Assembly (NCBI GenBank): GCA_963845755.1
Contig: CAWJTV010000013.1
Coordinates: 224,001-288,000, forward strand
Origin: an uncultured Planctomycetota bacterium
GTDB lineage: Bacteria > Planctomycetota > Planctomycetia > Isosphaerales > Isosphaeraceae
Length of the DNA: 64,000 nucleotides
Reading direction: 5' to 3'
How positions within the stretch are numbered: the stretch's first letter is position 1; the number at the start of each line of letters is the position of its first letter. Below are positions 1 through 64,000 of the stretch, in pieces. Both the position numbers and the translations under genes were made by a program. A model generated the notes under the pieces. That model was given only the letters and a program-made list of their open reading frames with translations, searched no databases and was not told the origin of the DNA.

Positions 1-1
1 G

Positions 2-1027
2 CGGCTGGCCGCGCTGGCGCCGGGGCCGGAGCCGAAGCGGGTCTTCTTCACCAATAGCGGTGCGGAGGCGATCGAGGCCGCCTTGAAGCTGGCGCGGCAT
101 CACACCGGTCGCAACCGGGCGCTGGCGTTCATGAACGCCTTCCACGGGCGGACCTACGGCGCACTGTCCCTGAGCGGGTCGAAGCCCCTGCAACGCCGCG
201 GGTTCTCGCCGCTGGTCCCCGACATCCATCACGCGCGGTACGGCGACCTCGACAGCGTCAAGGCCCTGCTGAAAACCATCTGCCCGGCGGAGGAGCTCGC
301 GGCCATCTTCGTCGAGCCCATCCAGGGGGAGGGGGGATACATCGTCCCGCCGCCCGAGTTCCTGCCGGGCCTGCGCCGGCTCTGCGACGAGCATGGCGTC
401 CTGCTTGTGCTCGACGAGATCCAGAGCGGTATCGGGCGGACCGGCAAGATGTTCGCCTCCGAGCATTGGGACGTGGCCGGGGACATCGTCTGCCTGGCCA
501 AGGGGATCGCCAACGGCCTTCCGCTGGGTGCCATCGTCGCCCGGGCCTCGGTGATGGACTGGCCCAGCGGGAGCCACGCCTCGACGTTCGGTGGTAATCC
601 GGTCGCCTGTGCGGCGTCCCTGGCGACGTTGCGCCTGGTCGAGCGCCGCTATCGGGCTAATGCCGTCCGGCGCGGCCGTGAGGTGCGCGCGGGCCTGGAA
701 AACCTGGCCCGTCGCTTTCCGATCGTTCGCGACGTCCGGGGACTTGGCTTGATGATCGGCATGGAGATCCAGGGTTTCGATGGCAATCCCCATCCCGGTC
801 TTCGCGATTCGATCATCAACACGGCTTTTTATCGCGGTCTGCTCCTGCTCCCGTGCGGGCCGAGCACCGTCCGGTTCTGCCCGCCCTTGTGCTTGACAAA
901 GCGTCAGGTCGAGATCGGGCTCGATCGGGTCGAAGCCGCGATGACGGCGGTCATCGAAGAGGCCGGCGAGACGACAACGAAAGAAGCAGGCCGGGAGCTG
1001 GAGGAAATCACTCCGGACTCGATCTGA
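2..1027 (+). CDS. Class III PLP-dependent aminotransferase (GabT/ArgD/lysine aminotransferase-like), 5' end outside window
   Basis: Frame open from window start (RVFFTNSGAEAIEAALKLAR); motifs FHGRT, FVEPIQGEGG, DEIQSGIGRTG, AKGIANG (PLP Lys), STFGGNP. Confidence 0.9.
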   Translation, partial: RLAALAPGPEPKRVFFTNSGAEAIEAALKLARHHTGRNRALAFMNAFHGRTYGALSLSGSKPLQRRGFSPLVPDIHHARYGDLDSVKALLKTICPAEELAAIFVEPIQGEGGYIVPPPEFLPGLRRLCDEHGVLLVLDEIQSGIGRTGKMFASEHWDVAGDIVCLAKGIANGLPLGAIVARASVMDWPSGSHASTFGGNPVACAASLATLRLVERRYRANAVRRGREVRAGLENLARRFPIVRDVRGLGLMIGMEIQGFDGNPHPGLRDSIINTAFYRGLLLLPCGPSTVRFCPPLCLTKRQVEIGLDRVEAAMTAVIEEAGETTTKEAGRELEEITPDSI

Positions 1028-1042
1028 TCACGGATCTCACAT

Positions 1043-1070
1043 AGGTCGGGCTGGAAAGCCCGACCCACGT
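1043..1070. repeat. REP-like palindrome (GGTCGGGCTGGAAAGCCCGACC family)
   Basis: Short intergenic hairpin; same family as 25724-25787. Confidence 0.6.
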
Positions 1071-1102
1071 CCGACTTCAAGGCGGAGAACGGGAGAATCA
1101 CC

Positions 1103-2537
1103 ATGGCGCTGATGACGGCGACGGCCGAGCCCCCCTCGTTGGAATGGGAATGGAAGCGATGGCCACAGACCGAGACATTCGTCGACGAGCTGATCGCGAT
1201 AGCCCTGGAGGGGAATGGCTTCGCGCGCGTGCTGGCCGACCGCCTGCCGCGCGAGACCGGGACGCGGTTCGCGATCTGGATCGATCACCTGGTGGTCACC
1301 GGCGGGCCGGGCCTGTCGGCTCGGCTCGGGGCCCTGGGTTATGAACGCCAGCCGAATCCCTATGGGGTCGGCGTGCCGGTCTTCGCCCATCCTGGCGGGA
1401 TCTTCCCCCGGATCGCGCTGGCCATCGGCGGCTCGGGCAACTCGGACGGAATACCATCCGGCGTGCGAGAAGTCGCGATCAAGGTGGATTCGGTGGCGGC
1501 GTTCTCCCGCGCCCACGACCTGGGGCTGGAGATCGTCGGGTATCCGATGGGTCCCTACCGAATCGCTCGGGTTCCGGGCGAACGGACGACGCTGGCGGTC
1601 GTCGAGCGGCGCGGTTATCTGGGATTCGAACCGTTCCCCGGCGAGCTGGCCCGGGACGGCCGGATGAAGCCGCACGCCGCCCGCGACGCCCTGGCGGCGC
1701 TCGACCTCTGGCGGGCGCGCCGGCGTCGCTTCGATGACGACGCCGAAGGGCTCACCGCGACCGAGAACACTCTGGAGCGAGTCATCGAGCTCGCGGGTTC
1801 GACCGACCTGGCCTGCCATCTCGTCTTCGAGGCCGAGCGCGAGTACTGGCAATCGCGCAACGCCACCGCGCGCGTCCAGAAGGACCGGCAGGACCGGTTC
1901 GGCCTGGGCTGGGCCAACCACGACCACCATACCTTCCGATGCTCGCGACGGTCCTTCCCGCGGCTCATGGGCCTCTTCACCCGGCTGGGCTTCCAGCTCC
2001 GCGAGCGGTTCCATGCGGGCGCAGCACGCAGGCTGGGGCGCCCAGATCCTGGAGCATCCGGTCACGGGCATCGTGATCTTCGCCGACCTCGACCTCGCCC
2101 CGGAGGAAGCGACCGAGGACTTCGCCCATCAAGTACTCCCCGACCTGCCCCGGCCCGGGACGGTCGGCCTCTGGGTTGCACTCCACGGCGAGTCGATCCT
2201 CGAATCCGGGATGCATCACCTGGAAGCCCAGTTCGACTTCGACTCTTTGCGCGATGGGCTCAAGGCCGAGTCCGGCATCGAGACCATGGCCCCCTTCTCG
2301 AACTTCCCGTTCCTCCGGCAAGCCTTCACGGCCGGCGAGCGGTGGTCTGTTTCCCAGCACCGCGCCGACCGGGCACTCCACCTCGGTTGGATCGACGCCG
2401 ATCAACATCAGAAGTTCCTCCGGGAAGGGACGATCGGAAGCCATCTCGAGAACCTGGAGCGGCGCGAAGGTTACAAGGGCTTCAACCAGCAGGCCGTCAG
2501 CGCGATCATCGCCGCGACCGATCCGCGCCTGCATTAA
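1103..2537 (+). CDS. VOC-fold non-heme iron enzyme, HglS/DUF1338-like (putative 2-oxoacid dioxygenase/decarboxylase); frameshift near 2020
   Basis: ORFs 1103.. and ..2537 join near ERFHAG/AQHAGWGAQ; candidate 2-His-1-Glu motifs HDHHTFR, MHHLEA, HLENLERREGYKGF. Confidence 0.6.
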
Positions 2538-2604
2538 TCGTAGGGTGCTCTGCAAGCACCGATTGATCGTCGAAGCCGATGTCGGGGACTCACCGAGGAA
2601 CCGC

Positions 2605-4254
2605 ATGACCGTGATACCTGCCGATGCCCGCGTCGTTGCCCGCCACCAGACCGAACGCGACCTGCGGGCGCTGACGGCCGAGCTTCTGGAAGACGAGGAA
2701 CGCCTCCGCCTCGGGGGCGGACTGGAGGCGGTCGAGCGTCAACATGCCAAAGGGAGGAAGACGGCGCGCGAGCGGATCAATGGGCTGCTGGATCCCGGCG
2801 CGCCACCCTCGAGCTGGGTCTGTGGGCCGGATACCAGATCTATGATGAGTGGGGCGGCGCCCGGCGCGGGGGTCGTCACGGTGATCGGATCGGTCCATGG
2901 CCGCCGCGTGATGATCGTGGCCAACGACGCCACGGTCAAGGCGGGCGCATGCTTCCCGTTGACGATCAAGAAGATCTTGCGGGCCCAGACGATCGCCGGT
3001 CAGAATCGGCTGCCGCTGGTCTATCTCGTCAACTCCTCGGGCGTCTTCCTGCCGATGCAGGACGAGGTCTTCCCCGACGAGGACGACTTCGGACGGATCT
3101 TTCGCAACAATGCGGTCCTCTCGGCGCGGGGGATCCCGCAGCTCGCCGCGATCATGGGGAACTGTGTCGCGGGCGGCGCCTATCTGCCGGTCCTGTGCGA
3201 CACCGTGCTGATGACCGAGGGATCCGGTCTCTACCTGGCCGGCCCGGCGCTGGTGAAAGCCGCGATTGGCCAGGAGATCGCGCATGAGGACCTGGGAGGC
3301 GCCCACGTCCACGCGGCAATCAGCGGGACGGTCGATTACCGCGAGCCGGACGACGATGCCTGCCTGGCGCGCTTGCGACGGCTGATCGCCCTGTTGCCCC
3401 CCGACCCCGAGTCGATCTCCGGCCGGATCGCCATCGAGCCGCCATCGCGACCCTCGGATGACGTGTATTCGATCGTCCAATCCGACCCCTCGCTCCAGTA
3501 CGATGTACGAGACCTGCTCGCAGCGATCCTCGACGGCGGCCGGCTCGATGAATACCGCGCCGAGTTCGGCCGGACGCTGGTCTGCGGATTCGGCCGGATG
3601 GGCGGGATCGCGCTCGGGATCGTGGCGTCGCAACGGCTCCGGTTCCGGCCCGAGGGCGGCGGCCCGTTCCAGTTCGGAGGCGTGATCTATGGCGACAGCG
3701 CGGACAAGGCCGCGCGGTTCGTGCTCGAGTGCAATCAGAGCCGGCTGCCGATCCTCTTCATTCAGGACGTCAATGGCTTCGACGTGGGCCGCGATGCCGA
3801 GCGTAGCGGGATCATTCGCCGCGGGGCCAAGCTGGTCAACGCGGTGAGCAACAGCACGGTCCCGAAGTTGACGCTGATCGTGGGTCACTCCTTCGGAGCG
3901 GGCCACTATGCCCTCTGCGGCCGTGCCTTCGACCCTCGTTTCCTCTTCGCCTGGCCGTCGGCACGATACGCCGTCATGGGCGCGCAGCAAGCGGCGAAGA
4001 CCATGCTGGATGTCAACGTCGCCACGCTCAAACGCCAGGGCAAGAAGGTCGACGATGCCGAGCTCGCCGCCATGGCCGAGGAGTTACGCGGTCGTTACGA
4101 CCACGAGACCGACATCCGCTACGCCGCCGCCCGATTGTGGCTCGACGCGATCATCGCCCCGGACAATACGCGCGAGGTCTTGACGATGGCCCTGGACGTC
4201 GCGGTCCGGAACCGCGAGGCAGTGCCTGTGGGCACGGGGGTGTTTCAAGTCTAG
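2605..4254 (+). CDS. Acyl-CoA carboxylase carboxyltransferase subunit (MccB/LiuB/AtuC-like)
   Basis: ARERINGLLD, ANDATVKAGA, MGNCVAGGAY, EDLGGAHVH, GHSFGAGHY, YAAARLWLD; compensating indels near 2805-2860 (LELGLWAGYQIYDEWGG in alternate frame). Confidence 0.9.
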   Translation: MTVIPADARVVARHQTERDLRALTAELLEDEERLRLGGGLEAVERQHAKGRKTARERINGLLDPGAPPSSWVCGPDTRSMMSGAAPGAGVVTVIGSVHGRRVMIVANDATVKAGACFPLTIKKILRAQTIAGQNRLPLVYLVNSSGVFLPMQDEVFPDEDDFGRIFRNNAVLSARGIPQLAAIMGNCVAGGAYLPVLCDTVLMTEGSGLYLAGPALVKAAIGQEIAHEDLGGAHVHAAISGTVDYREPDDDACLARLRRLIALLPPDPESISGRIAIEPPSRPSDDVYSIVQSDPSLQYDVRDLLAAILDGGRLDEYRAEFGRTLVCGFGRMGGIALGIVASQRLRFRPEGGGPFQFGGVIYGDSADKAARFVLECNQSRLPILFIQDVNGFDVGRDAERSGIIRRGAKLVNAVSNSTVPKLTLIVGHSFGAGHYALCGRAFDPRFLFAWPSARYAVMGAQQAAKTMLDVNVATLKRQGKKVDDAELAAMAEELRGRYDHETDIRYAAARLWLDAIIAPDNTREVLTMALDVAVRNREAVPVGTGVFQV

Positions 4255-4490
4255 ATCGGCGGCGTTCAGGAAGTCGATGACGAACCCCGTGCGCACGATC
4301 CGCCCTTCTTCGTAATGATCCCATACCTTCTTGGATGCCGGTTTCATTTGCCTCGCCTCCGCATCCGCCTGACAATGGAGACGCGAGAGGAACCTCAATC
4401 AGAGGGCCCCGAGTCACAAATTGCGACTTTCTTGATTCTCAGATAACATGCAACTTGCGTCAATCCGACCCGTGGTCAAGGTTGATAACG

Positions 4491-5907
4491 ATGGAACGCC
4501 GTGTCGCCACTCCTCTTCCGAGAACTCTACGTGTCGGCAACGGCGCCGGCTTCTGGGGCGATAATCTCGATGCGCCCTACCTGTTGGCCCGCGACGGACA
4601 TCTCGAGGTGCTCACGCTCGAATACCTCGCCGAGCTGACCATGGCCATCCTGAGCCATCTGCGGAGCAAGAGTCCGGCGGCGGGTTATGTGACCGACGTC
4701 CCCGAGCTGGTCGAGCGGCTGGTGCCGATCCTCCGCGATCAGCCGGGACTGCGGATCGTCACCAACGGCGGGGGTCTGAATCCGAGATCGTGCGCGACGC
4801 GCTGCGGAGAGATCCTGTCGCGGGCCGGGGCCGGAGAGACGGTCATCGGGGTGATCACGGGGGATGACGTGCTGGACCGCATCCCCGGATGGATCGGCGA
4901 GGGGATCGACCTGGCCCATCTCGAGACCGGCGAGCCGATCACTAGTGTTGCCGGGCGGCTGGTGGCGGCCAACGTCTACCTCGGGGCGCGGCCGATCGCG
5001 GCGGCGCTGCAAGGCGGATCGCGCGTGGTGCTGACCGGACGGGTCGCCGATGCCTCGTTGACCCTCGGTCCGGCGGCGGCCCATTTCGGCTGGTCGTGGG
5101 ACGACTGGAACCGGCTGGCCGGGGCCTCGACCGCCGGTCACCTGATCGAGTGCGGCGCCCAGGCGACGGGCGGGTTGTGGAACGACTGGGCCGAGATCCC
5201 GGACCTCGCGGGGATCGGCTACCCGATCGCCGAGATCGCCGAGGATGGCTCGTTCGCGATCACCAAGCCGGTGGGGACCGGCGGGAAAATCAGCGTCGGG
5301 ACCGTTACCGAACAGCTCCTCTACGAGATCGATGACCCGTCGCGGTATCGAACTCCCGATGTGGACGTGGATTTCACGCGGCTGTCGATGACCGAGCCGG
5401 AGACGGATCGCGTGGTCGTGACCGGTGCGGCCGGGAACTCGCCATCGGACCGGCTCAAGTTGGTGGGCGTCTACCGGGACGGCTGGACCGCCAGCGGCAT
5501 GCTGGCCGTGGTGGGCCGTGATGCCGAGGCCAAGGCGCGCGGGCCGGCGCGGTGATCCTCGAGCGCGTCCGCGCGCGGGACTTGAGCTGGCGGATACGCT
5601 GGTCGAATGCCTCGGAGCGGGAGACGTGGCACCTGGGGTGATCCGCCCGACGGCTCCCTCGTTCGAGGTCGTCCTGCGCGTGACGGTCCGCGATCCCAAT
5701 CGGCACGCGGTTGAGCGATTCTGCCGGGAGCTGGCGCCCCTGGTCACCGCCGGACCGCCCGGGATCGCCGGCTATGCCTCCGGACGGCCCACACCGCGAC
5801 CTGCCTTCGGATACTGGCCGGCCCTGGTGCCCCGTTCGCTGGGCGAGGACCGGGTCGGCCTCGACGCCCGGCCTGCCTCGGCCTGGATGGGGGCGTCGGC
5901 AATGTGA
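4491..5907 (+). CDS. atuA: Acyclic terpene utilization AtuA-family protein (DUF1446); frameshift near 5545
   Basis: LRVGNGAGFWGD, EYLAELTM, NVYLGA, TGRVADAS, AGHLIECGAQATGG, EQLLYEI. Confidence 0.85.
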
Positions 5908-5955
5908 TGCGAATCGGAGACGAGTCCTTGACGACACGGTGAGTGAATCCCGACT

Positions 5956-6325
5956 ATGCTTGAACACTCGCGATCGATACGGCTGGGGGAGTTGGCGCAG
6001 CACGCGCAGCGGCGACAAGGGAGATCGCTCCAACATCGGCGTCGTCGCGCGCGATGACTCGGCCTACGCCTGGCTCGAAACGAATATGACGGAAGCAGTC
6101 GTCTCCGAGTTCCTGCGGCCGTTGGGGATCGCGTCCGTCCGACGTTACGAGCTGCCTCGGCTCCACGCATTCAACTTCGTCATCGACCATGCCCTGGCGG
6201 GCGGGGCCAGTCGGTCCTTGCGCCTGGACACGCAGGGCAAGGCGCTTGGGGTCGTGCTCCTGGAACTTCCCCTACCGGCACCGGACGATCGACCCATCAC
6301 GGAATCGGAGGTCTCGAAATCATGA
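5956..6325 (+). CDS. Stand-alone AtuA C-terminal-like small protein; frameshift near 6000
   Basis: RSGDKGDRSNIGV...RYELP...NFVI...GGASRSLRLDTQGK. Confidence 0.75.
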
Positions 6326-7117
6326 GCACACGTCCGCTGATCCGCGAGAATCGTGGAGCTGTCGCGGTTTTCACGCTCAACCGCCCCGAGCGTCGCAATG
6401 CCTTGTCGCGTGCGCTGCTGGCCCAGCTCCGCGACGCGGTCGACGATGTCGGCGTCGATCTGGGGGTCCGGGTTGTCGTATTGACGGGGGCCGGAGCCGC
6501 GTTCTCCACGGGCATGGACCTCAAGGAGGCCGCGGACATGCACGCCGCGCCCGACGGCGAACACGCGATGGTCGCCGTCTCGAAGGAATTCGCCGATTTG
6601 CTCCAGTGTATCCACACCCTCTCCAAACCGGTGATCGCCGCGGTCAACGGCGACGCGATGGCCGGCGGTGCCGGCCTGATGGCCGCCTGCGACCTGGCCG
6701 TCGCCGCCGAGACTGCCCGCATCGGCTATCCGGAAGTCCGGCGCGGGCTGGTTGCCGCGATCGTGATGCACGACCTGATCCGGCAGGTCGGCGACCGTCT
6801 GCGCGCGCCAACTGCTCCTGACCGGCGACTTGATCTCCAGCAAGGTGGCTCATGACTGGGGCCTCGTCAATACCGTCACGCCGCCCGAGCGTTGTCTCGA
6901 GGAGGCGATCCGGATGGCCGAGGGCCTCATCGCGAATGGGCCGATCGCCCTGGCGACGACCAAGCGGATCCTCGATGAGGCCGAGGGCCGCCCGCCGAAC
7001 CTCCGGGGAGCCGCGGCGATCAGTGCCGTCGTCCGGGCCTCCGAGGAGGCCCATGAAGGCATCAGCGCGTTCGTCGAGAAGCGAACGCCGCGATGGGCCG
7101 CCTCGAAACCGGGTTAG
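6322..7117 (+). CDS. Enoyl-CoA hydratase/isomerase (methylglutaconyl-CoA hydratase-like); frameshift near 6800
   Basis: TLNRPERRNAL, FSTGMDL, AVNGDAMAGGAGL, PEVRRGL, EGISAFVEKR. Confidence 0.9.
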
Positions 7118-7328
7118 CCAGAAGTCGAAGGGCATTCCAGATTCCGGATTCGAGATTCCGGATTCTCGGGCCCTGGTGTCGAAGGTATGATTCGAATCCC
7201 ATCGATCGAGGTCCTTGAAACCGGGTTGGCCAGAAGTCGAAGGGCATTCCAGATTCCGGATTCGAGATTCCGGATTCTCGGGCCCTGGTGTCGAAGGTAT
7301 GATTCGAATCCCATCGATCGAGGTCCTT
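7105..7328 (+). repeat. Tandem duplication, 2 x 112 bp, containing GATTCC/GATTCG heptamer runs
   Basis: 7105-7216 and 7217-7328 identical except TTAGCC vs TTGGCC. Confidence 0.9.
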
Positions 7329-7361
7329 TTGAGGATCTGGAATTGACGAGGAGGACCCATC

Positions 7362-9047
7362 ATGACCCGGGATACTGCGAAGATGCTCCCCTGGGTGGCC
7401 GGTGAGACAGTCGGGGACGTGCTGGGACGCACGGCTGGGCTGTATCCCGACCGCGATGCCCTGGTCTTCCCGGGCCTGGGACTTCGCTGGTCGTGGCGCG
7501 AGCTGGACGAGCGCGTGGACCGGATCGCCGCGTCCTTGATCGGCCGGGGAGTCGCGCGGCGAGCATGTCGGCATCTGGTCGATGAACGTCCCGGAGTGGG
7601 TGATCACGCAGTTCGCCGCCGGCCGGATCGGCGCGGTGCTCGTGAATGTGAACCCCGCCTATCGACTCCAGGACCTGAAGGACGCCCTGGCGATGGCCGA
7701 CGTGGCGACGCTGATCGTCGGCGCCCGTTCAAGGGGTCGGACTTCGTGGCGATGGTCGAGTCGCTCTGCCCCGAGGTGGCCGCCGCGACGTCGCGCGACT
7801 GGTCGTCCGCGCGGTTCCCCCGGTTGAAGCGGCTGATCGCACTGGGCGACCGGCCCGGTCCGGGCTGGTCGACCTGGTCCGAGCTGGAGGAGGGCGATGA
7901 GGCATCGCGGGCCGAGCTTGCGGATCGTGCCCGGTCCGCCCGCGCGGGCGACATCTACAACATCCAGTTCACCTCGGGCACGACCGGCCTGCCCAAGGGC
8001 GCGATGCTTACACACCGAAATGTGCTCATGAATGCGTTTTACACGGGCGAGCGGCTGCGCTACTCGGCCGACGATCGCGTCTGCGTGCCGGTGCCGTTCT
8101 ACCATTGTTTCGGCTGCGTGCTGGGCACCCTGGTCTGCGCGGTGTATGGGTCGGCGATCGTGGTGCCGGCCCCGTCGTTCGACGCGGGCGCGACCCTCTC
8201 GGCCATCGCCGTCGAGCGCTGCACGTCGGTCTACGGCGTGCCGACGATGTACGTGGCCCAGCTCGAACATCCCGAGTTCAGCCGGTTCGACCTGGCAAGC
8301 CTGCGGACCGGGATCATGTCGGGGGCGCCGTGTCCCTTGCCCCTGATGGAGAAGGTCGTGAGCTCGATGGGGATTCGCGAGATCTGCATCGGTTACGGCC
8401 AGACCGAAGCCTCGCCGATCATCACGTTCACCGACGTGGACGATCCGATCGAGGTCCGGGTCGGGACGGTGGGCCACCCGATCCCGGGGCTGGAGGTCAA
8501 GCTGGTCGACCCCGCGACCGGGCAAGAGCTGGGCATCGATCGGCCGGGCGAGCTCTGCGTGCGCGGACATTGCGTGATGGCCGGCTATTACAACAGCGCC
8601 GAAGCGACGGCGCGCGCCATCGACGGCGACGGCTGGCTCCATACCGGTGACCTGGCTCGCCGCCGCGCGGACGGCAACTACCGGATCGTCGGCCGGAGCA
8701 AGGAGATGATCATCCGGGGCGGCGAGAACATCTATCCCGCCGAAGTCGAGGAGTTCCTGCACCATCATCCGGCGGTGGCCGAGGTCGCCGTGGCCGGGCT
8801 CCCCGACGCCCGGTACGGCGAGGTGGTCGCGGCCTGGGTCGTGACCAGATCCGGCGCCGGCGTCACTCCGGACGACCTGAAATGTTACTGTCACGGCCAG
8901 ATTGCTCACTTCAAGATCCCGAAACACATCATGATCGTCGAGAGCCTTCCGCGGACGGTCACCGGGAAGATCCGCAAACACGTGCTCAGGGAAAACGCGA
9001 TCGGCGCGTTGGAACTCGGGGAAGCTGCGCGGATCGAGACGGCTTAG
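7362..9047 (+). CDS. AMP-dependent acyl-CoA synthetase/ligase; compensating indels near 7560 and 7725
   Basis: FTSGTTGLPKG, YGQTE, GWLHTGD, IVGRSKEMIIRGGENIYP, PRTVTGKIRK. Confidence 0.92.
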   Translation: MTRDTAKMLPWVAGETVGDVLGRTAGLYPDRDALVFPGLGLRWSWRELDERVDRIAASLIGRGVARRACRHLVDERPGVGDHAVRRRPDRRGARECEPRLSTPGPEGRPGDGRRGDADRRRPFKGSDFVAMVESLCPEVAAATSRDWSSARFPRLKRLIALGDRPGPGWSTWSELEEGDEASRAELADRARSARAGDIYNIQFTSGTTGLPKGAMLTHRNVLMNAFYTGERLRYSADDRVCVPVPFYHCFGCVLGTLVCAVYGSAIVVPAPSFDAGATLSAIAVERCTSVYGVPTMYVAQLEHPEFSRFDLASLRTGIMSGAPCPLPLMEKVVSSMGIREICIGYGQTEASPIITFTDVDDPIEVRVGTVGHPIPGLEVKLVDPATGQELGIDRPGELCVRGHCVMAGYYNSAEATARAIDGDGWLHTGDLARRRADGNYRIVGRSKEMIIRGGENIYPAEVEEFLHHHPAVAEVAVAGLPDARYGEVVAAWVVTRSGAGVTPDDLKCYCHGQIAHFKIPKHIMIVESLPRTVTGKIRKHVLRENAIGALELGEAARIETA

Positions 9048-9087
9048 AGTCTACCTTCGTAGGATTCCTGCGCTGTGCGCTTCTGGG

Positions 9088-9173
9088 GAATTCTGGATTC
9101 GAGATTCGAGATTCCCGATGGAACGATTTCGGGATCGGGAATCGGGAATCTCGAATCGGGAATCTCGAATCCC
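9088..9173. repeat. Inverted array of 7-mers (GATTCGA/GATTCCC ... GGGAATC/TCGAATC) between convergent genes; possible terminator
   Basis: Left heptamer run is the reverse complement of the right run. Confidence 0.7.
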
Positions 9174-9277
9174 TCTTGGGTTGCGGCCGAAGGCCGCGTT
9201 AGTCGTCGCGGGCGGGCCGGGCACGATGCGGAAGCACAGTGCCCGCGCCGCCGGGGCTCCACGGGCCGGTCGCAGCA

Positions 9278-10210
9278 TCAGCTCGGGGGAGAGGAGAGCA
9301 TGACGCCGGAAACGGTGTCCTTGTTGAGTTGGTGCGAGCCGTCGGGCCATCTGGTCGTCACGGTCGCGCTCGATTGCCACGCGCCCTGACTGATATCCAC
9401 TTCATGCACTGTATAGGTAATTCCATTCGATTCATAATACGACCTGTTGATGACGGTTCGATTCCCGTGGTTGACGGAATTGACCGTGAACGTAACGGTG
9501 ACGCCATCGGGCCGCTCGAAAGACCCGCTATAAAGGATCTTGTGAGGAGGCACGAACGTGTCCGTACGGGTCTCGGTCTCGATCTGGCCGTTTGGTTCGG
9601 TGACGGTGTTCTGGTAGAAAACGCCGCCCGGGATCGCGGTGTAGTGATCCACCACGGTCTCCGTTCCCTCCGTACCCGGCAGGGTAATCTTCTCAGTAAC
9701 TGTCACGGTCTGGTTGTTGAGTACAAACGTCTCGTCGTCCGTCTGGCTAAGGCCGTCGTAGTAAGTGGTCGTCCACTGCTCGTAAACGGGAAGGCCGGCA
9801 GCGAGGCCCGCCGCCTCCCGCGGAAAAACGTCCAAGATGGGCGGGAGGGGCGCCGCCCGAGCGACGATGGCGTGCTCAGCCTTCATGGCGTGGCCGAAGG
9901 AGCTCAAGGCGATGCGCCCCTCCAACGACAACATCGCGCCAGGGTGGAAGCGTTGAGACGGTCGCACGCCCGAACGCCCCTCAGCCACGAGTACGCCGAA
10001 GGCCCCTCCAATACAGGTCCCGAGGGACATGCTGAACAAAAGGATCGGCACAGCCATACCGGTCTCCGAACTGATCCTTGACCGACCTCCCTGGTCGAGC
10101 CACCAACCGATGGCGACCCCGACGATTCCACCGATCGCCGCACCGATCACGATGCGACGGACAACGGACAACGCGCCGTGGACTTCCTGAGCGGGTTTCA
10201 TGGAAAGCAC
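9278..10210 (-). CDS. Hypothetical membrane-anchored/secreted Thr-rich beta protein with planctomycete LExRxLL-like motif
   Basis: Two N-terminal hydrophobic segments, RFHPGAMLSLEGRIALS, Thr/Val-rich C-terminal half; start uncertain. Confidence 0.55.
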   Translation of the reverse strand: MLSMKPAQEVHGALSVVRRIVIGAAIGGIVGVAIGWWLDQGGRSRISSETGMAVPILLFSMSLGTCIGGAFGVLVAEGRSGVRPSQRFHPGAMLSLEGRIALSSFGHAMKAEHAIVARAAPLPPILDVFPREAAGLAAGLPVYEQWTTTYYDGLSQTDDETFVLNNQTVTVTEKITLPGTEGTETVVDHYTAIPGGVFYQNTVTEPNGQIETETRTDTFVPPHKILYSGSFERPDGVTVTFTVNSVNHGNRTVINRSYYESNGITYTVHEVDISQGAWQSSATVTTRWPDGSHQLNKDTVSGVMLSSPPS

Positions 10211-10326
10211 TCCTCGATGTTGCAGACACGTGCAGGATCGTTGATCTCTAGAAGCAGCATGACGAATTGGGCCGGGTTAGAGCGCCTCGCACTTGGGTTG
10301 CGCACGCGATGACGGTCGATCAGGGG

Positions 10327-10426
10327 CGGCCTGAAAGGCCGCAGGAGCCTCTCCGGCACCCCTACAGGGTGCACGAATAGAGTGCCGGGCCCGAGTCCTG
10401 GGGTTTCACCCCAGGCTATGCTCCTA
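10327..10426. repeat. REP-like palindromic element interrupted by the serine recombinase element (right arm resumes at 12439-12453)
   Basis: CGGCCTGAAAGGCCGCAGGAGC pairs 20/22 with the reconstructed GCTCCTA|CGGCCCTTCAGGCCG; internal hairpin CCTGGGGTTTCACCCCAGG. Confidence 0.75.
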
Positions 10427-12438
10427 TGACCCCAACAGAGTGGCATATAGCCCGTTGATACCTGATACTGTCATCCCTCTGAGCCGCCTCAGAGGGCGTT
10501 GAACCCGACCCTGACGCCGGATTGCTGCTTGCATGGAGGTGATCGTCCTCGCGACGTCCTACCACGGAGAGCGGACATGACACGACGATCGGCCTTGGGA
10601 CGGCACAGCCTCCGCATCCACCGGGAGTTCGTCCCCTCCCGCTGCCAGCTCCGCGCCCTGGCCTTGGCCTTCGAGCAGGCCCTCCCCATCATCCGGAGGC
10701 CGCTGACGACGCCGGCACGACCACAAATGTTCGTTGATTCTGATTTGAATTCGTTCACACAACCAGGCCGTTCGGGGGCCCTCCGATGACCGAACCCATC
10801 GACCGCCGCGCCGCCTTGTACGCCAGGGTCTCCACCGAACAGCAGGCCCAAGAGGACACGATCGCCAGTCAACTCGATCTGTTGCGCCGGCGGATCCAGG
10901 CCGATGGCCTGACCGTCGCCCAGGAACTCCAATTCGCCGACGACGGTTATTCGGGCGAGACCTTCCGGCGCCCCGCCCTGGAACGGTTGCGCGACACGGC
11001 CGCCGCCGGGGCGATCGACCGGATCTACATCGAGTGTCCCGACCGATTGGCACGGGATTACCCGTATCAGATGGTCGTGGTTGACGAGCTGCGCCGCCAG
11101 GGCGTCGAGGTCGTCTTCCTCAATCACGACCTCGATGAGAGCCCCGAGGGTCAACTGCTGTTGCAAGTCCAGGGGATCATCGCCGAATACGAGCGGGTCA
11201 AGGCCCGTGAGAAGTGTCGCCGCGGCCGGCTCTACGCGGCGCGGTCGGGCCAGGTCAGCGTCCTGGGCGGTGCCGCCTTACGGATACCATTACCACACCA
11301 AGCAGGAGGGAGGTGGCGCAGGCCCGGTATGTCGTCCAGTTCGCCGAGGCCCAGGTGGTCCGAGAGATCTTCACCTGGGTGGGGATCGAAGGATGTTCGC
11401 TCAGTCAGGTGTGCCGACGATTGCGAGAACGCGGGCTCCTTACCCGCACGGGCAAGGCGCATTGGGATCGGGCCACGGTCCTGGGCATGCTGCGCAACCC
11501 GGCTTACATGGGGACAGCCCACTTCAACAAGGTCCATTGCGTCCCGGCCCGTCCCCGGTTGCGCCCGCGTCGGGGAGTCCCCGAGTTTCCACGGCGACAC
11601 ACCGCCAAAGCGGCGACGCCCCCCGAGGACCAGATCCCGATCCCGGTGCCGGCGATCGTGGAGCCGGCCCTGTTCGAGGCCGTGCAGGAGCGGCTGGCGG
11701 AGCACCGCCGACATCCCGGCCAGGCGGCCCCCCGGCCGCGCCATCTGCTGGCGGGCTTGGTGGTGTGCCAGCGGTGTGGTTACGCGTATCGCGGTCGGGC
11801 CATGAAGAAGAAGGGAGGGAGTCGCTATGGCTATTACCGCTGTTATGGGGCGGAGGCCGAGTCCTTCGCCGGCCGGGCCCGGATCTGCGACAATCCGGCG
11901 ATCCGGATCGAACGTCTGGACGAGGCGGTGTGGTCCGATGTGCGCGGGTTGTTGCTGGAGCCGGAGCGGTTGGCTGAGGAATTCGAGCGGCGGTTGAGTC
12001 GGGCGAACCGAGGCGAGGGGACGACTCAGTCGAGTCGGAGCCTGGACAAGTTGATCGGTCAGGTCCGCCGCAGGCTGGCGCGGCTGGTGGAGATGTACGC
12101 CGACGGATACATCGAGAAGGAGAAATTCCAGAGAGATATGGATATTTCTCGAACACGAATGTCAGAATTGGAGTTGGAGCGTCGGGCGATGGACCAGGAG
12201 GAACAGCAACGGGAGGAGTTACGGTTGGTGATGGGTCGGATCGAGGAATTCGGGGCGCAGGTACGCGCCGGTTTGGATACCAGCGACGTGGCGACGCGTC
12301 GTCGGATCATTTGTGCACTGGTCAAGAAGGTCGAGATCGATGCGGAGGCGGTTCATATTGTGTATCGTGTGAGCCCTCGCCCTTTTGCCCAAACGGCCCC
12401 GACAGACGGTAACATGCCACACTGTTGGGGCCGTTCTA
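10424..12438 (+). mobile_element. IS-like minimal element encoding a large serine recombinase
   Basis: CTA at both junctions (10424-26, 12436-38); 20-bp imperfect inverted repeats 10427-10446 and 12414-12433 (17/20); excision restores a REP arm. Confidence 0.85.
10577..10789 (+). CDS. Small 70-aa protein translationally coupled to the recombinase
   Basis: ATGA overlap with recombinase start; MTRRS...FVPSRCQLRALALAFEQALP. Confidence 0.55.
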   Translation: MTRRSALGRHSLRIHREFVPSRCQLRALALAFEQALPIIRRPLTTPARPQMFVDSDLNSFTQPGRSGALR

Positions 12439-12503
12439 CGGCCCTTCAGGCCGCCGGAAATCGGCTGTCCTTATGTGCGCAACCCACGCGTAAAGCGCTC
12501 TAG
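10786..12503 (+). CDS. Large serine recombinase (resolvase + recombinase + Zn ribbon + coiled coil); frameshifts near 11273 and 11316
   Basis: YARVST catalytic Ser, DDGYSG, RPALERL, PDRLAR, PYGY, LRNPAYMG, LLAGLVVCQRCG, YYRC. Confidence 0.92.
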
Positions 12504-12699
12504 TGCCAGGTCTCGTTTCAGGCCGGTTCCTCCTCGCTTCGAGGAAAGGATCTCCCGTCCAGTCTCGCGACCGGGCGGGAGCAACCGCCTCCTTCACTTT
12601 CAATCGCGACCGGGCCACCCTCCAGACCAAGGATGACTTCCGAGAGCGGGTCTCCCCAGCGTACCTCGGGGGATCGGACGCTGGTCCGACCGGCGAAGA

Positions 12700-13320
12700 T
12701 CACGGCATCCGACCCGCGAGGGTCCCCCGGGAATGACCCGAGGCATCGGACGGAAGTCGGCGCGGAGCATCGCCTAGCCGAATCGGGGACGAATCAACCG
12801 GAGTCTGGTTCGGGGACCGGCTCGACTGTTCGCCGGGCGTTTCCGACGAGGATGGGGCCGGTGCGGTCTCCGGGACATCGCCCCGATAGAACTGACCGGC
12901 CGGCAAGACGGAGGATCGATCCCCGGACGGCCGGCCGATGCGGGGAGCTGAATTCAGGGCGTCGTTGGCAACTGTGTTGTGAGTGACGAGAGGGATGCTC
13001 GCGGCGTTGGGATCATTGGCTCCCGAGCCGACGGTGATCGTCGCGCCGGCACTCCCGCTCGATCCGGCCGTCCCCGTCGCGGCGAGGCTGGGGATGCCGG
13101 TGATGTTACCCGGCTGGATACTGGAGATCCCGCCGGAGCCCGTCATCGTGAACGACGTGGGGACGGGGGTCCCGCCCAGCGAGGCGCCGGGGAAGGGAAT
13201 GATCAGGACGTAACCACCGGTCGTCAGCACAATCACACCCAGGTCGGCTATGACCGGCAGGAGACGATCCTCCAGTTCGCAGGCTTGCAAATCGGGATGG
13301 AACTTTCGAAGCAGATTCAT
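12700..13320 (-). CDS. Hypothetical exported protein with planctomycete LExRxLL motif
   Basis: MNLLRKFHPDLQACELEDRLLP followed by low-complexity G/S/T/P region. Confidence 0.6.
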   Translation of the reverse strand: MNLLRKFHPDLQACELEDRLLPVIADLGVIVLTTGGYVLIIPFPGASLGGTPVPTSFTMTGSGGISSIQPGNITGIPSLAATGTAGSSGSAGATITVGSGANDPNAASIPLVTHNTVANDALNSAPRIGRPSGDRSSVLPAGQFYRGDVPETAPAPSSSETPGEQSSRSPNQTPVDSSPIRLGDAPRRLPSDASGHSRGTLAGRMP

Positions 13321-13751
13321 TGAAGTATCTCCTCGTGACGGACTCCCCGGTGCGGTCACCGGCGAGACCGAACTGAGGTCCTCGGCGGAGACTCACCTGG
13401 AGGGAGATGTCCGTTTCGCGTGCGATTGTGCCATCGCATTCGCGACTCGAGAGTTCGGGGGTCCTCAGCAGTTCGTCGCTTTCCCGTAGGACTTCGAACC
13501 TTGAATTGATCGGACCATTGCACTTCGCCGGCCAGGCCCATCATCCGGTCATCTGCCGAAGCGAAGATGACATCGGAGCTGGCCGAACCCAACCTCGGCC
13601 TCGCCGACCCCGGAGGCAGCACGCCGGCCGTTGACGAGGATGACGTTGTGATCGGCTGAACCCTGGGTCGAATGCGAGTCCCCTCTTTAACATCATCCGT
13701 ACGCGGCTGTCCGACGCGCAACCGCCCGCGCATTTTCCCCCTCTCGCCGTG

Positions 13752-16700
13752 TCATGGATACAATCCGACAGGCGCGAAGACGTCGTCAGGTAGCTCACCC
13801 TCGTGTCCGGCCAGGACGCTCTCAGCCTCGGCGCGGAAGCCGGCCAGGTCCTGGGCGCTCCGGGCATCGAGGTTGTGCGGCTGCTGCATCCAGCGCACGG
13901 CCCGGTTGTAGCAATCGCGCGCCTGGTCCTGGTGTCCCAGCCGATGGTGCGCCTTGGCCAGGAAGAAGAGGTCGAAGGCGTCAGACTGGCCACGGCCGGC
14001 GACCAGGCTGCGCTCGAGGGTGGCGATGGCTTCGGCGTACCGGCCTGTTCGGTACAGGACGACGCCCATGGTGTTGAGGGAGGTGTCTTCGCCGGGAACC
14101 AATTCCACGGCCCGCTGGGCGAGCGTCAGCGCGCAGTTCGAGGTCGTGCCGGGGCCCGGGACCGCGGGCCAGCTCCCAGGCGCGGTTGTTGCAGCACGAG
14201 GCCAGCTTTTGCTGGAGCTGGGGTTCGTCTGATTTCATGGCCAGCGCGGCCTCCAGGTCGGCGATCGCGGGCTCGTACTGGTTCAGGATCTGATGAATCC
14301 GTCCCCGGAAATCTCGAAGGTGGGCATCGTCGGGACGCAGGCGGATGGCCTGATCGAGGTCGGCGATTGCCTCCGGAAAGCGCCTCAGGCTGGCCCGGGC
14401 ATGAGCGCGATGGTGGTAGGCGTCGGCATCGTTGGCATCGTTCTTGAGTCGGGCGGTGTAGAGCTGGACCAGCGATTCGGCGTTCTCGCTGTAGTGCTGG
14501 AGGTGCTCAGTCAGCGGGCCGTAGTTGACCTGGAGCGGAGGCAGGGGCGGCGCCGCGGGATCGGCCGGGTCGTCTTCGGAATAGGCGGGTGCGTCCCAGT
14601 CGAGGTCCATGCCGGCCAGGTGCTTGCGGATGGCGCGCAGGTCCCAGACGTGCGTAGCCGGGCTATCATTGGTGGTCACCACGAGCCGCGACCCGTCGGG
14701 GCTGAAGGTCGGCCAAACGCTGCACATGTCGGGGCTTTCGAGCCGCACCAGCGTGCGGTTGGTCTCTGTCTCCACCAGGCGGATCACCTTGCTCGCATCC
14801 TGGACCACCACCAGCCGGCCGTCCGGGGAGAAGCAGCCAGCCCTGTCGCGGATCTGCCTCACCTCGCGCCAGGTGCCGACCTCCCAGATCCGGCAGGGAG
14901 GCTCCGCTGTCATCAGCCATTTTCCATCGGGGCTGAAGACAACCTCGGTTCCCCCATCGTTGGGCAGCTCGGCGACTTTCGTGACATCACTGATGCGCCA
15001 GACCTGGGAACCGCGAACATGGCTGCCGGTCGCCAGCCATTGGCCGTCCGGGCTGATAGCGACGCCCCGGCAATCGTCCAGGGGGCCCACGCGGATCGTC
15101 CGCTCTGGAGTCGAAACATAAACATATGTAGACGCTTCACCGGCCACGATCCGGCCCGATCGATCCTCGGCGATCGCGCCATGAGACGCCGGCAAGGGGA
15201 GGCGATGCGGCGGGCCGATGCGGAATTCGCCGCGGGCGGCGTCGAGCTGGATCGGCCATCGCTGTACGCCGATGTCCCCGCTGGTGATCAGGTCGCCCGA
15301 TGGTTCGAACATCAGGTTCCAGGCGTTGCCGATCGGCAGGAAGGCGAGCTCGGTGCCGTGGGCCAGGTCCCACAGCGCCGTGCCCCGGCTCGTGCCCACG
15401 ACCAGCATCCGGCCGTCATGCCGGACCGATGGACGTCCATAACTGATCGGCTCGCGGGAAACATGGGCAAGAGACCGGTATTCCAGGGCCGGATAGACCT
15501 GGTAGGTTGTCAGTTTGTCCTCGAGCGAAACGACGATTCGTCCGTCTTGGCTGAATTCCGGGTATGAGCCGTCGGCCAAGCTCAGCACGGGCCGGCCCAA
15601 GACTGGGTCCCAGAGCCGTAGCTGCCCTTCCCAGCCGTTGCTGGCCAGCAACGTGCCCTCGGGATGAAAGGCCGTAGCGATGCCGCCATTGATATGGCCT
15701 TCGAGTGTCGCCCGCCGGATGCCGGTAATGGCGTCCCAGAGGTCGATCTTCCGATCGTTTCCCAGTATGGCCAGAGTGGCACCATCGGGGCCCCAAGCGA
15801 CGCTTCCTTCAAGAGCAACGGGGCTCGACTCGAGCTTGGTGCCGTCAGGGCCTAAGGTGACCTTTGTGCTGATGGCGAGTGGAAACGACCGAACAAGCCG
15901 GCCTGAATCTGTGTCGAGAAGCCGACATGTGGGGAGTTGCTCTTCGCGAGAGATCACGGCGATCTGAGCCCCGTCCCGACGGAATGCCAGATCGAGCGCC
16001 GGTGCTTGTCCGCCCGAGCGCCAACTGGGCTGACCAGTCGCAAGGTCGTATACCAGTAGCTCCCCATCCTCATGGACAAAGGCGATCCGCCGGCTGTCCG
16101 GGCTGAATTTGGCCGCCCTCCCCGATACGGGGCCCGGGTGGTTCAGGGAGACCGAGCGCTGGTCGATGTCCCAGACCGTCAGGGCACCGTCGGGATGATG
16201 TCGGGTCGCCAAGTAGCGGCCGTCGGGGCTGAAGCCGAAGACGGCGACGCTGCGATCACCGCGGGCTGAGAAACGGGCAACCTCCTGGTCATCGGCGACG
16301 CGGCGGACTGAGATCTTCCCATCGCGGAACCGCAGCGCGTAGCGGGTCATAGTGGAGTCGAAGGCGGCCAGGATCACATTCGGGGGCCGGTGGATGACGC
16401 GGCCAGTGGGCTTGAGGTCGGGGAGGGCCAGGGCGGCGATCGCTTCATCGCGGAGCCGGTCGAGCTGCGCGGGAGGCAATTCTAGGTCGCGGCCGATTCG
16501 CGAGGCGCGTTCCAGGGAGTCGAGGCTGTTGAACCGCTGACCGGCGCGGTGGCTGAGCCGAACGGCGCGGGCCTGGGCTGTCAACGAGTTGAAGAGGTTT
16601 TCGCGCGTCTCAGACTCGGCGCGCCGGACCCGGTCCCGCTGGTCACGGTAGGTCAAAGCCGCCACCGACGATACGACGGCCAGAGTCACCACGACGGCCA

Positions 16701-18327
16701 GAGTCACGGTGGCCACTGCAGCGGTGATGCACGCCCCGGCCAGTCCCGGGTTCCGCTTGCACCACCGCCAGAACTGCTGATAGACCGGGATCGGCCGCGA
16801 GCGGATCGGCCGGCCCTCCACGAACCGTCTCAGCTCGTCGGCCATCTCTTCGGCGCTCGCGAACCGGTCGCCCGGGCTCTTGGCGAGCGCCTTGAGGACG
16901 ATCGTCTCCAGATCCTGGGGAATCCCGCGTTCGAGCTGGCGCGGCGGCGCCGGGTCGTTCTCGATCCGGTGAATCAACTGGAGCTGGTCCTTACCCTCGA
17001 ACGGCGGGCGGAGGGTCAACATCTCGTAGAGGGTCGCTCCCAGGGCATAGACGTCGCACTGGGGATTCGATTCGCCGCGGAACCGCTCGGGGGCCATGTA
17101 CCGCAAGGTGCCGGCGATGTCCTGCGATTGCGAGAGGTCGTCTCCGTCCTCGGACTTGGCCAGGCCGAAGTCGGTGATCCAGAGGTTGCCCATCGCGTCG
17201 AGGATCAGGTTCGGCGGCTTGATGTCGCGATGCAGGACGTTCCGCTTGTGGGCGTAGGCCAGGGCTCCGGCGACCTGCCCGCCGAGGCGGGCGACCTCGC
17301 GATAGTAGCGCGCGTCAATCTTGCCGGTGAGAGTGCTGGTCGAGCCCCCGGGCTCCGGAAGCTCGCAGCCCGGGGTGTCCTTCCCGTTGGGAGGCGGCTC
17401 GTCGGCCGGAACGCTCACGGCCTGGGTGTGGGCCAGCTTGAAGCCGACCTTGTAGGCCGCGGCGCCTGCCGGATTGATCCCGTTCCCCTCCGTGCTGGCC
17501 ATTCGCAGGGCGAGCTTCTCGGCCCAATCCTCCATCCGGCATGCGTCCGCAATCTCGGCCGACGCGGTTGGTCGCGGCGTGGGATCCTCGGTCTGAGATC
17601 CGTCGGACGGAGGCGCCAGGGACCACTGGCCGGTCATGAGTCCCAGGGTCGCGCTCCGTTTCAAGCCATCCGTCTCGGGGCGGCGGGCCAGGCGGCTATT
17701 CTCCTCGTCTGGTCCGGGCCGATCCTCCCGGCCGGAGGTCAGGGGGATCGTCTCGGCGTCGGGCGATGCCTCCTTCTCCTGGCGGAGCTGACGGACGTCG
17801 GCCAGGACCTTGTCCAGGCTCTGGCCGGCGATGTATTGCATCGCGTAGTAGCAGACGCCGTCGTGCACGCCGTAGTCGAAGACGCTGACGATGTTCGTGT
17901 GGTGTAGCCGCGCCGCCGATCGGGCCTCGGTGCGAAAGCGGCGCAGGTATTTCTCGCGGTTGCGGAACTGCTCGTGCATCACCTTGAGCGCGACGTGGCT
18001 GCGGAGCAATTCGCGAACCGCCTCATACACCACGCCCATGCCGCCTTCGCCGAGATAGCGGAGGATCCGGTAGTCGCCCAGCGACTCGGGCAGCTCTCCG
18101 CGGGCCGGCGACGTCGGCACGGGGGACGAGATCCCGAGGCCCGACTGCGCCGGCTTGTAGCACTCGACGAGGGCGATCTCCGGGAACAGGTCGCGGATGT
18201 CCTCGGCATGTTCGGGATAACGCGCAACGTAATCGGAGATTGACGGGTGCTCGCCGCGCCGGAGTCGTTCGGCGAACTCCTCGGCCAACCGCTCGAACGG
18301 ATTGCGATCCGCCGTCGATTCGCTCAT
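13752..18327 (-). CDS. Ser/Thr protein kinase with TM segment, WD40 repeats and C-terminal TPRs; frameshift near 14130
   Basis: LGEGGMGVVY, VALK, HRDIKPPN, DFGLAK, GTLRYMAPE; repeated FSPDG...WD; LNTMGVVLYRTG TPR tail. Confidence 0.92.
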
Positions 18328-18364
18328 GGTTCGTTCCTTGCCGTAAATGAAGACCTTCGTTCGG

Positions 18365-18421
18365 CCGTCCGGCGGGGTCAGGAGACCCGCGCCGAGCGCG
18401 CCGGAGACCCGCGCCGAGCGC
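18365..18421. repeat. Short intergenic repeat (GGAGACCCGCGCCGAGCGC x2), REP-like
   Basis: Direct tandem copies between sigma factor and kinase. Confidence 0.55.
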
Positions 18422-18428
18422 ATTCGAG

Positions 18429-19088
18429 CTAGGTTCTTGCCGGGTTGGTGCCGGGGTCATCGAGGAGTCCGAGCGCGGGCGAAAGGACCACCTTGAGCCG
18501 GCGCAGGGCACGGACGTAGCGATTGCTGGCCGCGGCCTTGTGAAGGCCCAGGACGGCGGCGGTCTCTCCGTTATTCAGTTCCTCGAAATGGCGGAGGGCC
18601 AGGACTTCGCGGTCGATCGGATCCATGGCGTTGAGCGCCTCCTGGATCTTGATCTGGATCTCGGCCCGGATGGCGGCCCGGCTGGGGGTCGTCAGTCGGC
18701 CGAGGAGCTGGGCGGCCAGCGATCGGGAGTCGGCCGCCGGCAGCGACCCGTTGTAGAGCGAAACCTCGCGCCCCGCCTCGCGACTCTTCACCCCGAGGTG
18801 GAGGCGGTGCAGCGTCTGGAGCCGCTGGATGGTCAAGAATCGCAGCCAGAGAAATGGCGGCATTTTCCGATCGGCGGCGTACTCGGCCAGCCGCCGCGCG
18901 GCATCCAGGAACGCCTCCTGGAGCACATCCTCCGGGTCGATCCGCCCTTGCAGGCGCCGGTCGAGCCGAAGCCGCACCATCCGGCGGAGTCGTTCGCGGT
19001 GCCGGGCAAAGTAGTCACCGAGCGCAGATTGATCCCCTGCATGAATGCGTTGTGTCAAGGCTTCTTCGACATCGGTCGTGTCCGACAT
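18429..19088 (-). CDS. ECF sigma-70 factor, planctomycete kinase-associated type
   Basis: RLRRMVRLRLD, DPEDVLQEAF, TTPS, DREVLALRHFEEL, RYVRALRRL; directly upstream of kinase. Confidence 0.92.
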   Translation of the reverse strand: MSDTTDVEEALTQRIHAGDQSALGDYFARHRERLRRMVRLRLDRRLQGRIDPEDVLQEAFLDAARRLAEYAADRKMPPFLWLRFLTIQRLQTLHRLHLGVKSREAGREVSLYNGSLPAADSRSLAAQLLGRLTTPSRAAIRAEIQIKIQEALNAMDPIDREVLALRHFEELNNGETAAVLGLHKAAASNRYVRALRRLKVVLSPALGLLDDPGTNPART

Positions 19089-19277
19089 GCTCGGCCCCCT
19101 ATGTGGATAACCGTCGGAACGCGACGATTGTCAACAGGTCGACCTTAAAAAATGGTCGGATCGAGATTGCTCGATCAGCGCGGTCGTCGCGCCTCAACCC
19201 AAGGTCTGTCTGTTTGCACCACAATTCAACGTTTTTCGGGTTTCCGTGGACCTGTCGAGAACGATATACTGGCTACT

Positions 19278-19502
19278 ATGATCCGTATTCGCTTTACAGA
19301 CCTGGACGCCAAGAAACGGGCGTTGGGCCGTCTGGCCGGGCGCTTCTCCTTCAAGAGCTGGGCAACGGGCGAAATGCTCGTTCCAGAACCGGCACTGGCC
19401 TACCTGGCCACTGAGGGGATCCCCTTTCAGGTGGAAGGACCCGCCACGTATGAGCAGAGCACTCCGGCGCTACGAGGTGCTGCTCCCGCTACGGTTCAAT
19501 GA
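19278..19502 (+). CDS. Small hypothetical protein (74 aa)
   Basis: MIRIRFTD... ORF overlapping the next gene. Confidence 0.6.
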   Translation: MIRIRFTDLDAKKRALGRLAGRFSFKSWATGEMLVPEPALAYLATEGIPFQVEGPATYEQSTPALRGAAPATVQ

Positions 19503-19770
19503 CGGTCAGTCCGTCCCGGACGACGTTGTGGCCGAGACGTTGCTCGAGTTGGAGCAGCGGTTCGGTGCGGTATCCTCTGAGACGCAGACGATACGCGGCT
19601 TCTGGCGGCACGAAGGGGAACCCTACCGGGACGACCTGATTCGGGTCTTCGTGGACGTTGCCGACGATCCCGATCATCGTCAGTTCTTCCTCGAATTCAA
19701 GGACCGGTTGAAGGTCCGGTTCGGCCAATTGGACGTCTGGATGACGACCTACCCCATCGAGGTCTTATGA
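19450..19770 (+). CDS. Small hypothetical protein (106 aa), probable ferredoxin-like fold
   Basis: RRYEVLLPLRFNDG...RFGA...G.W...D.LIRVFVDV...LKVRFGQ; typical codon usage, GAAGGA upstream. Confidence 0.7.
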   Translation: MSRALRRYEVLLPLRFNDGQSVPDDVVAETLLELEQRFGAVSSETQTIRGFWRHEGEPYRDDLIRVFVDVADDPDHRQFFLEFKDRLKVRFGQLDVWMTTYPIEVL

Positions 19771-19864
19771 TCCTGCGGTTTGAGTAACGCCGTCGCATTC
19801 AGTGGGTCTTCACGCCTCACTCGGCGATTGACACCACCCTACAAAGGACTTTTCATAAATCCTT

Positions 19865-20612
19865 TCAGTCTCGGCGATCCAGGACGTCGCGATAGCGGCG
19901 CGGGACACCGCGCCAGGCGGCTTGATAGGTCGCTTCCAGAGGGACGGACACGTACCACCCCGGGGCGAGGAACAGTGGCATGTCGATGAGAACGTCGCCG
20001 ACCGCGACTGGCTCCTCGTAGTACGTCTTCGGCGGGCCGGCGTCGTAGGCGACGAGCGTCAGGGGTTTATCGGCCGGCGTCGGCTTCGACTTACCACCGA
20101 GCTCGGTCCAGATGACCGGATGAATGCCGGCGGGATCGCGGTCCGTTCGGGGATGGAGGTCGACCAGGAGCAAGTGATGCCCCCGGTCCAAGGCGTTCAC
20201 GGCCTTGGTCACGAACGTGCGGAACTCCTTGTTGCTCGACTTGTTGCCCGCGGACAGGATTTCGATCAGGGCGATGATCCGGTCATCGCTAGCGTGGCGA
20301 ATCACGATGCTCCGCTGGCGGCGACGTGTAGGTCTCCTCCTCGAGGCTTTCGTAGAGACGCACTCGGGGCGGGGCGGTGGCCACGGCGATCGCACCGGCG
20401 ACGGGACCGCCCGGCCAGCCGTTGTCAGCTCCATTGGTCGTTTGCAGGGTCAACACGTCGGGCACGATGGGTCGGGTGACCTGTTCGGCCATGGCGTAAT
20501 AGTCAGGGGGCAGGATGCCGCTGTTGAGAGCGGTCCGTAGTTCCGCGATCCAACTATGATGGAAATCGTGGAAAGCGCCGTCGAACACGCGCGACCAATC
20601 GTGAATGGGCAT
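19865..20612 (-). CDS. DUF4058 family PD-(D/E)xK-like protein; frameshift near 20325
   Basis: MPIHDWSRV..FHDFHHSW, PDV, IEILSAGNK, HLLLVDL, MPLFL..LEATY. Confidence 0.8.
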
Positions 20613-20727
20613 GGCGATGGTCCCGGAAACCGACTCGGGATCGCTGGAAGACGGGGCAGTCTTCCAGCGATTCAGGTTACCAGAGATCTGACCGGAATTC
20701 TATCAATGGACGCCGAGGATCGATTCA

Positions 20728-23099
20728 TCACGACCCAGGATTGGCCGTGGACGCCAGCCCGCCGTTCGACTTTCCGAACTGCTTCTTCTCGACCGCGAGG
20801 GCCTCGGCCTCGGCCTTGAGGGCCTGAGCCTTCGCGACCGCGGCGTCGACCAGGGCTCGCTTCTCGGCGAGAGCCTTGTCGGCGGCGGCCTTGGCCGCCG
20901 TGGCCTGTTCCAGCTCCTTCTTGACGGCGGCGAGCTGGTTGGTGGCCGACTGGAGGGAGGTCCGGGCATCGGTGAGGGTCTTGTCGGCGGCGGTCTTGTC
21001 CTGGTCGGCGCGGGTAATGGCCTCGCGCGCCGAGGGCACGGACAACGCGGCCGCCCTGGCAAGGACGCGGGTCTTGGCGGCAGCCTGGGGCGCCGCGGCT
21101 TTGGCGGCCGAAGCCCGGGTGAGGCCCTGTCGGGCCGTCGAGAGGCGATCGGCCGAACTTGCGAGCGCCTGGATCAATTCGCTCGCCTTCTGGGCCTGCT
21201 TCTTCAACTCGGCGACGGCCTTGGCGTCGGCCTCGGGGGTTGTCGCGGCCTTGAGTGCCGTCGCGGCGGCGGCCAGCGCCGAGTCATGTGTCGTCTTGTC
21301 AGTCAGCGCCTTCTCCGCCGCGGTCCTGGCGGCGTTCAGGGTGTCAGTCGCGGCTTTCTCGGCCTGGGTGGTCTGACCCACGGCCTCGTCGGCCGCTTTC
21401 TGGGCCGCGGAGGTCTGTGCGGCAAGTTGTTCGGCGCCCTGGAGCGTGGCCCGCGCAGTCCTGGGCTGCGGTTGCTCTCGTCTTCACCGCCTGGTCGAGC
21501 TGCTGGACCGCGGCATTCTGCTTACCCGCCGCTTGCTCCGCCACCGCCACTTTCCCCTGCACTTGCGCCAGCGCGGCCTGCGCGGGGCCGATCGCATTCT
21601 GGAAGGGGATCAACTGTTTCGACAACGAATCGGCCTCGGCCTGTGCGGCGACCAGAGCCTGGTTCGTCTGCTGGAGCCGGGCCGCCAGCGGGGCGGGGTT
21701 GACCGTCAGGTTCGCCAGCCGGCGCCCGTCCTTCGGGTCCCAGACCCTGACTTCGCCCGACCAGTCGGCGGCGATGACCTTGGAATCATCGTGGGTCATG
21801 ACGGCCTCCAGCGCGAGGTCGCCGAACGCTTCGAAGTCGCGCTGCTTGTTCCCATTCTGATCCCAGAGCCGGACCACACGATCGCGGCCGGTCGAGACCA
21901 GCCTCCCGTCCCTGGCGAAATGGACCGACAAGGCGCCGCCGCCGTGCGCGCCGATGTTCTTGATGTTGCCGCCGTTCTCCATCTCCCAGAGTTTGATCGT
22001 CCCGTCCTCGCTGGAGGAGGCCAGGACGTTCGGAATCGAGCCGCCAGCTCACGTCGGTGATGAAGGCGGCGTGGCCCCGCAGGTCGTGGAACTCGCGGCC
22101 GGTCTGGGACTCCCAGACGATCAGGCCGTTGTTCCGGTCGCCGGTCGCGAGCAGGACGCCATCGGGGCTGAACTCGGCGGCCGTGATCCACTCGGTATGC
22201 TTACGCATCTCGAAGGCGAGCGAGCCGTCGGCCGTGTTGTAAACGCGGACGACCTTGCTGGGACCGCCGAGGGCCACCTGGCTGTGATCCGGGCTGATAT
22301 CCGCCGCGAGCACGACGTCGTACTCCTTGCCCACCTCGAAGACCCGGGTGCCTTTCTTCACGTCCCAGGCCACCGCCAGCCCGGACTGGCCGCCGCGACC
22401 GCCACCGGCCAGGAGTAGGTCGCCGTTGCGGCTGAACTTCAGGACGTAGATCAACCCTTCCGGAAATGGTAGCACGCCGACCAGGTGATTGTCGGTCGTC
22501 CGGTACAGGAGCACCTGCTTGTGACCGGCGACGGCGATCAACGGTGCCCAGGGACTCGCCGCCATCGCCACCACGGCGCTCGGCTTGGCCTCGGGCACGT
22601 ACGGTTCGGTCGTGACTCCCTCCGGCATCGCCGGCGTACCCGACGGCTTGCCCACCGACTTCGGATCCAGCTTGAACTCGAACTTCGGCTTGGCCTTGAC
22701 CGCCGCGACGCTCCCGGAGTTCTCCAGCGCACCGCCCGCGATCCAGTTCCGGATCAGGTCGATCTCGGCATCGGGGATCTTCGCCGACATCGGCGGCATC
22801 TTGGGCTCTTCCTTGTGGGTGACGACCAGCAGCAGCGTGCTGTTATCCGGGTCGCCCGGCTCGACGACCTTGCCCGAGCCCCCTCCCTGCATCGCCGAGC
22901 CGTAATTATCGAGGTTCAAGCCCCCCTTTTGCTTGTCGGGGTTGTGGCAGGAACCGCAACGGCTGCGAAACACCTGCGCCACGTGGTCCTGGAAGGTCAC
23001 CTTCGCCTTGGGCGGGTCGGCGGCCCGGCCGACCGAGACAATGCCCAGAAGGGAAAACAACACACCGCATAGTACGGCAGCCGCTAGCTTGGATCGCAT
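20728..23099 (-). CDS. Planctomycete cytochrome c + WD40 + Ala-rich coiled-coil protein; frameshifts near 22040 and 21440
   Basis: Signal peptide, CGSCH heme motif, KMPP, WIAGGA, WD40 repeats, Ala/Lys-rich tail. Confidence 0.85.
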
Positions 23100-23115
23100 G
23101 GTTGCTGGTCTCTTA

Positions 23116-23182
23116 TCGTAGGGTGGGTGCAACCCACCAGTTCTCCCAAGATTTAGATTGGTGGGCTGCACCCACCCTACGA
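23116..23182. repeat. REP doublet (GTAGGGTGGGTGCAACCCACC ... GGTGGGCTGCACCCACCCTAC)
   Basis: GTAG-headed palindromes in inverted orientation, intergenic. Confidence 0.8.
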
Positions 23183-23197
23183 AATGCATCGAATTGA

Positions 23198-25699
23198 TCA
23201 ATGATTAAACAAGAATTCTCGACTATTGAGCAACGCCCAGAACAGGTCATCGAGGGCCTGGGTCTGGTCCTTGCTCTGGTTCAAGGCCGGGACGAGCTTG
23301 GCCAGCTCGTCCTTGGTCGGCGTGCGCGAGAAGCAGCGCAGGTAAAGCTCGGTGATCCGCTCGTCGGGGGTCTTCTTGGATTTCATGAGCTTGGGGATCA
23401 AGCCGCCCTGCTGGATCTTGGCATTGCTGGTGTCGCCGTTGAGCAGATGGAGGGCCTGGGAGAGCGTCGGCTCCATCTTGACCTCGCAGGAGCAAGGGGT
23501 CTCTCGGGTGGCGCGGCCGAAGGTCCGGAGGAAGTAGGTGGACCGGCCGCCGTCGGCGATCTGGGTGGCTCGCGCGCCTAAGGGCAGGCCGTCGAACTTG
23601 TCCTTGGTGTCGGTCACGAAGCTGATGGTGTCGAGCAGGCTCTCGGCCTTGATCCGGCGCACCAGAGCATGGGCGAAGTTCCGGTCGTCGCTGGCGTTGC
23701 TCTCGTTGCGCTGGGTCGAGCGCTGATAGGTCCGCGAGTTGCAGATGTCGCGGACCAACTGCTTGAGGTTGTACTTCGTGTCCGTGAAGTGCTTGCCCAG
23801 GGCCTCGAGCAGCTCCGCGTTCGTCGCCGGGTTGCTGACCCGGAAGTCATCGATCGGCTCGACGATCCCGACGCCCATGAAGTGCGCCCAGACGCGATTG
23901 GCGAACGAGGTGGCGAACCAGGGATTCTGCGGCGAGGCCAGCCACTTGGCGAGCACCACGCGGCGGTCCTTGCCGGCGACGTTGGGGACTTCGCCACCCA
24001 GGAACTTGGGCGGCATGGCGCGACCACCCACGGGATGGGCCACCTCGCCGCCGCCCGAGTTGAAGATGATCGTCTCGCGATAGTCCTCGCCCTGCTTGCG
24101 GCCGATCTGGGCGAAGAACGCCGCGAAGCTGTAATAGTCGTTCTGGGTCCAGCGGTCGAAGGGGTGGTTGTGACACTGGGCGCACTGGACCCGGATCCCC
24201 ATGAAGACCTGGGCGACGTTCTCGCTTAGCGGCAGCGTCTCGTTCGTGAGCTGGTAGAAGTTGGTCGCCGCGTTCTTGAACGTGCCACCGCTGGCACCCA
24301 GGAGCTCCTGGACCATCTCATCCATCGGCATGTTCTTGGAGAGCTTGTCAACCAGCCAGTTGTAATAGAGGAACATGGCCTTCTGGCTGACGTTCCGGTT
24401 CGGGTCGGTGCGGATCTGCAACAGCTCGGCCCACTTCGAGACCCAGATCTCGGAGAACTCCTTGCGCTCGAGCAGCTCGTCGACCCACTTCGCGCGCTTC
24501 TTCGGGTCGCTCGAGGCCATGAACCGTTGGTATTCCTCGACGCTCGGCGGCAGGCCCACGATGTCGATCGCGGCGCGGCGGAGGAACGTCGCGTCGTCAC
24601 ACTGCCCGGAGGGGCCGATCCGGAGCTTCTTGAGTTTGTCGTTGACCAGCTTGTCGACGTAGTTGAACTCGGGCTCATTGGGGAACGTGAAGGTCAGGCC
24701 CTTGGGGAGCACGATGAACTGCGAGCCGACCGTGTGGGTCTCGAACCGGGCCATGACGAACGCCTCGCCGCGGTCGCCCGCGGTGATCAGACCGTCGGGG
24801 CTGACGGGCGCGGAGACGTCATTGTTGGTCAGGAAGACGGCCAGGCTGGTGACGTCGCGGTCGGTGCCGTCGGAATAGCGGGCCCGGGCGGTGAGCTGCT
24901 GGGTCGCTCCCTTGCCGTCGAGGACCCCCTGTTTGGGATAGATGTCCACGCCGACGACCGTCGGGAGCTTGTTGACGTCGTCATTCAGGGCGCCGGCCTC
25001 GATCCAGCCATGGAGGGTCTGGTACAGTTCGCTCGACGACTCGAACCGCTTGCCGCCGGTGTGGTTCACGGCACCAATGGCCTTCTCCAACATGGTGCTG
25101 TCCGAAGGGACGGCGCGATTGATCCGGCGGCCGACCATCTCGCGGGTGAGCCGGTAGTGATCGCCCTCGGGGTCGAAGCCGAAGAGTGAGATGCGGAACC
25201 CATCCTTGCCCCGCGCCGCGCCGTGGCAGCTCCCGGTATTGCAGCCGGCCCGCATGAACACGGGCATCACATCGAGCCGGAAGCTGAGCGGGGGCTGCAC
25301 CGTCGCCTGGCTGACCTTCACCGGCACCGGGACCGTCCGGCCCTCGTAACTCACGGTCAATGTCGTGGACCCGTCCGCGACCGGATAGAGGATCGCTCCC
25401 ACGCGCCGGGCCGGTTTCGGATCGGCCAGGCTCAGCGCGGCGTCCTTCGTCACGTCGCGGGTGATCCCGTCGGCGAACGTCGCCTGGACCACGATCGACT
25501 GCCGGTCGCGGGCGGTCGTCAGTTGGATCTCGGGCGGGTAGACCGCCAGGCCGGTCAGCGGCGCCGTGTGGGGTGGCGCGAAGACCTCGGCGGGGAGATC
25601 GGCCTGCGGCCGATCCCCGGCGCGAGCGATCGTGGCCAGGCCGAGTAGCAGGAGACCGACTCCGCTCATCCGTCGGATCGAGGAAAACGTATGGCTCAT
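23198..25699 (-). CDS. DUF1549/DUF1553 protein with Ig-like domains
   Basis: GCNTGSCHG, DATFLRR, CAQCHNHPFD, NRVWAHFMG.G.VEP.DD, FGRATRET.C.CE, ALLNSREFLFNH. Confidence 0.92.
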   Translation of the reverse strand: MSHTFSSIRRMSGVGLLLLGLATIARAGDRPQADLPAEVFAPPHTAPLTGLAVYPPEIQLTTARDRQSIVVQATFADGITRDVTKDAALSLADPKPARRVGAILYPVADGSTTLTVSYEGRTVPVPVKVSQATVQPPLSFRLDVMPVFMRAGCNTGSCHGAARGKDGFRISLFGFDPEGDHYRLTREMVGRRINRAVPSDSTMLEKAIGAVNHTGGKRFESSSELYQTLHGWIEAGALNDDVNKLPTVVGVDIYPKQGVLDGKGATQQLTARARYSDGTDRDVTSLAVFLTNNDVSAPVSPDGLITAGDRGEAFVMARFETHTVGSQFIVLPKGLTFTFPNEPEFNYVDKLVNDKLKKLRIGPSGQCDDATFLRRAAIDIVGLPPSVEEYQRFMASSDPKKRAKWVDELLERKEFSEIWVSKWAELLQIRTDPNRNVSQKAMFLYYNWLVDKLSKNMPMDEMVQELLGASGGTFKNAATNFYQLTNETLPLSENVAQVFMGIRVQCAQCHNHPFDRWTQNDYYSFAAFFAQIGRKQGEDYRETIIFNSGGGEVAHPVGGRAMPPKFLGGEVPNVAGKDRRVVLAKWLASPQNPWFATSFANRVWAHFMGVGIVEPIDDFRVSNPATNAELLEALGKHFTDTKYNLKQLVRDICNSRTYQRSTQRNESNASDDRNFAHALVRRIKAESLLDTISFVTDTKDKFDGLPLGARATQIADGGRSTYFLRTFGRATRETPCSCEVKMEPTLSQALHLLNGDTSNAKIQQGGLIPKLMKSKKTPDERITELYLRCFSRTPTKDELAKLVPALNQSKDQTQALDDLFWALLNSREFLFNH

Positions 25700-25723
25700 G
25701 GTGATGGGATCCTTGCTGATTCA

Positions 25724-25787
25724 ACGTAGATCAGGCTTTCCAGCCTGACATGTGATTCGGTGTCAGGCTGGAAAGCCTGACCTACGT
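25724..25787. repeat. REP doublet (GTAGATCAGGCTTTCCAGCCTGACA ... TGTCAGGCTGGAAAGCCTGACCTAC)
   Basis: Near-perfect inverted repeat, intergenic. Confidence 0.8.
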
Positions 25788-25793
25788 GGTTGC

Positions 25794-28224
25794 TCACTTG
25801 CCCGCGGCCTTGGCTTGTGCGCTCTCGAGCCGGAGCTTCTCCAGCCGGGTGAGCGGCCTGGCGGGCGCAGCCGCCGGCTTGGGAGCGGCCGCGACCTTCA
25901 CCGGCGCCGGCGCCGGTGCGTTCGGTTTGGGCGGCAGCGGCACGTCGATGCGGAGGGCGCCGGTGCCGATGTTGTGCAAGATCGGCTCGCCGTTCTGCAT
26001 CACCACCACCTGGCAGAACAGGCTATTATGATTACCGGCCGGCGAGACCTTGTCGGTCTTGATATGGAAGACCAGGTCGGTCGTGTCCTTGGTGATCTTC
26101 TTGACGTCGGTGGTGACCTTGTTGGGCAGTCCGATCAGCGTGACCTGAGCCTCGCCTGGGAAATCGACGGCCTTGGCCACCTTGATCGCCATGTTCAACC
26201 TCCTTCCCCTGATCGACGCTCGCCGCCTGGAACGCGAGGCCGACGAATGGCTGGGAGATCGTCAAGTTGGCCAGTTGCGAGGAGACCATGATCGGCCCGG
26301 ACGCCACGCCCGACGCCCCCTGGACCACGATCTTCCAGGTCCGCAACTCGGCGCCGCCGTCGGCGTTCACGGGGATGATGGCCTCGTCCTTGCCCTCGGG
26401 GATCGCGATCCCACCGCCCGAGCCGACGCCCGGCGGGTTCCACGGGAGATAGACCGCGATCGCCGCCTTGAAGCCCGGCTTGCGGTGTGCCCGGATCTTC
26501 AGCCCCATCGAGCCGCCGCGGACCAGCGGCACCTTGGGCTCGACGATCTCGATCGTGTAGGGGCATTCGTCGGTCACGGCAACCGCCAGGCGATCGACCG
26601 TCCGGGACCAGACGTTGACGTTGTTCTGGCCGAAAACCAGGATCGATGTCGCGGAGAACTCCGAGGGGACCTTGACCTTCTCGTCGACCGGCTTGCCGGT
26701 GACCGTCGCCAGCGACGAGCCCAGCGGTGCATCGGGCTTGGCCGAGAAGAGTACGGGCACGACCGGCTGGCTGGCGGCCATGATCGGCGCCTCGAAGGTC
26801 ACGCCCGGCGGCAAGTTTCCGACTCCGACATTCAGCTCGCCGCCGAAGTCCGCTCGCGAACCGTAGATCAAGAGCGCCTGCCGGTTCCCCTTGGGCACCG
26901 CGGCGGCGATGATGCCGGTGCCGAGCGGGATCTGCTCGGTGACCGTGGACATCGCCAGCTTCGCCACGACCGGGGTGGCTTCGATGCGATAGGCGTAGTC
27001 GGGCCCGCCCTTGCCGAGCTGGTCGACCAGCCAGATCACATACTCGGCGTTCTCCGGCGCCTGGAATCGGAAATAGCTATCCGGTCCGATCGCGTCGTCG
27101 GCACCGAGCATCGCCCCGCCGCCCTTTTTGCCCAGGTACATGACCGGATCGAGCGGCGAACGAATCCGCCGCGCGTAGCAATGGATATCGAAGACCTGGC
27201 CCTTGGTCGCCTTGAAGACGAAGTGATCGACGTCACCGGGCTTGCCGATGATCCCGTTGACGGCCATCGTCGTCTCGAACGGCGTGGCGTGGGCCTGGTC
27301 GTCGTTGGGTTCCTTCTCGATCACGTTGCCCAGCGACGTGAGCCGGAAGACGTTGGGATACGGCGAGACCCCCTTATCGTCCTGACGCATCAGACCGAAC
27401 TCGTTCGAGGCGGAGCTCGGCAGCGTCACCTTCGTGGTCGTCTCGCCGGCTGCGTCCCCGATCCAACGCACCTCCAGGGTCTCACCGGGCTTGCCACCGG
27501 CGGGCATCAGCGCCGTCGCGCGGGGGAAATTGCCCACGTGGAGCCGATAGAGGCACGCGCCGTTGCCCGAGTAGGAACTCTCGCGCACCTGGATGATGTA
27601 CTTCCCATCCTCCGGCGCGATGATCGACGTGAACCCGTCGCGAAGGATCAACGCCGCGTCGTCGCTGACGCCCAGCTCGAACCGCTTCGCGTTCAGGATC
27701 GCCACGTACGGATCGAACTCGAAGATGCCCAGCCGGTGCCCCTCGACCTCGACCGAGATCCGCTCTCCCTTCTTGGCCGCGACGACGAAGTAATCCACGT
27801 CCTCGTTCTCGGCGACGCCGTTGACCGTCACGTTCATGGCGATCGGCTGCGGAGCCGCGAAGTCGTTATTGGGCTCCTTCTCCTGCGTCTCCTTGAGCGC
27901 GCCGACGCTGAATGTCCGATGCTCGCTGATCCCGGTCGCCGTCCGCACCCGCAGGTCGTGGAGTCCCAGGGAGCATTCCGGCGCGATCTTCATCCGGACG
28001 GTAACGGCGTTATCGTTCACTTTCTTGATCGAGATCGTCGCGATCCCGGGCTGGTAATACATGATCTCGACGGCATCGCCCAGCCGCTCGCCGGAGAAGG
28101 TCACGTCCAGCTCGGTACCGCGCTGGCCGCCCACGGGACGGATCGCGGTCAGGCTGGGCGAGGCCGCTTGGGCTGTTGACAGGAGCAGGAACGTGAGGGC
28201 TGTTGCAAAGAGGCTGAAACGCAT
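25794..28224 (-). CDS. Secreted PPC (pre-peptidase C-terminal) domain protein; frameshift near 26200
   Basis: Signal peptide, P.GGQRG, EKEPNND x2, DVDYF/DVDHF, YRLHVG; position in DUF1501 cluster. Confidence 0.85.
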
Positions 28225-28243
28225 CGTCGCTTCGCTCCGGTTT

Positions 28244-28840
28244 TCAAGGATTCGCCCGGCCGACCGCGATCTTGGGTCGGGTCGGACCGGAAATCAGTCG
28301 GAAGGTCAGCGGCAAGACCTGACTGGAAAGGACGAGGGCATCGTCCAGGCGGGCACGCCCGACCAGTTCCCACCGATCGCCTTCTCTTCGATGAAGCTCC
28401 AGTTGCCAGGGGTTGCGGTCCACCAGGTGCAATTCGCGGACGCCAACCTTCGCATAGAAGCCGAATTTCTCGCGCGAACGATCGAACCGGCTCGTGATCT
28501 CGACCGCGTAATCTGGCCCGCCGAACCAATGCGATCCCCGATCCTCAGCCGGGTTCCCCGGGAGGAACACGGCGACATCGGGGCATCGATAATTGCGTCT
28601 CCAACGCTTGGGCTGATCGCTGATATTGCAACCGGCGAAGAGCTGAATCGGTTCATCAGGCCCCAGGACGTTCCGGATGTCGATCGCGAATTCGAGTCCG
28701 AGCCGCTGATGCTCGTTGTCGGCCAGCGGCGGCATGACGTAGACCCCGTTCCAGACCTCGTCCCGGAGATCGCCGCCGGAGGCGCGGCGCTTCCGGATCA
28801 GGCGCTTCAATTCACCGGGATCGAGGCTCACGATGGCCAT
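28244..28840 (-). CDS. Uma2 family endonuclease
   Basis: EVWNGVYVM, HQRL, YRCPDV, PDYAVEITS, YAKVGVRE. Confidence 0.88.
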   Translation of the reverse strand: MAIVSLDPGELKRLIRKRRASGGDLRDEVWNGVYVMPPLADNEHQRLGLEFAIDIRNVLGPDEPIQLFAGCNISDQPKRWRRNYRCPDVAVFLPGNPAEDRGSHWFGGPDYAVEITSRFDRSREKFGFYAKVGVRELHLVDRNPWQLELHRREGDRWELVGRARLDDALVLSSQVLPLTFRLISGPTRPKIAVGRANP

Positions 28841-28852
28841 GGGCTTTCCTCG

Positions 28853-28923
28853 AATCAGTTTTCAGTGTTCGGATTTCATCAGGCAAACGTTTTATCAACT
28901 GAACACTGACTACTGACCACTGC
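28853..28923. repeat. Imperfect inverted heptamer array (TCAGTTT/TCAGTGT ... ACTGAAC/ACTGACT/ACTGACC)
   Basis: Visible 7-mer periodicity, between DUF1501 and Uma2. Confidence 0.55.
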
Positions 28924-28927
28924 TGGC

Positions 28928-30238
28928 TCAGGCCAACAACTCCTTGACCACATTGCCACCGTTGACGATCTCGATGGGCCGGTTGCCCGGCGCCATCAGT
29001 TCCTTGTCGGCGACGATGCCGAGTTGATGGTAGACGGTGGTGGCGAAGTCCTCGGGCCCAATCGGATCGCGTTCGGGCTCGGAGGCCGTGGAGTTCGAGG
29101 AGCCATAGATGACTCCGCGCTTGACGCCGCCGCCGGCCAGCACGACGCTGAAGACCTTGGGCCAGTGGTCGCGGCCGGCCTGCGGATTGATCTTCGGGGT
29201 GCGGCCGAACTCGCTGGAGACCATGACGAGGGTCCGGTTGAGCAGCCCGTTGCGGTCGAGGTCCCGGATCAAGGTCGCGAACGCCTGGTCGAACGGCGGC
29301 ATCTGGCTCCTCATGCCGGAGACGATCTGGTAGTGGAAGTCCCAGCCGCCGTAATCGACCGTGACGAACCGGACGCCCGCGGCCACCAGCCGGCGGGCCA
29401 GCAGCATGCGCTGACCGGCGGCGTGCCGCCCGTACTCGTCCCGGATCTTGGCCGGCTCGGCGTTGATGTTGAACGCCTCCCGGGCCTTCTGCGAGCTGAT
29501 CAGGCTGTAGGCCCGCTGGTAGAAGGTATCCATCGCCTCGATGTTGTCGCTCTTCTCGCGCTCGGCGAAATAGGCATTCACGGTGTCGAGCATATTGCGC
29601 CGAGAGGCGAACCGCGGCTCCTTGACCGAACCGGGCAGGTTCAGGTCCTGGACCTGGAATCCCGGATCCGCCGGGTCGCGACCCAGACTGAACGGCGAGA
29701 ACGAAGAGCTAAGATAGCCCGTGCCCGCATACGTGTTCGGCTGGTTCGGGATGCAGACGTATGGCGGCAGGTTGTTCCGGGGGCCGTACTCGTGGGAGAC
29801 CACGCTGCCCATGCTGGGAAACTGGAGTGCGGGGCTGGGGCGGTAGCCCGTGAACATGTTGTGCGTGCCCCGCTCGTGGGCCGCCTCGCCATGCGTCATC
29901 GAGCGGATCACCAGCAGTTTGTCGGCGATCTGAGCGGTCTGGGGGAGCGTCTCGCTGAACTTCTCGCCCTCGATCTTGGTGTTGATCGAGCCCATGTCGC
30001 CCCGGTACTCGATCGGGGCGAACGGCTTGGGGTCGAACGTCTCCTGGTGCGCGATCCCACCGGGGAGGAAAATATGGATCACCGAGTCGGCTTTCGGCGC
30101 GATTGCGGCGTAGTTCTTCAGATCGGCCCGCGCCTCGATTCGCAGGACGTCGGCCAGGGTCAAGCCCCCGAGCCCAATCGTCCCGACCGTGAGGAACCCT
30201 CGGCGACTGACCGGGTTGCGGAAACTGGCGGATGCCAT
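28928..30238 (-). CDS. DUF1501 family protein with Tat-like signal
   Basis: SRRGFL, FLPGG..H.ETFDPKP, ARRLVAAGVRFV, GWDFH, EFGRTPKIN, GRDHWP. Confidence 0.93.
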   Translation of the reverse strand: MASASFRNPVSRRGFLTVGTIGLGGLTLADVLRIEARADLKNYAAIAPKADSVIHIFLPGGIAHQETFDPKPFAPIEYRGDMGSINTKIEGEKFSETLPQTAQIADKLLVIRSMTHGEAAHERGTHNMFTGYRPSPALQFPSMGSVVSHEYGPRNNLPPYVCIPNQPNTYAGTGYLSSSFSPFSLGRDPADPGFQVQDLNLPGSVKEPRFASRRNMLDTVNAYFAEREKSDNIEAMDTFYQRAYSLISSQKAREAFNINAEPAKIRDEYGRHAAGQRMLLARRLVAAGVRFVTVDYGGWDFHYQIVSGMRSQMPPFDQAFATLIRDLDRNGLLNRTLVMVSSEFGRTPKINPQAGRDHWPKVFSVVLAGGGVKRGVIYGSSNSTASEPERDPIGPEDFATTVYHQLGIVADKELMAPGNRPIEIVNGGNVVKELLA

Positions 30239-30804
30239 CGAATCGTCTCCTCTGCTCGGTGATCTCGGGAATCGACGCTGCAAAACCGAGGCCGGCTCGC
30301 GGCACTCGTCGCCGCCCCGCGGAATCACCACACTGGGTAAAATAGGATAGGTGCGTTCGATACAGGATGGTCAATTGACGGCGAGAAAACCTTCGTGGTC
30401 GGGTGTGGATAATCCTTGCAAGGATGTATGCGTATCAGGAACCCACTTCGCGTCGCTCCCTCGACTTGATGTTCCGCCATCGAGGGGCCGCGTTACTCCA
30501 TAGGCATAAGTGCTTGGCGTCTCTGAATTTAGGAGGGATGGTTGGGTCCGAAAGCGAGTCGAGTAGCGTCCTGGGATGTCCAACAGCATCGCACAGCACT
30601 TGTTAAATAAATACGGAGTGGTTGCAACCTGCCTGGCGCGGTTTCTCCTGAAAACGTCCAGGTGGGCCCTTTTTCCGAATGCGGAACGCGTGATTGTCGT
30701 CCCGCGCCCTCCAAGTTCCGTAGACTGAATCCGGTGATCGATCCCAATGTCGGAACGACCGCCGCAATCGACCTGATCGGCAAAGTTTGCGTAGACCTCT
30801 CAGA

Positions 30805-30913
30805 TTTGGCTTCGTTCGCGCATTTTGCCTCGGATTGGTTGAGCGGGCCTGGGTTCGTTCGCGCGATTCTGGCTGGATCGGACAGTGATCCTGGGTTCGT
30901 TCGCGCGATTTTG
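30805..30913. repeat. Three dispersed copies of TGG(C/G)TTCGTTCGCGC at about 42-43 bp period
   Basis: Copies at 30807, 30850, 30892. Confidence 0.7.
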
Positions 30914-31601
30914 CTCGCGAGCTTCGTCCCGAGGCCCGAAGCCTCCTGGCTGCCGCCCCATCGCGTCGCATCCCCCATTTCAGCCGATACCCCCGTTTTT
31001 CGTTTTCTTCTCGTTGCGCACCCCGAACGCTGCCGGGACGACCCTTATCCTTATTATAGAAACTCGTACGGGGTTTGTGACGCCAGGGCTCGGGAAAAAC
31101 CGGAACCACCCGCCTGGTGCCGCCTCCCCGGCGACCGCATTGACGCCGGCGTACGCCGTCTGCCGACGACTTCAGAACCGAGCCCCGGTCGGTCCGCCGT
31201 GCAAGCGCCGCAAGGTGGTCGTTCTTCTGGGACACCGATTGCACCAACTCAATGAACTGCCGACCGAACTCGGCAGCCTGCGCCCAACCACGGGTCTGAT
31301 CCTTGATCGTTTGAGGCTGACTCGTTCGCCGAGCTCCGCGCCGCCACGAGGGTCCGCAATGCGATCCCGGCCAATGATCGATCCATCGTGCGCTCCTCAA
31401 AGGCGTCCTGTTCTGTATGGACACCATGCCACTTACTCCAAACCGGGTGAGGGTTGGGTAGGGTCGAGCCAGCCGAAAAGAGGCGCCGGCGCGAATGTGC
31501 GTCGCGCCGCTTCCGGCCCGGGTGGGTAGCGACTACACTGGTCATGAAGACGGTCCAAACCTGCATAACGGTCAATGATCGACCTATTGGTCTGGCGGGT
31601 C

Positions 31602-31870
31602 ATGGTGGCCGGGGCTCAAGAGGGAAAGCCGGACTACCTGGAAGTTCTGGTGGTCGCGGCGGCGCCGGTGGATCTCCGGCCGGCGCTGAACCTGGCGGTC
31701 GAGGTTGCGAAGCTCGAGGACATGGTGCGACGGTCGGCGATCCCGATCCGTATGCGCCGACTGTTCCCGCCGACGTACGCGCAATTGGAGAAGGAGCTCT
31801 CGGCACCGGCTCTGGAACGGAGGAGGCGCGAGCCGCGGGTGCTCCATTTCCTGGACCACGGGGTGAACAG
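31602..31870 (+). pseudogene. Truncated CHAT (caspase-like) domain gene fragment
   Basis: LEVLVVAAAP.DL..LNL..E...PPTYAQLEKEL...RVLHFLDHG, then coding character is lost. Confidence 0.6.
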
Positions 31871-31886
31871 GCTGCACTGTGAACGC

Positions 31887-31915
31887 TTGACAATGCCTAG
31901 GTTTGCGTTCATTAT
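31887..31915 (+). promoter_or_regulatory. Putative sigma70 promoter upstream of STAND gene
   Basis: TTGACA-17 bp-CATTAT. Confidence 0.5.
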
Positions 31916-32082
31916 TACCGTCATGACAGGCCAGGATCATGAGTATCGTGATCCTCCCTTGTATCCGTGGAGAGGCACCGTCGAGAAGAGTAACTTGGCT
32001 ACTCGGTGCAAGGTGGGACAGGAGCCGACTGAGGTCAGCGAGTTACAGAGCTGGGACGACCTCCTCCATTCGAGTTGATGTG

Positions 32083-34097
32083 ATGGGTACGCTCGACGCG
32101 ATTCAGGGGCTATCGGATGGGGAGTTCCACAGGCTTGGAGACGACCTTCTACGGAAGCTCGACGCCCGATACCGGCGGCTCCGCACACACGGCCTCAATG
32201 ACCGTGGAGAGAGCATCAAGGGGCAGCCGGATTCCTATGTCGGTGACACGGCTACGACGTGTAGTGTGGCGGTCTGCTATACCGTAGAAAAAAAGGGGTG
32301 GTGGACCAAGGTCGTAGACGACGTTCGTGAAGCCGTCGCTGTTTCGCCGATGGTCAAAGAGATCGTTGTGGTCATCCCGCACAACGCCGACCGGGACGGA
32401 CCGAAGGTTAAGAGCATCGACTGGCTCTCAAACGCACGTACGGCGGCCGGGACGGCGAGTCTCCGTGTGATCGACGGGCGGGAGATCAGCCGAGAACTGG
32501 ACACAGACCACCAGGACCTTCGTTACATACATCTCGGGATTCCCTATTCTCGTCTCTCCGGCCAGAGCATCCTCGCCGGTTGCCAGGCCGCATCCCTGAA
32601 GGTCATCGATTCGATCAAGGCGAGTGGTCGATACGACCCCGGTCGTTATGTCCCGAGGTCCGCCGACGGGGAATTGTACAGGCTCTGGCAGGCGGCCGCC
32701 CGACACGGTTTCGACAACGAGCGACGAGTCGGCCCCGTCCGGTTGATTGCTCTGGTAAGTGATTCCGGCCTCGGGAAGACTAGCCTCATGTGCGAGTTTA
32801 CCCTCAAGCTCGGGCGGGTGCTCCCGGTGTTGCTCGTCCAGGCTCGGGATCTGCTGCTCGGGACCGAGAACAGCCTGGTCGCCCACGCGGTCCATGACAT
32901 CCAGGGCTTTCTCGACCCGGCCGCACGAGTAAACGAGGAAGCCGCCCTGTGCAAACACCTGTCTGGCTCCGTGTCGCTTACCGTCGTCCTGGATGGGCTG
33001 GATGAGGCGCACCACCCGGATGCCATCAGAAGAATGATCTCGAACTGGTTGGGGTCCAGGCTGGGTCAATCCAGCATCTTGATAGTCACTTCACGGCGGG
33101 AGTTCTGGAGGACATGTGTAGACCGCTCCTGGGAGCGATGGATGCCGTCCACGACCCATGAAGACCGCTTATCCATCAAGATTGCCGAACCTATGCAGTC
33201 CGAGCGGAGCGATCCAGTCGCCGGCATCCGGCTACCGGACCGATTCACTGATGACGAACTCGATGCAGCCTGGTTACGGGCGGCCCAGCCTCGGCAGGAA
33301 TTGTTCGCATTTTCAGACGAAGTCAGGGCGGAACTTCGCCACCCGTTCACGCTCCGGGTGTTCCTCGACCTCCGCAGCAAAGGCGACCCTCTGCCCGGAC
33401 CCTGACGAGGGCGGCTCTCCTCGAGTGCTGGTTGGACCGCCGGCTCGCCGCCGAGGCAGAGGCGATGCCGAGGGAGCGGATCACCCGCAGCCACTTCCAG
33501 CAAGCGCTCCGTGTCGTGGCGCGTCGCCTCGCCGATGCGAACTCGGGCTCCGTGTCCGTTGACGAGTTGACGGGAGTTCCTTACTTCAATCCAGCCAAGC
33601 CGCCTGGGCTGGTTGTTCAACGCCTAATCGAGGCCAGCATCCTGGAAAGTCTACCAGGCCGACCGGATCGGGTCCGTTTCTCCGTCGAGGCGGTCCAGGA
33701 TTACTACCAGGCGGAGGTGGACATCGAGGAGATCAAGGCTGATCCCAGTCGGATGGCGGAGGTCTATTCACGCCTCCAGTTCACAACGGCCTATCTCAGG
33801 CTGCTGCGGATCGGGCACAGCCAGGTCGGCGGGGGGGACCTGGACGAGTTTGCCCGTCGCCTGGCGGAGTTGAATGCCTGGATGGCAGCCGTCGTATTGC
33901 GGCCGGCCCCCCACCGATTCTCCCCGGACATCAGGGCGAGGATCGCCGACGAACTCGGTCAGCAGATATCGTCGCGTCACCGTGCCCGGGCAGCGATGGC
34001 GATAACTATGCTCGGAGAGGTTGATTGTCAGGAATCCGCCGAGACTTTGGCGGCTCACCTTCTCCCGCCGTCCGACGCTCATCCCGATTTTAAACGC
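32083..34097 (+). pseudogene. 5' part of Avs-like STAND/NACHT ATPase with N-terminal restriction-endonuclease-like domain; frameshift near 33403; interrupted by RIT element
   Basis: EFHRLGDDLL..KGQPDSY..YT..KVVDD; Walker A SDSGLGKTS, Walker B VVLDGLDE, IVTSR, LRHPF.L. Confidence 0.75.
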
Positions 34098-34314
34098 TTA
34101 TGTTGTCGCTCTCGTTATGTGGCAGCTACCCGCTTTTTCCGAGGACCTCAGGCCGTGGCCAGCGCAGACACCACATAAGTTCGCATGCTGTCACGCCAAC
34201 TCATGCAAGGACTCGCGATCGCGGTTTTACCGGAAACCCTGGCCCCTCCTTGGTTCGTTATTGGCCCTTCGCTGCACTGGCTTGGGCGGGGCGGGCCGGC
34301 TTCGCCGGACCTGC

Positions 34315-34566
34315 TGCCGATGGCAGTTGGTATTTGAGCAGTTGGAGCCGCTCGTCGATGGACCGTGCCAGGCCGAGCTAGCGGTCAAGCATCTGGATGG
34401 CGCCGATGCCACCGCAGGCGATGCCCCGAGTCTTCGCGGCGCCCTCGTAATGAATGTTGGAGGCGGTGAAGACTAGCTCGGGCGAACGGGCGGTGACCAG
34501 CCTGTCGAGCCGCAGGCAGATTTTCCGCTTGCCGACGGCGTGGTGGCGGTGTGGAATCGTATTCAC
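34315..34566 (-). pseudogene. IS1380-family transposase N-terminal remnant
   Basis: FTASNIHYE..RGIACGGIGAI...LGLARSIDERLQLLK with internal stop; AGGAGG RBS. Confidence 0.6.
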
Positions 34567-34740
34567 TCGAAGCCTCCTTGTAGGTTCGGCTGTGGGATCG
34601 GTGTAGGTCGGTCTAATGTGCTGGAAACGCCGGGAGATCACGAGTTTTTCACTGGTTGCCCGGACGCGACCGGCCACCCCAATCTCGCGAATGGCGCATG
34701 GAGGCGAAACCCCGTGGAGCAGGCCGAAGGTGCACCGGCC

Positions 34741-37541
34741 ATGAGCATCACATCCGACCTTGTCGAAGCGTACTCCCTCTGTCCAAGGAAAGCATTCCTG
34801 CTGATGACGGGGGCGACAACAGACCCCGGTCCGCACGCCTATGAACTGCTCATCCGAGAGCAGGCGGAGGCCAACCGCCAAGCCCACCACGTCCGCCTGG
34901 CGAATACCAATGAGGTCGTCATCGCCAGCGGCCCGGCCGACCTGACGGCGGGCCGGGATGTACTCGCGGACGCGGAACTGGCGATCAGCGGCCTCCAAGC
35001 CCACTTCGACTTTCTCGCGAAAGTGCACGAGCCCTTGCGGCGGGGACGGAGCTTCTACGAGCCGATGAGGGTCATCGGCACTTACAAAGCGTCAAGGACG
35101 GACGCCCTCGGCTTTGCCTACGAGGCTCTTGTCCTTGGCGAAGTGCAGGGGCGGAAGCCGGCCTCGGGCGCGCTGGCTCGGCTGGGCGGCCGCCTCTGCG
35201 AGGTGCAGTTCGCCAGCAGGTATAAAGAGGTGCGGCGGATCGTCGAGACGCTGCGGGCATGGGCAGCGCAACCCGCTGGTGAACACCCCGCCAGTGGTCG
35301 CTGAACAAGCACTGCCCGAGCTGCCCCTTCCGGGCCGCCTGCCTGAGCAGGCGGAGAAGGAAGACAATCTGAGCCTGCTGGACCGGATGACGCCGAAGTT
35401 GATGCGGAAGTATCACGACAAGGGCATCTTCACGGTCCGGCAACTGTCCCACATCTACAAGCCGAGGAGGAGCAGAAAGAAGGCCAGACGGCAGGCGCGG
35501 CACAACTTGGAGTTACAAGCTCTGGCAATCAGGACGGGGAAGGTCCATGTCGAGCACCTGCCCGACCTGCCACGCGGGTCCGTCGAGTTGTTCTTGGATC
35601 TCGAGGGTCTCCCGGACCGCGACTCGTACTATTTGGCCGGACTTCTCGTGTGCAGGGAGATGGCGAGGCCGAGTACGAGCCCTTCTGGGCCGATGACGAG
35701 AACAGACGAGGCCGCGATGTGGTCAGCCCTGGTCAATCGGTTGGAGACGTTCCCCGACGCCCCGATCTACCACTACGGCAACTACGAGAAGAAGGCGTTC
35801 GCCACGCTGACGAAGCGGCACGGCAAAGGCGGCGGGCTTGCTGAGCGCTTGGTCAACGTGGCATCGTCCGTGTACGGCAAAGTCTACTTCCCGGTGCGGT
35901 CGAACGGGCTGAAGCAACTGGGCAGGTTCCTGGGGGCCGTTTGGGCCGACCCGCAGGCATCGGGCTTGCAAAGCCTGGTCTGGCGGCACCGCTGGGAGAT
36001 CGACGCGGGACGAGGCGTTTAAGCGGTTCCTGCTCCAGTACAACTACGAGGATTGCGAGGCCGCTCGTCTGCTGGTCGAACGCTTGGACCAGATCAAGCG
36101 GGAGGCCGCGTCGGATCCGGTGATCGAATTCGCCAGCCGGCCGAAGCGACACGCGACCGAAACCGGAAAGGCACTCCACAGCCAGTTCGAGCAGATCTTG
36201 AAGTCCGCACAGATTGAATTCGCCGGTCAGGGAATCCGTATCGCGAGAGACAAGAGATATGGGGGAGCGAATGCCTGCGGAAGAAACGGAGCGCGCGAAA
36301 CGGACACCAGACTTACCGCCGGATCATGTCTAAAGGCCAGCCGGACTGTCTCCGTGGAACCGCGGCAGCAGATGCCCAAAGCACAATGTGGTGATCTCGT
36401 GCCGAAACCGAACAAGCTCGGCCGAGAGAACCGTCATCGACCTCGTGTTTTCCAAGAACGGTTGCCGGAAGACAATCACGCGGTACGTCGGGTCAATAGA
36501 GGTTACTGCCGATGTGATGCGGAGCCCTACAGACCAGAAGGATTTCGCGGCTGGCAACAAGGCCTTCGGGCACGGGTTCCAGGTCTGGGCCGTTTACCAA
36601 CGGATCGTGCTTCGGCTGCCCTACGCGATCATTGCTCAGGTCATGGAGCACTTCTTCGGCGTCGGCGCTCGGCATCATCCAGCATCATCGACTTCCTCGG
36701 GAACCTTGCCGGTTTCTACTCGGAAACCGAGGCCGCCCTTCTCCGGGCGATCCGGAAGAGCGACTTCGTCCACGTCGATGAAACCAAAATCAACATCGAG
36801 GGTGTGGCCCACTACGTTTGGGTGTTCACCGACGGGCAACACGTCGTGTTCCGTATGACGGAGACACGAGAGGCCGATATCGTTCGCGAGGTGCTGGCCG
36901 ACTACAAGGGCGTATTGGTCAGCGATTTTTACTCCGGCTACGACGGAATTCCGTGCCGTCAACAGAAGTGCCTCGTTCACCTCATCCGCGACATCAACGA
37001 CGACCTCTGGAAGGCTCCCTTCGAGAAGGAACTGGAGGCGTTCGTCCGTGGAGGTCCAGACCCTTCTCGTGCCGATCCTAGGAAGCAGTGGATCGCTTCG
37101 GATTGAAAACCCGGCACCTTCGGAAGTTCAACAAGGAAGTAGAACGATTCTACGAGAAGAACATTTCTGGAAGGGAGTACGCGTCGGAGTCAGTGCGAGA
37201 CATACCGAGAAGCGGTTCGACCGCTACCGGAACAACCTGTTCACCTTTCTAAACGAGGACGGAATCCCCTGGGAGAACAACATGGCGGAGAGGGCGATTC
37301 GGCAACTGGCCGTGCAGCGGAAGATCTCGGGATCGTTCTTCAAGCGGGTCGGTCCCGCACTACTTGCTGCTGCTGGCCATCTCGCAGACGTGCCGCTTCC
37401 AGGAGCAAGTCGTTCCTGAAGTTCCTGTTGTCGAAGGAGACCGACATGGATTCGTTTCGGCAGAGAAGGCTAGTCCGTTATTCCTACGCCGCCGGCAGCC
37501 AGAGGGTCATGCCGGAACCGCCACCAGGTCAGACAGTTTAA
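34741..37541 (+). CDS. TM0106/Cas4-like nuclease + RNase H-like exonuclease + IS66 DDE transposase fusion (many frameshifts)
   Basis: AYSLCPRKAFL; LNKHCPSCPFRAAC (35301-35342); FLDLEG, YHYGNYE, SNGLK, YNYEDC; VHVDET, VSDFY, QKCLVHLIRD, NNMAERAIR. Confidence 0.75.
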
Positions 37542-37840
37542 ACGAGCGAGGTCTGGGCATTGACAGCACCATGCATCGAGAAAACTACAGGGCATCCCGA
37601 GACGATGGTTTTCGGCGAGGCAGCTCACTCGAAACTACCCCTTTAACCTCAGAAGTGATTCGGAGTCCATTCCCCTGGTTTTCTGGACCAGAAGTGGCAG
37701 TCAACCATGTATCACAGCGAGCATCTCGCTTGTTTCAGGTCTAACTTGAAGGGAGTCCAATGGTGGCTCATGCCCCAGAAAAAGCTCGGAGAGCATGCAC
37801 AAAGATCTTCTCGGTCGCCATCAAGACGCGAACGAGACGC

Positions 37841-38856
37841 TTACAACGTCCGCAGGAATGCCATGACATCCTTCTGTTCACGCCAAGGTTTCCGATGCTC
37901 CTCGCCACCAACTTCGCAGTTCGCCAGGGCCTTGGCCTTCATTTCCAGATCTACTTCCGCATAGACGTTCGTCGTCTTTAGCGAGACGTGGCCGAGCCAG
38001 GCACGGATCGTGTTGATGTCCACCCCGGCACGCAGCAGGTGCATCGCCGTCGTGTGCCGGATCGTGTGCGGGCTGACGCGTTTGTTTGCCACCGACGGCA
38101 TCGTCGCTGCGACCACTTGCCGCGTATCGCTCCACCAGCGCATGAATTCCAAACCGCGTCAGCGGTTGGCCTCGACGGTTGAGGAAGACGGGTTCCTGAA
38201 GGGGCACGACCGCTCACCAAGGGAATCAACTCGTTGACTGTCCTGGCCCACAGCGGGCAGCGGCGTTGCTTGTTCCCCTTGCCGTGGATCAGGACCGATG
38301 AGGGATCTCGCTCCGGTGTCTGACCCAGGTCGAGGTCAGCGACCCGGACCTGGGCCGCCTCGTCCGCGCGAGCACCCGGTGTTGTAAAGGAACAGCAGCA
38401 GGGCGTGATCCCGCCGACTCTGGGCCTTGCTCGTATCCGGTGCCGCCAGCAGGGCGTCCATCTCCGCCTTCTCCAGGTAGCTCACCAACGGCCGGGGCGC
38501 TTTCTTGAACGGGATGGAACGGATTTCCCCGCACCACTGGACGTGTTCCGGGCTGCGCTGCACCGACGAAGTGCGCCAGGGAGCGGATCGCCGCCAGACG
38601 CTGATTGCGCGTCGCCGCGCCACAGCCCCGCTTCTCGCCCAGTTCGCCCAGGAAGGCCCGAACCCGGACGGCCGAGAGGTCCTCGACCTGGAGCCGGTCA
38701 ATCCCCTTGCGGACTCGCTGTGCGGCAAAGGGCAGGAGCAGCCGCAAGGTGTCGCGGTAGCTCCGCTGGGTGTTGCGCGCGAGGTTCCGCTCGGCGACGA
38801 GGTGCTCGAGCAGGAAAACGCCGCACCCACGGCCCGAGCAAGGCGGCGTCAGTCAT
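37841..38856 (-). CDS. ritC: RIT tyrosine recombinase C (frameshifted)
   Basis: ATRNQRLAAIRS, RDHALLLFLYNTG, SPHTIRHTTAMHLL, IRAWLGHVSLKTTNVYA. Confidence 0.85.
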
Positions 38857-39802
38857 GGCTACCCTCCTTTCCCGCGTAGCACTCGAAGCGTCCATTGGCT
38901 TCCGCCAGCAACTCCGGCGTCATGCTCAGATAGACCTGCGTGGCGGCGAAGTAGACATGCCCCAGGTAGACCGACAGCTGGGGCAGCAACTTCTGCACAT
39001 CAACCCCCTGCCGATACCAGGACGTCAACCGGTGGACCGCGAAGGTGTGACGCAGGTCGTGCAGCCGCGGCTGGTAGCGCGCGCCGGCCTGCGCCGGACG
39101 CCGGAGTCCTCACAGACGCGACGGAAGCTATTCATCCATGGTGTCCTTGGCTCACTCGGATGCCATCGCGCATGGTGAAGAACGGAGCCTCTGCTGCGGG
39201 ACTCGGGATGGTGCCGCGCGGCGGCCGAGGTGTACTCGGCCAGGACGCCACCCAATTGCGGGCTGAAGGGGACCAGCCGGGTCTTGAAGAACTTCGTCGT
39301 GGCGGACCGTGAGCAGGGAATCTTCGCCAGATCGACGTCGTCGCGATTCAGGGCAAGCGCCTCGTGGAGACGCAGACCGGCCCCGTAGAACAGCAGGACG
39401 ACAGTGCGAATCGTGATCGGCTCCAGGCGGCTGCGTCGTCGCCGGTAGCAGTCCGTCGCTCGCACGAGGCGACGGATCTCGTCGTGCGTGTAGATGTACG
39501 GGACAAAAGGCGGGGGCCGTTGCGGCAGCACTACGGGCAGGGGCGACGCGGCAACGTAACCACGGGTGATGGCGTAGCGATAGAACCCGAGCAAGGCGGT
39601 GTACCTGATGTACCAGGCGCTGGTGATCGGCCCCTTCCCGTCCAGGAAGGCTTCGACTTGCTCCTGGCCCGGACGTCAGTGACAGTGGCAGACGCACCGA
39701 CGGCACGCCCGAAGGCCCGCAGGAACTGGCGTTGGTCTTGAACCGTTCCCCCAACATCTGGCGATAGGCAATGTAGCGTTCGATCAGTTCTTGCAGGTTC
39801 AT
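38849..39802 (-). CDS. ritB: RIT tyrosine recombinase B (frameshifted)
   Basis: PYIYTHDEI, LFYGAGLR..EAL, TKFFKTRLVP, PRLHDLRHTFAV, LSVYLGH in shifted frames. Confidence 0.85.
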
Positions 39803-41055
39803 AGCAACCCTCCGAGATCGAAGTCGGCAACCTGGCGGAGCCCGCGAGGTCCACCTTGGCGTAGACGCGCGTCGGTCTCCGGGTGGCGGTGGCCGAGGTG
39901 GTCGCCGATCTCCTTGAGTGATAGACCCTGTTTCAGGAGGTGAGTCGCGCAGGCATGGCGAAGGGCATGGGGGCCAAACCGAGCCAGGGAAGGACTCACA
40001 ACGCGCAGGCGTCGCGAGACGATCAGGTAGAGCGTACTTCGGTGCAGTGGGCGGAGTGGGGCATGACAACGTGCGAGGAAGACTTCGCGTAAGGCCGCGC
40101 GTGGCCGCACCTCCTTGAGGTAGCGGAGGATTGCCGCAGCCACGGATCGGGCCAGCGGATAGATCCGAGGCCGACCCGACTTAGAGAGCCGCACGGTAAA
40201 CACCTCCCCGCTCCCAGTCGAAGTCATCCAGCCGGAGTTGGACGACTTCGCTGGCGCGGAGGCCGTAGACGGACAGCAACAGGAGCAGGGCATGATCCCG
40301 GATGTCAACCGGCCGATCTCCCTGGGTCATCGCCAGTGCCCGCCGGACCTCGTCCCAGGTCGGACCGGTGGGAATGGTTTCCTGTCCGAAGACACGGGGG
40401 CCTTTGATGGCGGCTGCCAGTCCGGTGCGACACCAGCCGCGCCTTTCCGCATAGCGGAAAAAGGAGCGTAAGAAACCGGCACAGTCACGCACCGTGGAGC
40501 GGCAGTAGCGACCAGAAGCGACCTGCGCGGCAAGGGCATTGTCGATATGATCGACCGTAATTCCTTGGAGTGAGCCGTTGGTCGGGTTGAGACGGATGAG
40601 TATTATACCGAGGGCCAAGCAACGGCACTCAATGGTGGTGGGCGACAACCCCCTCTCGTTGCGGAGGTACTCGGCAAATGCCGCAATCTCTCCAGCGAAA
40701 GGAACAGGTGTGACAGGTACTGGCTTGAGTCGTCCCAGGAACCGAAGCCAGGCGATGGCGAAGGCGAGAATAAGGTGCGGGCGGTCCGGGCCCCGGCGAT
40801 CCTGCGCGGTCCGGGTTGCTGAGCCCAGAGGATTGCCGTCTGGCCAATCTCGTCGCGCGAGATGAGTTCATCTGTACGATCCGCCAAACGCAAGAGTCGA
40901 GCAATCACGAGCAGATAGTGGGCTCTGCACCGTAAGTCGGTGCGACGCATCCCGAGCTCGGCCAGATGAGCAAGGTAGCGGAGCCGCTCCTCGAGCAAGG
41001 GACCAGCGCGATGGAGTGCTACATAGCGGGGACGCTCGAATAGTTGGTCGAACAA
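39799..41055 (-). CDS. ritA: RIT tyrosine recombinase A (frameshifted)
   Basis: LRSFFRY, RDHALLLLLSVYGLRASEV, GPHALRHACATHLL, KEIGDHLGH; ATGA overlap with ritB. Confidence 0.85.
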
Positions 41056-41197
41056 AGTCGAAACTCCACGGGGGTAGTGAGAAAGGAATCACTTCGACTA
41101 TGGTAATGACGGAATTTATGTGGTCTTCTTGCAAAGGCAAACCTGAGATTGGCCGAGAGTAGTGGCTGGCCGCCACATAATCAGGCACGTCACACAA

Positions 41198-41229
41198 GAG
41201 CTCTTATGTGGTCGACCACATAAGAGCTC
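41198..41229. repeat. Perfect 32-bp palindrome at the RIT end
   Basis: GAGCTCTTATGTGGTCGACCACATAAGAGCTC. Confidence 0.9.
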
Positions 41230-43032
41230 CTCGGAGCAGTGGCGTTTTCCAAACTCGGCTATGTGCCCGCAGCCGAATTCGTGTACCGATGGGAGATGTT
41301 CGGACTCTCAGGCCATGACATCTACATCTTCAAGAAACTCCTGGGAACCATCCGAGGGGCAAACCCAGACTTCCGCAAGACTCTTGCGGAGGTGGCACTC
41401 CAGAAGATCTCAAATCCCAGCGGCGCAGCCGAGCACCTAAAGGCCGTGGCCGTGCTTTCTTCTCTCGGCGATGACCGCCTCGTGGCACACCTGGAGGGCC
41501 GCCTCGCCGAGAACGGCCTGCTCGGTAGGTATGAAAACCATGCCCTGATCGCCCTGGGAACAGATGCAGCGGGGGCCTTGTTCGCCCGCTCCGTGATGGC
41601 GGTCGGGGCAAGGCTCGCCGGACTTCCTAACGACCATGCCAACCACGATGCCCGCAACAGGCTCATCTCCCTCGTCCGTTCTAATACATATGATACGCGT
41701 TACTTGCTAACTCCGGCTTTCGAACCGCATCTCAAAGCACTCATCAAGGCCGACAATCCAGATGTTTCGTGGCTTGCCAGTGCTCTGGCAAAGCGTGGCC
41801 TCATGGCATCGCTACTCTACTCGGCCGTCGTAGTAGGCGATCCGCCAGGCGAGTTGGATTTGCATCGCAACCAACAACGAGCCTGCGTCACCACTGACGT
41901 TTGGCTGGGATGGTGGCGGCAATCCACCGACTCCGGCTTGAGACGAAGACTGCTGGGCCTTCTCCCGCTTTGCCCGAGTGCCGAGGTTGAAAAGATCCTT
42001 ATCGAATGTCTCGATTCGGCCGAACTTCGTGGATCAGCCGCCCGAGAACTCGGAGACTACGGTGTTGTCCGTTCGGCGGCTGATCTGCGGGGAATACTGG
42101 CGGAAGAGATTACTGCGGGCGACCATTGGGGCAGGTACGGAGCGGTCCGTGCTTTGGGTGCCTTGCGAGACGAGGCCGCAGTGCCCCTCTTGGAGAAGAC
42201 CGCGGCAGAGTATCCACTCGACTGGATTGTAGGAGAAGCGGTGTCGAGCCTTGGCCTTATCGGCACTCCGGCGGCGGAATGTGCTTTGGACCGACTCCTT
42301 CAGTGTGGAAAGGCGGGAGAGTTTGAGGAGATGGTCCTCGAAGCCCTGTTATACTGCGGTTCCGCGCCAGCAGTTTCAATCGTTGTGAATCGCGCAAGAT
42401 CGAGAATGGATGGTCCCCGTTGGCTCTGCGATCGCCTCGTCGGGCTTAGCGACTTCCGTGGGTGGAGCCAAGGTGAATACTACACCGACATTTACACCGA
42501 CGAGTTGGTGGACTATCTGACGTCACATTACCAGACGGGCTCGCCAGGACAGGATTGGAAGTTGGGAGAAGCCTTTCGCCAGATCGACAGTCCGGCCGTC
42601 CGGACCTTGCTGCGGAAGTGGGCGGACCGACGAGGATCACCCCAAGATTCGTTGATGCGAGAGAACGGACGCCGACGAATATCCGATGTTTGCCTCGAGG
42701 AATTGAGGGACCGAGGCGATGAATCGGCTATCGATTTTACCCTTGATGGGCGAGCAGAGGATAAGGACAACATTTACGTCCTGGCGACAGCCGACCTCCT
42801 CCGCACATTCCCGGCTACGGCTGTCGCCGAGCGTTTACGCCTGCGGCTGGCCGCAGCGACGACTACATCGCAGGTTGTGCGAATGCTCTGTCTTCTCGGG
42901 AGATTTGGTGAAGCGGCCGATGTAGACCGGGCCAACCGTTTCCTGGACCATCCTGACGACCTGGTGGCGAGCGTTGCCTGTACGACTGTGCTCAGGCTGA
43001 GTGACCCGATGCTCCTACCGGACCGCTGGTGA
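41224..43032 (+). pseudogene. 3' part (HEAT-repeat region) of the interrupted STAND gene
   Basis: Frame opens right at the element end (ELLGAVAFSKLG); HEAT repeats AARELGD, AVRALGALRDEAAVPLL, AVSSLGLIG. Confidence 0.72.
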
Positions 43033-43296
43033 GATATGTAAGGTTGCAGATCGCCCCCATCGAACGCGCCGTTTGAAGAATATCAGGTAGGGGCAGGTCG
43101 AATGGACGCCTCTCGGAGGTCCTCGAACATTCGAGATCGACTACGTGAAGGACAACGCGCTGGAGGGGTATTGCTGAGAAACGACCAAACTCCACAGGAC
43201 GACGGTCGGCAAGGCGACCGTGGCGCGGTGGAAAAGACGGGTTGGCTCGCTGCAGTTGCCTCGGGTGCTCTCGCGGGTTGGGTGCGCCCGAGGAAG

Positions 43297-43345
43297 ACCC
43301 CTCACCCGCCCTTCGGGCACCCTCTCGCCCTGCGGGGGCAAGGGA
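43297..43345. repeat. REP-like hairpin (CCCCTCACCCGCCCTTCGGGCACCCTCTC...)
   Basis: GC-rich hairpin motif with TTCG loop. Confidence 0.5.
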
Positions 43346-43362
43346 TTGGAACACGCCGCACT

Positions 43363-43656
43363 TCAAGAAGCGATCACGTACCTCGAGGCGGATTGCGGGG
43401 GTCGAGGGCGCCTCGTGGATGTTGGACAGCCGGGGCCTGAGCCGCACGGACGAAGCGAGGGTACGAGGTGGCCCTCGACGAGCTTGATGAGCTTATCGAG
43501 GTCCGTCTTCTTCTTCAAACCCAGTGCCGTGCGGAGGCCGACGGGCTCATGGAGGGCGTGCTCGTAGAACGCCTCGGCGGTGGCGATGCCGTAGCGACTC
43601 TCGAGGAGCTGGGCACTCTCCGCTGGGAAGGTCGGGATTTCGTCGAGGTATTTCAC
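43363..43656 (-). pseudogene. Short hypothetical protein or fragment
   Basis: KYLDEIPTFP..AQLLESRYGIATAEAF reads protein-like for about 65 aa, then degenerates. Confidence 0.35.
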
Positions 43657-43900
43657 GGGCCTGGCTCTTGGGGATGAATGTCCCATCCTGCATTGTATGA
43701 CTTGCCCCCCTCTGCGTCACCCACACCGATTCGCTTCACGCTGAACCGGCGTGGCTGGTCGTTGGGGTTCGGTGGGCCGGTCGTCGGCCTGCCCGCCGAT
43801 TCCGTGAGCGCTCTGGCAAATCCGGGGGTTCGTGGGGACAATCGACGCTCACGAACGGTCGGAGACCTGGAACGCACTCCAATTCCCGAAGGCCCGCGAG

Positions 43901-44203
43901 ATGTCCACTGCATCGAATGTGTCGGTTGGTCTGATCGCACTCGTGTGGTTCGCGCTGAGCGGGGTGCGCCCGGGCTTCGCCAGCGGCGTGGAGCCCGAGG
44001 GTGCGAGAGGAGAGGCCGCCGCACATCGCGATGTGCACTCGTACGGCAATCCGGATCTGGTGCGGGTCCGGCGGGTCGCGCTCGACCTCAGCGTGGACTT
44101 CGACCGTCGCGAGCTGAAGGGCGAGGCGGTCCTTGACATTCAACGACAAGATGGCGGTCCGCCCGCTCCTGGAGAGATGGGTGGCGAGGCAGAGGGGCCT
44201 TGA
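43901..44203 (+). pseudogene. N-terminal fragment of M1 aminopeptidase (leukotriene A4 hydrolase-like)
   Basis: Signal peptide + RDVHSYGNP..VRVRRVALDLSVDFDRRELKGEAVL, then truncated. Confidence 0.7.
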
Positions 44204-45727
44204 GGGGTGGCAGGCCGCGATCGTCCGCGGCCTGATCGACTACGAATCCCGGCGGCTGCGCTTCGTCTGCGACGATCCCTCGCTGAGGGACGGGCGCTGA
44301 CGACGGGGGCGAGCTGGGCGGCCATCGAGGCCGGGGGCGACATCTCCGGGGTGCTCGAGCGATCCAGAGCGGGCTTACCTTGACCCCCGAGCTGCTCGCG
44401 GCGCAGGTCGTCCTATTCGTCCGGAAGATCAACGGATCGCTCGCCGCGTACACCCTCGACGACGCCTCGCACCCCGCGCTCTGCGGAACGACGCGGCGCT
44501 GATCTCCGCGATCGAGCGGCGACCGGAATGACCCTGGGGTGGGGCGGCAGGGCCGCCCCACCCCGCCGCCGTGATCAGAACGCGTCGCGCATCCAGGGCG
44601 AAAGGCCGGCGAACACATGGCGAGGCGCTCGAGGTCCGCCTCCGATCCCTCGATCACCCCCAGCGAGGCCAGCGCCGTCGGCGGCAGGTGCCCGGTGAAC
44701 AGGACGGCGCGGCCCCGGACGCCGAGCCGACCCTCAGCCGCCCGTCGATCATACTGTAATTGTATACAAATCAAGGCCAGAGGCTTAGAATAAGTCAAGG
44801 CTCCTTGCGCGTCTTGAGATGCGTGAGGCGTCTTCGTGATAGCGTGAGTGAGCCATTGTGTTCTAGTTTCGGCTAGGCTCTCTCTGGCTTTAGTCGCGCG
44901 TACGCTGACAGGCCTGTTCGGGCGTTTGGATATCTCTGTTCGGGAATCACCGATGGAGGGCTTTGTCCATTATGGCCACCAGCCATAAAGCAAACTAGTC
45001 CAACAAATTACAAATGATCGACCATGAGGCCACCAAGGTCTCGGGCTTGAGTTTACTCGGTCTCGCTAGTTTACCATGTCGTCACCTTGATGGGCCGATT
45101 CTGACCATTCAGCCCCTGCGGATCCAATAGCCAACTGGTAAACAGGACCGACAGGACTCTCTGGTGGTGCCTCATTAGTGATCTGTCGGTCTAGTTGACT
45201 GCGAGGTTGTTGTAACGGGTGCCCGAGGCACGATACTCTTCCTACCAGCTCACCACCTGCTCTATGATGTGTCGCCGCCGAGAGGTGGCTTTGCTTTGTC
45301 GTAGTGCTCGTCGCGTGGCTGGATGGAACGTGCGGGAATGACCGCTCCGATGCGCCTCAGGCCGACACGACTGCTGGATGCGCGGAGAGCTATACCGCTC
45401 GTCGCCAGCGAGTCGCCGTGGTCGGCGACTTCGGCCGCGGCGGTGGTGAAACAGCCGACGGGCCATCGCGGTGCCACTGCCACCTCAGGCGCCGGTGCCC
45501 GGAGCGGTCTGGCTCGAGCGAGTGGACTGCTTGGATCACGCCCGTCGAGGTCTCGCTCCTCGGGTGGGCCGGCTGGGTCGCTCGTCGTGGGTCCCGGGGG
45601 ATGAGCCGCTCGCCAAGGGCCAGCCTCTACTCCGATTCATTATATTAAAGTGCATTTAATTTACTGAGATGATAGTGGTTGATCGTCCTCCGAAACTGCG
45701 TTACAGTGAGGTCATATTACTTAATAT

Positions 45728-46400
45728 ATGAGCAAACAGATTTCGAAAGCCGAATCGCCCTGGAGCACCGAAGCCGTGGACGCCCATGCCGCCCTCCGGG
45801 CTGCACGGGGGTCGATGGATGTTCGGATGGCCGAGTTGGAAGACGGCGTGCGCGATCTCCGGGCCAGGCTTCACGTCGATCCCACCGGGTCGCCCAAGCA
45901 ATGTCCCACCGGCCCGATCGGACTGAAACGAAAGCCACTGACTCCGCCGTCCTGGCGAAAACGCGGGGGACAGCCCAGCCATCAGGAGGCGTTTCGAGCC
46001 CGGGTCCCTCCCGAGAATCCTCGCTCCTCCCGCGACTGCAGGCCCTGCGACTGCCGACTCTGCGGCTGCGCGCCGGACGGGCGAGCCCCCAACCCCCTGA
46101 TCCATCAGGTCGCCGATCTGCTCGAGATCGCGCCGCCGTTCGACGAGTATCGCCGGCGTCGTCCGAGACGGTCGGGCTCGGGGGCGACCGCCTGCGTCAC
46201 GCCGCCAGAGGATGTCCGCGCCGGCAGATTCGGGCCGCACGATCGAGTCGAACGCGCGACCCGCGCGGGTGCCTACAGGCTCGGCAAGTGGCAGGTCAAC
46301 CCGCTCGCCAGCGAGGTTCTGGTGCTGCCGACTTCCACCGGGATGATTTCCAGGTTTGGAGCAGCCGGCTCACGTGTTCGATTCCTCCTTCAACGGGCCG
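45728..46400 (+). pseudogene. Degenerate IS66 transposase
   Basis: Coiled-coil N-terminus, RKRGGQPSH, C.LCG, HQVADL.EI, FGP. Confidence 0.65.
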
Positions 46401-46719
46401 GCCGCCGTCCGCGCGGCGGAGGTGAAGCACAACGCAACGGGGCACGCCGAGCGGCAGGGAGTGATCTGGCGTCGGATCAGCCGAAGGACCGACAGGGCGC
46501 AGGGGAGTTCGTTCGTCGAACGGAATGTTGGTGGCAGTCGCCGCGAGCCGACTGCAAGAACGGCTCGTACCGGACCACCTTGGATGCCGTTTCGACGCGG
46601 CTCGAAGCGGCTGAGCGATCTCCCCACTCATCTCGGCGATGTTATCGAAGTTCAAAGTCGCCTGATCCCACCTACGGCGCCCTATCTACGCGCATGGGAA
46701 TTTTTTGAGGAGTTACAAC

Positions 46720-47175
46720 TTGGCTGACGAACTCTTGTCTCGTCGCTCCTGCTTTCGCGAGGGAACTCGGATTCGACTGGCTGATGGCCAGCTGTGGACA
46801 TTCCCCGCTCCCCCGAAAGCGTCGGCATGGGAAGCGTCACCATTAGGGACCGAATACACGGGCCTTATCCAAGCGCTCAACGAGGCAGGAGATCGTTCTG
46901 AAGCACGCCTCACCGAACTGGCACTCGCTGTCTTCTTGCTCGGGCACAATTATTCCTTATCACCGACAGACTACCAGCACCTGCTCAGCTCCAACTCGGA
47001 ATCCCCGGACGCGACCGAGTGGCAGGTTGCCTTTCACGACATCGCGCTGGAACACCTTCTCTCCTTCCGGGAGTCGTCCGATCCCCTCGACAGGAAGCCG
47101 TTGCCCACCGTGTCGAAGATCTTCTCTCGGCTGCTGGATCGGCTTCGAAGAGTCCTTCCATCCGGGTTCCGATGA
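46720..47175 (+). CDS. Hypothetical protein
   Basis: GAGGAG RBS + TTG; IRLADGQLWTFPAP...ELALAVFLLGHNYSL. Confidence 0.6.
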   Translation: MADELLSRRSCFREGTRIRLADGQLWTFPAPPKASAWEASPLGTEYTGLIQALNEAGDRSEARLTELALAVFLLGHNYSLSPTDYQHLLSSNSESPDATEWQVAFHDIALEHLLSFRESSDPLDRKPLPTVSKIFSRLLDRLRRVLPSGFR

Positions 47176-47377
47176 ATTTAACATTTTAAATTTGATGATA
47201 AGATAACGGAAGACGTCTCCTCGGCTTTGCCTACGCGGCTGACAATGGCGTGGCAGAGCACCTCGATGGCGCACTTGAGCCGGACGGTGGCGCGGACGCG
47301 GCGCGCAGCACTTGAGCCGAGTCGATGCCCTGTTTGCCCCCGGCCTTGAGCAGCCCCAGCGCCTTACGGCGATCTAG

Positions 47378-47786
47378 TGTCTTGCTTCAGACGGAAATGG
47401 AGAGGCGCCCCACCCGAGTTATATGAATAGCTCGGCAGGAGCCTCACCATGCGAAAGCCCCGAAAGAACGATACGCCTGTCGAGAAGGTCGCCATTTTGC
47501 GACGGCACCTGATCGACCACGTTCCGTCTCGGACCTCTGCGACGAGCATCAGTTCTCCCCCACCTTGTTCTACCAGCGGCAGAAGCCGTTCTTGGAGAAC
47601 GGCCCGGCCGCCTTCCAGCGGAAGAGCCCCGCGCCCGATGGACACCTCCAGTGCACCATCGCCGCCCTGCGCGACAAGCTCAGCGCAAGGACGAGGTCGT
47701 CTCGGAGTTGATGGAGGAACATATCAAATTAAAAAAGAGCTTGGGGAGCTCTGAACGGAGTCTGGGTTCCCCACGACACCCGGGAC
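47378..47786 (+). mobile_element. IS3-family remnant (orfA + start of orfB), truncated by ISKra4
   Basis: TG-initiated end, MRKPRK..EKVAILRRHL, A6G slip site near 47731, WVPHDTRD cut at 47786. Confidence 0.7.
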
Positions 47787-49246
47787 GGGTGCGGTCGAAA
47801 GTTGATGTCGCACTGTAGTCAATGAGATTCTCATGTCAAGCTGCAACCGGAAACCCGTACTGGTCCACCTTCGACCAGAACTGGTCCCAGCGTTCCGGCG
47901 TGTAGGTGAGGCACGGCAGGCTCAGGACCGCCGCCGCTCCCCCTTCCTTCCCCCGCATTCCCGAGCCGCACAGCCGCTGCTTCACGATCACCTTGCACGC
48001 CGCCTCGGTCACCCCCGAGCCGATCGGATCATTGATCACCACCCGCGCCGTATAGTTCATTCGCCCCTGGCCATGCTGGTTCGCGAAGTACCTCAGCGCG
48101 TCGGCGACTTCCTCGCTGTCCTTGGTCCACGGCCGGACCTGGGCCTTGGACCACAGCTCCCGGATCATCCGCCCCGCCCCGCCCCGCCGACCTCGTGTTT
48201 GCGGATATGGCACATCTCCTCCAGCCACACCCGCCGCGCCCCGTCTTGGCCGCGGAACAGGACGCCGCCGCCGCGCCCAGGTATTCCGCGGCGTGCCAGA
48301 AGTTGACGACTTGCACCTCAGTGTGCCGCTCCAAGAAATCCCAATTCCCCTGGGCCTCGCCAGCGATCCCGATGAACTGGACCTCCGGGAGTTCCGCCCG
48401 GCGCGCTCCACTTCCCGAGTCATCCGCTTCAGGAACGTCGCCTTGCCATATTCGGGGGTACCCCCAGGTAGATCGTATGCAGCCGCTGCCCCTGCTCATC
48501 GTAGAAGTTCAACGTCCCGACCATGACCTCGCGCCAGCCGTCCTCACTCAGATGCATGCAGGGCCCGTTCAGGCCGACGCTCACCGCCGCCGGTGGGTCG
48601 TGCCATCGCGGCAAGGAGTAGCTCCCCGATTCCTCCTTGGCCAGCGCCACCGCCGCCACGGCGTCGGCCAGGTACTGGACCAGGCACTTGGCGACACAAC
48701 GGCCATGGTTGTCTTGCAGGTCGCGCCGCACCCGTATGGCGCCGAATTCGGCATACTTGCTCGAGACGATCTTGGCGAACAGCGGGGTGGAGGTCACGAT
48801 GATCCGCGCGGTGCGCTTGAACGGACAGAAGGTCGAGCCCCCCTGGGCGGACTGGTAGACGTGCTGCTCGAGGGAGACGGCCCCATAGGGCGTCTGGTAC
48901 TCCTTGGAGAGCTGTCCCTTGCTGGAGAGGGTCGTGGACCCGACCGGGATGGGCGAGCCGTCGGTGTCGAAGCGTCGAAGCTGCTCAGGAGTGGCCAGAG
49001 TGCCAGCCTCGTGGAGTTCCTGTTGGAGCCGGATCTCGAGGTCGAGCATCGAGCGATCGAACGGGACGGTAAGCTGCACCGTGATGCCCTCAGGGGACGA
49101 ATTGACGACCTGGGCGGCCATGGCTTGACTGCTGGAAAGGGCAGTAGATGGAGTCAGGACACCAAGCACCACCGTGAAAATCAACATCAAATTTCGGCCG
49201 CAGCCCGGCTATCCCCCGTATCGACGGGAGCCATGGGACGTGTCCC
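47787..49246 (-). mobile_element. ISKra4-family IS; frameshifted transposase 47836-49121
   Basis: KEYQTPYG, NFWHAAEYL, PIGSGVTEAACK..KQRLCGSGM; GGG-initiated ends. Confidence 0.75.
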
Positions 49247-49266
49247 CTAACGCCCCGCAGGCCCCG

Positions 49267-50524
49267 CAGGGCTCTTCACTTTTTGAAGATACCCAGTTTG
49301 GTGAAGAGCCTTCCGACCTGAGAAGCGTTCCGCCGTATGGTCTCGGCAATATTCGTCGCGCCGGTGGCCCGGAGGAAGCCAATCGCCGCATTGCGCAGAG
49401 CGGCCATGATCTCGGGACCGCAGCCCTTGCGGATGCGACTCGCGTCCTCCCCGAGAGTCACATCGCGCACGTAATGCGACCGATTCTCGATCGACCAGTG
49501 GCCTCGTGCCCACGTCAGCAAGACACCGGCATCGGCCAGCTCCCGCGGGGCGCTGGTGAGGAAATAGCGGGTCTCTTGGGTCGTCTTGCCGTCCTGCTCG
49601 ACCACACTCTCAATCTGGCCGACCTGAGCGACACCGGGCCAATCCAGATACCCGTTCAACGCCGTCGTCGCCTTCAAGGTCCGCCGTTCGCGACGACCAT
49701 GCCCCTTGTCGAGGGTCGTCGCTGTGTCTTGCGTATCGGCCCAGATTTGTCGCTGTTTAGGGGGAAAAAGCCGCTTCGATGGAAGCGGCGAAGGCCATCT
49801 GAATATCGTGGAGTAGCGTCGGTTGGTTCTCTTTGACGAACCACAGATAGTGGCCCTGGGCATCAATCACCTGTTGAGACAGATCGCGTTGGCAGAACAT
49901 GGCGTCGCCGGTGACCAGGCGCCCTTTGAGAACGAGGTCTTGGAGCAACCGGAGGGCGGTCTTGTGCTCGTTGGTCTTGTTCTCGCTGCCCTGAGCGACG
50001 GGAGTCTGGGCCAGCGTGAGCCCTGATTGATGAGCCACCAGGGAGAGCAGATGCACCGCCTTCTCCAGGCCGTCGAAGCTACCACGAGCCGTCTTGCCGT
50101 CCACGGCGAACGCCTCCAGTGGTGTCGGCGGGGTCGAGGTCGCCCCGCCCAGTAACGATTCCGCCCACCGCGTCAGCGCGTCCTCAAAGGCTTTCGGGCT
50201 CAGGGCAATCAAAACCTTGCGGATGCCGCCGAGTTTCGGCGGTGTGCGTGTGAAGCCGAGTTGGTGCATCAGGGCGATGTCTTGGTCGTGTCCCCATTGA
50301 GCGATCGCGGCGTAACTCTTGGCGCCGCACATGATAGCGCAACAGACCAATCCGAGGATGGCCGTCAGGGGATGTCGGCGGCCTCGGCGGCTGCGCGGAT
50401 CGGGGACAGCGGCCAGAAAGGAGAGAAGACTCCCGGCGGTGTGGGCTTCCATGCGAGACCTCCCTGTGGAAAAACGCGGTGGTGCACGGTCTCCTTATCG
50501 ACGAAACCTTCTCGTACCCGCCCA
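49267..50524 (-). mobile_element. ISAs1-family IS; transposase 49276-50452 in two frames joined at T5C5
   Basis: VPDPRS.RG.RHPL, AVDGKTARGS, TGDAMFCQR, VKENQ, HGRRERR, RGHWSIEN, RDVTLGED; GCCCTG after stop. Confidence 0.85.
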
Positions 50525-51674
50525 CCCGCAGGCCCCGCGGGCGCCTGGACTTCGACATTGGTGTCCTCCCCCGAGCCATGAACCGGATCGGTAAGAATAT
50601 CGCGGGGTTGCTCGTCGAATGGGATGCAGCCACGCCCCGTCCGATCGGGCCTCTCGCGCGTCCCGTCCGTCTTCCATGCTCGACGCGACGTGGCGAGGTC
50701 TCCCGATCAGGCCCCGCGGCCGACCGACGATCTCCCGTCACTCGCACAGGGAGAACTTCGGTCCGGGTCTACGGCGGGATCTGGAGACCCACGCCGAGCG
50801 CGGGAACTCCATTCAAAGGACGGCTCTTCGGGTTCGTATGAGCCGCCTGCAACCCAAGCGTGAGACGATGCAGGCTACCTCGTCGGCGATCGCTACGAAG
50901 CGTGGGATTGACGATCTCTTGTCCACTATGTCGTCGATTCAATCATCGGCATGTTGCCAAATCGCCACACTTGAAGCCTATCAATCACATTCCGATGGCA
51001 TCCTGCGCAAGATCAGCCGTGCTGATGGTAATTCCAAGCTAGATTTGAAACAGCCTGATAAGCGCATTGTTTTTCGGGTGCACGGGAACCCCTGCTTGCA
51101 ACCGACGGGCACGGAGTGCTGCGCACTAGAATGTGGTGAGGGATCACGATCACGAAATGCGGCATTTCGCGAGACGGGGATTGCCCAGGGCGTCGGCAAG
51201 TACGACGTCTCCGCATCGGAGCGGACCTCGTTGCGGTGAGGCCGTTTGATGAGACGATTTGCAGACCGGGCGGACGACCCGATTCGTCACAACTCGGCGA
51301 CTCTTGAATGCCCTCTCAGGAGTGGCCCTTGATGGAGATCGAAGATATGCACTCGCTTACCGGTCCGCAGGAGGATGAGCCGGCGTCGATTCCGTCTCGA
51401 GTTCAGGGTGCCTCCGCGGAGCCGGTTCGCGTCACTCCGGGCCCGATCAATCCGGCTCCGCACGCGACCGCACCGGATGCCATGGGACTGCTACGGGCCT
51501 TCCGACGTCGTTGGCGGCTGGCAATCGGTGCCGGCGTGCTCCTCGGTGGGATCGCGGCCGTCGCCGCCTGGTATCCACCCCAGGTGGCTCAAAAATGACG
51601 CGAAATGTTAATAAGGCACGATTTTCCTAATAATGCTATAAAGGTCGAAATTGGGAAAAACGATCGGTAGAGGC

Positions 51675-51703
51675 TTGATACCGGACTCTATCCGGATTAT
51701 AAC
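51675..51703 (+). promoter_or_regulatory. Putative sigma70 promoter, copy 1
   Basis: TTGATA-17 bp-TATAAC with AT-rich upstream region. Confidence 0.6.
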
Positions 51704-52448
51704 GATATCACTCGCTCACTGACGAGCGGGACACAGCAAGAATCCAACGACGGTTCCATCATAGCAGATGATTCGAGATCGGCCTGAGGAACGGTGAGAC
51801 AAGGTTGTCTCGGATTGTTGCATCCTAAGACGCGTCGTTTCTCGGGTGCACGGCAACCTCTGCTTGCAACCGACGGGCACGGAGTGTGCGCCCTACGAAT
51901 GCGGTGATCAGAGGGATCACGATCACGAAATGCGGCGTTTCGCGAGACGGGGATTGCCCAGGGCATCGGCAAGAACGATCTCTCCGCGTCGGACCGGACC
52001 TCATTGCGGCGAGGTCGTTTGATGAGACGATTTGCAGACCGGGCGGACGACCCGATTCGTCACAACTCGGCGATTCTCGATTGCACGCTCAGGAGTAGTC
52101 CTTGATGGAGATTAAAGGTATACACTCGCTTACCGGTCCGCAGGAGGATGAGCCGGCGTCGATTCCGTCTCGAGTTCAGGGTGCCTCCGCGGAGCCGGTT
52201 CGCGTCACTCCGGGCCCGATCAGTCCGGCTCCGCACGCGACCGCACCGGATGCCATGGGACTGCTACGGGCCTTCCGACGTCGCTGGCGGCTGGCAATCG
52301 GTGCCGGCGTGCTCCTCGGTGGGATCGCGGCCGTCGCCGCCTGGTATCCACCCCAGGTGGCTTAAAAATGACGCGAAATGTTAATAAGGCACGATTTTCC
52401 TAATAATGCTATAAAGGTCGAAATTGGGAAACAACGATCGGTAGAGGC

Positions 52449-52477
52449 TTGAAACCGGACTCTATCCGGATTATAAC
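52449..52477 (+). promoter_or_regulatory. Putative sigma70 promoter, copy 2
   Basis: TTGAAA-17 bp-TATAAC. Confidence 0.6.
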
Positions 52478-52878
52478 GATATCACTCGCTCACTGACGAG
52501 CGGGACACAGCAAGAATCCAACGACGGTTCCATCATAGCAGATGATTCGAGATCGGCCTGAGGAACGGTGAGACAAGGTTGTCTCGGGTTGTTGCATCCT
52601 AAGACGCGTCGTTTCTCGGGTGCACGGGAACCCCTGCTTGCAACCGACGGGCACGGAGTGTGCCGCCTAGAATGCGGTGATCAGAGGGATCACGATATCA
52701 CGAATGCGGCATTTCGCGAGACGTGGATTGCCCAGGGCGTCGGCAAGAACGATCTCTCCGCGTCGGACCGGACCTCATTGCGGCGAGGTCGTTTGATGAG
52801 ACGATTTGCAGACCGGGCGGACGACCCGATTCGTCACAACTCGGCGATTCTCGATTGTACGCTCAGGAGTAGTCCTTG

Positions 52879-55122
52879 ATGGAGATTAAAGGTATACACT
52901 CGCTTACCGGTCCGCAGGAGGATGAGCCGGCGTCGATTCCGTCTCGAGTTCAGGGTGCCTCCGCGGAGCCGGTTCGCGTCACTCCGGGCCCGATCAGTCC
53001 GGCTCCGCACGCGACCGCACCGGATGCCATGGGACTGCTACGGGCCTTCCGACGTCGCTGGCGGCTGGCAATCGGTGCCGGCGTGCTCCTCGGTGGGATC
53101 GCGGCCGTCGCCGCCTGGTATCTGGTTCCGGCAGCGAAGTACACCGCCGAAGCACTCCTTCTGGTCGAGCCGGAGCAGCCCAGGCTGATCGCCACCACCA
53201 AGGAATACCATTCGGATCCGGAGACCGATCGCAAGACCCAGGTGACGCTGATCAAGAGCCCCGTCGTCCTGGCGAAAGCCCTCGGCCAACCCGAAGTCGC
53301 CAAGCTCGCCTTGATTCGGAGGCAGGCGGAGCCGGCGGAATGGGTCGAGAGCGAGATCAAGGCGGAGTTCACGGGCAAGATCCTCCGGCTCAGTTTGAGC
53401 GGTGACGACCCGTCCGAGGTGGCCACTCTCGTCAAAGCGGTCACGAGCGCCTACTTGAGCGAGGTCGCCTACAAGGAAAAAGCCCAGCGACTCGAGCGGA
53501 ATGAGACCCTGAAGCACCTCTTCGACAAACTTCAGAAGCAGCTCGAGTCGAAGCGCGGTGAACTTAAGGCCCTGGCGTTCGAGCTCGGTTCGAACGACAA
53601 ACAGACGCTCAGCTTGCAGCAGCGGCTCGCGATGACGCAACAGAGCCAGGCAGAGCAGGAATTGCTGCGGACTCAATCCGACCTGCGCCAGGCTATGGCG
53701 AGACTCAAGGCAATGCAGGCGAAGGTAGAGAGGGACGGCTCGGATGAAGGGGCGGACTCATCCGGTGGGCCGGCGATCGCCGATGTGGAAAAGGCCATCG
53801 CGAGCGATCCGGTCGTGCTCGGCTACTTCGACAAGGAAGAGGAGCTTAAGAGCAGCATCGCGTATGCCAGGTCGGTCGTGCGGAACCCGTCGGATCCCGC
53901 GGTGGTGCGCCTCCAGCAAGAAATGATCAAGATCCAGAAGCGGCGGAAGCAGTATGAGGCACGGCTGCGTTCCCAGATCCTCAGCCAGCCGAAGGCCCCC
54001 TCCGATCCTCACGGCCAGGCGGAATCGAGCCTCGCCGCGCTCGAGGACGAAATCGGCGTACTGAAAGAGATGGAGCAAGAACTGAGAAACGAGGTCGGTA
54101 AATTCACCGGAGGCACGAAGAAGCTGGGTACCCAGGCCCTCGAGATGGAGTCAATCCAGGACGAGATCAGTAGCTCCATGGAAATGGCCAAGCTCATCGG
54201 GACCGAGATCGAGGCGTTGAAGATCGAGTTGAATGCGCCGGATCGCGTTCGGGTGCTCAAGGAGGCCAAAGCCCCGCACGTCCTCGACTCGAGTCGCAAG
54301 CTCAAGCTCACAGAAATGGCCGGTGGTGGGGCTTTCGGAATGGTCGTTCTCCTGGTCTCGTTCTGGGAATTCCGAGCTCGGCGGATCGATTCGCAGGACG
54401 AAGTGACCCAAGGTCTGGGAATCAAGCTCGTCGGCACCATGCCAACGATCCGCCGGACTACGTCCGGTCCTGTCTCCGCCGTGAGGAGCCAGCGGGAACT
54501 CCTCTGGCAACACCAGTTGGTCGAGTCGGTCGAGACCACGCGAATCATGTTGACCCACGAGGCCAACGCTGGGTCCTACCGGGTGGTACTGGTGACGAGC
54601 GCCGTCGGGGGCGAAGGCAAGACCTCGCTGGCCTGCCACCTGGCCACCAGCCTGGCTCGCGCCGGCCAGAAGACGCTGCTCATCGACGGCGATCTCCGCA
54701 GGCCGACGGTCCATCGCATCTTCGATCAAGCCCCGGAGCCCGGCTTCTGCGAGCTGATTCGCGATGAAGTCGCCATCGACGATGTCATCCGGCCGACGAC
54801 GGTCAACAACCTTTGGACGATCCCGGCCGGCCACCAGGACGATCACGCCCTCGCGGTGCTGTCGCAGCCCCGGGCACGGGAGTTATTCGATCAGACCCGG
54901 GAACGGTTCGGTTTCGTGATTGTGGATTCGGCGCCCGTGCTGCCGGTCGCCGATACCCTGTTGTTCTCCCGCCATGTGGACGCCGTGTTGTTTTCCATTC
55001 TGCGCGAGGTGAGCCAGGTCCCCAAGATCCAGGCTGCTTACGGTCGAATCGCGGCTCTCGGAATCCCGATCCTCGGCGCCGTCGTGTCGGGTACTCAAAT
55101 CAGTTCTGACTATCGGTATTGA
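52879..55122 (+). CDS. wzc: Polysaccharide co-polymerase / tyrosine autokinase (Wzc-like)
   Basis: Two TM segments around coiled coil; TSAVGGEGKTS, LIDGDLRRP, VIVDSAPVL; Tyr tail DYRY. Confidence 0.88.
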   Translation: MEIKGIHSLTGPQEDEPASIPSRVQGASAEPVRVTPGPISPAPHATAPDAMGLLRAFRRRWRLAIGAGVLLGGIAAVAAWYLVPAAKYTAEALLLVEPEQPRLIATTKEYHSDPETDRKTQVTLIKSPVVLAKALGQPEVAKLALIRRQAEPAEWVESEIKAEFTGKILRLSLSGDDPSEVATLVKAVTSAYLSEVAYKEKAQRLERNETLKHLFDKLQKQLESKRGELKALAFELGSNDKQTLSLQQRLAMTQQSQAEQELLRTQSDLRQAMARLKAMQAKVERDGSDEGADSSGGPAIADVEKAIASDPVVLGYFDKEEELKSSIAYARSVVRNPSDPAVVRLQQEMIKIQKRRKQYEARLRSQILSQPKAPSDPHGQAESSLAALEDEIGVLKEMEQELRNEVGKFTGGTKKLGTQALEMESIQDEISSSMEMAKLIGTEIEALKIELNAPDRVRVLKEAKAPHVLDSSRKLKLTEMAGGGAFGMVVLLVSFWEFRARRIDSQDEVTQGLGIKLVGTMPTIRRTTSGPVSAVRSQRELLWQHQLVESVETTRIMLTHEANAGSYRVVLVTSAVGGEGKTSLACHLATSLARAGQKTLLIDGDLRRPTVHRIFDQAPEPGFCELIRDEVAIDDVIRPTTVNNLWTIPAGHQDDHALAVLSQPRARELFDQTRERFGFVIVDSAPVLPVADTLLFSRHVDAVLFSILREVSQVPKIQAAYGRIAALGIPILGAVVSGTQISSDYRY

Positions 55123-55199
55123 TCGGCAAATATGATGTATTTCGTCGATGAAGACGATCGCTCAAGGAATCCGAGGAACAACGAGGAGGGTATGTCACG

Positions 55200-55970
55200 A
55201 TGAGCTTGGTGTCCAAGACAGATCGCGAATCGATCGAGCCGGCGAGCGTGGTCAACCATCCGTGGAAATCGACGATGGATTGGTTTCTCGCCGCATTCCT
55301 GATGTTTCCGGCCGCGCCAGTGATCCTCGCCGCGATGGCGCTGGTCCGCCTGACGTCGCCCGGTCCGGCGATCTATCGTCAAACACGGCTGGGCCGCGGC
55401 GGTCGGTCGTTCACGATCTACAAGATCCGGACGATGCACCACAACTCCGAGCGGCTGACAGGGCCGCGGTGGTCGACGCCTGGAGATCCTCGGGTCACTC
55501 GTCTCGGCCGGATCCTCCGGGCCACCCACCTCGACGAGCTTCCCCAGCTCTGGAACATCTTCCGTGGCGACATGAGCCTGGTCGGACCCAGGCCGGAGCG
55601 GCCCGAGATCGTGCCGCAGCTTGAGCGTGTGTTGCCGGCCTATCGTGAGCGGCTCCTGGTCCGGCCGGGCGTCACGGGCCTGGCCCAGGTGCAGCTCCCG
55701 CCAGACACCGACGTCGAGAGTGTGCGCCGCAAGCTCGCGTGCGACCTGTACTACATCAGTCGGGCTGGCATCTGGTTAGACCTGCGAATCATGATCGGGA
55801 CTGCGCTCGGGCTGATGAGCGTGCCGGTGAAGATCAGATGCGGGCTCCTCGGCATCCCCCGCGTCGAATGCGCCGAGAGGGAATACCTCGACCAGTCGGG
55901 CGAGATGAATACTCTGCCCGGGCCATCCGATCGCTTCGCCCCGATCTCATCGGCGTCAAGAGCATTCTGA
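55200..55970 (+). CDS. Phosphoglycosyl transferase (bacterial sugar transferase)
   Basis: [39 protein letters not shown]. Confidence 0.92.
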
Positions 55971-56134
55971 GACGAGTGGGCGGACGCTTGCCCGGCGACG
56001 ATGGAGCCTCGTGACCGCGGCGACTCCCGCGTTGGAATCAAAGAGGGTGGCGAAAATCGACGGGGCCAGAGCCGCCTGTCTCCGGCAGCGGCGTGAGAGC
56101 CGGGCAGGAGAGCAACATAATATCGACCTTGGAA

Positions 56135-57076
56135 ATGCCTCGGGATTCGCGAGCGGGGCGACGCCGAGTCAATCCGTTGGCGAGTGCCGCGATCCTCGGC
56201 TACCTGCGCCACGTGCCGTGGGAACGAGGCAAGTATCGCCTGGTGCGCCTATTCGGACGGTCCCTGCTGGTGGAGCTCGAGCCGGGCTTGTTCATCCGGC
56301 CCCTGGGCCTGTCCGCCGTGGAGGTGGGGATTATCCGCGCCGGGATGTTCGAGCCCGAGACGGTCCGGGCGTTCGCCGCGTTGCTCGCCCCGGGGATGAC
56401 CGTCCTCGACGTGGGTGCCAACGTCGGGCAGTTCACCCTCATCGCCGCACGCCGGGTCGGGCCGACCGGCCGGGTCCATGCGTTCGAGCCGACACCCGAA
56501 CTGGTCGCCCATGTGTTCCGCAACCTGGAGTTGAACGGACTGGACAATGTCGTGGTCAACGAGGTGGCAGTCAGCGAGACGGCAGGTCATGCGGTGCTGC
56601 ACCTGGTGGAAGCGGATGATCCCGGCGAGAACTCGATCGTCAATCCCTCGCCCGGCGCCCGGACTCTGGAGGTCCCTACCGTCAGCCTCGACGGTTACCT
56701 CGCCGAGCATGCCGTCGGGCCGGTGGATGTGATCAAGATCGATATCGAGGGCGCCGAGATGCCGGCGCTCCGCGGTGCCCGAGACCTGCTCTCCAGCGAA
56801 GATTCACCCGTGCTGGTCCTGGAGTTCCACCCAACGACGCTTCGCTACAGCGGCCACAGTCCCGACGACATGCTCGGGCTGCTCAACTCTTACGGTTACG
56901 CATTTTACCCGATCGCGGTCTACAGCCTTCACACGCATGACCCGTATCTCAACGGGATCGCCGCCAAGCCCGGCCACATCAATCGATTCCCGGCCCTGCG
57001 TCGGTGGCAGCAACGTCCGCTAGCGAGTTGGGATCCGGCCCTCCTGAAGACGCTCACCTGTCCTCCCCTCCTCTGA
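56135..57076 (+). CDS. FkbM family methyltransferase
   Basis: DVGANVG, AFEP, IKIDIEGAE. Confidence 0.9.
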   Translation: MPRDSRAGRRRVNPLASAAILGYLRHVPWERGKYRLVRLFGRSLLVELEPGLFIRPLGLSAVEVGIIRAGMFEPETVRAFAALLAPGMTVLDVGANVGQFTLIAARRVGPTGRVHAFEPTPELVAHVFRNLELNGLDNVVVNEVAVSETAGHAVLHLVEADDPGENSIVNPSPGARTLEVPTVSLDGYLAEHAVGPVDVIKIDIEGAEMPALRGARDLLSSEDSPVLVLEFHPTTLRYSGHSPDDMLGLLNSYGYAFYPIAVYSLHTHDPYLNGIAAKPGHINRFPALRRWQQRPLASWDPALLKTLTCPPLL

Positions 57077-57105
57077 GGGGAAAGATACCTGATGGGGGGC
57101 AGATC

Positions 57106-58203
57106 ATGCCGGGACCTCTGGTCAGCATCATCATCCCGACCTTCAATCGTGCCTACTGCGTAGGCAAGGCGATTGACAGCGTCCTGAACCAGACGCATCA
57201 GAATACCGAAATCATCCTGCTCGACGACGGCTCAACCGACGGTACACGCGAGGTGATTGAGGAGTGCTATGGGCCCGACCCGCGCGTGCGCTACGTCTTC
57301 CACGAAAACCGGGGGGTCACCGCGACCCGCAACCGGGGGATCACCCTGTGCCGGGGTGACTTCGTGGCCTTGCTCGACTCCGACGACACGTGGTGCCCCT
57401 GGAAACTCGAGCTCCAGCTCGCCTGCCTGCACCATCGCCCCGAACTGGGCATGGTCTGGACCGACATGAGGGCCGTCGGCCCCGCCGGAGAAGTCCTCAG
57501 CGAATCTTTCCTCCAAACGATGTACCATGCCTATCGATGGTTCTCCCGGGAAGAGCTCTTCCCCCAGTCATTCCCCCTGGCCGAACTGGCCCCGGGACTT
57601 GCGCCGATCGTGGGGGATTGCAGGCTCTACACGGGTGAGATCTTCTCCCAGATGATCATGGGGAACCTGGTGCACACCTCGACCGTGCTGCTTCGCCGGG
57701 AGCGCCTGGCGAAGGTCCGCGGGTTCAACGAGGAGCTCCGGCTTTCGGGAGAGGACTACGATTTCCACCTGCGGACGTGCTGGGAGGGTGCCGTCGGGTT
57801 CATCGACCGGGCGACCATCGACTATCAAACGGGATTACCGGATCGGCTGACACACAAGTCGTACAGGGTCCAAGCGGCGACCAACTGTTTGAAGACCATC
57901 CTCCCCTGGATCGAGCAGGAGCGGTCGCAAGTCAAATTGTCGGACGAGATGCTTCGACTCCGGTTGGCGGAGGTCCAGGCTTGGGTGGGCGACGCGCTTC
58001 TGGAAGCGGGCCAATCCTCGCAGGCGCGGGCGCACCTGTGTCGATCGCTCATGCATCAGACATGGCAACCCAGGACCCTCAAACTCTTGTCGCTGGCCTT
58101 GATGCCTGACGCCGTCCGTCAGCATCTGAGGCGCCTCGTCCGGGCGCTGAAGCCCAAGATCAGAGCCAAAGTGGGGACCGTTGAGGCCACCGAGGCGTCC
58201 TGA
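57106..58203 (+). CDS. Glycosyltransferase family 2
   Basis: VSIIIPTFNR, DDGSTD, LDSDD, EDYDF. Confidence 0.92.
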   Translation: MPGPLVSIIIPTFNRAYCVGKAIDSVLNQTHQNTEIILLDDGSTDGTREVIEECYGPDPRVRYVFHENRGVTATRNRGITLCRGDFVALLDSDDTWCPWKLELQLACLHHRPELGMVWTDMRAVGPAGEVLSESFLQTMYHAYRWFSREELFPQSFPLAELAPGLAPIVGDCRLYTGEIFSQMIMGNLVHTSTVLLRRERLAKVRGFNEELRLSGEDYDFHLRTCWEGAVGFIDRATIDYQTGLPDRLTHKSYRVQAATNCLKTILPWIEQERSQVKLSDEMLRLRLAEVQAWVGDALLEAGQSSQARAHLCRSLMHQTWQPRTLKLLSLALMPDAVRQHLRRLVRALKPKIRAKVGTVEATEAS

Positions 58204-58237
58204 GTCGTTCGATACCCGATGACGGGTATGAATCATC

Positions 58238-59593
58238 GTGGAGACAATCGAACTGATGATGAGTCCTACACTCTCACGAACCACGGACGATGCCGTGTCC
58301 GGTCGTGAGGCGCATCTGGTCCGTGATGCGGAACACTTGGACGCACTCGAGGGGGAGTGGAAAGCACTCTTCGAGGTCTCTCCCACGGCATCCCCGCCCT
58401 TGCGCTGGGAATGGGTTCGGGAATGGTGGCGGATCTATGGGCCTGTCTACGGCGACGGCGGCCGGGGCCTGCGGATCATCACCGTCCGCCGCGGGCCCGA
58501 CCTCATCGGAATCCTGCCTCTGTACCAGCGGTCCTCGGCCGGTCCATGGGCGGCCCGCCAGTTGAGATTCATCTCCACGGGCGCAGCCGAATTCGAGGAG
58601 ACCTCTACCGAGTACCTGGACTTGCTCCACCTGCCGAACTCGGCTGGAGAGTGTGTCGAAGCCATCTGTCAGACTCTGCTTGACTGTCATGAAATGCGCT
58701 GGGATCAGCTCGACCTCACCGATATGTCAACTCACTCCCCATTGCTAACTCTGAGCGAATCCCTCCGGGGTCGGGGTATCTGGCCCAAGGTGACGAGTCG
58801 CGAGACATGTTATGTCTCGGACCTGACAGGAGGGTTCGAGTCCTACTTGAAACGCCTATCTCAGGGAGCCCGGGGCGAGGCGCGGAGGCTGCTGAGAGAA
58901 GTGAAACGGACTGGGATGGTTCTCGAATTCGCCACGAATGCCGAACAGGTCAACCAATTCTTCGACCAGATGGTCGAACTCCATCGGAAGCGCTGGGCGT
59001 CTATCGGAAAAGCGGGCAGTTTTTCACCACATCATGCCGCCTTTCACCGCTCGGTGGCCCGGACGTTGGTCCCCGCCGGTAAGGCCGTGCTCGCCCGACT
59101 CTCCCATGAAGGAAAGCCTCATGCTGTGACCTATGGTCAACTTGTAGGTAAAGTCTATCACTGTTACCAGCGCGGCGTGTGTATCGGTACCCATCCCGTA
59201 CGGAGCCCGGGCACGGCGACCCTTCTTCTGCTCATGGCCGAACTCGCCGAGCGAGGGATCGTTTGCTATGACCATCTCCCGGGCGTCAATGCGTTCAAGC
59301 AACGTTTCGCAACCGGCGAACGTCCCTTGGCCGAGTTACGGATCGTCAAGCCGACATTGCGTTATTTGACGACGAGGACCGGAAACGTGGCGATACGGGC
59401 CACCGCTAAGGCGGCGCGACTCATCAAGAGATCACTGGCCGGACGACCGGAGGGACAGCGGTTCGGCTCCCAGCAGAACCGGGCGATCCGAAGGTCCGCG
59501 ATTTCGGTCGGCGATTTACCCGGGGACTCGAACGACGGTGGCAAATCACCTCGAGAGATCCAGGTGAGGCCCCCTGATGAGGAGGTGTTGTGA
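58238..59593 (+). CDS. GNAT family acyltransferase (CelD/BcsL-like)
   Basis: EW..L, WEWVREWW, EYLDLL, LHRKRW, SPG, FKQRF. Confidence 0.8.
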   Translation: METIELMMSPTLSRTTDDAVSGREAHLVRDAEHLDALEGEWKALFEVSPTASPPLRWEWVREWWRIYGPVYGDGGRGLRIITVRRGPDLIGILPLYQRSSAGPWAARQLRFISTGAAEFEETSTEYLDLLHLPNSAGECVEAICQTLLDCHEMRWDQLDLTDMSTHSPLLTLSESLRGRGIWPKVTSRETCYVSDLTGGFESYLKRLSQGARGEARRLLREVKRTGMVLEFATNAEQVNQFFDQMVELHRKRWASIGKAGSFSPHHAAFHRSVARTLVPAGKAVLARLSHEGKPHAVTYGQLVGKVYHCYQRGVCIGTHPVRSPGTATLLLLMAELAERGIVCYDHLPGVNAFKQRFATGERPLAELRIVKPTLRYLTTRTGNVAIRATAKAARLIKRSLAGRPEGQRFGSQQNRAIRRSAISVGDLPGDSNDGGKSPREIQVRPPDEEVL

Positions 59594-60495
59594 GTACGGC
59601 GACTGACATCTGTGACAAGGCGACGACGATCTCGGAACTCGCTGCGACGGCCCGCGACCGCTCGCCGGCCTCGTTGTCCCTGACCGTCCTCGAGCGGAAA
59701 CCAGGCTGGCGGGTCGTCAACCTGGGCGAATTGTGGCGCTCTCGGGAGTTGCTTTACTTCTTGACCTTGCGCGACATCAAGGTCCGGTACAAGCAGACGG
59801 TCCTGGGAGCAACCTGGGCCATCCTTCAGCCGTTGGCGACGATGCTGGTATTCAGCCTGTTCTTCGGCCGGGTCGCCGGCAATCCCTCGAGCAAGATCCC
59901 TTATGCGTTGTTCGTACTTTCTGGGCTCGTCCCGTGGATGTTCTTCTCCACCGCCATCGCCTCGGCCGCTCAGAGCATGGTGGTCAGTCAGAACCTGGTC
60001 ACCAAGATCTACTTCCCTCGGTTGATCATCCCGATGGGAGCCGTCGCGGCTTGCCTCGTCAACCTTGCGATCTCCTTCGTCATGCTTCTATCCATGATGG
60101 CCTGGTATGGAGTGACGCCGAACTGGTCGTTCGCCCTGTTCCCGCTGCTGACACTGATCCTCTTGATCACAGCGCTGGGGGTGGGGACCCTCCTCTCGGC
60201 CTTGACCGTCTCGTATCGCGATTTCCGACATATCGTGCCCTTCTTGGTTCAATTCTGGATGTTTGCAACGCCGTCCGTTTATCTTCAGCAGGAAGCCGCT
60301 CTGGATCCTGGAAAACGACTTTTGCTCCTACTCAACCCCGCCCATGGGCTGATCGCCAACCTCCGTGCGACGCTCATGGGCTTGCCACTTGATTACCTCT
60401 CGCTGGCCATCTCCACGATCGCCGGGCTCGGTCTGTTGTTCGCGGGATGCGTTTGGTTCCGCCAGATGGAAGGAACGTTCGCTGACATCATCTGA
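59590..60495 (+). CDS. wzm: Polysaccharide ABC transporter permease
   Basis: RDIKVRYKQTVLG.W..LQPL, KIYFPR, YRD, FADII. Confidence 0.92.
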   Translation: MSTATDICDKATTISELAATARDRSPASLSLTVLERKPGWRVVNLGELWRSRELLYFLTLRDIKVRYKQTVLGATWAILQPLATMLVFSLFFGRVAGNPSSKIPYALFVLSGLVPWMFFSTAIASAAQSMVVSQNLVTKIYFPRLIIPMGAVAACLVNLAISFVMLLSMMAWYGVTPNWSFALFPLLTLILLITALGVGTLLSALTVSYRDFRHIVPFLVQFWMFATPSVYLQQEAALDPGKRLLLLLNPAHGLIANLRATLMGLPLDYLSLAISTIAGLGLLFAGCVWFRQMEGTFADII

Positions 60496-60565
60496 CAAGA
60501 TCAGATGTTTCTCGCAGCAGGTGGACCGGGGTTTCATTGCAACGTGTGAAGGCAGAGTAAAAACC

Positions 60566-61879
60566 ATGCAATCTGCTATTACGGTTGATCGCCTTTCCAA
60601 GAGTTATCGAATCGGTGTGGATCAGCACGCAAACTATCGAACTCTACGCGAGACGATCATGGCGGCTGCCGCCTCCCCTTGGCGTCGGTTCGCTCGATTG
60701 CTCTCCACGGCCGGTCGAGACGGTAGCTCGTGTCATGAACAGAATCAGACTGACACCGACCTCTGGGCGCTCAAAGATGTCTCGTTCGAGGTCCAGCCCG
60801 GCGAGGTCGTCGGCATCATCGGCCGGAACGGGGCCGGCAAGTCTACGCTCCTGAAAATCCTCAGTCGGATTACGGAACCGACTTCGGGTCGGGCGGAGTT
60901 TCGGGGCCGAATCGGCAGCTTGCTCGAGGTGGGAACCGGTTTCCACCCCGAACTCACCGGCCGGGAGAATATTTACTTAAATGGCAGCATTCTTGGAATG
61001 TCTCATCGAGAGATCGCCAGCAAATTCGCGGAAATCGTGGAGTTCGCCGAAGTCGAGAAGTTCCTGGATACTCCCGTAAAGCGTTATTCCAGCGGGATGT
61101 ATGTGAGGCTGGCGTTCGCCGTCGCGGCCCATTTGGAACCCGAGATCCTCCTGGTCGATGAGGTCTTGGCTGTGGGAGACGTCCAGTTTCAAAGGAAATG
61201 CTTGGGCAAGATGGAGCATATCGCGCAAGGTGGGAGGACCGTTCTGTTTGTGAGCCACCAAATGAGCGCGGTGCAGAGGTTATGCAAGCAATGTCTGTGG
61301 TTCGATTCAGGGCGCCTTGAGGCATTCGGTTCGAAGAGCGAAGTCATCGCCCAATATCTCTCGAAGAGCGCACAACAAGACCGACCGAATGAGTGGATTG
61401 GTCTCACAACGACGAGGCGCGGGGCTCGCGAGGCTCGATTCGTATCCATGCGATTTCGGTGTCCCGATGCCCGAATGGCCAATCATCCGTATCCAGATAG
61501 CCCCCTCGAGATCGAACTGTTGATCGAATCCGATATCGCGCGACGTGTCAACGCCCTGGTGGTCACTTTCTCCGATCGATACGGGACAAAACTCGTGAAT
61601 GCGGACAGCGTCATCCTCGGCGACTCGATCTGGCTGGATCCGGGGACCAATCGTTTCCTCGTTCGGATCGAGGAACTTCACCTCACCCCGGATTCCTATA
61701 TCGTCGGCCTCTATTTAGGAAACAACGATTTAATATATGACGGTATCTCAAACGCGGCGGAAATCGAGGTTGTCGACCCGCCAGTTGAGTCGTTCGGGAA
61801 GCGCCCGATGAGGGACGGCAGAGTGACTTGCCGTTTCTCGGTTACGAAGAGGGACGCCGAAATCAATGAGGAGTCTTGA
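60566..61879 (+). CDS. wzt: Polysaccharide ABC transporter ATPase with C-terminal carbohydrate-binding domain
   Basis: GRNGAGKST, YSSGMYVRLAF, VDEVLAVGD, VSH; C-terminal beta domain. Confidence 0.92.
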   Translation: MQSAITVDRLSKSYRIGVDQHANYRTLRETIMAAAASPWRRFARLLSTAGRDGSSCHEQNQTDTDLWALKDVSFEVQPGEVVGIIGRNGAGKSTLLKILSRITEPTSGRAEFRGRIGSLLEVGTGFHPELTGRENIYLNGSILGMSHREIASKFAEIVEFAEVEKFLDTPVKRYSSGMYVRLAFAVAAHLEPEILLVDEVLAVGDVQFQRKCLGKMEHIAQGGRTVLFVSHQMSAVQRLCKQCLWFDSGRLEAFGSKSEVIAQYLSKSAQQDRPNEWIGLTTTRRGAREARFVSMRFRCPDARMANHPYPDSPLEIELLIESDIARRVNALVVTFSDRYGTKLVNADSVILGDSIWLDPGTNRFLVRIEELHLTPDSYIVGLYLGNNDLIYDGISNAAEIEVVDPPVESFGKRPMRDGRVTCRFSVTKRDAEINEES

Positions 61880-61938
61880 ATCGGGGGGTCTCTCGTCGAT
61901 GATGTTTCGAGCCCCGGGATTTTTACAAAGTAACTCTT

Positions 61939-62847
61939 ATGTCATCGATAATTAATGCAAACGATTGCGATGAGCCTGCAGTAACTTGGCGGCGTGGAGC
62001 CCCGGATCCTCCGCGGGGAGCATCCCGACCGCCTGCAAGGACATCGAGGTTGATCAGCGCGTTTGTACGCTCCTACCTGCGGAGTATCCCCATCGAGCGG
62101 GGTAAGTGGTGGCTGCGCCGCAAGACGGCGCCATGGCTGGTCGCTCGCCTGGATACGGGGCCATGGATTCGGATCAGCGGCCAGTGCGATTTCGAGTGGG
62201 CCGTACTCGAGGGGATCGACACGCTCGAGCATCGCACGGCTGACTTGTTCAGTCGGCTGCTCGGACCTAGGTCGGTCGTAATCGACGTGGGTGCGAACGT
62301 CGGCTACTACACGTTGACTGCCGCAGTATGCGTCGGGCCGGCGGGCCGAGTGATCGCCTTCGAGCCAGGGCCGACCACCGCGGCCCGTCTCCGCGAGAAT
62401 GCGGCGCTGAACGGGTTTTCCAACCTCACGATCGTCGAGGCGGCCGTCTCGGATCGCCCGGGATCGTCCGTCTTTCGCATGGCCTGCGACAGCGAGGCAT
62501 CCAGCTTGTACGATGGCGGATCCGATGCCAGCAGTTGCGTAGAAGTGCAGGTAACCACACTCGATGGCTATGTCTTCCAGTCGGGGCTGGACCGCGTAGA
62601 CTTGATCAAGATCGATGCGGAGGGCGCGGAGGTGGCCGTGCTCCGCGGGGCTCGACAACTCCTTTCAAGATTCGACGTCCCACAGATCATCATCGAAGCG
62701 AACCCGATAACATTGCGAGCCGCCGGCGAGTCCATCGATTCATTACGCGCGGAGATCGAGAGTTCCGGCTACGTCATCGAGGTCATCGAGGAAATGCCCT
62801 GGAGGGGAGAGATTACGCAGAACTGGCTGGCGACCAGGTCCACTTGA
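61939..62847 (+). CDS. FkbM family methyltransferase
   Basis: DVGANVGYY, AFEP, IKIDAEGAE. Confidence 0.9.
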   Translation: MSSIINANDCDEPAVTWRRGAPDPPRGASRPPARTSRLISAFVRSYLRSIPIERGKWWLRRKTAPWLVARLDTGPWIRISGQCDFEWAVLEGIDTLEHRTADLFSRLLGPRSVVIDVGANVGYYTLTAAVCVGPAGRVIAFEPGPTTAARLRENAALNGFSNLTIVEAAVSDRPGSSVFRMACDSEASSLYDGGSDASSCVEVQVTTLDGYVFQSGLDRVDLIKIDAEGAEVAVLRGARQLLSRFDVPQIIIEANPITLRAAGESIDSLRAEIESSGYVIEVIEEMPWRGEITQNWLATRST

Positions 62848-63123
62848 GTAGCGGGGACATGCTCCCGGATCGGGCATCGATTTCCCCGGGCGGCGCGGCA
62901 ATGGGACACCGGTGAGAGCCAGGGTGGGCATTCCCACGACGCTGGCGTCGTCTCCCGTGCGACCGGGCGCTTCGAGTACGACTATCGACGTCGGCGTAGG
63001 GGCGTGCTGGAATCTTCGGGCTGAGTGGAAGAGAGTTGTATCCGGAGGGCCGTCGCGCAGGCCATCGCCTCATTCCAGGCTATCGTTGTGTCTCCTTTAT
63101 GGTAGTGACAGATTTCTATCGGC

Positions 63124-63958
63124 GTGGACCATGAGCGGAAAATTCTCTCACGTCCAAACTGGCAGAAGCGGAGGTGTGTCCTGAACAGCCCGGTCCGCAC
63201 CCCCTTCAAAACCTCTGCCACCCCGATCCTGCAACGGTTCCTCGACAAGGTCGCGCGGGGGAAACACATCCTGCGCCGTACGCGGGAAGGACGTCTATTT
63301 CCGCCCGACGACCTCGCGGTGCCTCATGAAGCTAGGCGTTGGCGACGGTGAATGGACGATTCGCCCGGACAAGGTGACCCGAGGCGGCTTGGTCTATTCG
63401 TTCGGGATCGGCTGCGACATCTCGTTCGACCTGGACATGATCAATCGCTTCGGCTGCGAGGTGCACGCGTTTGACCCCACACCGATCTCGTTGGAGTGGT
63501 TGAGCAAGCAGTCGTTGCCGGCCGGCTTCCATAGCCACCAGTTCGGGATCAGCTCCCATGACGGGGTCGCCAACTTCGGGCTTCCGGTCGAGAACGGGGT
63601 CTCGTTCACGATGGCGCTCGACACGCCCATCCGTCAGACCTGCACCGGCGAGGTCCTCCGCCTGGCGACGATCCTCGAGCGGTTAGGGCATGACCGGATC
63701 GACGTCCTGAAGCTCGACGTCGAGGGGGTCGAGTACGAGATCATCGACGATCTGGTGGAAGTATTTCCCAGGATCGGTCAGCTCCTCATCGAGTTCCATC
63801 ACCGGCTCATCCCGGGCCGTGAGGGGGTGGATCGCTCGAGAAAGGCGATCAAGGCGCTCCTGAAGGTCGGGTACTCCCTGTTTTACGTGTCCAGGCGAAG
63901 CTACGAGTACAGCTTCCTGGGAAGCGAGCCCGCCGGGGCAGCCTGGCGCATCCGGTAG
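63124..63958 (+). CDS. FkbM-like methyltransferase; probable frameshift near 63325, start uncertain
   Basis: VYSFGIG.DISFD, AFDPTP, LKLDVEGVE, QLLIEFHH. Confidence 0.8.
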
Positions 63959-64000
63959 CACGTTGGGCTTAACCGCTTCGTGGTTGGCCAAAGACTGCAA

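Follow-up and report, generated by a model that had tools for sequence, protein, structure and literature searches.

A 2.0-kb large serine recombinase unit, probably an insertion-sequence-like element, in the hairpin of a multi-copy, MITE-like repeat of a planctomycete

What kind of mobile DNA carries a large serine recombinase gene on a unit of only 2.0 kb, in the middle of a repeated palindrome? The question is raised by a locus in a 64,000-nt stretch of DNA from an uncultured soil bacterium of the Planctomycetota (contig CAWJTV010000013.1), referred to here as the window. The initial annotation had read the locus as a minimal large serine recombinase (LSR) element. Our analysis indicates that the unit, about 2.0 kb long, is very probably an integrative element that moves autonomously in the manner of an insertion sequence and is composed of two attP-forming arms, a gene for a 70-aa partner protein and a large serine recombinase gene. 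The LSR assignment stands, but the element is not integrase-only, as the conserved 70-aa gene precedes the integrase gene.

The 2.0-kb unit is real. The genome holds six copies of it, each 2008–2015 bp long and with common ends. Pairwise identity between the six copies was 99.2–99.8%, so their spread was recent. Identity between flanks was 48–92% over 110 bp on the left and 44–86% on the right. Alignment of the other copies and their flanks, proposed earlier as a check, gave the same boundaries and the same position in the target repeat in 6/6 copies. The left neighbour in all six was ...TTTCACCCSGGGCT followed by 4–5 variable letters and TC or TT, and the right neighbour was CTG/CCG/(C)TA-CGGCC-N5-GGCCG. 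No phage or conjugation genes flank the element, in agreement with the first reading, and what is missing from a sister genome is precisely the repeat together with the element. With its length of 2.0 kb, six copies, arms matching at 17/20 positions and two genes, the unit has the properties of an insertion sequence in the general sense, a small multi-copy element that codes for its own mobility alone. The features of the locus are as follows.

10278–10279, no strand: left TA target-site duplication of the MITE; a single TA in the sister genome G001
10280–10422, no strand: host MITE, left part, aligning with 31 empty family copies and absent in G001; it holds the terminal repeat GAGCGCC..., a mirror hairpin at 10327–10348 and hairpins at about 10358–10375 and 10398–10416
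10423–10424, plus strand: putative crossover dinucleotide CC at attL, at the dyad centre of the attP reconstructed from five copies and within the letters shared by the junctions
10425–10446, plus strand: left terminal arm (attP right half, P'), a 17/20 inverted repeat with 12414–12433, identical in 6/6 copies
10425–10502, plus strand: tail-coding stretch (YDPNRVAYSPLIPDTVIPLSRLRGR) that extends the integrase frame past the circle junction; stop at 10500–10502
10577–10789, plus strand: gene of the 70-aa partner, a candidate directionality factor, with GGAG upstream; its stop overlaps the integrase ATG as ATGA
10786–12435, plus strand: large serine recombinase gene; Ser16 codon at 10831–10833, no stop inside the element
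12397–12430, plus strand: sub-terminal inverted repeat CCCCGACAG ... CTGTTGGGG, seen in the sequence inside the coding right end
12414–12435, plus strand: right terminal arm (attP left half, P), encoding MPHCWGR
12436, plus strand: crossover position at attR, a single C against CC in the five other copies
12437–12500, no strand: host MITE, right part, with the target hairpin CGGCC-CTTCA-GGCCG and the tail ...GTGCGCAACCCACGCGTAAAGCGCTC
12501–12502, no strand: right TA target-site duplication of the MITE, by comparison with G001

The arms at 10427–10446 and 12414–12433 form an inverted repeat matching at 17/20 positions; as a rough guide to chance, this level was reached by 5 of 200,000 pairs of 20-mers drawn at random from the window with the same spacing. 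The match agrees with the attP inverted repeat described in the initial annotation, with the right arm at 12414–12433 rather than 12416–12435. In the window copy CTA occurs at both junctions (10424–10426 and 12436–12438), as had been noted; from the other five copies the shared letters are TCC(T). In these five the right end reads ...GGGGCCGTTC, then CTG or CCG, and the window copy is short of one C at 12436, through an indel of the assembly or through a deletion specific to this copy. The 5-nt circle spacer TTCTA proposed earlier has accordingly to be replaced by the 6-nt spacer TTCCTA with a central CC, as given by the five other copies.

Only three to four letters (TCC or TCCT) are common to both junctions, and the empty site equals the left flank plus the right flank with the core counted once. 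As far as the sequences can tell, this is what attP × attB exchange at a 2-bp core without target duplication would leave. The exact crossover dinucleotide is probably CC. The junction letters by themselves permit TC, CC or CT; TT-C is found at attL of copy C42, and CCG at attR of two copies. The sub-terminal inverted repeat arrangement was also found in a second family of elements (family 2) and its relatives, and the spacing GGGG-N5-NN-N5-CCCC is kept in four lineages.

The empty site reconstructed by joining 10420–10426 to 12439–12453 pairs at 20/22 positions with 10327–10348, reproducing the pairing on which the initial annotation had based its attB. A genome search found 31 unoccupied repeats that match the hairpin-plus-target pattern. 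These intact repeats carry the predicted empty site, which was a further point that the first reading had left to be checked. The upstream TTTCACCCSGGG hairpin was present at 6/6 insertions and at 18/107 empty sites with a looser core pattern, which supports a contribution of the left half-site to targeting too. The target hairpin CGGCC-N5-GGCCG is REP-like and has 1208 matches genome-wide. All occupied sites lie within a composite repeat of about 210–350 bp that has terminal inverted repeats and is flanked by a duplicated TA, and at the orthologous site of G001 there is one TA, without MITE or element. The composite structure, the TA duplication and the absence in the sister genome fit a MITE. 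Classical REPs are short, free-standing palindromes linked to a RAYT transposase. The target is more probably the hairpin module of a MITE of about 210 bp with TA duplication; the landing pad is a multi-copy palindromic repeat, as stated in the initial annotation, but probably not a classical REP. This repeat is far more diverged than the inserted element copies. The earlier picture of an IS-like LSR using multi-copy landing pads is supported by the shared boundaries, the common target position and the 31 empty sites. In run X1 a loose contig end was seen at 10396, which could be a further insertion site.

The integrase matched three Pfam families: PF00239 Resolvase (residues 9–156, E 1.6e-30), PF07508 Recombinase (DBD1; residues 187–305, E 2.5e-21) and PF13408 Zn_ribbon_recom (DBD2; residues 320–386, E 2.3e-13). 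Ser16 in the motif YARVS was invariant in a four-row alignment (A1), and the nearest solved structure was the catalytic domain of TP901-1 integrase (E 1.6e-12). Judged by its domains, the enzyme is a large serine recombinase with an N-terminal resolvase-type catalytic domain followed by Recombinase and zinc-ribbon domains. The zinc ribbon is followed by a long helical stretch, a candidate coiled-coil as suggested by the sequence and by the interface predicted below. No RNA family was found by Rfam at 9800–13000 (E ≤ 1), indicating that the 360-bp leader is not a known RNA; the leader was found to be coding. A promoter and terminator scan of 10250–12650 gave no promoter-like and two terminator-like signals, not above those of shuffled sequences, with consensus models that may not suit this phylum.

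The partner gene is kept in 21 of 23 related elements, with a truncated form in one more, and is translationally coupled to the integrase gene in all lineages. The 70-aa protein matched 273 database clusters, and the source names among the matches listed were all 'hypothetical protein'. It has no Pfam family, and the PHROG search gave no family, the single match (E 0.088) being in 1/16 members; its Atlas neighbours were unnamed clusters of about 70 aa scoring 0.87–0.89, under the line of 0.9. When co-folded with an integrase fragment, the protein scored 0.81, and the best of three controls scored 0.00. Among solved complexes 116 of 157 pass the co-fold mark, among mismatched pairs 2 of 215; this calibration holds only roughly here, as the co-fold was built on our own alignments, and a pass is not proof of binding in cells. 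The runs agreed in at least 64% of contacts, and the pLDDT of the partner was at least 63. The predicted interface comprises fragment residues 192–224, 310–335 and 341–354, that is, the junction of the zinc domain and the coiled-coil together with an added beta strand. According to the available part of PMC12286644, verified directionality factors bind integrase in this junction and beta-strand mode, and one false positive bound elsewhere on the integrase. The 70-aa protein is thus predicted to bind the integrase at the DBD2/coiled-coil junction, as directionality factors do, and it may act in excision.

In the integrated element the integrase frame meets no stop, and the open frame at 11214–12503 in the window runs beyond the element end. 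On the circle the frame would continue over the junction into the tail at the left end. The tail peptide is conserved in 13 of the 14 lineages examined, with the pattern ...LIPD.VI.R.RLRP.YG.GWQP. In a public protein (P0148; 472 aa, on a 1509-bp contig) the sequence ...HCWGRD runs straight into HAPNNVAK...DEST, and P0148 reads as the right end joined to the left end in a sister lineage. Codon-position bias in the tail was modest (98 differences at position 1, 84 at position 2 and 146 at position 3), and the codon pairs included 97 synonymous and 140 non-synonymous ones. Any role of the tail is conjectural.

Relatives were sought in named genomes, where 154 were found and 80 loci kept. Units of about 2.0 kb with terminal inverted repeats occur in Planctomycetota, Singulisphaera acidiphila DSM 18658, Ktedonobacter, Phycisphaerae and an Acidobacteriaceae MAG; repeats that are weaker or at contig edges were found on contigs labelled Terriglobales, Alteromonadaceae and Skermanella. 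Family 2 has six copies. Flanking repeats are common to copies of the same genome, with 5/6 left and 4/6 right flanks for one group (L051–L055 and L110) and 2/2 for each of three pairs (L056/L096, L079/L086 and L105/L106). Each lineage targets multi-copy DNA, either other repeats or group II intron reverse-transcriptase genes, the latter at the site coding for GTPQGG/SPLLAN. Lineages with a central CC or CT are inserted in one orientation, and the one with the palindromic AT in both (7 sense and 8 antisense).

It is possible, although we put this forward only tentatively, that these units form a class of minimal integrase elements that is widespread, has so far escaped description and carries a switch of state within itself. 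With attP inside the integrase gene, the full-length enzyme with the conserved tail would be made from the excised circle only, and an integrated copy would give an enzyme that lacks the tail and ends in random residues encoded by the flank. The choice between integration and excision would then lie with the tail and the 70-aa partner, without input from host or phage. Lineages would repeatedly have been retargeted to different multi-copy selfish DNA, all keeping the GGGG-N5-NN-N5-CCCC core, with the central pair setting the orientation.

A cycle can be proposed for the element, which is presumably mobile and may form circles in this organism. The recombinase, helped by the 70-aa protein as directionality factor, would join attL and attR to give a 2-kb circle carrying attP (...CTGTTGGGGCCGTT-CC-TATGACCCCAACAG...). 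The recombinase alone would then recombine attP with attB (...CACCCSGGGCTGGGCT-CC-TGCGGCC-N5-GGCCGC...), located at the 5' foot of the GC-rich hairpin of a MITE of which the genome has dozens of copies. The non-palindromic CC would fix the orientation of the insertion. As the target DNA is selfish and intergenic too, insertions would be cheap for the host and copies of the element could accumulate. Contigs of four soil-metagenome runs over 10000–12900 held no circle or empty-site joints; the flanks were thinly covered, and contigs drop rare forms. A scan of metagenome contigs for the two terminal motifs with a gap of 8–11 nt gave 15 matches, all of them unrelated hairpins without the element arms, and the junction pattern had no match in the assembly itself or in the fetched loci.

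The six copies might be dead relics of a recently mobile element, each now frameshifted, so that nothing moves today. The window copy has an extra letter near 11273 and another at 11320 that break the frame. At least one frame-breaking indel is present in 6/6 assembled copies; if these are real, all copies are dead. Neither the circle nor the empty window site was seen in the contigs, the assembly or the fetched loci. The indels differ among the copies, however, and are located in short G/C runs. Short-read contigs (four runs of one study, possibly the source sample of the genome, and contigs that may stem from other copies) are without the extra letter at 11273 (three covering runs) and at 11320 (4/4), and those spanning 12252 show no gap there but in-frame letters. 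Other genes of the window look frame-broken likewise, for example a kinase whose TPR end resumes in another frame at 13752–14108, and the near-identity of the copies speaks for recent spread. We therefore consider dead copies improbable. Since both extra letters are missing from the short-read contigs, the integrase gene probably needs no repair, and the 'repaired gene' that the initial annotation had taken for granted is probably unnecessary. That the unit is what a larger prophage or integrative element left behind on losing its cargo would suit an enzyme class mostly known from phages and large elements (PMC10083194, available in part), but is exceedingly improbable, as the size of about 2.0 kb and the gene pair recur in the six copies here, in the six family-2 copies and in dozens of loci of several phyla, and the sister-lineage circle would be almost entirely coding, with no room for lost cargo. 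An immobile integrase unit, inserted once into a MITE and then spread as a composite by MITE transposition, would agree with the finding that every copy lies inside a member of one MITE family, and with the mobility of the MITE itself (TA duplication, absence in G001). This too is very improbable: the flanking MITE is 48–92% identical against 99.2–99.8% for the inserts, with flanks not identical over the full length; MITE architectures vary among the copies, for instance in how the hairpins are ordered and how long the tail is; 31 arms of the MITE are unoccupied; and sister lineages have the same kind of ends in unrelated targets.

An autonomous integrative element remains the preferred reading, within which the function of the 70-aa protein can be viewed in another way. 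There is a real, if minority, possibility that it is an accessory of another kind, an operon repressor or integration cofactor, with the recombinase excising alone as TnpX does. TnpX-type enzymes are not known to need a partner, the protein matches no family, and predicted binding to the integrase is silent on which reaction is favoured. Nevertheless, the predicted interface is that used by functional directionality factors (PMC12286644, available in part), and translational coupling to the integrase in all lineages argues in the same direction.

Serine integrases are valued tools for genome writing; nearly all are known from phages or large elements, and their excision partners are hard to find. 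The 2-kb unit amounts to a complete kit: it combines an integrase with a candidate partner and attP, and it comes with many natural attB variants, filled as well as empty, that allow specificity to be read off directly. Several diverged lineages are available, which differ in their targets and in their central dinucleotides. It presents a serine integrase living as an insertion sequence, nested in other selfish DNA such as MITEs and group II introns, with a possible coupling of enzyme form to integration state. If the attP-spanning frame matters, it would be a new directionality principle for the serine integrase family. Full-text literature outside subscription journals and ISfinder gave no description of LSR elements of 2 kb, of LSRs inserted in MITEs or in the reverse-transcriptase genes of group II introns, or of an LSR frame that spans attP.

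Placement of attP inside the integrase gene is known from SSV1-type elements, in which the gene is split on integration, so that its product differs between the integrated form and the circle. SSV1 Int belongs to the tyrosine recombinases and comes from an archaeal virus, whereas the enzyme here is a serine integrase and only a C-terminal tail of 25–52 aa is exchanged. Large serine recombinases act as transposases via a circular intermediate in Tn4451/Tn4453 (TnpX) and Tn5397 (TndX), elements of several kb with cargo and relaxed targets that are not known to need a partner protein. Lyras and Rood are said to have found in 2000 that the Tn4451 circle creates a tnpX promoter absent from the integrated form; the circle here completes a reading frame, not a promoter. 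DUF4368 marks the TnpX/TndX-like multi-targeting clade and is present in 63% of it (PMC10083194, available in part). No Pfam match to DUF4368 was found in the integrase at E ≤ 0.01, which, on domain content, speaks for a place outside that clade. The element is a clean example of the multi-targeting LSRs of Durrant et al. 2022 (PMC10083194); the available part of that paper has no account of two-gene units as small as 2 kb, of insertions in MITEs or in group II introns, or of an attP-spanning frame.

Among insertion sequences, IS607 is likewise moved by a serine recombinase. Its TnpA has an N-terminal DNA-binding domain, and the element has no terminal inverted repeats and minimal target specificity (PMC4058570 and PMC6188088, available in part). 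Here, in contrast, the catalytic domain is at the N-terminus, ahead of the Recombinase and Zn-ribbon domains, terminal inverted repeats of 20–25 bp are present and the target is strict. The serine enzymes drawn from ISfinder are those of IS607 and the Tn3 family (PMC8989519, available in part). The domain order found here is unlike that of IS607, which speaks against membership of a listed ISfinder family. Closer in way of life are IS110/IS1111, small elements with a circle intermediate that use multi-copy palindromic repeats as safe landing sites. Those employ a DEDD recombinase guided by a bridge or seek RNA, and the present element a protein-guided serine integrase, with no Rfam family at 9800–13000. 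The phiRv1 element is prophage-like, about 10 kb long, with phage genes and one copy per genome, and it uses an RDF and several REP13E12 copies. Its serine recombinase Rv1586c of Mycobacterium tuberculosis has its attB in the multi-copy REP13E12 (PMC9317374, available in part), so that a genome offers several landing sites, and is a precedent for an integrase using a multi-copy repeat as attB. Compared with phiRv1, by description and not by sequence, the element here is 2 kb long, has two genes and is present in six copies.

The 2.0-kb unit in the window is very probably a site-specific, self-mobilising integrase element with two genes; the initial annotation's reading is supported, with corrections. 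Its parts and its surroundings are located as follows.

10424-12438, integrated unit, with CTA at either end
10427-10446 and 12414-12433, terminal arms, an inverted repeat matching at 17 of 20 positions
10577-10789, frame of 70 codons between the left arm and the integrase gene, with GGAG upstream and a stop overlapping the integrase ATG
10278-10423 and 12437-12502, parts of the host MITE (empty site in the sister genome G001, locus L132, around 2584)

The large serine recombinase gene inside the unit matched the Pfam families Resolvase (E 1.6e-30), Recombinase (2.5e-21) and Zn_ribbon_recom (2.3e-13). A search of its own 14.27-Mb assembly revealed six copies of 2008-2015 bp with identical ends, which bears out the unit proposed by the initial annotation. 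That annotation called the element minimal, which holds for its size but not for its gene content, since a second gene precedes the integrase. It was also right in noting no phage or conjugation genes; the neighbours in the window are an AMP-binding enzyme gene, two family-less ORFs and a kinase/WD40/TPR gene. Alignment of the flanks gave the same boundaries and the same target position in all six copies. The left flank consists of a small hairpin TTTCACCCSGGG, then CT, 4-5 variable letters (mostly GGGC) and TC (TT in the copy on contig C42), and the right flank of CTG, CCG or, in the window, TA, followed by CGGCC-N5-GGCCG. Pairwise identity was 99.2-99.8% between elements, 48-92% between 110-bp left flanks and 44-86% between 70-bp right flanks, indicating that the inserts are young and the repeat-family members around them old and diverged. 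A seventh trace, a solo 45-bp right end, lies within another copy of the host repeat (contig C9:40974-41018). An AAC microhomology joins this trace to a host MITE's mirror arm; the trace is a deletion derivative that has lost the MITE centre together with about 1965 bp of the element.

CTA had been assigned to both junctions. This is correct for the window copy, but in the other five copies the element closes with ...GGGGCCGTTC, one C more than in the window copy, and the letters common to both junctions are TCC or TCCT, including a central CC. With the missing C restored, the circle junction (attP) reads ...CTGTTGGGG-CCGTT-CC-TATGA-CCCCAACAG..., a dyad in which 12 letters separate GGGG from CCCC, with CC at the centre. 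Judging from this symmetry, the cut would be located at the central CC. The left junction of the C42 copy (TT-C) and the right junction of two copies (CCG) are both within the target variation among empty sites. The GGGG-N5-NN-N5-CCCC layout also fits three further lineages, with central CT (loci L056/L096), CT (L051 group) and AT (family 2, a second element family of the same genome).

The 22-mer obtained by joining the flanks pairs at 20 of 22 positions with window 10327-10348, as had been reported. Thirty-one unoccupied sites in the genome fit hairpin and target, and each reads exactly as both flanks joined, matching the reconstructed site. A looser core pattern gave 107 empty sites, of which 18 had the upstream hairpin, against six of six insertions; both half-sites therefore seem to count. 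With a length of about 210-350 bp, the host repeat has a composite palindromic structure, with several hairpins and terminal inverted repeats GAGCGC...GCGCTC. It often carries two target sites as mirror images, one on each strand and about 150 bp from each other. About 61 MITE tail motifs were counted in the genome. The flanking genes are syntenic in G001, of the same genus (78-89% identity), where window 10279 adjoins 12501 and a single TA corresponds to TA-repeat-element-repeat-TA in the window. This clean site indicates that the landing pad is itself a mobile, TA-duplicating MITE in which the integrase unit is nested. The target suggested earlier stands as a REP-like, multi-copy palindromic repeat hit at a fixed site, but the pad fits a MITE module. 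At 10327-10348 this MITE has its mirror target, empty and without the upstream hairpin type. Window 9044-9203 is another short interspersed repeat, matching dozens of places in G001 at 70-97% identity. A contig of soil-metagenome run X1 has a loose end at window 10396, entering the left-flank region from sequence unlike all six known left flanks; it may represent a further insertion site in the population.

Relatives were collected by a pattern scan with one genome per species (80 of 154 loci kept), and in most of the 48 loci analysed terminal inverted repeats are about 2.0 kb apart. A search of 40 related genomes at E <= 1e-30 did not recover the window's own family; G001 contains only a fragment of the AT lineage. 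The two lineages nearest to the window's family are inserted at the foot of other GC-rich hairpins, within repeats that belong to their respective genomes. Flanks are the same in two of two cases for L056/L096 (71-72% amino-acid identity), and the L051 group (57-63%) has a common left flank in five of six. Copies in identical flanks also occur in Ktedonobacter (2/2) and an Alteromonadaceae MAG (2/2). Family 2 has six copies of about 2020 bp in the window's own genome, with 66-70% nucleotide identity and a perfect 24-25-bp terminal repeat.

C22:849-2419, family 2
C6:32348-33952, family 2
C47:14626-16228, family 2
C24:687-2291, family 2
C16:2839-4442, family 2
C3:157337-158944, family 2

These copies are inserted, in either orientation, inside group II intron reverse-transcriptase genes at the site coding for GTPQGG/SPLLAN. 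Many Planctomycetota, Singulisphaera acidiphila DSM 18658 among them, carry the AT lineage in such genes, between the GTPQGG.. and SPLLAN codons. Among 25 distinct flank-pair rows from 24 loci, seven were sense, eight antisense, four mirrored-flank contigs and six unclassified. As known from work on Bxb1 and phiC31, a palindromic central dinucleotide removes insertion polarity, and near-equal sense and antisense numbers are as expected if the central AT abolishes it. On short metagenome contigs (L029/L076, L070, L060) the element is flanked by mirror images, likely an assembly collapse of copies in both orientations. The C47 and C3 copies have flanks of about 1.1 kb that are 99.5% identical on each side, with the element inverted; this could reflect two copies of one intron hit oppositely, in-place inversion or an assembly variant. 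A third arm-motif copy (CCCCGACAG) at window 12397-12405, 16 nt inward of the right arm, has the potential to pair with that arm at 12422-12430, a layout also kept in family 2 and its relatives.

Two breaks interrupt the integrase frame in the window, one near 11273 and one at 11320. None of the six assembled copies is free of indels, which differ in position and fall mostly in short G or C runs. The extra letter is absent from short-read contigs at 11273 (3/3 runs covering the site) and 11320 (4/4 runs), and covering contigs show no gap at 12252, though three assembled copies are without a G there. The reads therefore contain an in-frame gene, and the frameshifts are probably not real. The contigs derive from four soil-metagenome runs of one study, which may be the source sample; they may stem from other copies and so are no proof for the window copy's own frame. 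Neighbouring genes also seem frame-broken: the kinase gene continues its TPR end in another frame (window 13752-14108), and the first third of the AMP-binding enzyme (window 7362-9047) is a poor family match. This fits an assembly rich in single-base indels.

The integrated element provides no stop for the integrase frame, which in the window reaches 12503, within the MITE. Among 23 relatives the frame passes the right arm in all 18 unbroken genes, the remaining five being frame-broken. Across the reconstructed junction it reads ...HCWGRS-YDPNRVAYSPLIPDTVIPLSRLRGR-stop, with the stop at 10500-10502. Of 14 lineages examined, 13 keep the left-end peptide, among them distant ones whose arms differ (...ERVIARSRLRPWRGSRWQPA in a Phycisphaerales MAG), with codon swaps between family 1, that of the window, and family 2 (e.g. 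AGC/TCG for Ser). Codon-position bias in the AT-lineage tail is only modest (98, 84 and 146 differences; 97 synonymous vs 140 non-synonymous codon pairs). The public protein P0148 (472 aa), encoded on a metagenome contig of 1509 bp and carrying Recombinase and Zn-ribbon domains, has the sequence ...GSLQHCWGRD-HAPNNVAKRSLIPDSVISRTRLRPKYGQGWQPR...DEST, in which right and left ends are joined in precisely the way expected from the AT lineage. It is the only direct evidence of a circular (or head-to-tail) form, and it belongs to a sister lineage; no movement of the window's family was directly observed. As the tail stop overlaps the small-gene start in the AT lineage, the circle would be almost wholly coding. 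That the tail across attP acts as a functional state switch is a possible reading, though less likely than not. A perfect 9-bp stem, CCCTCTGAG-CCGC-CTCAGAGGG, is present inside the tail-coding stretch (window 10475-10496); none comparable was apparent in aligned family 2 left ends.

The 70-codon gene is kept in family 2 and relatives from other genomes (21 of 23 elements; one truncated, one unrecognisable). Its product has the core ...R.FE..RLQ.QL.A.AY..L.PVV.R, in which between-lineage differences are largely synonymous. A profile search gave 273 protein clusters of 66-70 aa without a Pfam domain, and all source names shown were 'hypothetical protein'. Co-folding with the C-terminal 372 integrase residues scored 0.81 (best of three controls 0.00). 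In calibration, 116 of 157 solved complexes came up to the mark, as did 2 of 215 mismatched pairs. Contact agreement between runs was 64% or higher, and partner pLDDT did not fall below 63. The model supports, at the level of a prediction, binding of the 70-aa protein to the integrase. Predicted contacts place its residues 12-32 on fragment residues 192-224, 310-335 and 341-354, which would correspond to the zinc-ribbon end, the C-terminal strands and the places where the long helical insert starts and ends. According to PMC12286644, verified directionality factors bind the DBD2/coiled-coil junction, mostly adding a beta strand. Given this binding mode and the predicted interface, we read the 70-aa protein as a candidate directionality factor. 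That it drives excision is held with less confidence than the mobility of the element, the co-fold being silent on the preferred direction of recombination.

Solved integrases are only remotely related to the enzyme (best match E 1.6e-12, catalytic domain alone), and a Pfam search found no DUF4368, the marker of the TnpX/TndX clade. An IS607-like identity was ruled out because the domain order differs. The class was described nowhere in the full-text literature searched, a scope outside which subscription journals and ISfinder fall. Integrase genes of the SSV1 type are split by integration, and a large serine recombinase reportedly moves Tn4451 through a circle that creates a promoter. According to published work, the attB of phiRv1 is the multi-copy REP13E12 (PMC9317374), Durrant et al. 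foresaw integrases aimed at multi-copy sequences (PMC10083194), and IS110/IS1111 elements target REPs via a different enzyme. The element in the window would resemble serine integrase systems in its working, with attP x attB recombination and a partner for the reverse reaction, and resembles insertion sequences in its way of life.

Follow-up and report, generated by a model that had tools for sequence, protein, structure and literature searches.

Classical IS66 elements exhibit terminal repeats with a GTAAGCG-type consensus and 8-bp duplications, and their transposase TnpC, which has an N-terminal leucine-zipper (LZ) region, comes with separate TnpA and TnpB partners. Elements of the ISBst12 type have neither tnpA nor tnpB. 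For the TM0106/COG2251 nuclease family (TIGR03491), we know of no demonstrated function. In Tn7, the PD-(D/E)xK nuclease TnsA works with the DDE transposase TnsB. TnsA is entered as a PD-(D/E)XK transposase protein in Steczkiewicz 2012, and Majorek 2014 assigns to COG2251 a DUF83-like PD-(D/E)XK domain and a PF13482 exonuclease domain. RITs, according to Van Houdt 2012, are elements of ~3.5 kb comprising ritABC only.

The 64,000-nucleotide stretch of DNA analysed here (the window) contains a gene whose product joins a TM0106-type module to an IS66-type transposase. The product resembles IS66 transposases in its DDE_Tnp_IS66 core, which in intact homologues scores above the curated cut-off and has an invariant D-D-E, in the Cys-rich ribbon before this core and in the IS66-like C-terminal tail. 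As in the single-ORF ISBst12-type elements, tnpA and tnpB are absent: in agreement with the preliminary description, none was present among the ORFs scanned around the fused gene in the window. In contrast to classical IS66, the N-terminal LZ region is replaced by ~450 aa of TM0106 module, and neither GTAAGCG-type terminal repeats nor 8-bp duplications were found. The Pfam families LZ_Tnp_IS66 and zf-IS66 were matched by 0/8 fused homologues scanned, and both were found in canonical neighbours. With regard to TM0106/COG2251, the model match is near full length and the two-domain layout is the same, whereas stand-alone members (e.g. on alphaproteobacterial plasmids, 27-29% identical to the N-terminal half) lack a transposase. 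Tn7 can be likened by description, since it too combines a DDE transposase with a domain of restriction-enzyme fold. In contrast to Tn7, judging from the sequence, the PD-(D/E)xK site here looks degenerate, and the conserved extra domain is a predicted 3'-5' exonuclease.

Architecture of the fused gene

The gene extends from an ATG at 34741 to a stop codon at 37539-37541, which are the limits given in the preliminary description. Its predicted product of ~930 aa comprises, in this order, the TM0106-type module (a Cas4-like four-Cys domain and a DEDDy exonuclease), a linker, a Zn ribbon and the IS66-type DDE core. The features are as follows:

34741..37541, + strand: fused TM0106-module/IS66-transposase gene, reconstructed across 19 single-base frameshifts; assigned from family matches and intact homologues
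34741..35350, + strand: Cas4-like PD-(D/E)xK-fold domain; four Fe-S Cys codons at 34780, 35313, 35322 and 35340
35351..35575, + strand: helical bridge of the TM0106 module, within the TIGR03491 match; corresponds to the putative HhH-like segment of the preliminary description; dN/dS 0.09
35576..36089, + strand: DEDDy 3'-5' exonuclease domain (RNase_H_2, PolB-exo-like); PF13482; family-B and T7 polymerase chains in the fold search
36090..36365, + strand: variable linker, disordered in the model (pLDDT <50 at residues 496-526); 0 columns at 95% conservation
36366..36551, + strand: Cys-rich beta-ribbon (Zn-finger-like) before the DDE core; C543, C586 and C589 in 84/84
36552..37541, + strand: IS66-type DDE core and C-terminal tail; PF03050, NF033517; invariant DDE

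A frameshift-aware alignment of 34735-37523 with the intact homologue P0073 gave 674/922 identical residues, 12 extra and 7 missing bases accounting for the 19 frameshifts, and 0 in-frame stops. The exonuclease-to-linker junction is uninterrupted in the window copy itself (frame 0 from 36003), and the existence of intact one-ORF homologues of ~930 aa bears out the earlier proposal of a single polypeptide with three modules. The motifs named in that proposal are present as well: CPRK at 34780, CPSCPFRAAC at 35313-35342, DLE at 35597-35605, YNYED at 36039-36053 and, for the DDE core, HVDET at 36777, SDF at 36924 and NNMAER at 37288. The catalytic codons are D 35597, E 35603, E 35786, Y 36039 and D 36051 for the DEDDy exonuclease and D 36777, D 36924 and E 37288 for the DDE core. 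A 302-aa piece from the window scored 120.9 bits against TIGR03491 (cut-off 97.45), and the pieces also matched PF13482 (1e-11) and PF03050 (3.6e-18 and 1.8e-8). Against NF033517, the pieces reached 89.3 and 42.9 bits, below the cut-off of 180, because the gene is split by the frameshifts.

The frameshifts are probably consensus errors of the assembly, the gene being intact in the organism, because after frame correction only 3/232 near-invariant sites differ, and intact homologues themselves differ at up to 11 (median 2); the three changes are conservative. The same pattern of frameshifts without stops is observed in the neighbouring recombinase trio. It is unlikely that this copy, taken locally, is a truly dead pseudogene carrying 19 real mutations. 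The block from 34.7 to 41.1 kb is broken throughout, yet the genes on either side (467-730 aa) are uninterrupted, as are some other IS copies in the genome, and the candidate Lys112 is an Arg in the window copy (codon 35068), all of which would fit a pseudogene. Nevertheless, neutral decay with 19 indels should also have given stops and damaging substitutions, whereas there are 0 nonsense codons in 922 codons, all 19 indels are of +/-1 base, and the three substitutions lie within the range of intact homologues. Other IS copies exhibit 1-3 frameshifts, as expected from an indel-prone assembly.

The AlphaFold model (pLDDT 89.4) exhibits a long beta-hairpin at residues 551-585 in the ribbon region, and Foldseek matched it to chains of Cas4, Dna2, family-B polymerase and the ISCth4 transposase; the last of these (6xgx, E 2.5e-7) was the top match for the DDE core. 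A sequence search of the PDB gave no match at E<=1. The Cas4-like domain matches chains of Cas4-Cas1-Cas2 complexes and Pcal_0546, with TM scores of 0.63-0.69 by target length for Cas4 chains, and it shares the 1+3 cysteine pattern of Cas4. PADLOC on P0073 returned Cas4 models only (6.7e-9 for the Cas4 model). In contrast, the score on the TIGR00372 cas4 model is 24.3 bits (cut-off 65), the candidate Cas4-type D/E/K residues are not conserved family-wide, the integrase is a DDE enzyme rather than Cas1, and a CRISPR context is missing, neither an array nor a cas gene being found in the window. The likeness to Cas4-Cas1 fusions and to exonuclease-assisted prespacer trimming is one of concept: in each case, an integrating enzyme is joined by a module that processes ends.

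Conserved residues and the homologous family

Residue conservation was scored in a close set (n=91) and a deeply diverged set (n=84), and dN/dS was computed for 36 pairs of 9 intact genes. The exonuclease residues D288, E290, E/D350 and D438 and the DDE triad D676, D725 and E845 are present in 84/84 deep and 91/91 close sequences, and the exonuclease tyrosine Y434 in 82/84 of the deep set. The Fe-S cysteines C16, C193, C196 and C202 are conserved in 91/91 of the close set; in the deep set, the counts are 84/84 for C193 and C196, 83/84 for C202 and 79/84 for C16, the other five being gaps. The candidates for the Cas4-type D/E/K, which were assigned by motif pattern and not by residue-level superposition, are D92 (85/91 close, 52/84 deep), E109 (84/91 close, 11/84 deep) and K112 (71/91 close, not one of the six most frequent residues among the deep sequences), and the motif reads E-P-V-K as opposed to E-x-K in Cas4. 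Catalytic residue conservation, a check proposed in the preliminary description, came out positive for the exonuclease, the DDE triad and the Fe-S cysteines, and the candidate Cas4-type D/E/K positions vary in the deep set. All domains are under purifying selection, with dN/dS of 0.09-0.27.

The intact homologues proved abundant, each being one ORF, and both NCBI curated cut-offs are passed. P0073 scored 248.6 bits against TIGR03491, its residues 5-445 covering model positions 1-458 of 462, and against NF033517 the scores were 182.8 bits for P0073 and 197.7 bits for P0011; PF13482 was matched at 1e-21 to 3e-30. Among the best 120 homologues, PF13482 and PF03050 occur together in 101 and the length is 900-990 aa in 91 (920-985 aa for the intact homologues cited here). 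At E<=1e-30, 966 representatives of clusters at 50% identity were matched, with full-length members down to ~30% identity. The family is a large, old subfamily of IS66-type transposases, widespread but unstudied. A literature search outside subscription journals found no paper on the fusion.

The occurrence of the family is patchy, both halves being found in 4/401 sampled genomes of the host's phylum. It is also present, at 63-86% identity, in MAGs labelled Planctomycetota, Deltaproteobacteria, Acidimicrobiaceae, Aminicenantales and Polyangiaceae, and such identity across phyla points to transfer. The fused gene is also located on plasmids of Calothrix and Acaryochloris; on the Calothrix plasmid, the two hypothetical genes flanking it are unrelated to one another. 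Its neighbours across loci include canonical IS66, IS21, IS3, ISAZ013, DDE_5, serine recombinases, ParAB and plasmid genes, and 3/12 copies tested are broken. The host genome itself contains a close copy, another that is diverged and interrupted, and a match limited to the N-terminal module. No genome with several near-identical copies was seen, and the Acidobacteriota samples, with matches in 4/401 and 5/76 genomes, included no multi-copy genome. Table 1 of Challacombe & Kuske 2012 gives 4 copies in S. usitatus.

Neighbouring elements and element ends

The fused gene is flanked by two further mobile features:

34321..34533, - strand: IS1380-family transposase remnant (N-terminal ~71 aa), 208-420 bp upstream of the fused gene
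37841..41078, - strand: three consecutive tyrosine-recombinase genes (RIT-type trio), a separate element; PF00589 on pieces

The trio begins 299 bp past the stop of the fused gene, in convergent orientation, and its alignment with the ORFs of a paralogue on contig C6 of the same genome revealed 3 and 12 frameshifts and 0 stops. This second trio (C6:123931-126545) is 68% identical, and the 12 kb inspected there did not contain a fused gene. The similarity to RITs concerns the adjacent trio and its C6 counterpart, whereas the fused gene lies outside the ritABC unit. The published RIT being a trio-only element of ~3.5 kb, and the C6 copy lacking the fused gene in those 12 kb, the earlier view that a RIT carries this gene is not supported. 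Linkage to recombinase trios, which it had suggested examining, was observed in 0/44 homologous loci, and a tyrosine recombinase was detected by Pfam in 1/44. The trio is an independent element that came to rest beside the fused gene. There is a weaker recurrent link, as RitC-like genes abut the fused gene in loci L007 and L037 and on contig C40 of the host genome; the tyrosine recombinases of Acaryochloris and genome G393 are unrelated to the RitC-like ones.

The adjacent short IS1380 fragment is real: by tblastx, it is 50% identical over 71 aa to C6:47138-47350 and contig C30 of the same genome, and the corresponding C6 ORF matches PF13701 (DDE_Tnp_1_4, 2.5e-13). The suggestion that it might be captured DNA fared less well, as the piece is common to metagenome contig L050 (81% over 292 nt for window positions 34430-34721), reads as an IS remnant, and nothing points to capture. 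The flanking NACHT/HEAT genes were considered as halves of one interrupted gene and show no similarity to each other; PADLOC found nothing in them.

Element ends were sought by a repeat search of the window, by local alignment of 600-nt flanks, and, at 19 loci, by comparing 24-mers without gaps and testing for duplications. No IS66-type inverted repeats or 8-bp duplications were found above background in the window and the 18 other loci with both flanks, which agrees with the earlier remark that no such terminal repeats could be recognised. The motif GTAA[AG]CG occurs in the proper orientation at 7 independent places, compared with 1 in the improper orientation, and in no case do two of them form a matched pair whose flanks are duplicated. 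The window's sole GTAAGCG-type match (ending at 37844) was taken as a coincidence, as it overlaps the last recombinase stop codon, and L037 has TAAAAC there. Two pairs were rejected as ends: that of L049, 420 and 575 nt distant from the ORF within G-rich DNA and without duplication, and that of L017, which matches at 17/22 and is not common to the copy in genome G032. Neither a comparison of genomes G326 and G032 nor the use of a neighbouring 575-bp repeat gave a clean empty site.

One subgroup, group A, forms a unit bounded by att-like 33-nt direct repeats; in L006 and L034/L035, its location is the tRNA-Pro 3' end. Direct, not inverted, repeats are found at the limits of conservation in two subgroups, and there is no obvious explanation of them by a DDE enzyme. 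The non-coding flanks differ between subgroups even when the ORFs are 75-80% identical. Several observations speak against a self-mobile unit: terminal inverted repeats and 8-bp duplications were not found, no genome was seen with several near-identical copies, flanks vary between subgroups, and repeats are direct rather than inverted in two of these.

Probable mobility of the fused gene and its significance

Our preferred reading, to which we assign a probability of about 0.6, is that the fused protein is the IS66-type transposase of a small, ~3-kb, single-gene mobile element, with end-processing domains at its N-terminus. Relative to classical TnpC, the TM0106-type module takes the place of the leucine-zipper N-terminus and, in this subfamily, of the separate TnpA/TnpB partners too. 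The DDE core would carry out cleavage and strand transfer, the exonuclease could trim or resect DNA ends, and the Cas4-like Fe-S domain, apparently catalytically degenerate in most lineages, may hold these ends. Between them, these N-terminal domains would provide the end-processing for which other transposons depend on a second protein. Mobilisation in trans may also occur, by the canonical IS66 located directly behind the gene in five loci.

These five loci bring in a less probable reading, in which the gene is a cargo or helper moved by canonical IS66, by RIT-type or serine recombinases, or by tRNA islands, its product processing DNA ends or transferring strands either in their service or in competition with them. 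In L040, L053, L054, L056 and L070, a canonical IS66 TnpC is convergent with the gene and 80-240 bp past it, accompanied in two of them (L040 and L056) by TnpB_IS66. In L040, GTAAGCGTTCGGCT at -327 matches, inverted (20/25), the outer end of the canonical IS66, but without matching 8-bp flanks. This reading would also fit the RitC-like genes abutting the gene in the window, on contig C40 and in L007 and L037, the serine recombinases directly upstream in L042 and L058, the att-like repeats of group A at a tRNA-Pro 3' end, and the failure to find inverted repeats of its own. However, most loci exhibit no such partner within the flank available, the partner varies by locus, and Acaryochloris and G393 have tyrosine recombinases unrelated to RitC. 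Moreover, the DDE triad, which is under purifying selection, does not vary, as in an active transposase.

A more doubtful proposal is that of a subfamily without inverted repeats or helpers, which would process its own ends with the exonuclease/Fe-S domain, prefer tRNA-like 3' ends or hairpins and leave direct repeats. It is similarly doubtful that these repeats are variable, from 33 to about 235 nt, and made of the element's own right-end sequence. If true, this unusual insertion route would be a new integration mode for a DDE enzyme.

Finally, it is very improbable that the gene is, as first suggested, a host enzyme domesticated to process or capture DNA with tyrosine recombinases, by analogy with an integrase coupled to trimming by Cas4 or DnaQ. 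An enzyme of integrase type that bears an exonuclease and a Cas4-like fold, purifying selection in every domain, single copies per genome, tyrosine recombinases adjoining the gene in a minority of loci, and an L039 copy ending 35 nt from a CRISPR-like array beside cas6e and cas5 would all suit this view. However, almost none of the related genomes sampled contains the gene, which has no conserved neighbourhood, is shared across phyla at 63-86% identity, is commonly broken and varies at the candidate Cas4-type D/E/K positions; the window contains no CRISPR array or cas gene, and the L039 adjacency is an insertion accident, because a near-identical copy in L038 has a different context. Based on sequence comparison, a mobile element thus appears a better fit than a domesticated gene, because the family is patchy, present in several phyla, located among mobile genes and often broken.

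To our knowledge, the movement of IS66 is poorly understood. Annotation pipelines label such proteins as "IS66 family transposase" or "RecB-like nuclease", which hides the fusion. The widespread, strongly conserved natural fusion implies that the IS66 transposase and the TM0106 nuclease work on the same DNA substrate, and it parallels the Cas4/exonuclease trimming in CRISPR spacer integration. One protein thereby gives a handle on both families, as it would combine strand transfer with trimming by the exonuclease and DNA binding that depends on Fe-S.

The fused gene and its protein family

The three forward translations of positions 34500-37800 contain a single long coding path that hops between frames, and the longest ORF piece of the fused gene in the window ORF list does not exceed 340 aa. 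A 302-aa piece matched TIGR03491 (TM0106 family RecB-like nuclease; 120.9 bits, cut-off 97.45), and window pieces also matched PF13482 RNase_H_2 (1e-11) and the IS66 transposase models PF03050/NF033517 (3.6e-18 and 1.8e-8). P0073, an intact 922-aa homologue whose residue numbering is used here, was aligned to the window DNA by a frameshift-aware alignment written for the purpose. This alignment spans 34735-37523, with identity at 674 of 922 residues, 19 frameshifts (12 extra and 7 missing bases) and no in-frame stop codon. The exonuclease-to-linker junction is uninterrupted in the window DNA, in one frame (frame 0 from 36003). The gene limits agree with those of the preliminary description.

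34321-34533, minus strand: IS1380 fragment, sharing 50% identity across 71 aa with the N-terminal part of ORFs on contigs C6 and C30 of the same genome
34741-37541, plus strand: fused gene, start ATG at 34741, stop codon at 37539-37541
37841-41078, minus strand: three tyrosine-recombinase genes (trio), from Pfam on ORF pieces and alignment with the C6 paralogue

P0073 itself matches TIGR03491 over residues 5-445 (248.6 bits, cut-off 97.45) and NF033517 over residues 520-891 (182.8 bits, cut-off 180). With three families matched and intact one-protein homologues, the claim that nuclease, exonuclease and IS66 transposase lie in one polypeptide is confirmed. A search limited to longer proteins gave 1693 proteins at E<=0.001 among 5279 candidates. 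The best 120 of these, 73-84% identical to the query piece, carry PF13482 together with PF03050 in 101 cases and PF13482 alone in 19 (543-735 aa), and 91 of the 120 measure 900-990 aa; their source names are split between "IS66 family transposase" (NCBI) and "predicted RecB family nuclease" (JGI). The fused protein is thus real and common. When each 50%-identity cluster is represented by a single sequence, 966 match at E<=1e-30; of the 150 best, more than 80 are full-length (about 900-950 aa, 30-48% identity), and the fusion is therefore old. The window's genome also holds a third match to the N-terminal TM0106 module (contig C19, 4425-5690, minus strand; 39% over 427 aa), behind which no IS66 part was detected at E<=1e-6.

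The AlphaFold model, built on 72 sequences, has a mean pLDDT of 89.4, with disorder confined to the linker (residues 496-526) and the C-terminal 14 residues. Foldseek matches in the PDB include the ISCth4 (IS256-family) transposase (E 2.5e-7), Cas4 chains from Cas4-Cas1-Cas2 complexes (TM 0.63-0.69 by target length), the Cas4 protein Pcal_0546, the Dna2 nuclease domain, and family-B and T7 DNA polymerases. PADLOC Cas4 models match residues 8-204 (6.7e-9).

Catalytic residues and state of the window copy

Conservation of residues in the close set (91 close full-length homologues) and the deep set (84 sequences: 83 representatives of 870-1000 aa and P0073)
Residues; close set; deep set
Exonuclease D288, E290, E/D350, D438; invariant; invariant
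Exonuclease Y434; 91/91; 82/84
Transposase D676, D725, E845; invariant; invariant
Cysteine C16; 91/91; 79/84 (remaining 5 are gaps)
Cysteines C193, C196; 91/91; 84/84
Cysteine C202; 91/91; 83/84
Candidate nuclease D92; 85/91; 52/84
Candidate nuclease E109; 84/91; 11/84
Candidate nuclease K112; 71/91; outside the six commonest residues

Checked for conservation as proposed earlier, the four acidic exonuclease residues and the DDE triad are invariant in both sets, and each cysteine is present in at least 79 of the 84 deep-set sequences. The candidate PD-(D/E)xK residues, which were assigned by motif pattern rather than by residue-level superposition, do not appear to be kept across the deep set, the N-terminal region being the least reliably aligned; the putative motif reads E-P-V-K, not E-x-K. 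The dN/dS values from nine intact genes (36 pairs; of 12 loci tried, L038, L049 and L051 broke early and were dropped) are lowest in the bridge (0.09), followed by the Zn ribbon plus DDE core (0.14), the exonuclease (0.15) and the linker (0.25), and highest in the Cas4-like domain (0.27).

The 91 homologues show no variation, or a single exception, at 232 positions. The frame-corrected window copy deviates at three of these (L635F, D758E, A765S); the homologues, counted leave-one-out, deviate at 2 in the median case and at no more than 11. It has every catalytic and cysteine codon, the sole change being Arg at the candidate Lys112. Nineteen one-base indels with neither a nonsense codon nor an excess of damaging substitutions form, we infer, a pattern unlike neutral decay. 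The trio is alike, with 3 and 12 frameshifts and no stops against two ORFs of its C6 paralogue. As one-base indels without stops fit an indel-prone consensus, and as the trio shares them, we attribute the 19 frameshifts to consensus or assembly errors, with a probability of roughly three in four. That the copy has truly decayed is unlikely: the open host genes flanking the mobile block (467-730 aa) count in its favour and against assembly error, but the absence of stops in both the fused gene and the trio speaks against it. Other IS copies in this genome are intact or have 1-3 frameshifts. The frameshifts (19 in 2.8 kb, then 3 and 12 in the trio) are concentrated in 34700-41100.

Neighbouring recombinases and element ends

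The fused gene had been described as carried by a RIT, an element of three adjacent tyrosine-recombinase genes. The trio begins 299 bp beyond the stop codon and is convergent with the fused gene, and the 12 kb examined around a 68%-identical trio in contig C6 contain no fused gene. Given this and the description of RITs as about 3.5 kb with ritABC only (Van Houdt 2012), the fused gene is therefore not RIT cargo. Nor is linkage to such trios general: by Pfam, none of the 44 ORFs from 7 genome loci is a tyrosine recombinase, and one turned up among 125 ORFs from 37 further loci (L019, unrelated to the RitC-like ones), many of the loci having short flanks, where a missing recombinase is weak evidence. 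In loci L007 and L037, the fused gene is preceded at a distance of about 180-200 bp, on the same strand, by DNA with 70-84% identity to the last recombinase gene of the window. Contig C40 of the window's genome bears a second, diverged fused gene (33-40% identity; about 8193-14069, minus strand, in L104, G000:C40:64001-80000), which an IS3-family insertion (rve/HTH_21 at 11815-12670) splits and behind which comes a single convergent RitC-like gene (6606-8063, plus strand; 70% identical in DNA). The 3' end of the recombinase points toward the fused gene in all four cases. The recombinases resemble one another much more closely than the fused genes do, which suggests repeated insertion of one element beside the other, not co-inheritance. 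On an Acaryochloris plasmid, 598 bp separate the fused gene from a convergent tyrosine-recombinase gene, whose 200-aa product is unrelated.

The IS1380 fragment is genuine (the related C6 ORF matches PF13701), and the suggestion that it is captured DNA found no support. Part of it, and all sequence up to the ATG, is common to locus L050 (81% identity), and from its sequence it reads as the stump of an IS inserted upstream, in which case the window's left flank would not be the native end of the element.

As stated earlier for IS66-type terminal repeats, no inverted-repeat or duplication pair rose above background in the window or 18 other loci. DNA similarity between subgroups ends a few dozen bases from the ORF. 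In group A, the best-sampled subgroup (L005, L006, L008, L034/35, L044, L046, L057), conservation extends from about -305 to about +195 relative to the fused gene, a unit of about 3.3 kb, with one 33-nt sequence at both limits in direct orientation (AAAAAGTTCAA...CCCCGACT; L008 5692-5725 and 8912-8945, also in L046, L044 and L057) and a terminator-like hairpin after the left copy. In L006 (5649-5723) and L034/L035 (L034 3984-4058), a genuine tRNA-Pro(TGG) gene supplies its 3' end in place of the left copy, and L057 has about 90 nt of right-end sequence ahead of the left end. The fused gene of L009/L010 is bracketed by a direct repeat of 235 nt. Of the L010 copies (859-1091 and 4000-4235; 68% identical), the first stops right at the fused gene's start codon and the second where a neighbouring DUF4277 transposase gene begins, so two different transposase genes have one 5' region in common. 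The motif GTAA[AG]CG, which we take to be the start of IS66 repeats, stands in proper orientation in 7 independent places and in improper orientation in 1; no matched pair with duplicated flanks was found. At -327 in L040, it forms an inverted match (20/25) to the outer end of the neighbouring canonical IS66, and it agrees at 14/14 bases with a site in L017 (49% identical) that precedes the gene there by 87 nt.

Distribution and nature of the probable mobile element

Of 401 genomes sampled from the window's phylum, 4 contain both protein halves (the window's own, G326, G393 and, broken, G032), and 11 more match one half only (25-29% identity). A sample of 401 genomes from the phylum to which L012 belongs gave 4 with matches at E<=1e-40, a tally partly resting on the unpublished G454. 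Contig matches carry the MAG labels Gemmatales, Pirellulaceae, Planctomycetaceae, Acidimicrobiaceae, Aminicenantales and Polyangiaceae, of which those on 1.5-1.7-kb contigs may be binning errors; a Deltaproteobacteria-labelled match (70%) lies on a 62.7-kb contig.

Neighbouring genes vary (SecA/LpxC, ParAB, toxin-antitoxin), as do neighbouring transposases (IS21, IS3, ISAZ013, DDE_5, DUF4277), and serine recombinases are among the neighbours in L042, L058 and L069. In five metagenome loci (L040, L053, L054, L056, L070), a convergent canonical IS66 with TnpC, plus TnpB in two, begins 80-240 bp beyond the fused gene at no fewer than two different spacings (in L040, 8978-11727). In L039 (3230-3504, 3527-4758), only about 35 nt separate the end of the fused gene from the trailer side of a short CRISPR array of type I-E-like character with a period of 61 nt; this array directly follows cas6e and cas5, with no cas1/cas2 between. 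The near-identical sister copy, L038, has a different context. The mobile block of the window is bordered by two ORFs (31939-34178 and 41239-43032), one with a weak NACHT match (PF05729, E 2e-4, which falls short of the Pfam threshold) and one for a HEAT-repeat protein; no PADLOC model matched these genes, and the two ORFs show no kinship to each other. A 112-bp unit occurs in two copies (98% identity) at 7101-7328.

An S. usitatus "transposase IS66" with pfam03050 and COG2251, in four copies, appears uncommented in Table 1 of Challacombe & Kuske 2012 (PMC3469429). PF13482/COG2251 has been placed among predicted 3'-5' exonucleases co-occurring with a DUF83 PD-(D/E)XK domain (Majorek 2014, PMC3985635), and COG2251 has been grouped with Cas4 (Steczkiewicz 2012, PMC3424549). 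No study of the TM0106/IS66 fusion was found in the full-text literature outside subscription journals.

The earlier interpretation was partly right; its view of a domesticated DNA-processing or capture enzyme was not supported. The fused gene behaves like a mobile element. Judged by its sequence, the window gene is probably a mis-assembled yet intact member of an IS66 variant with a built-in exonuclease and Fe-S module, a variant that is widespread and unstudied.
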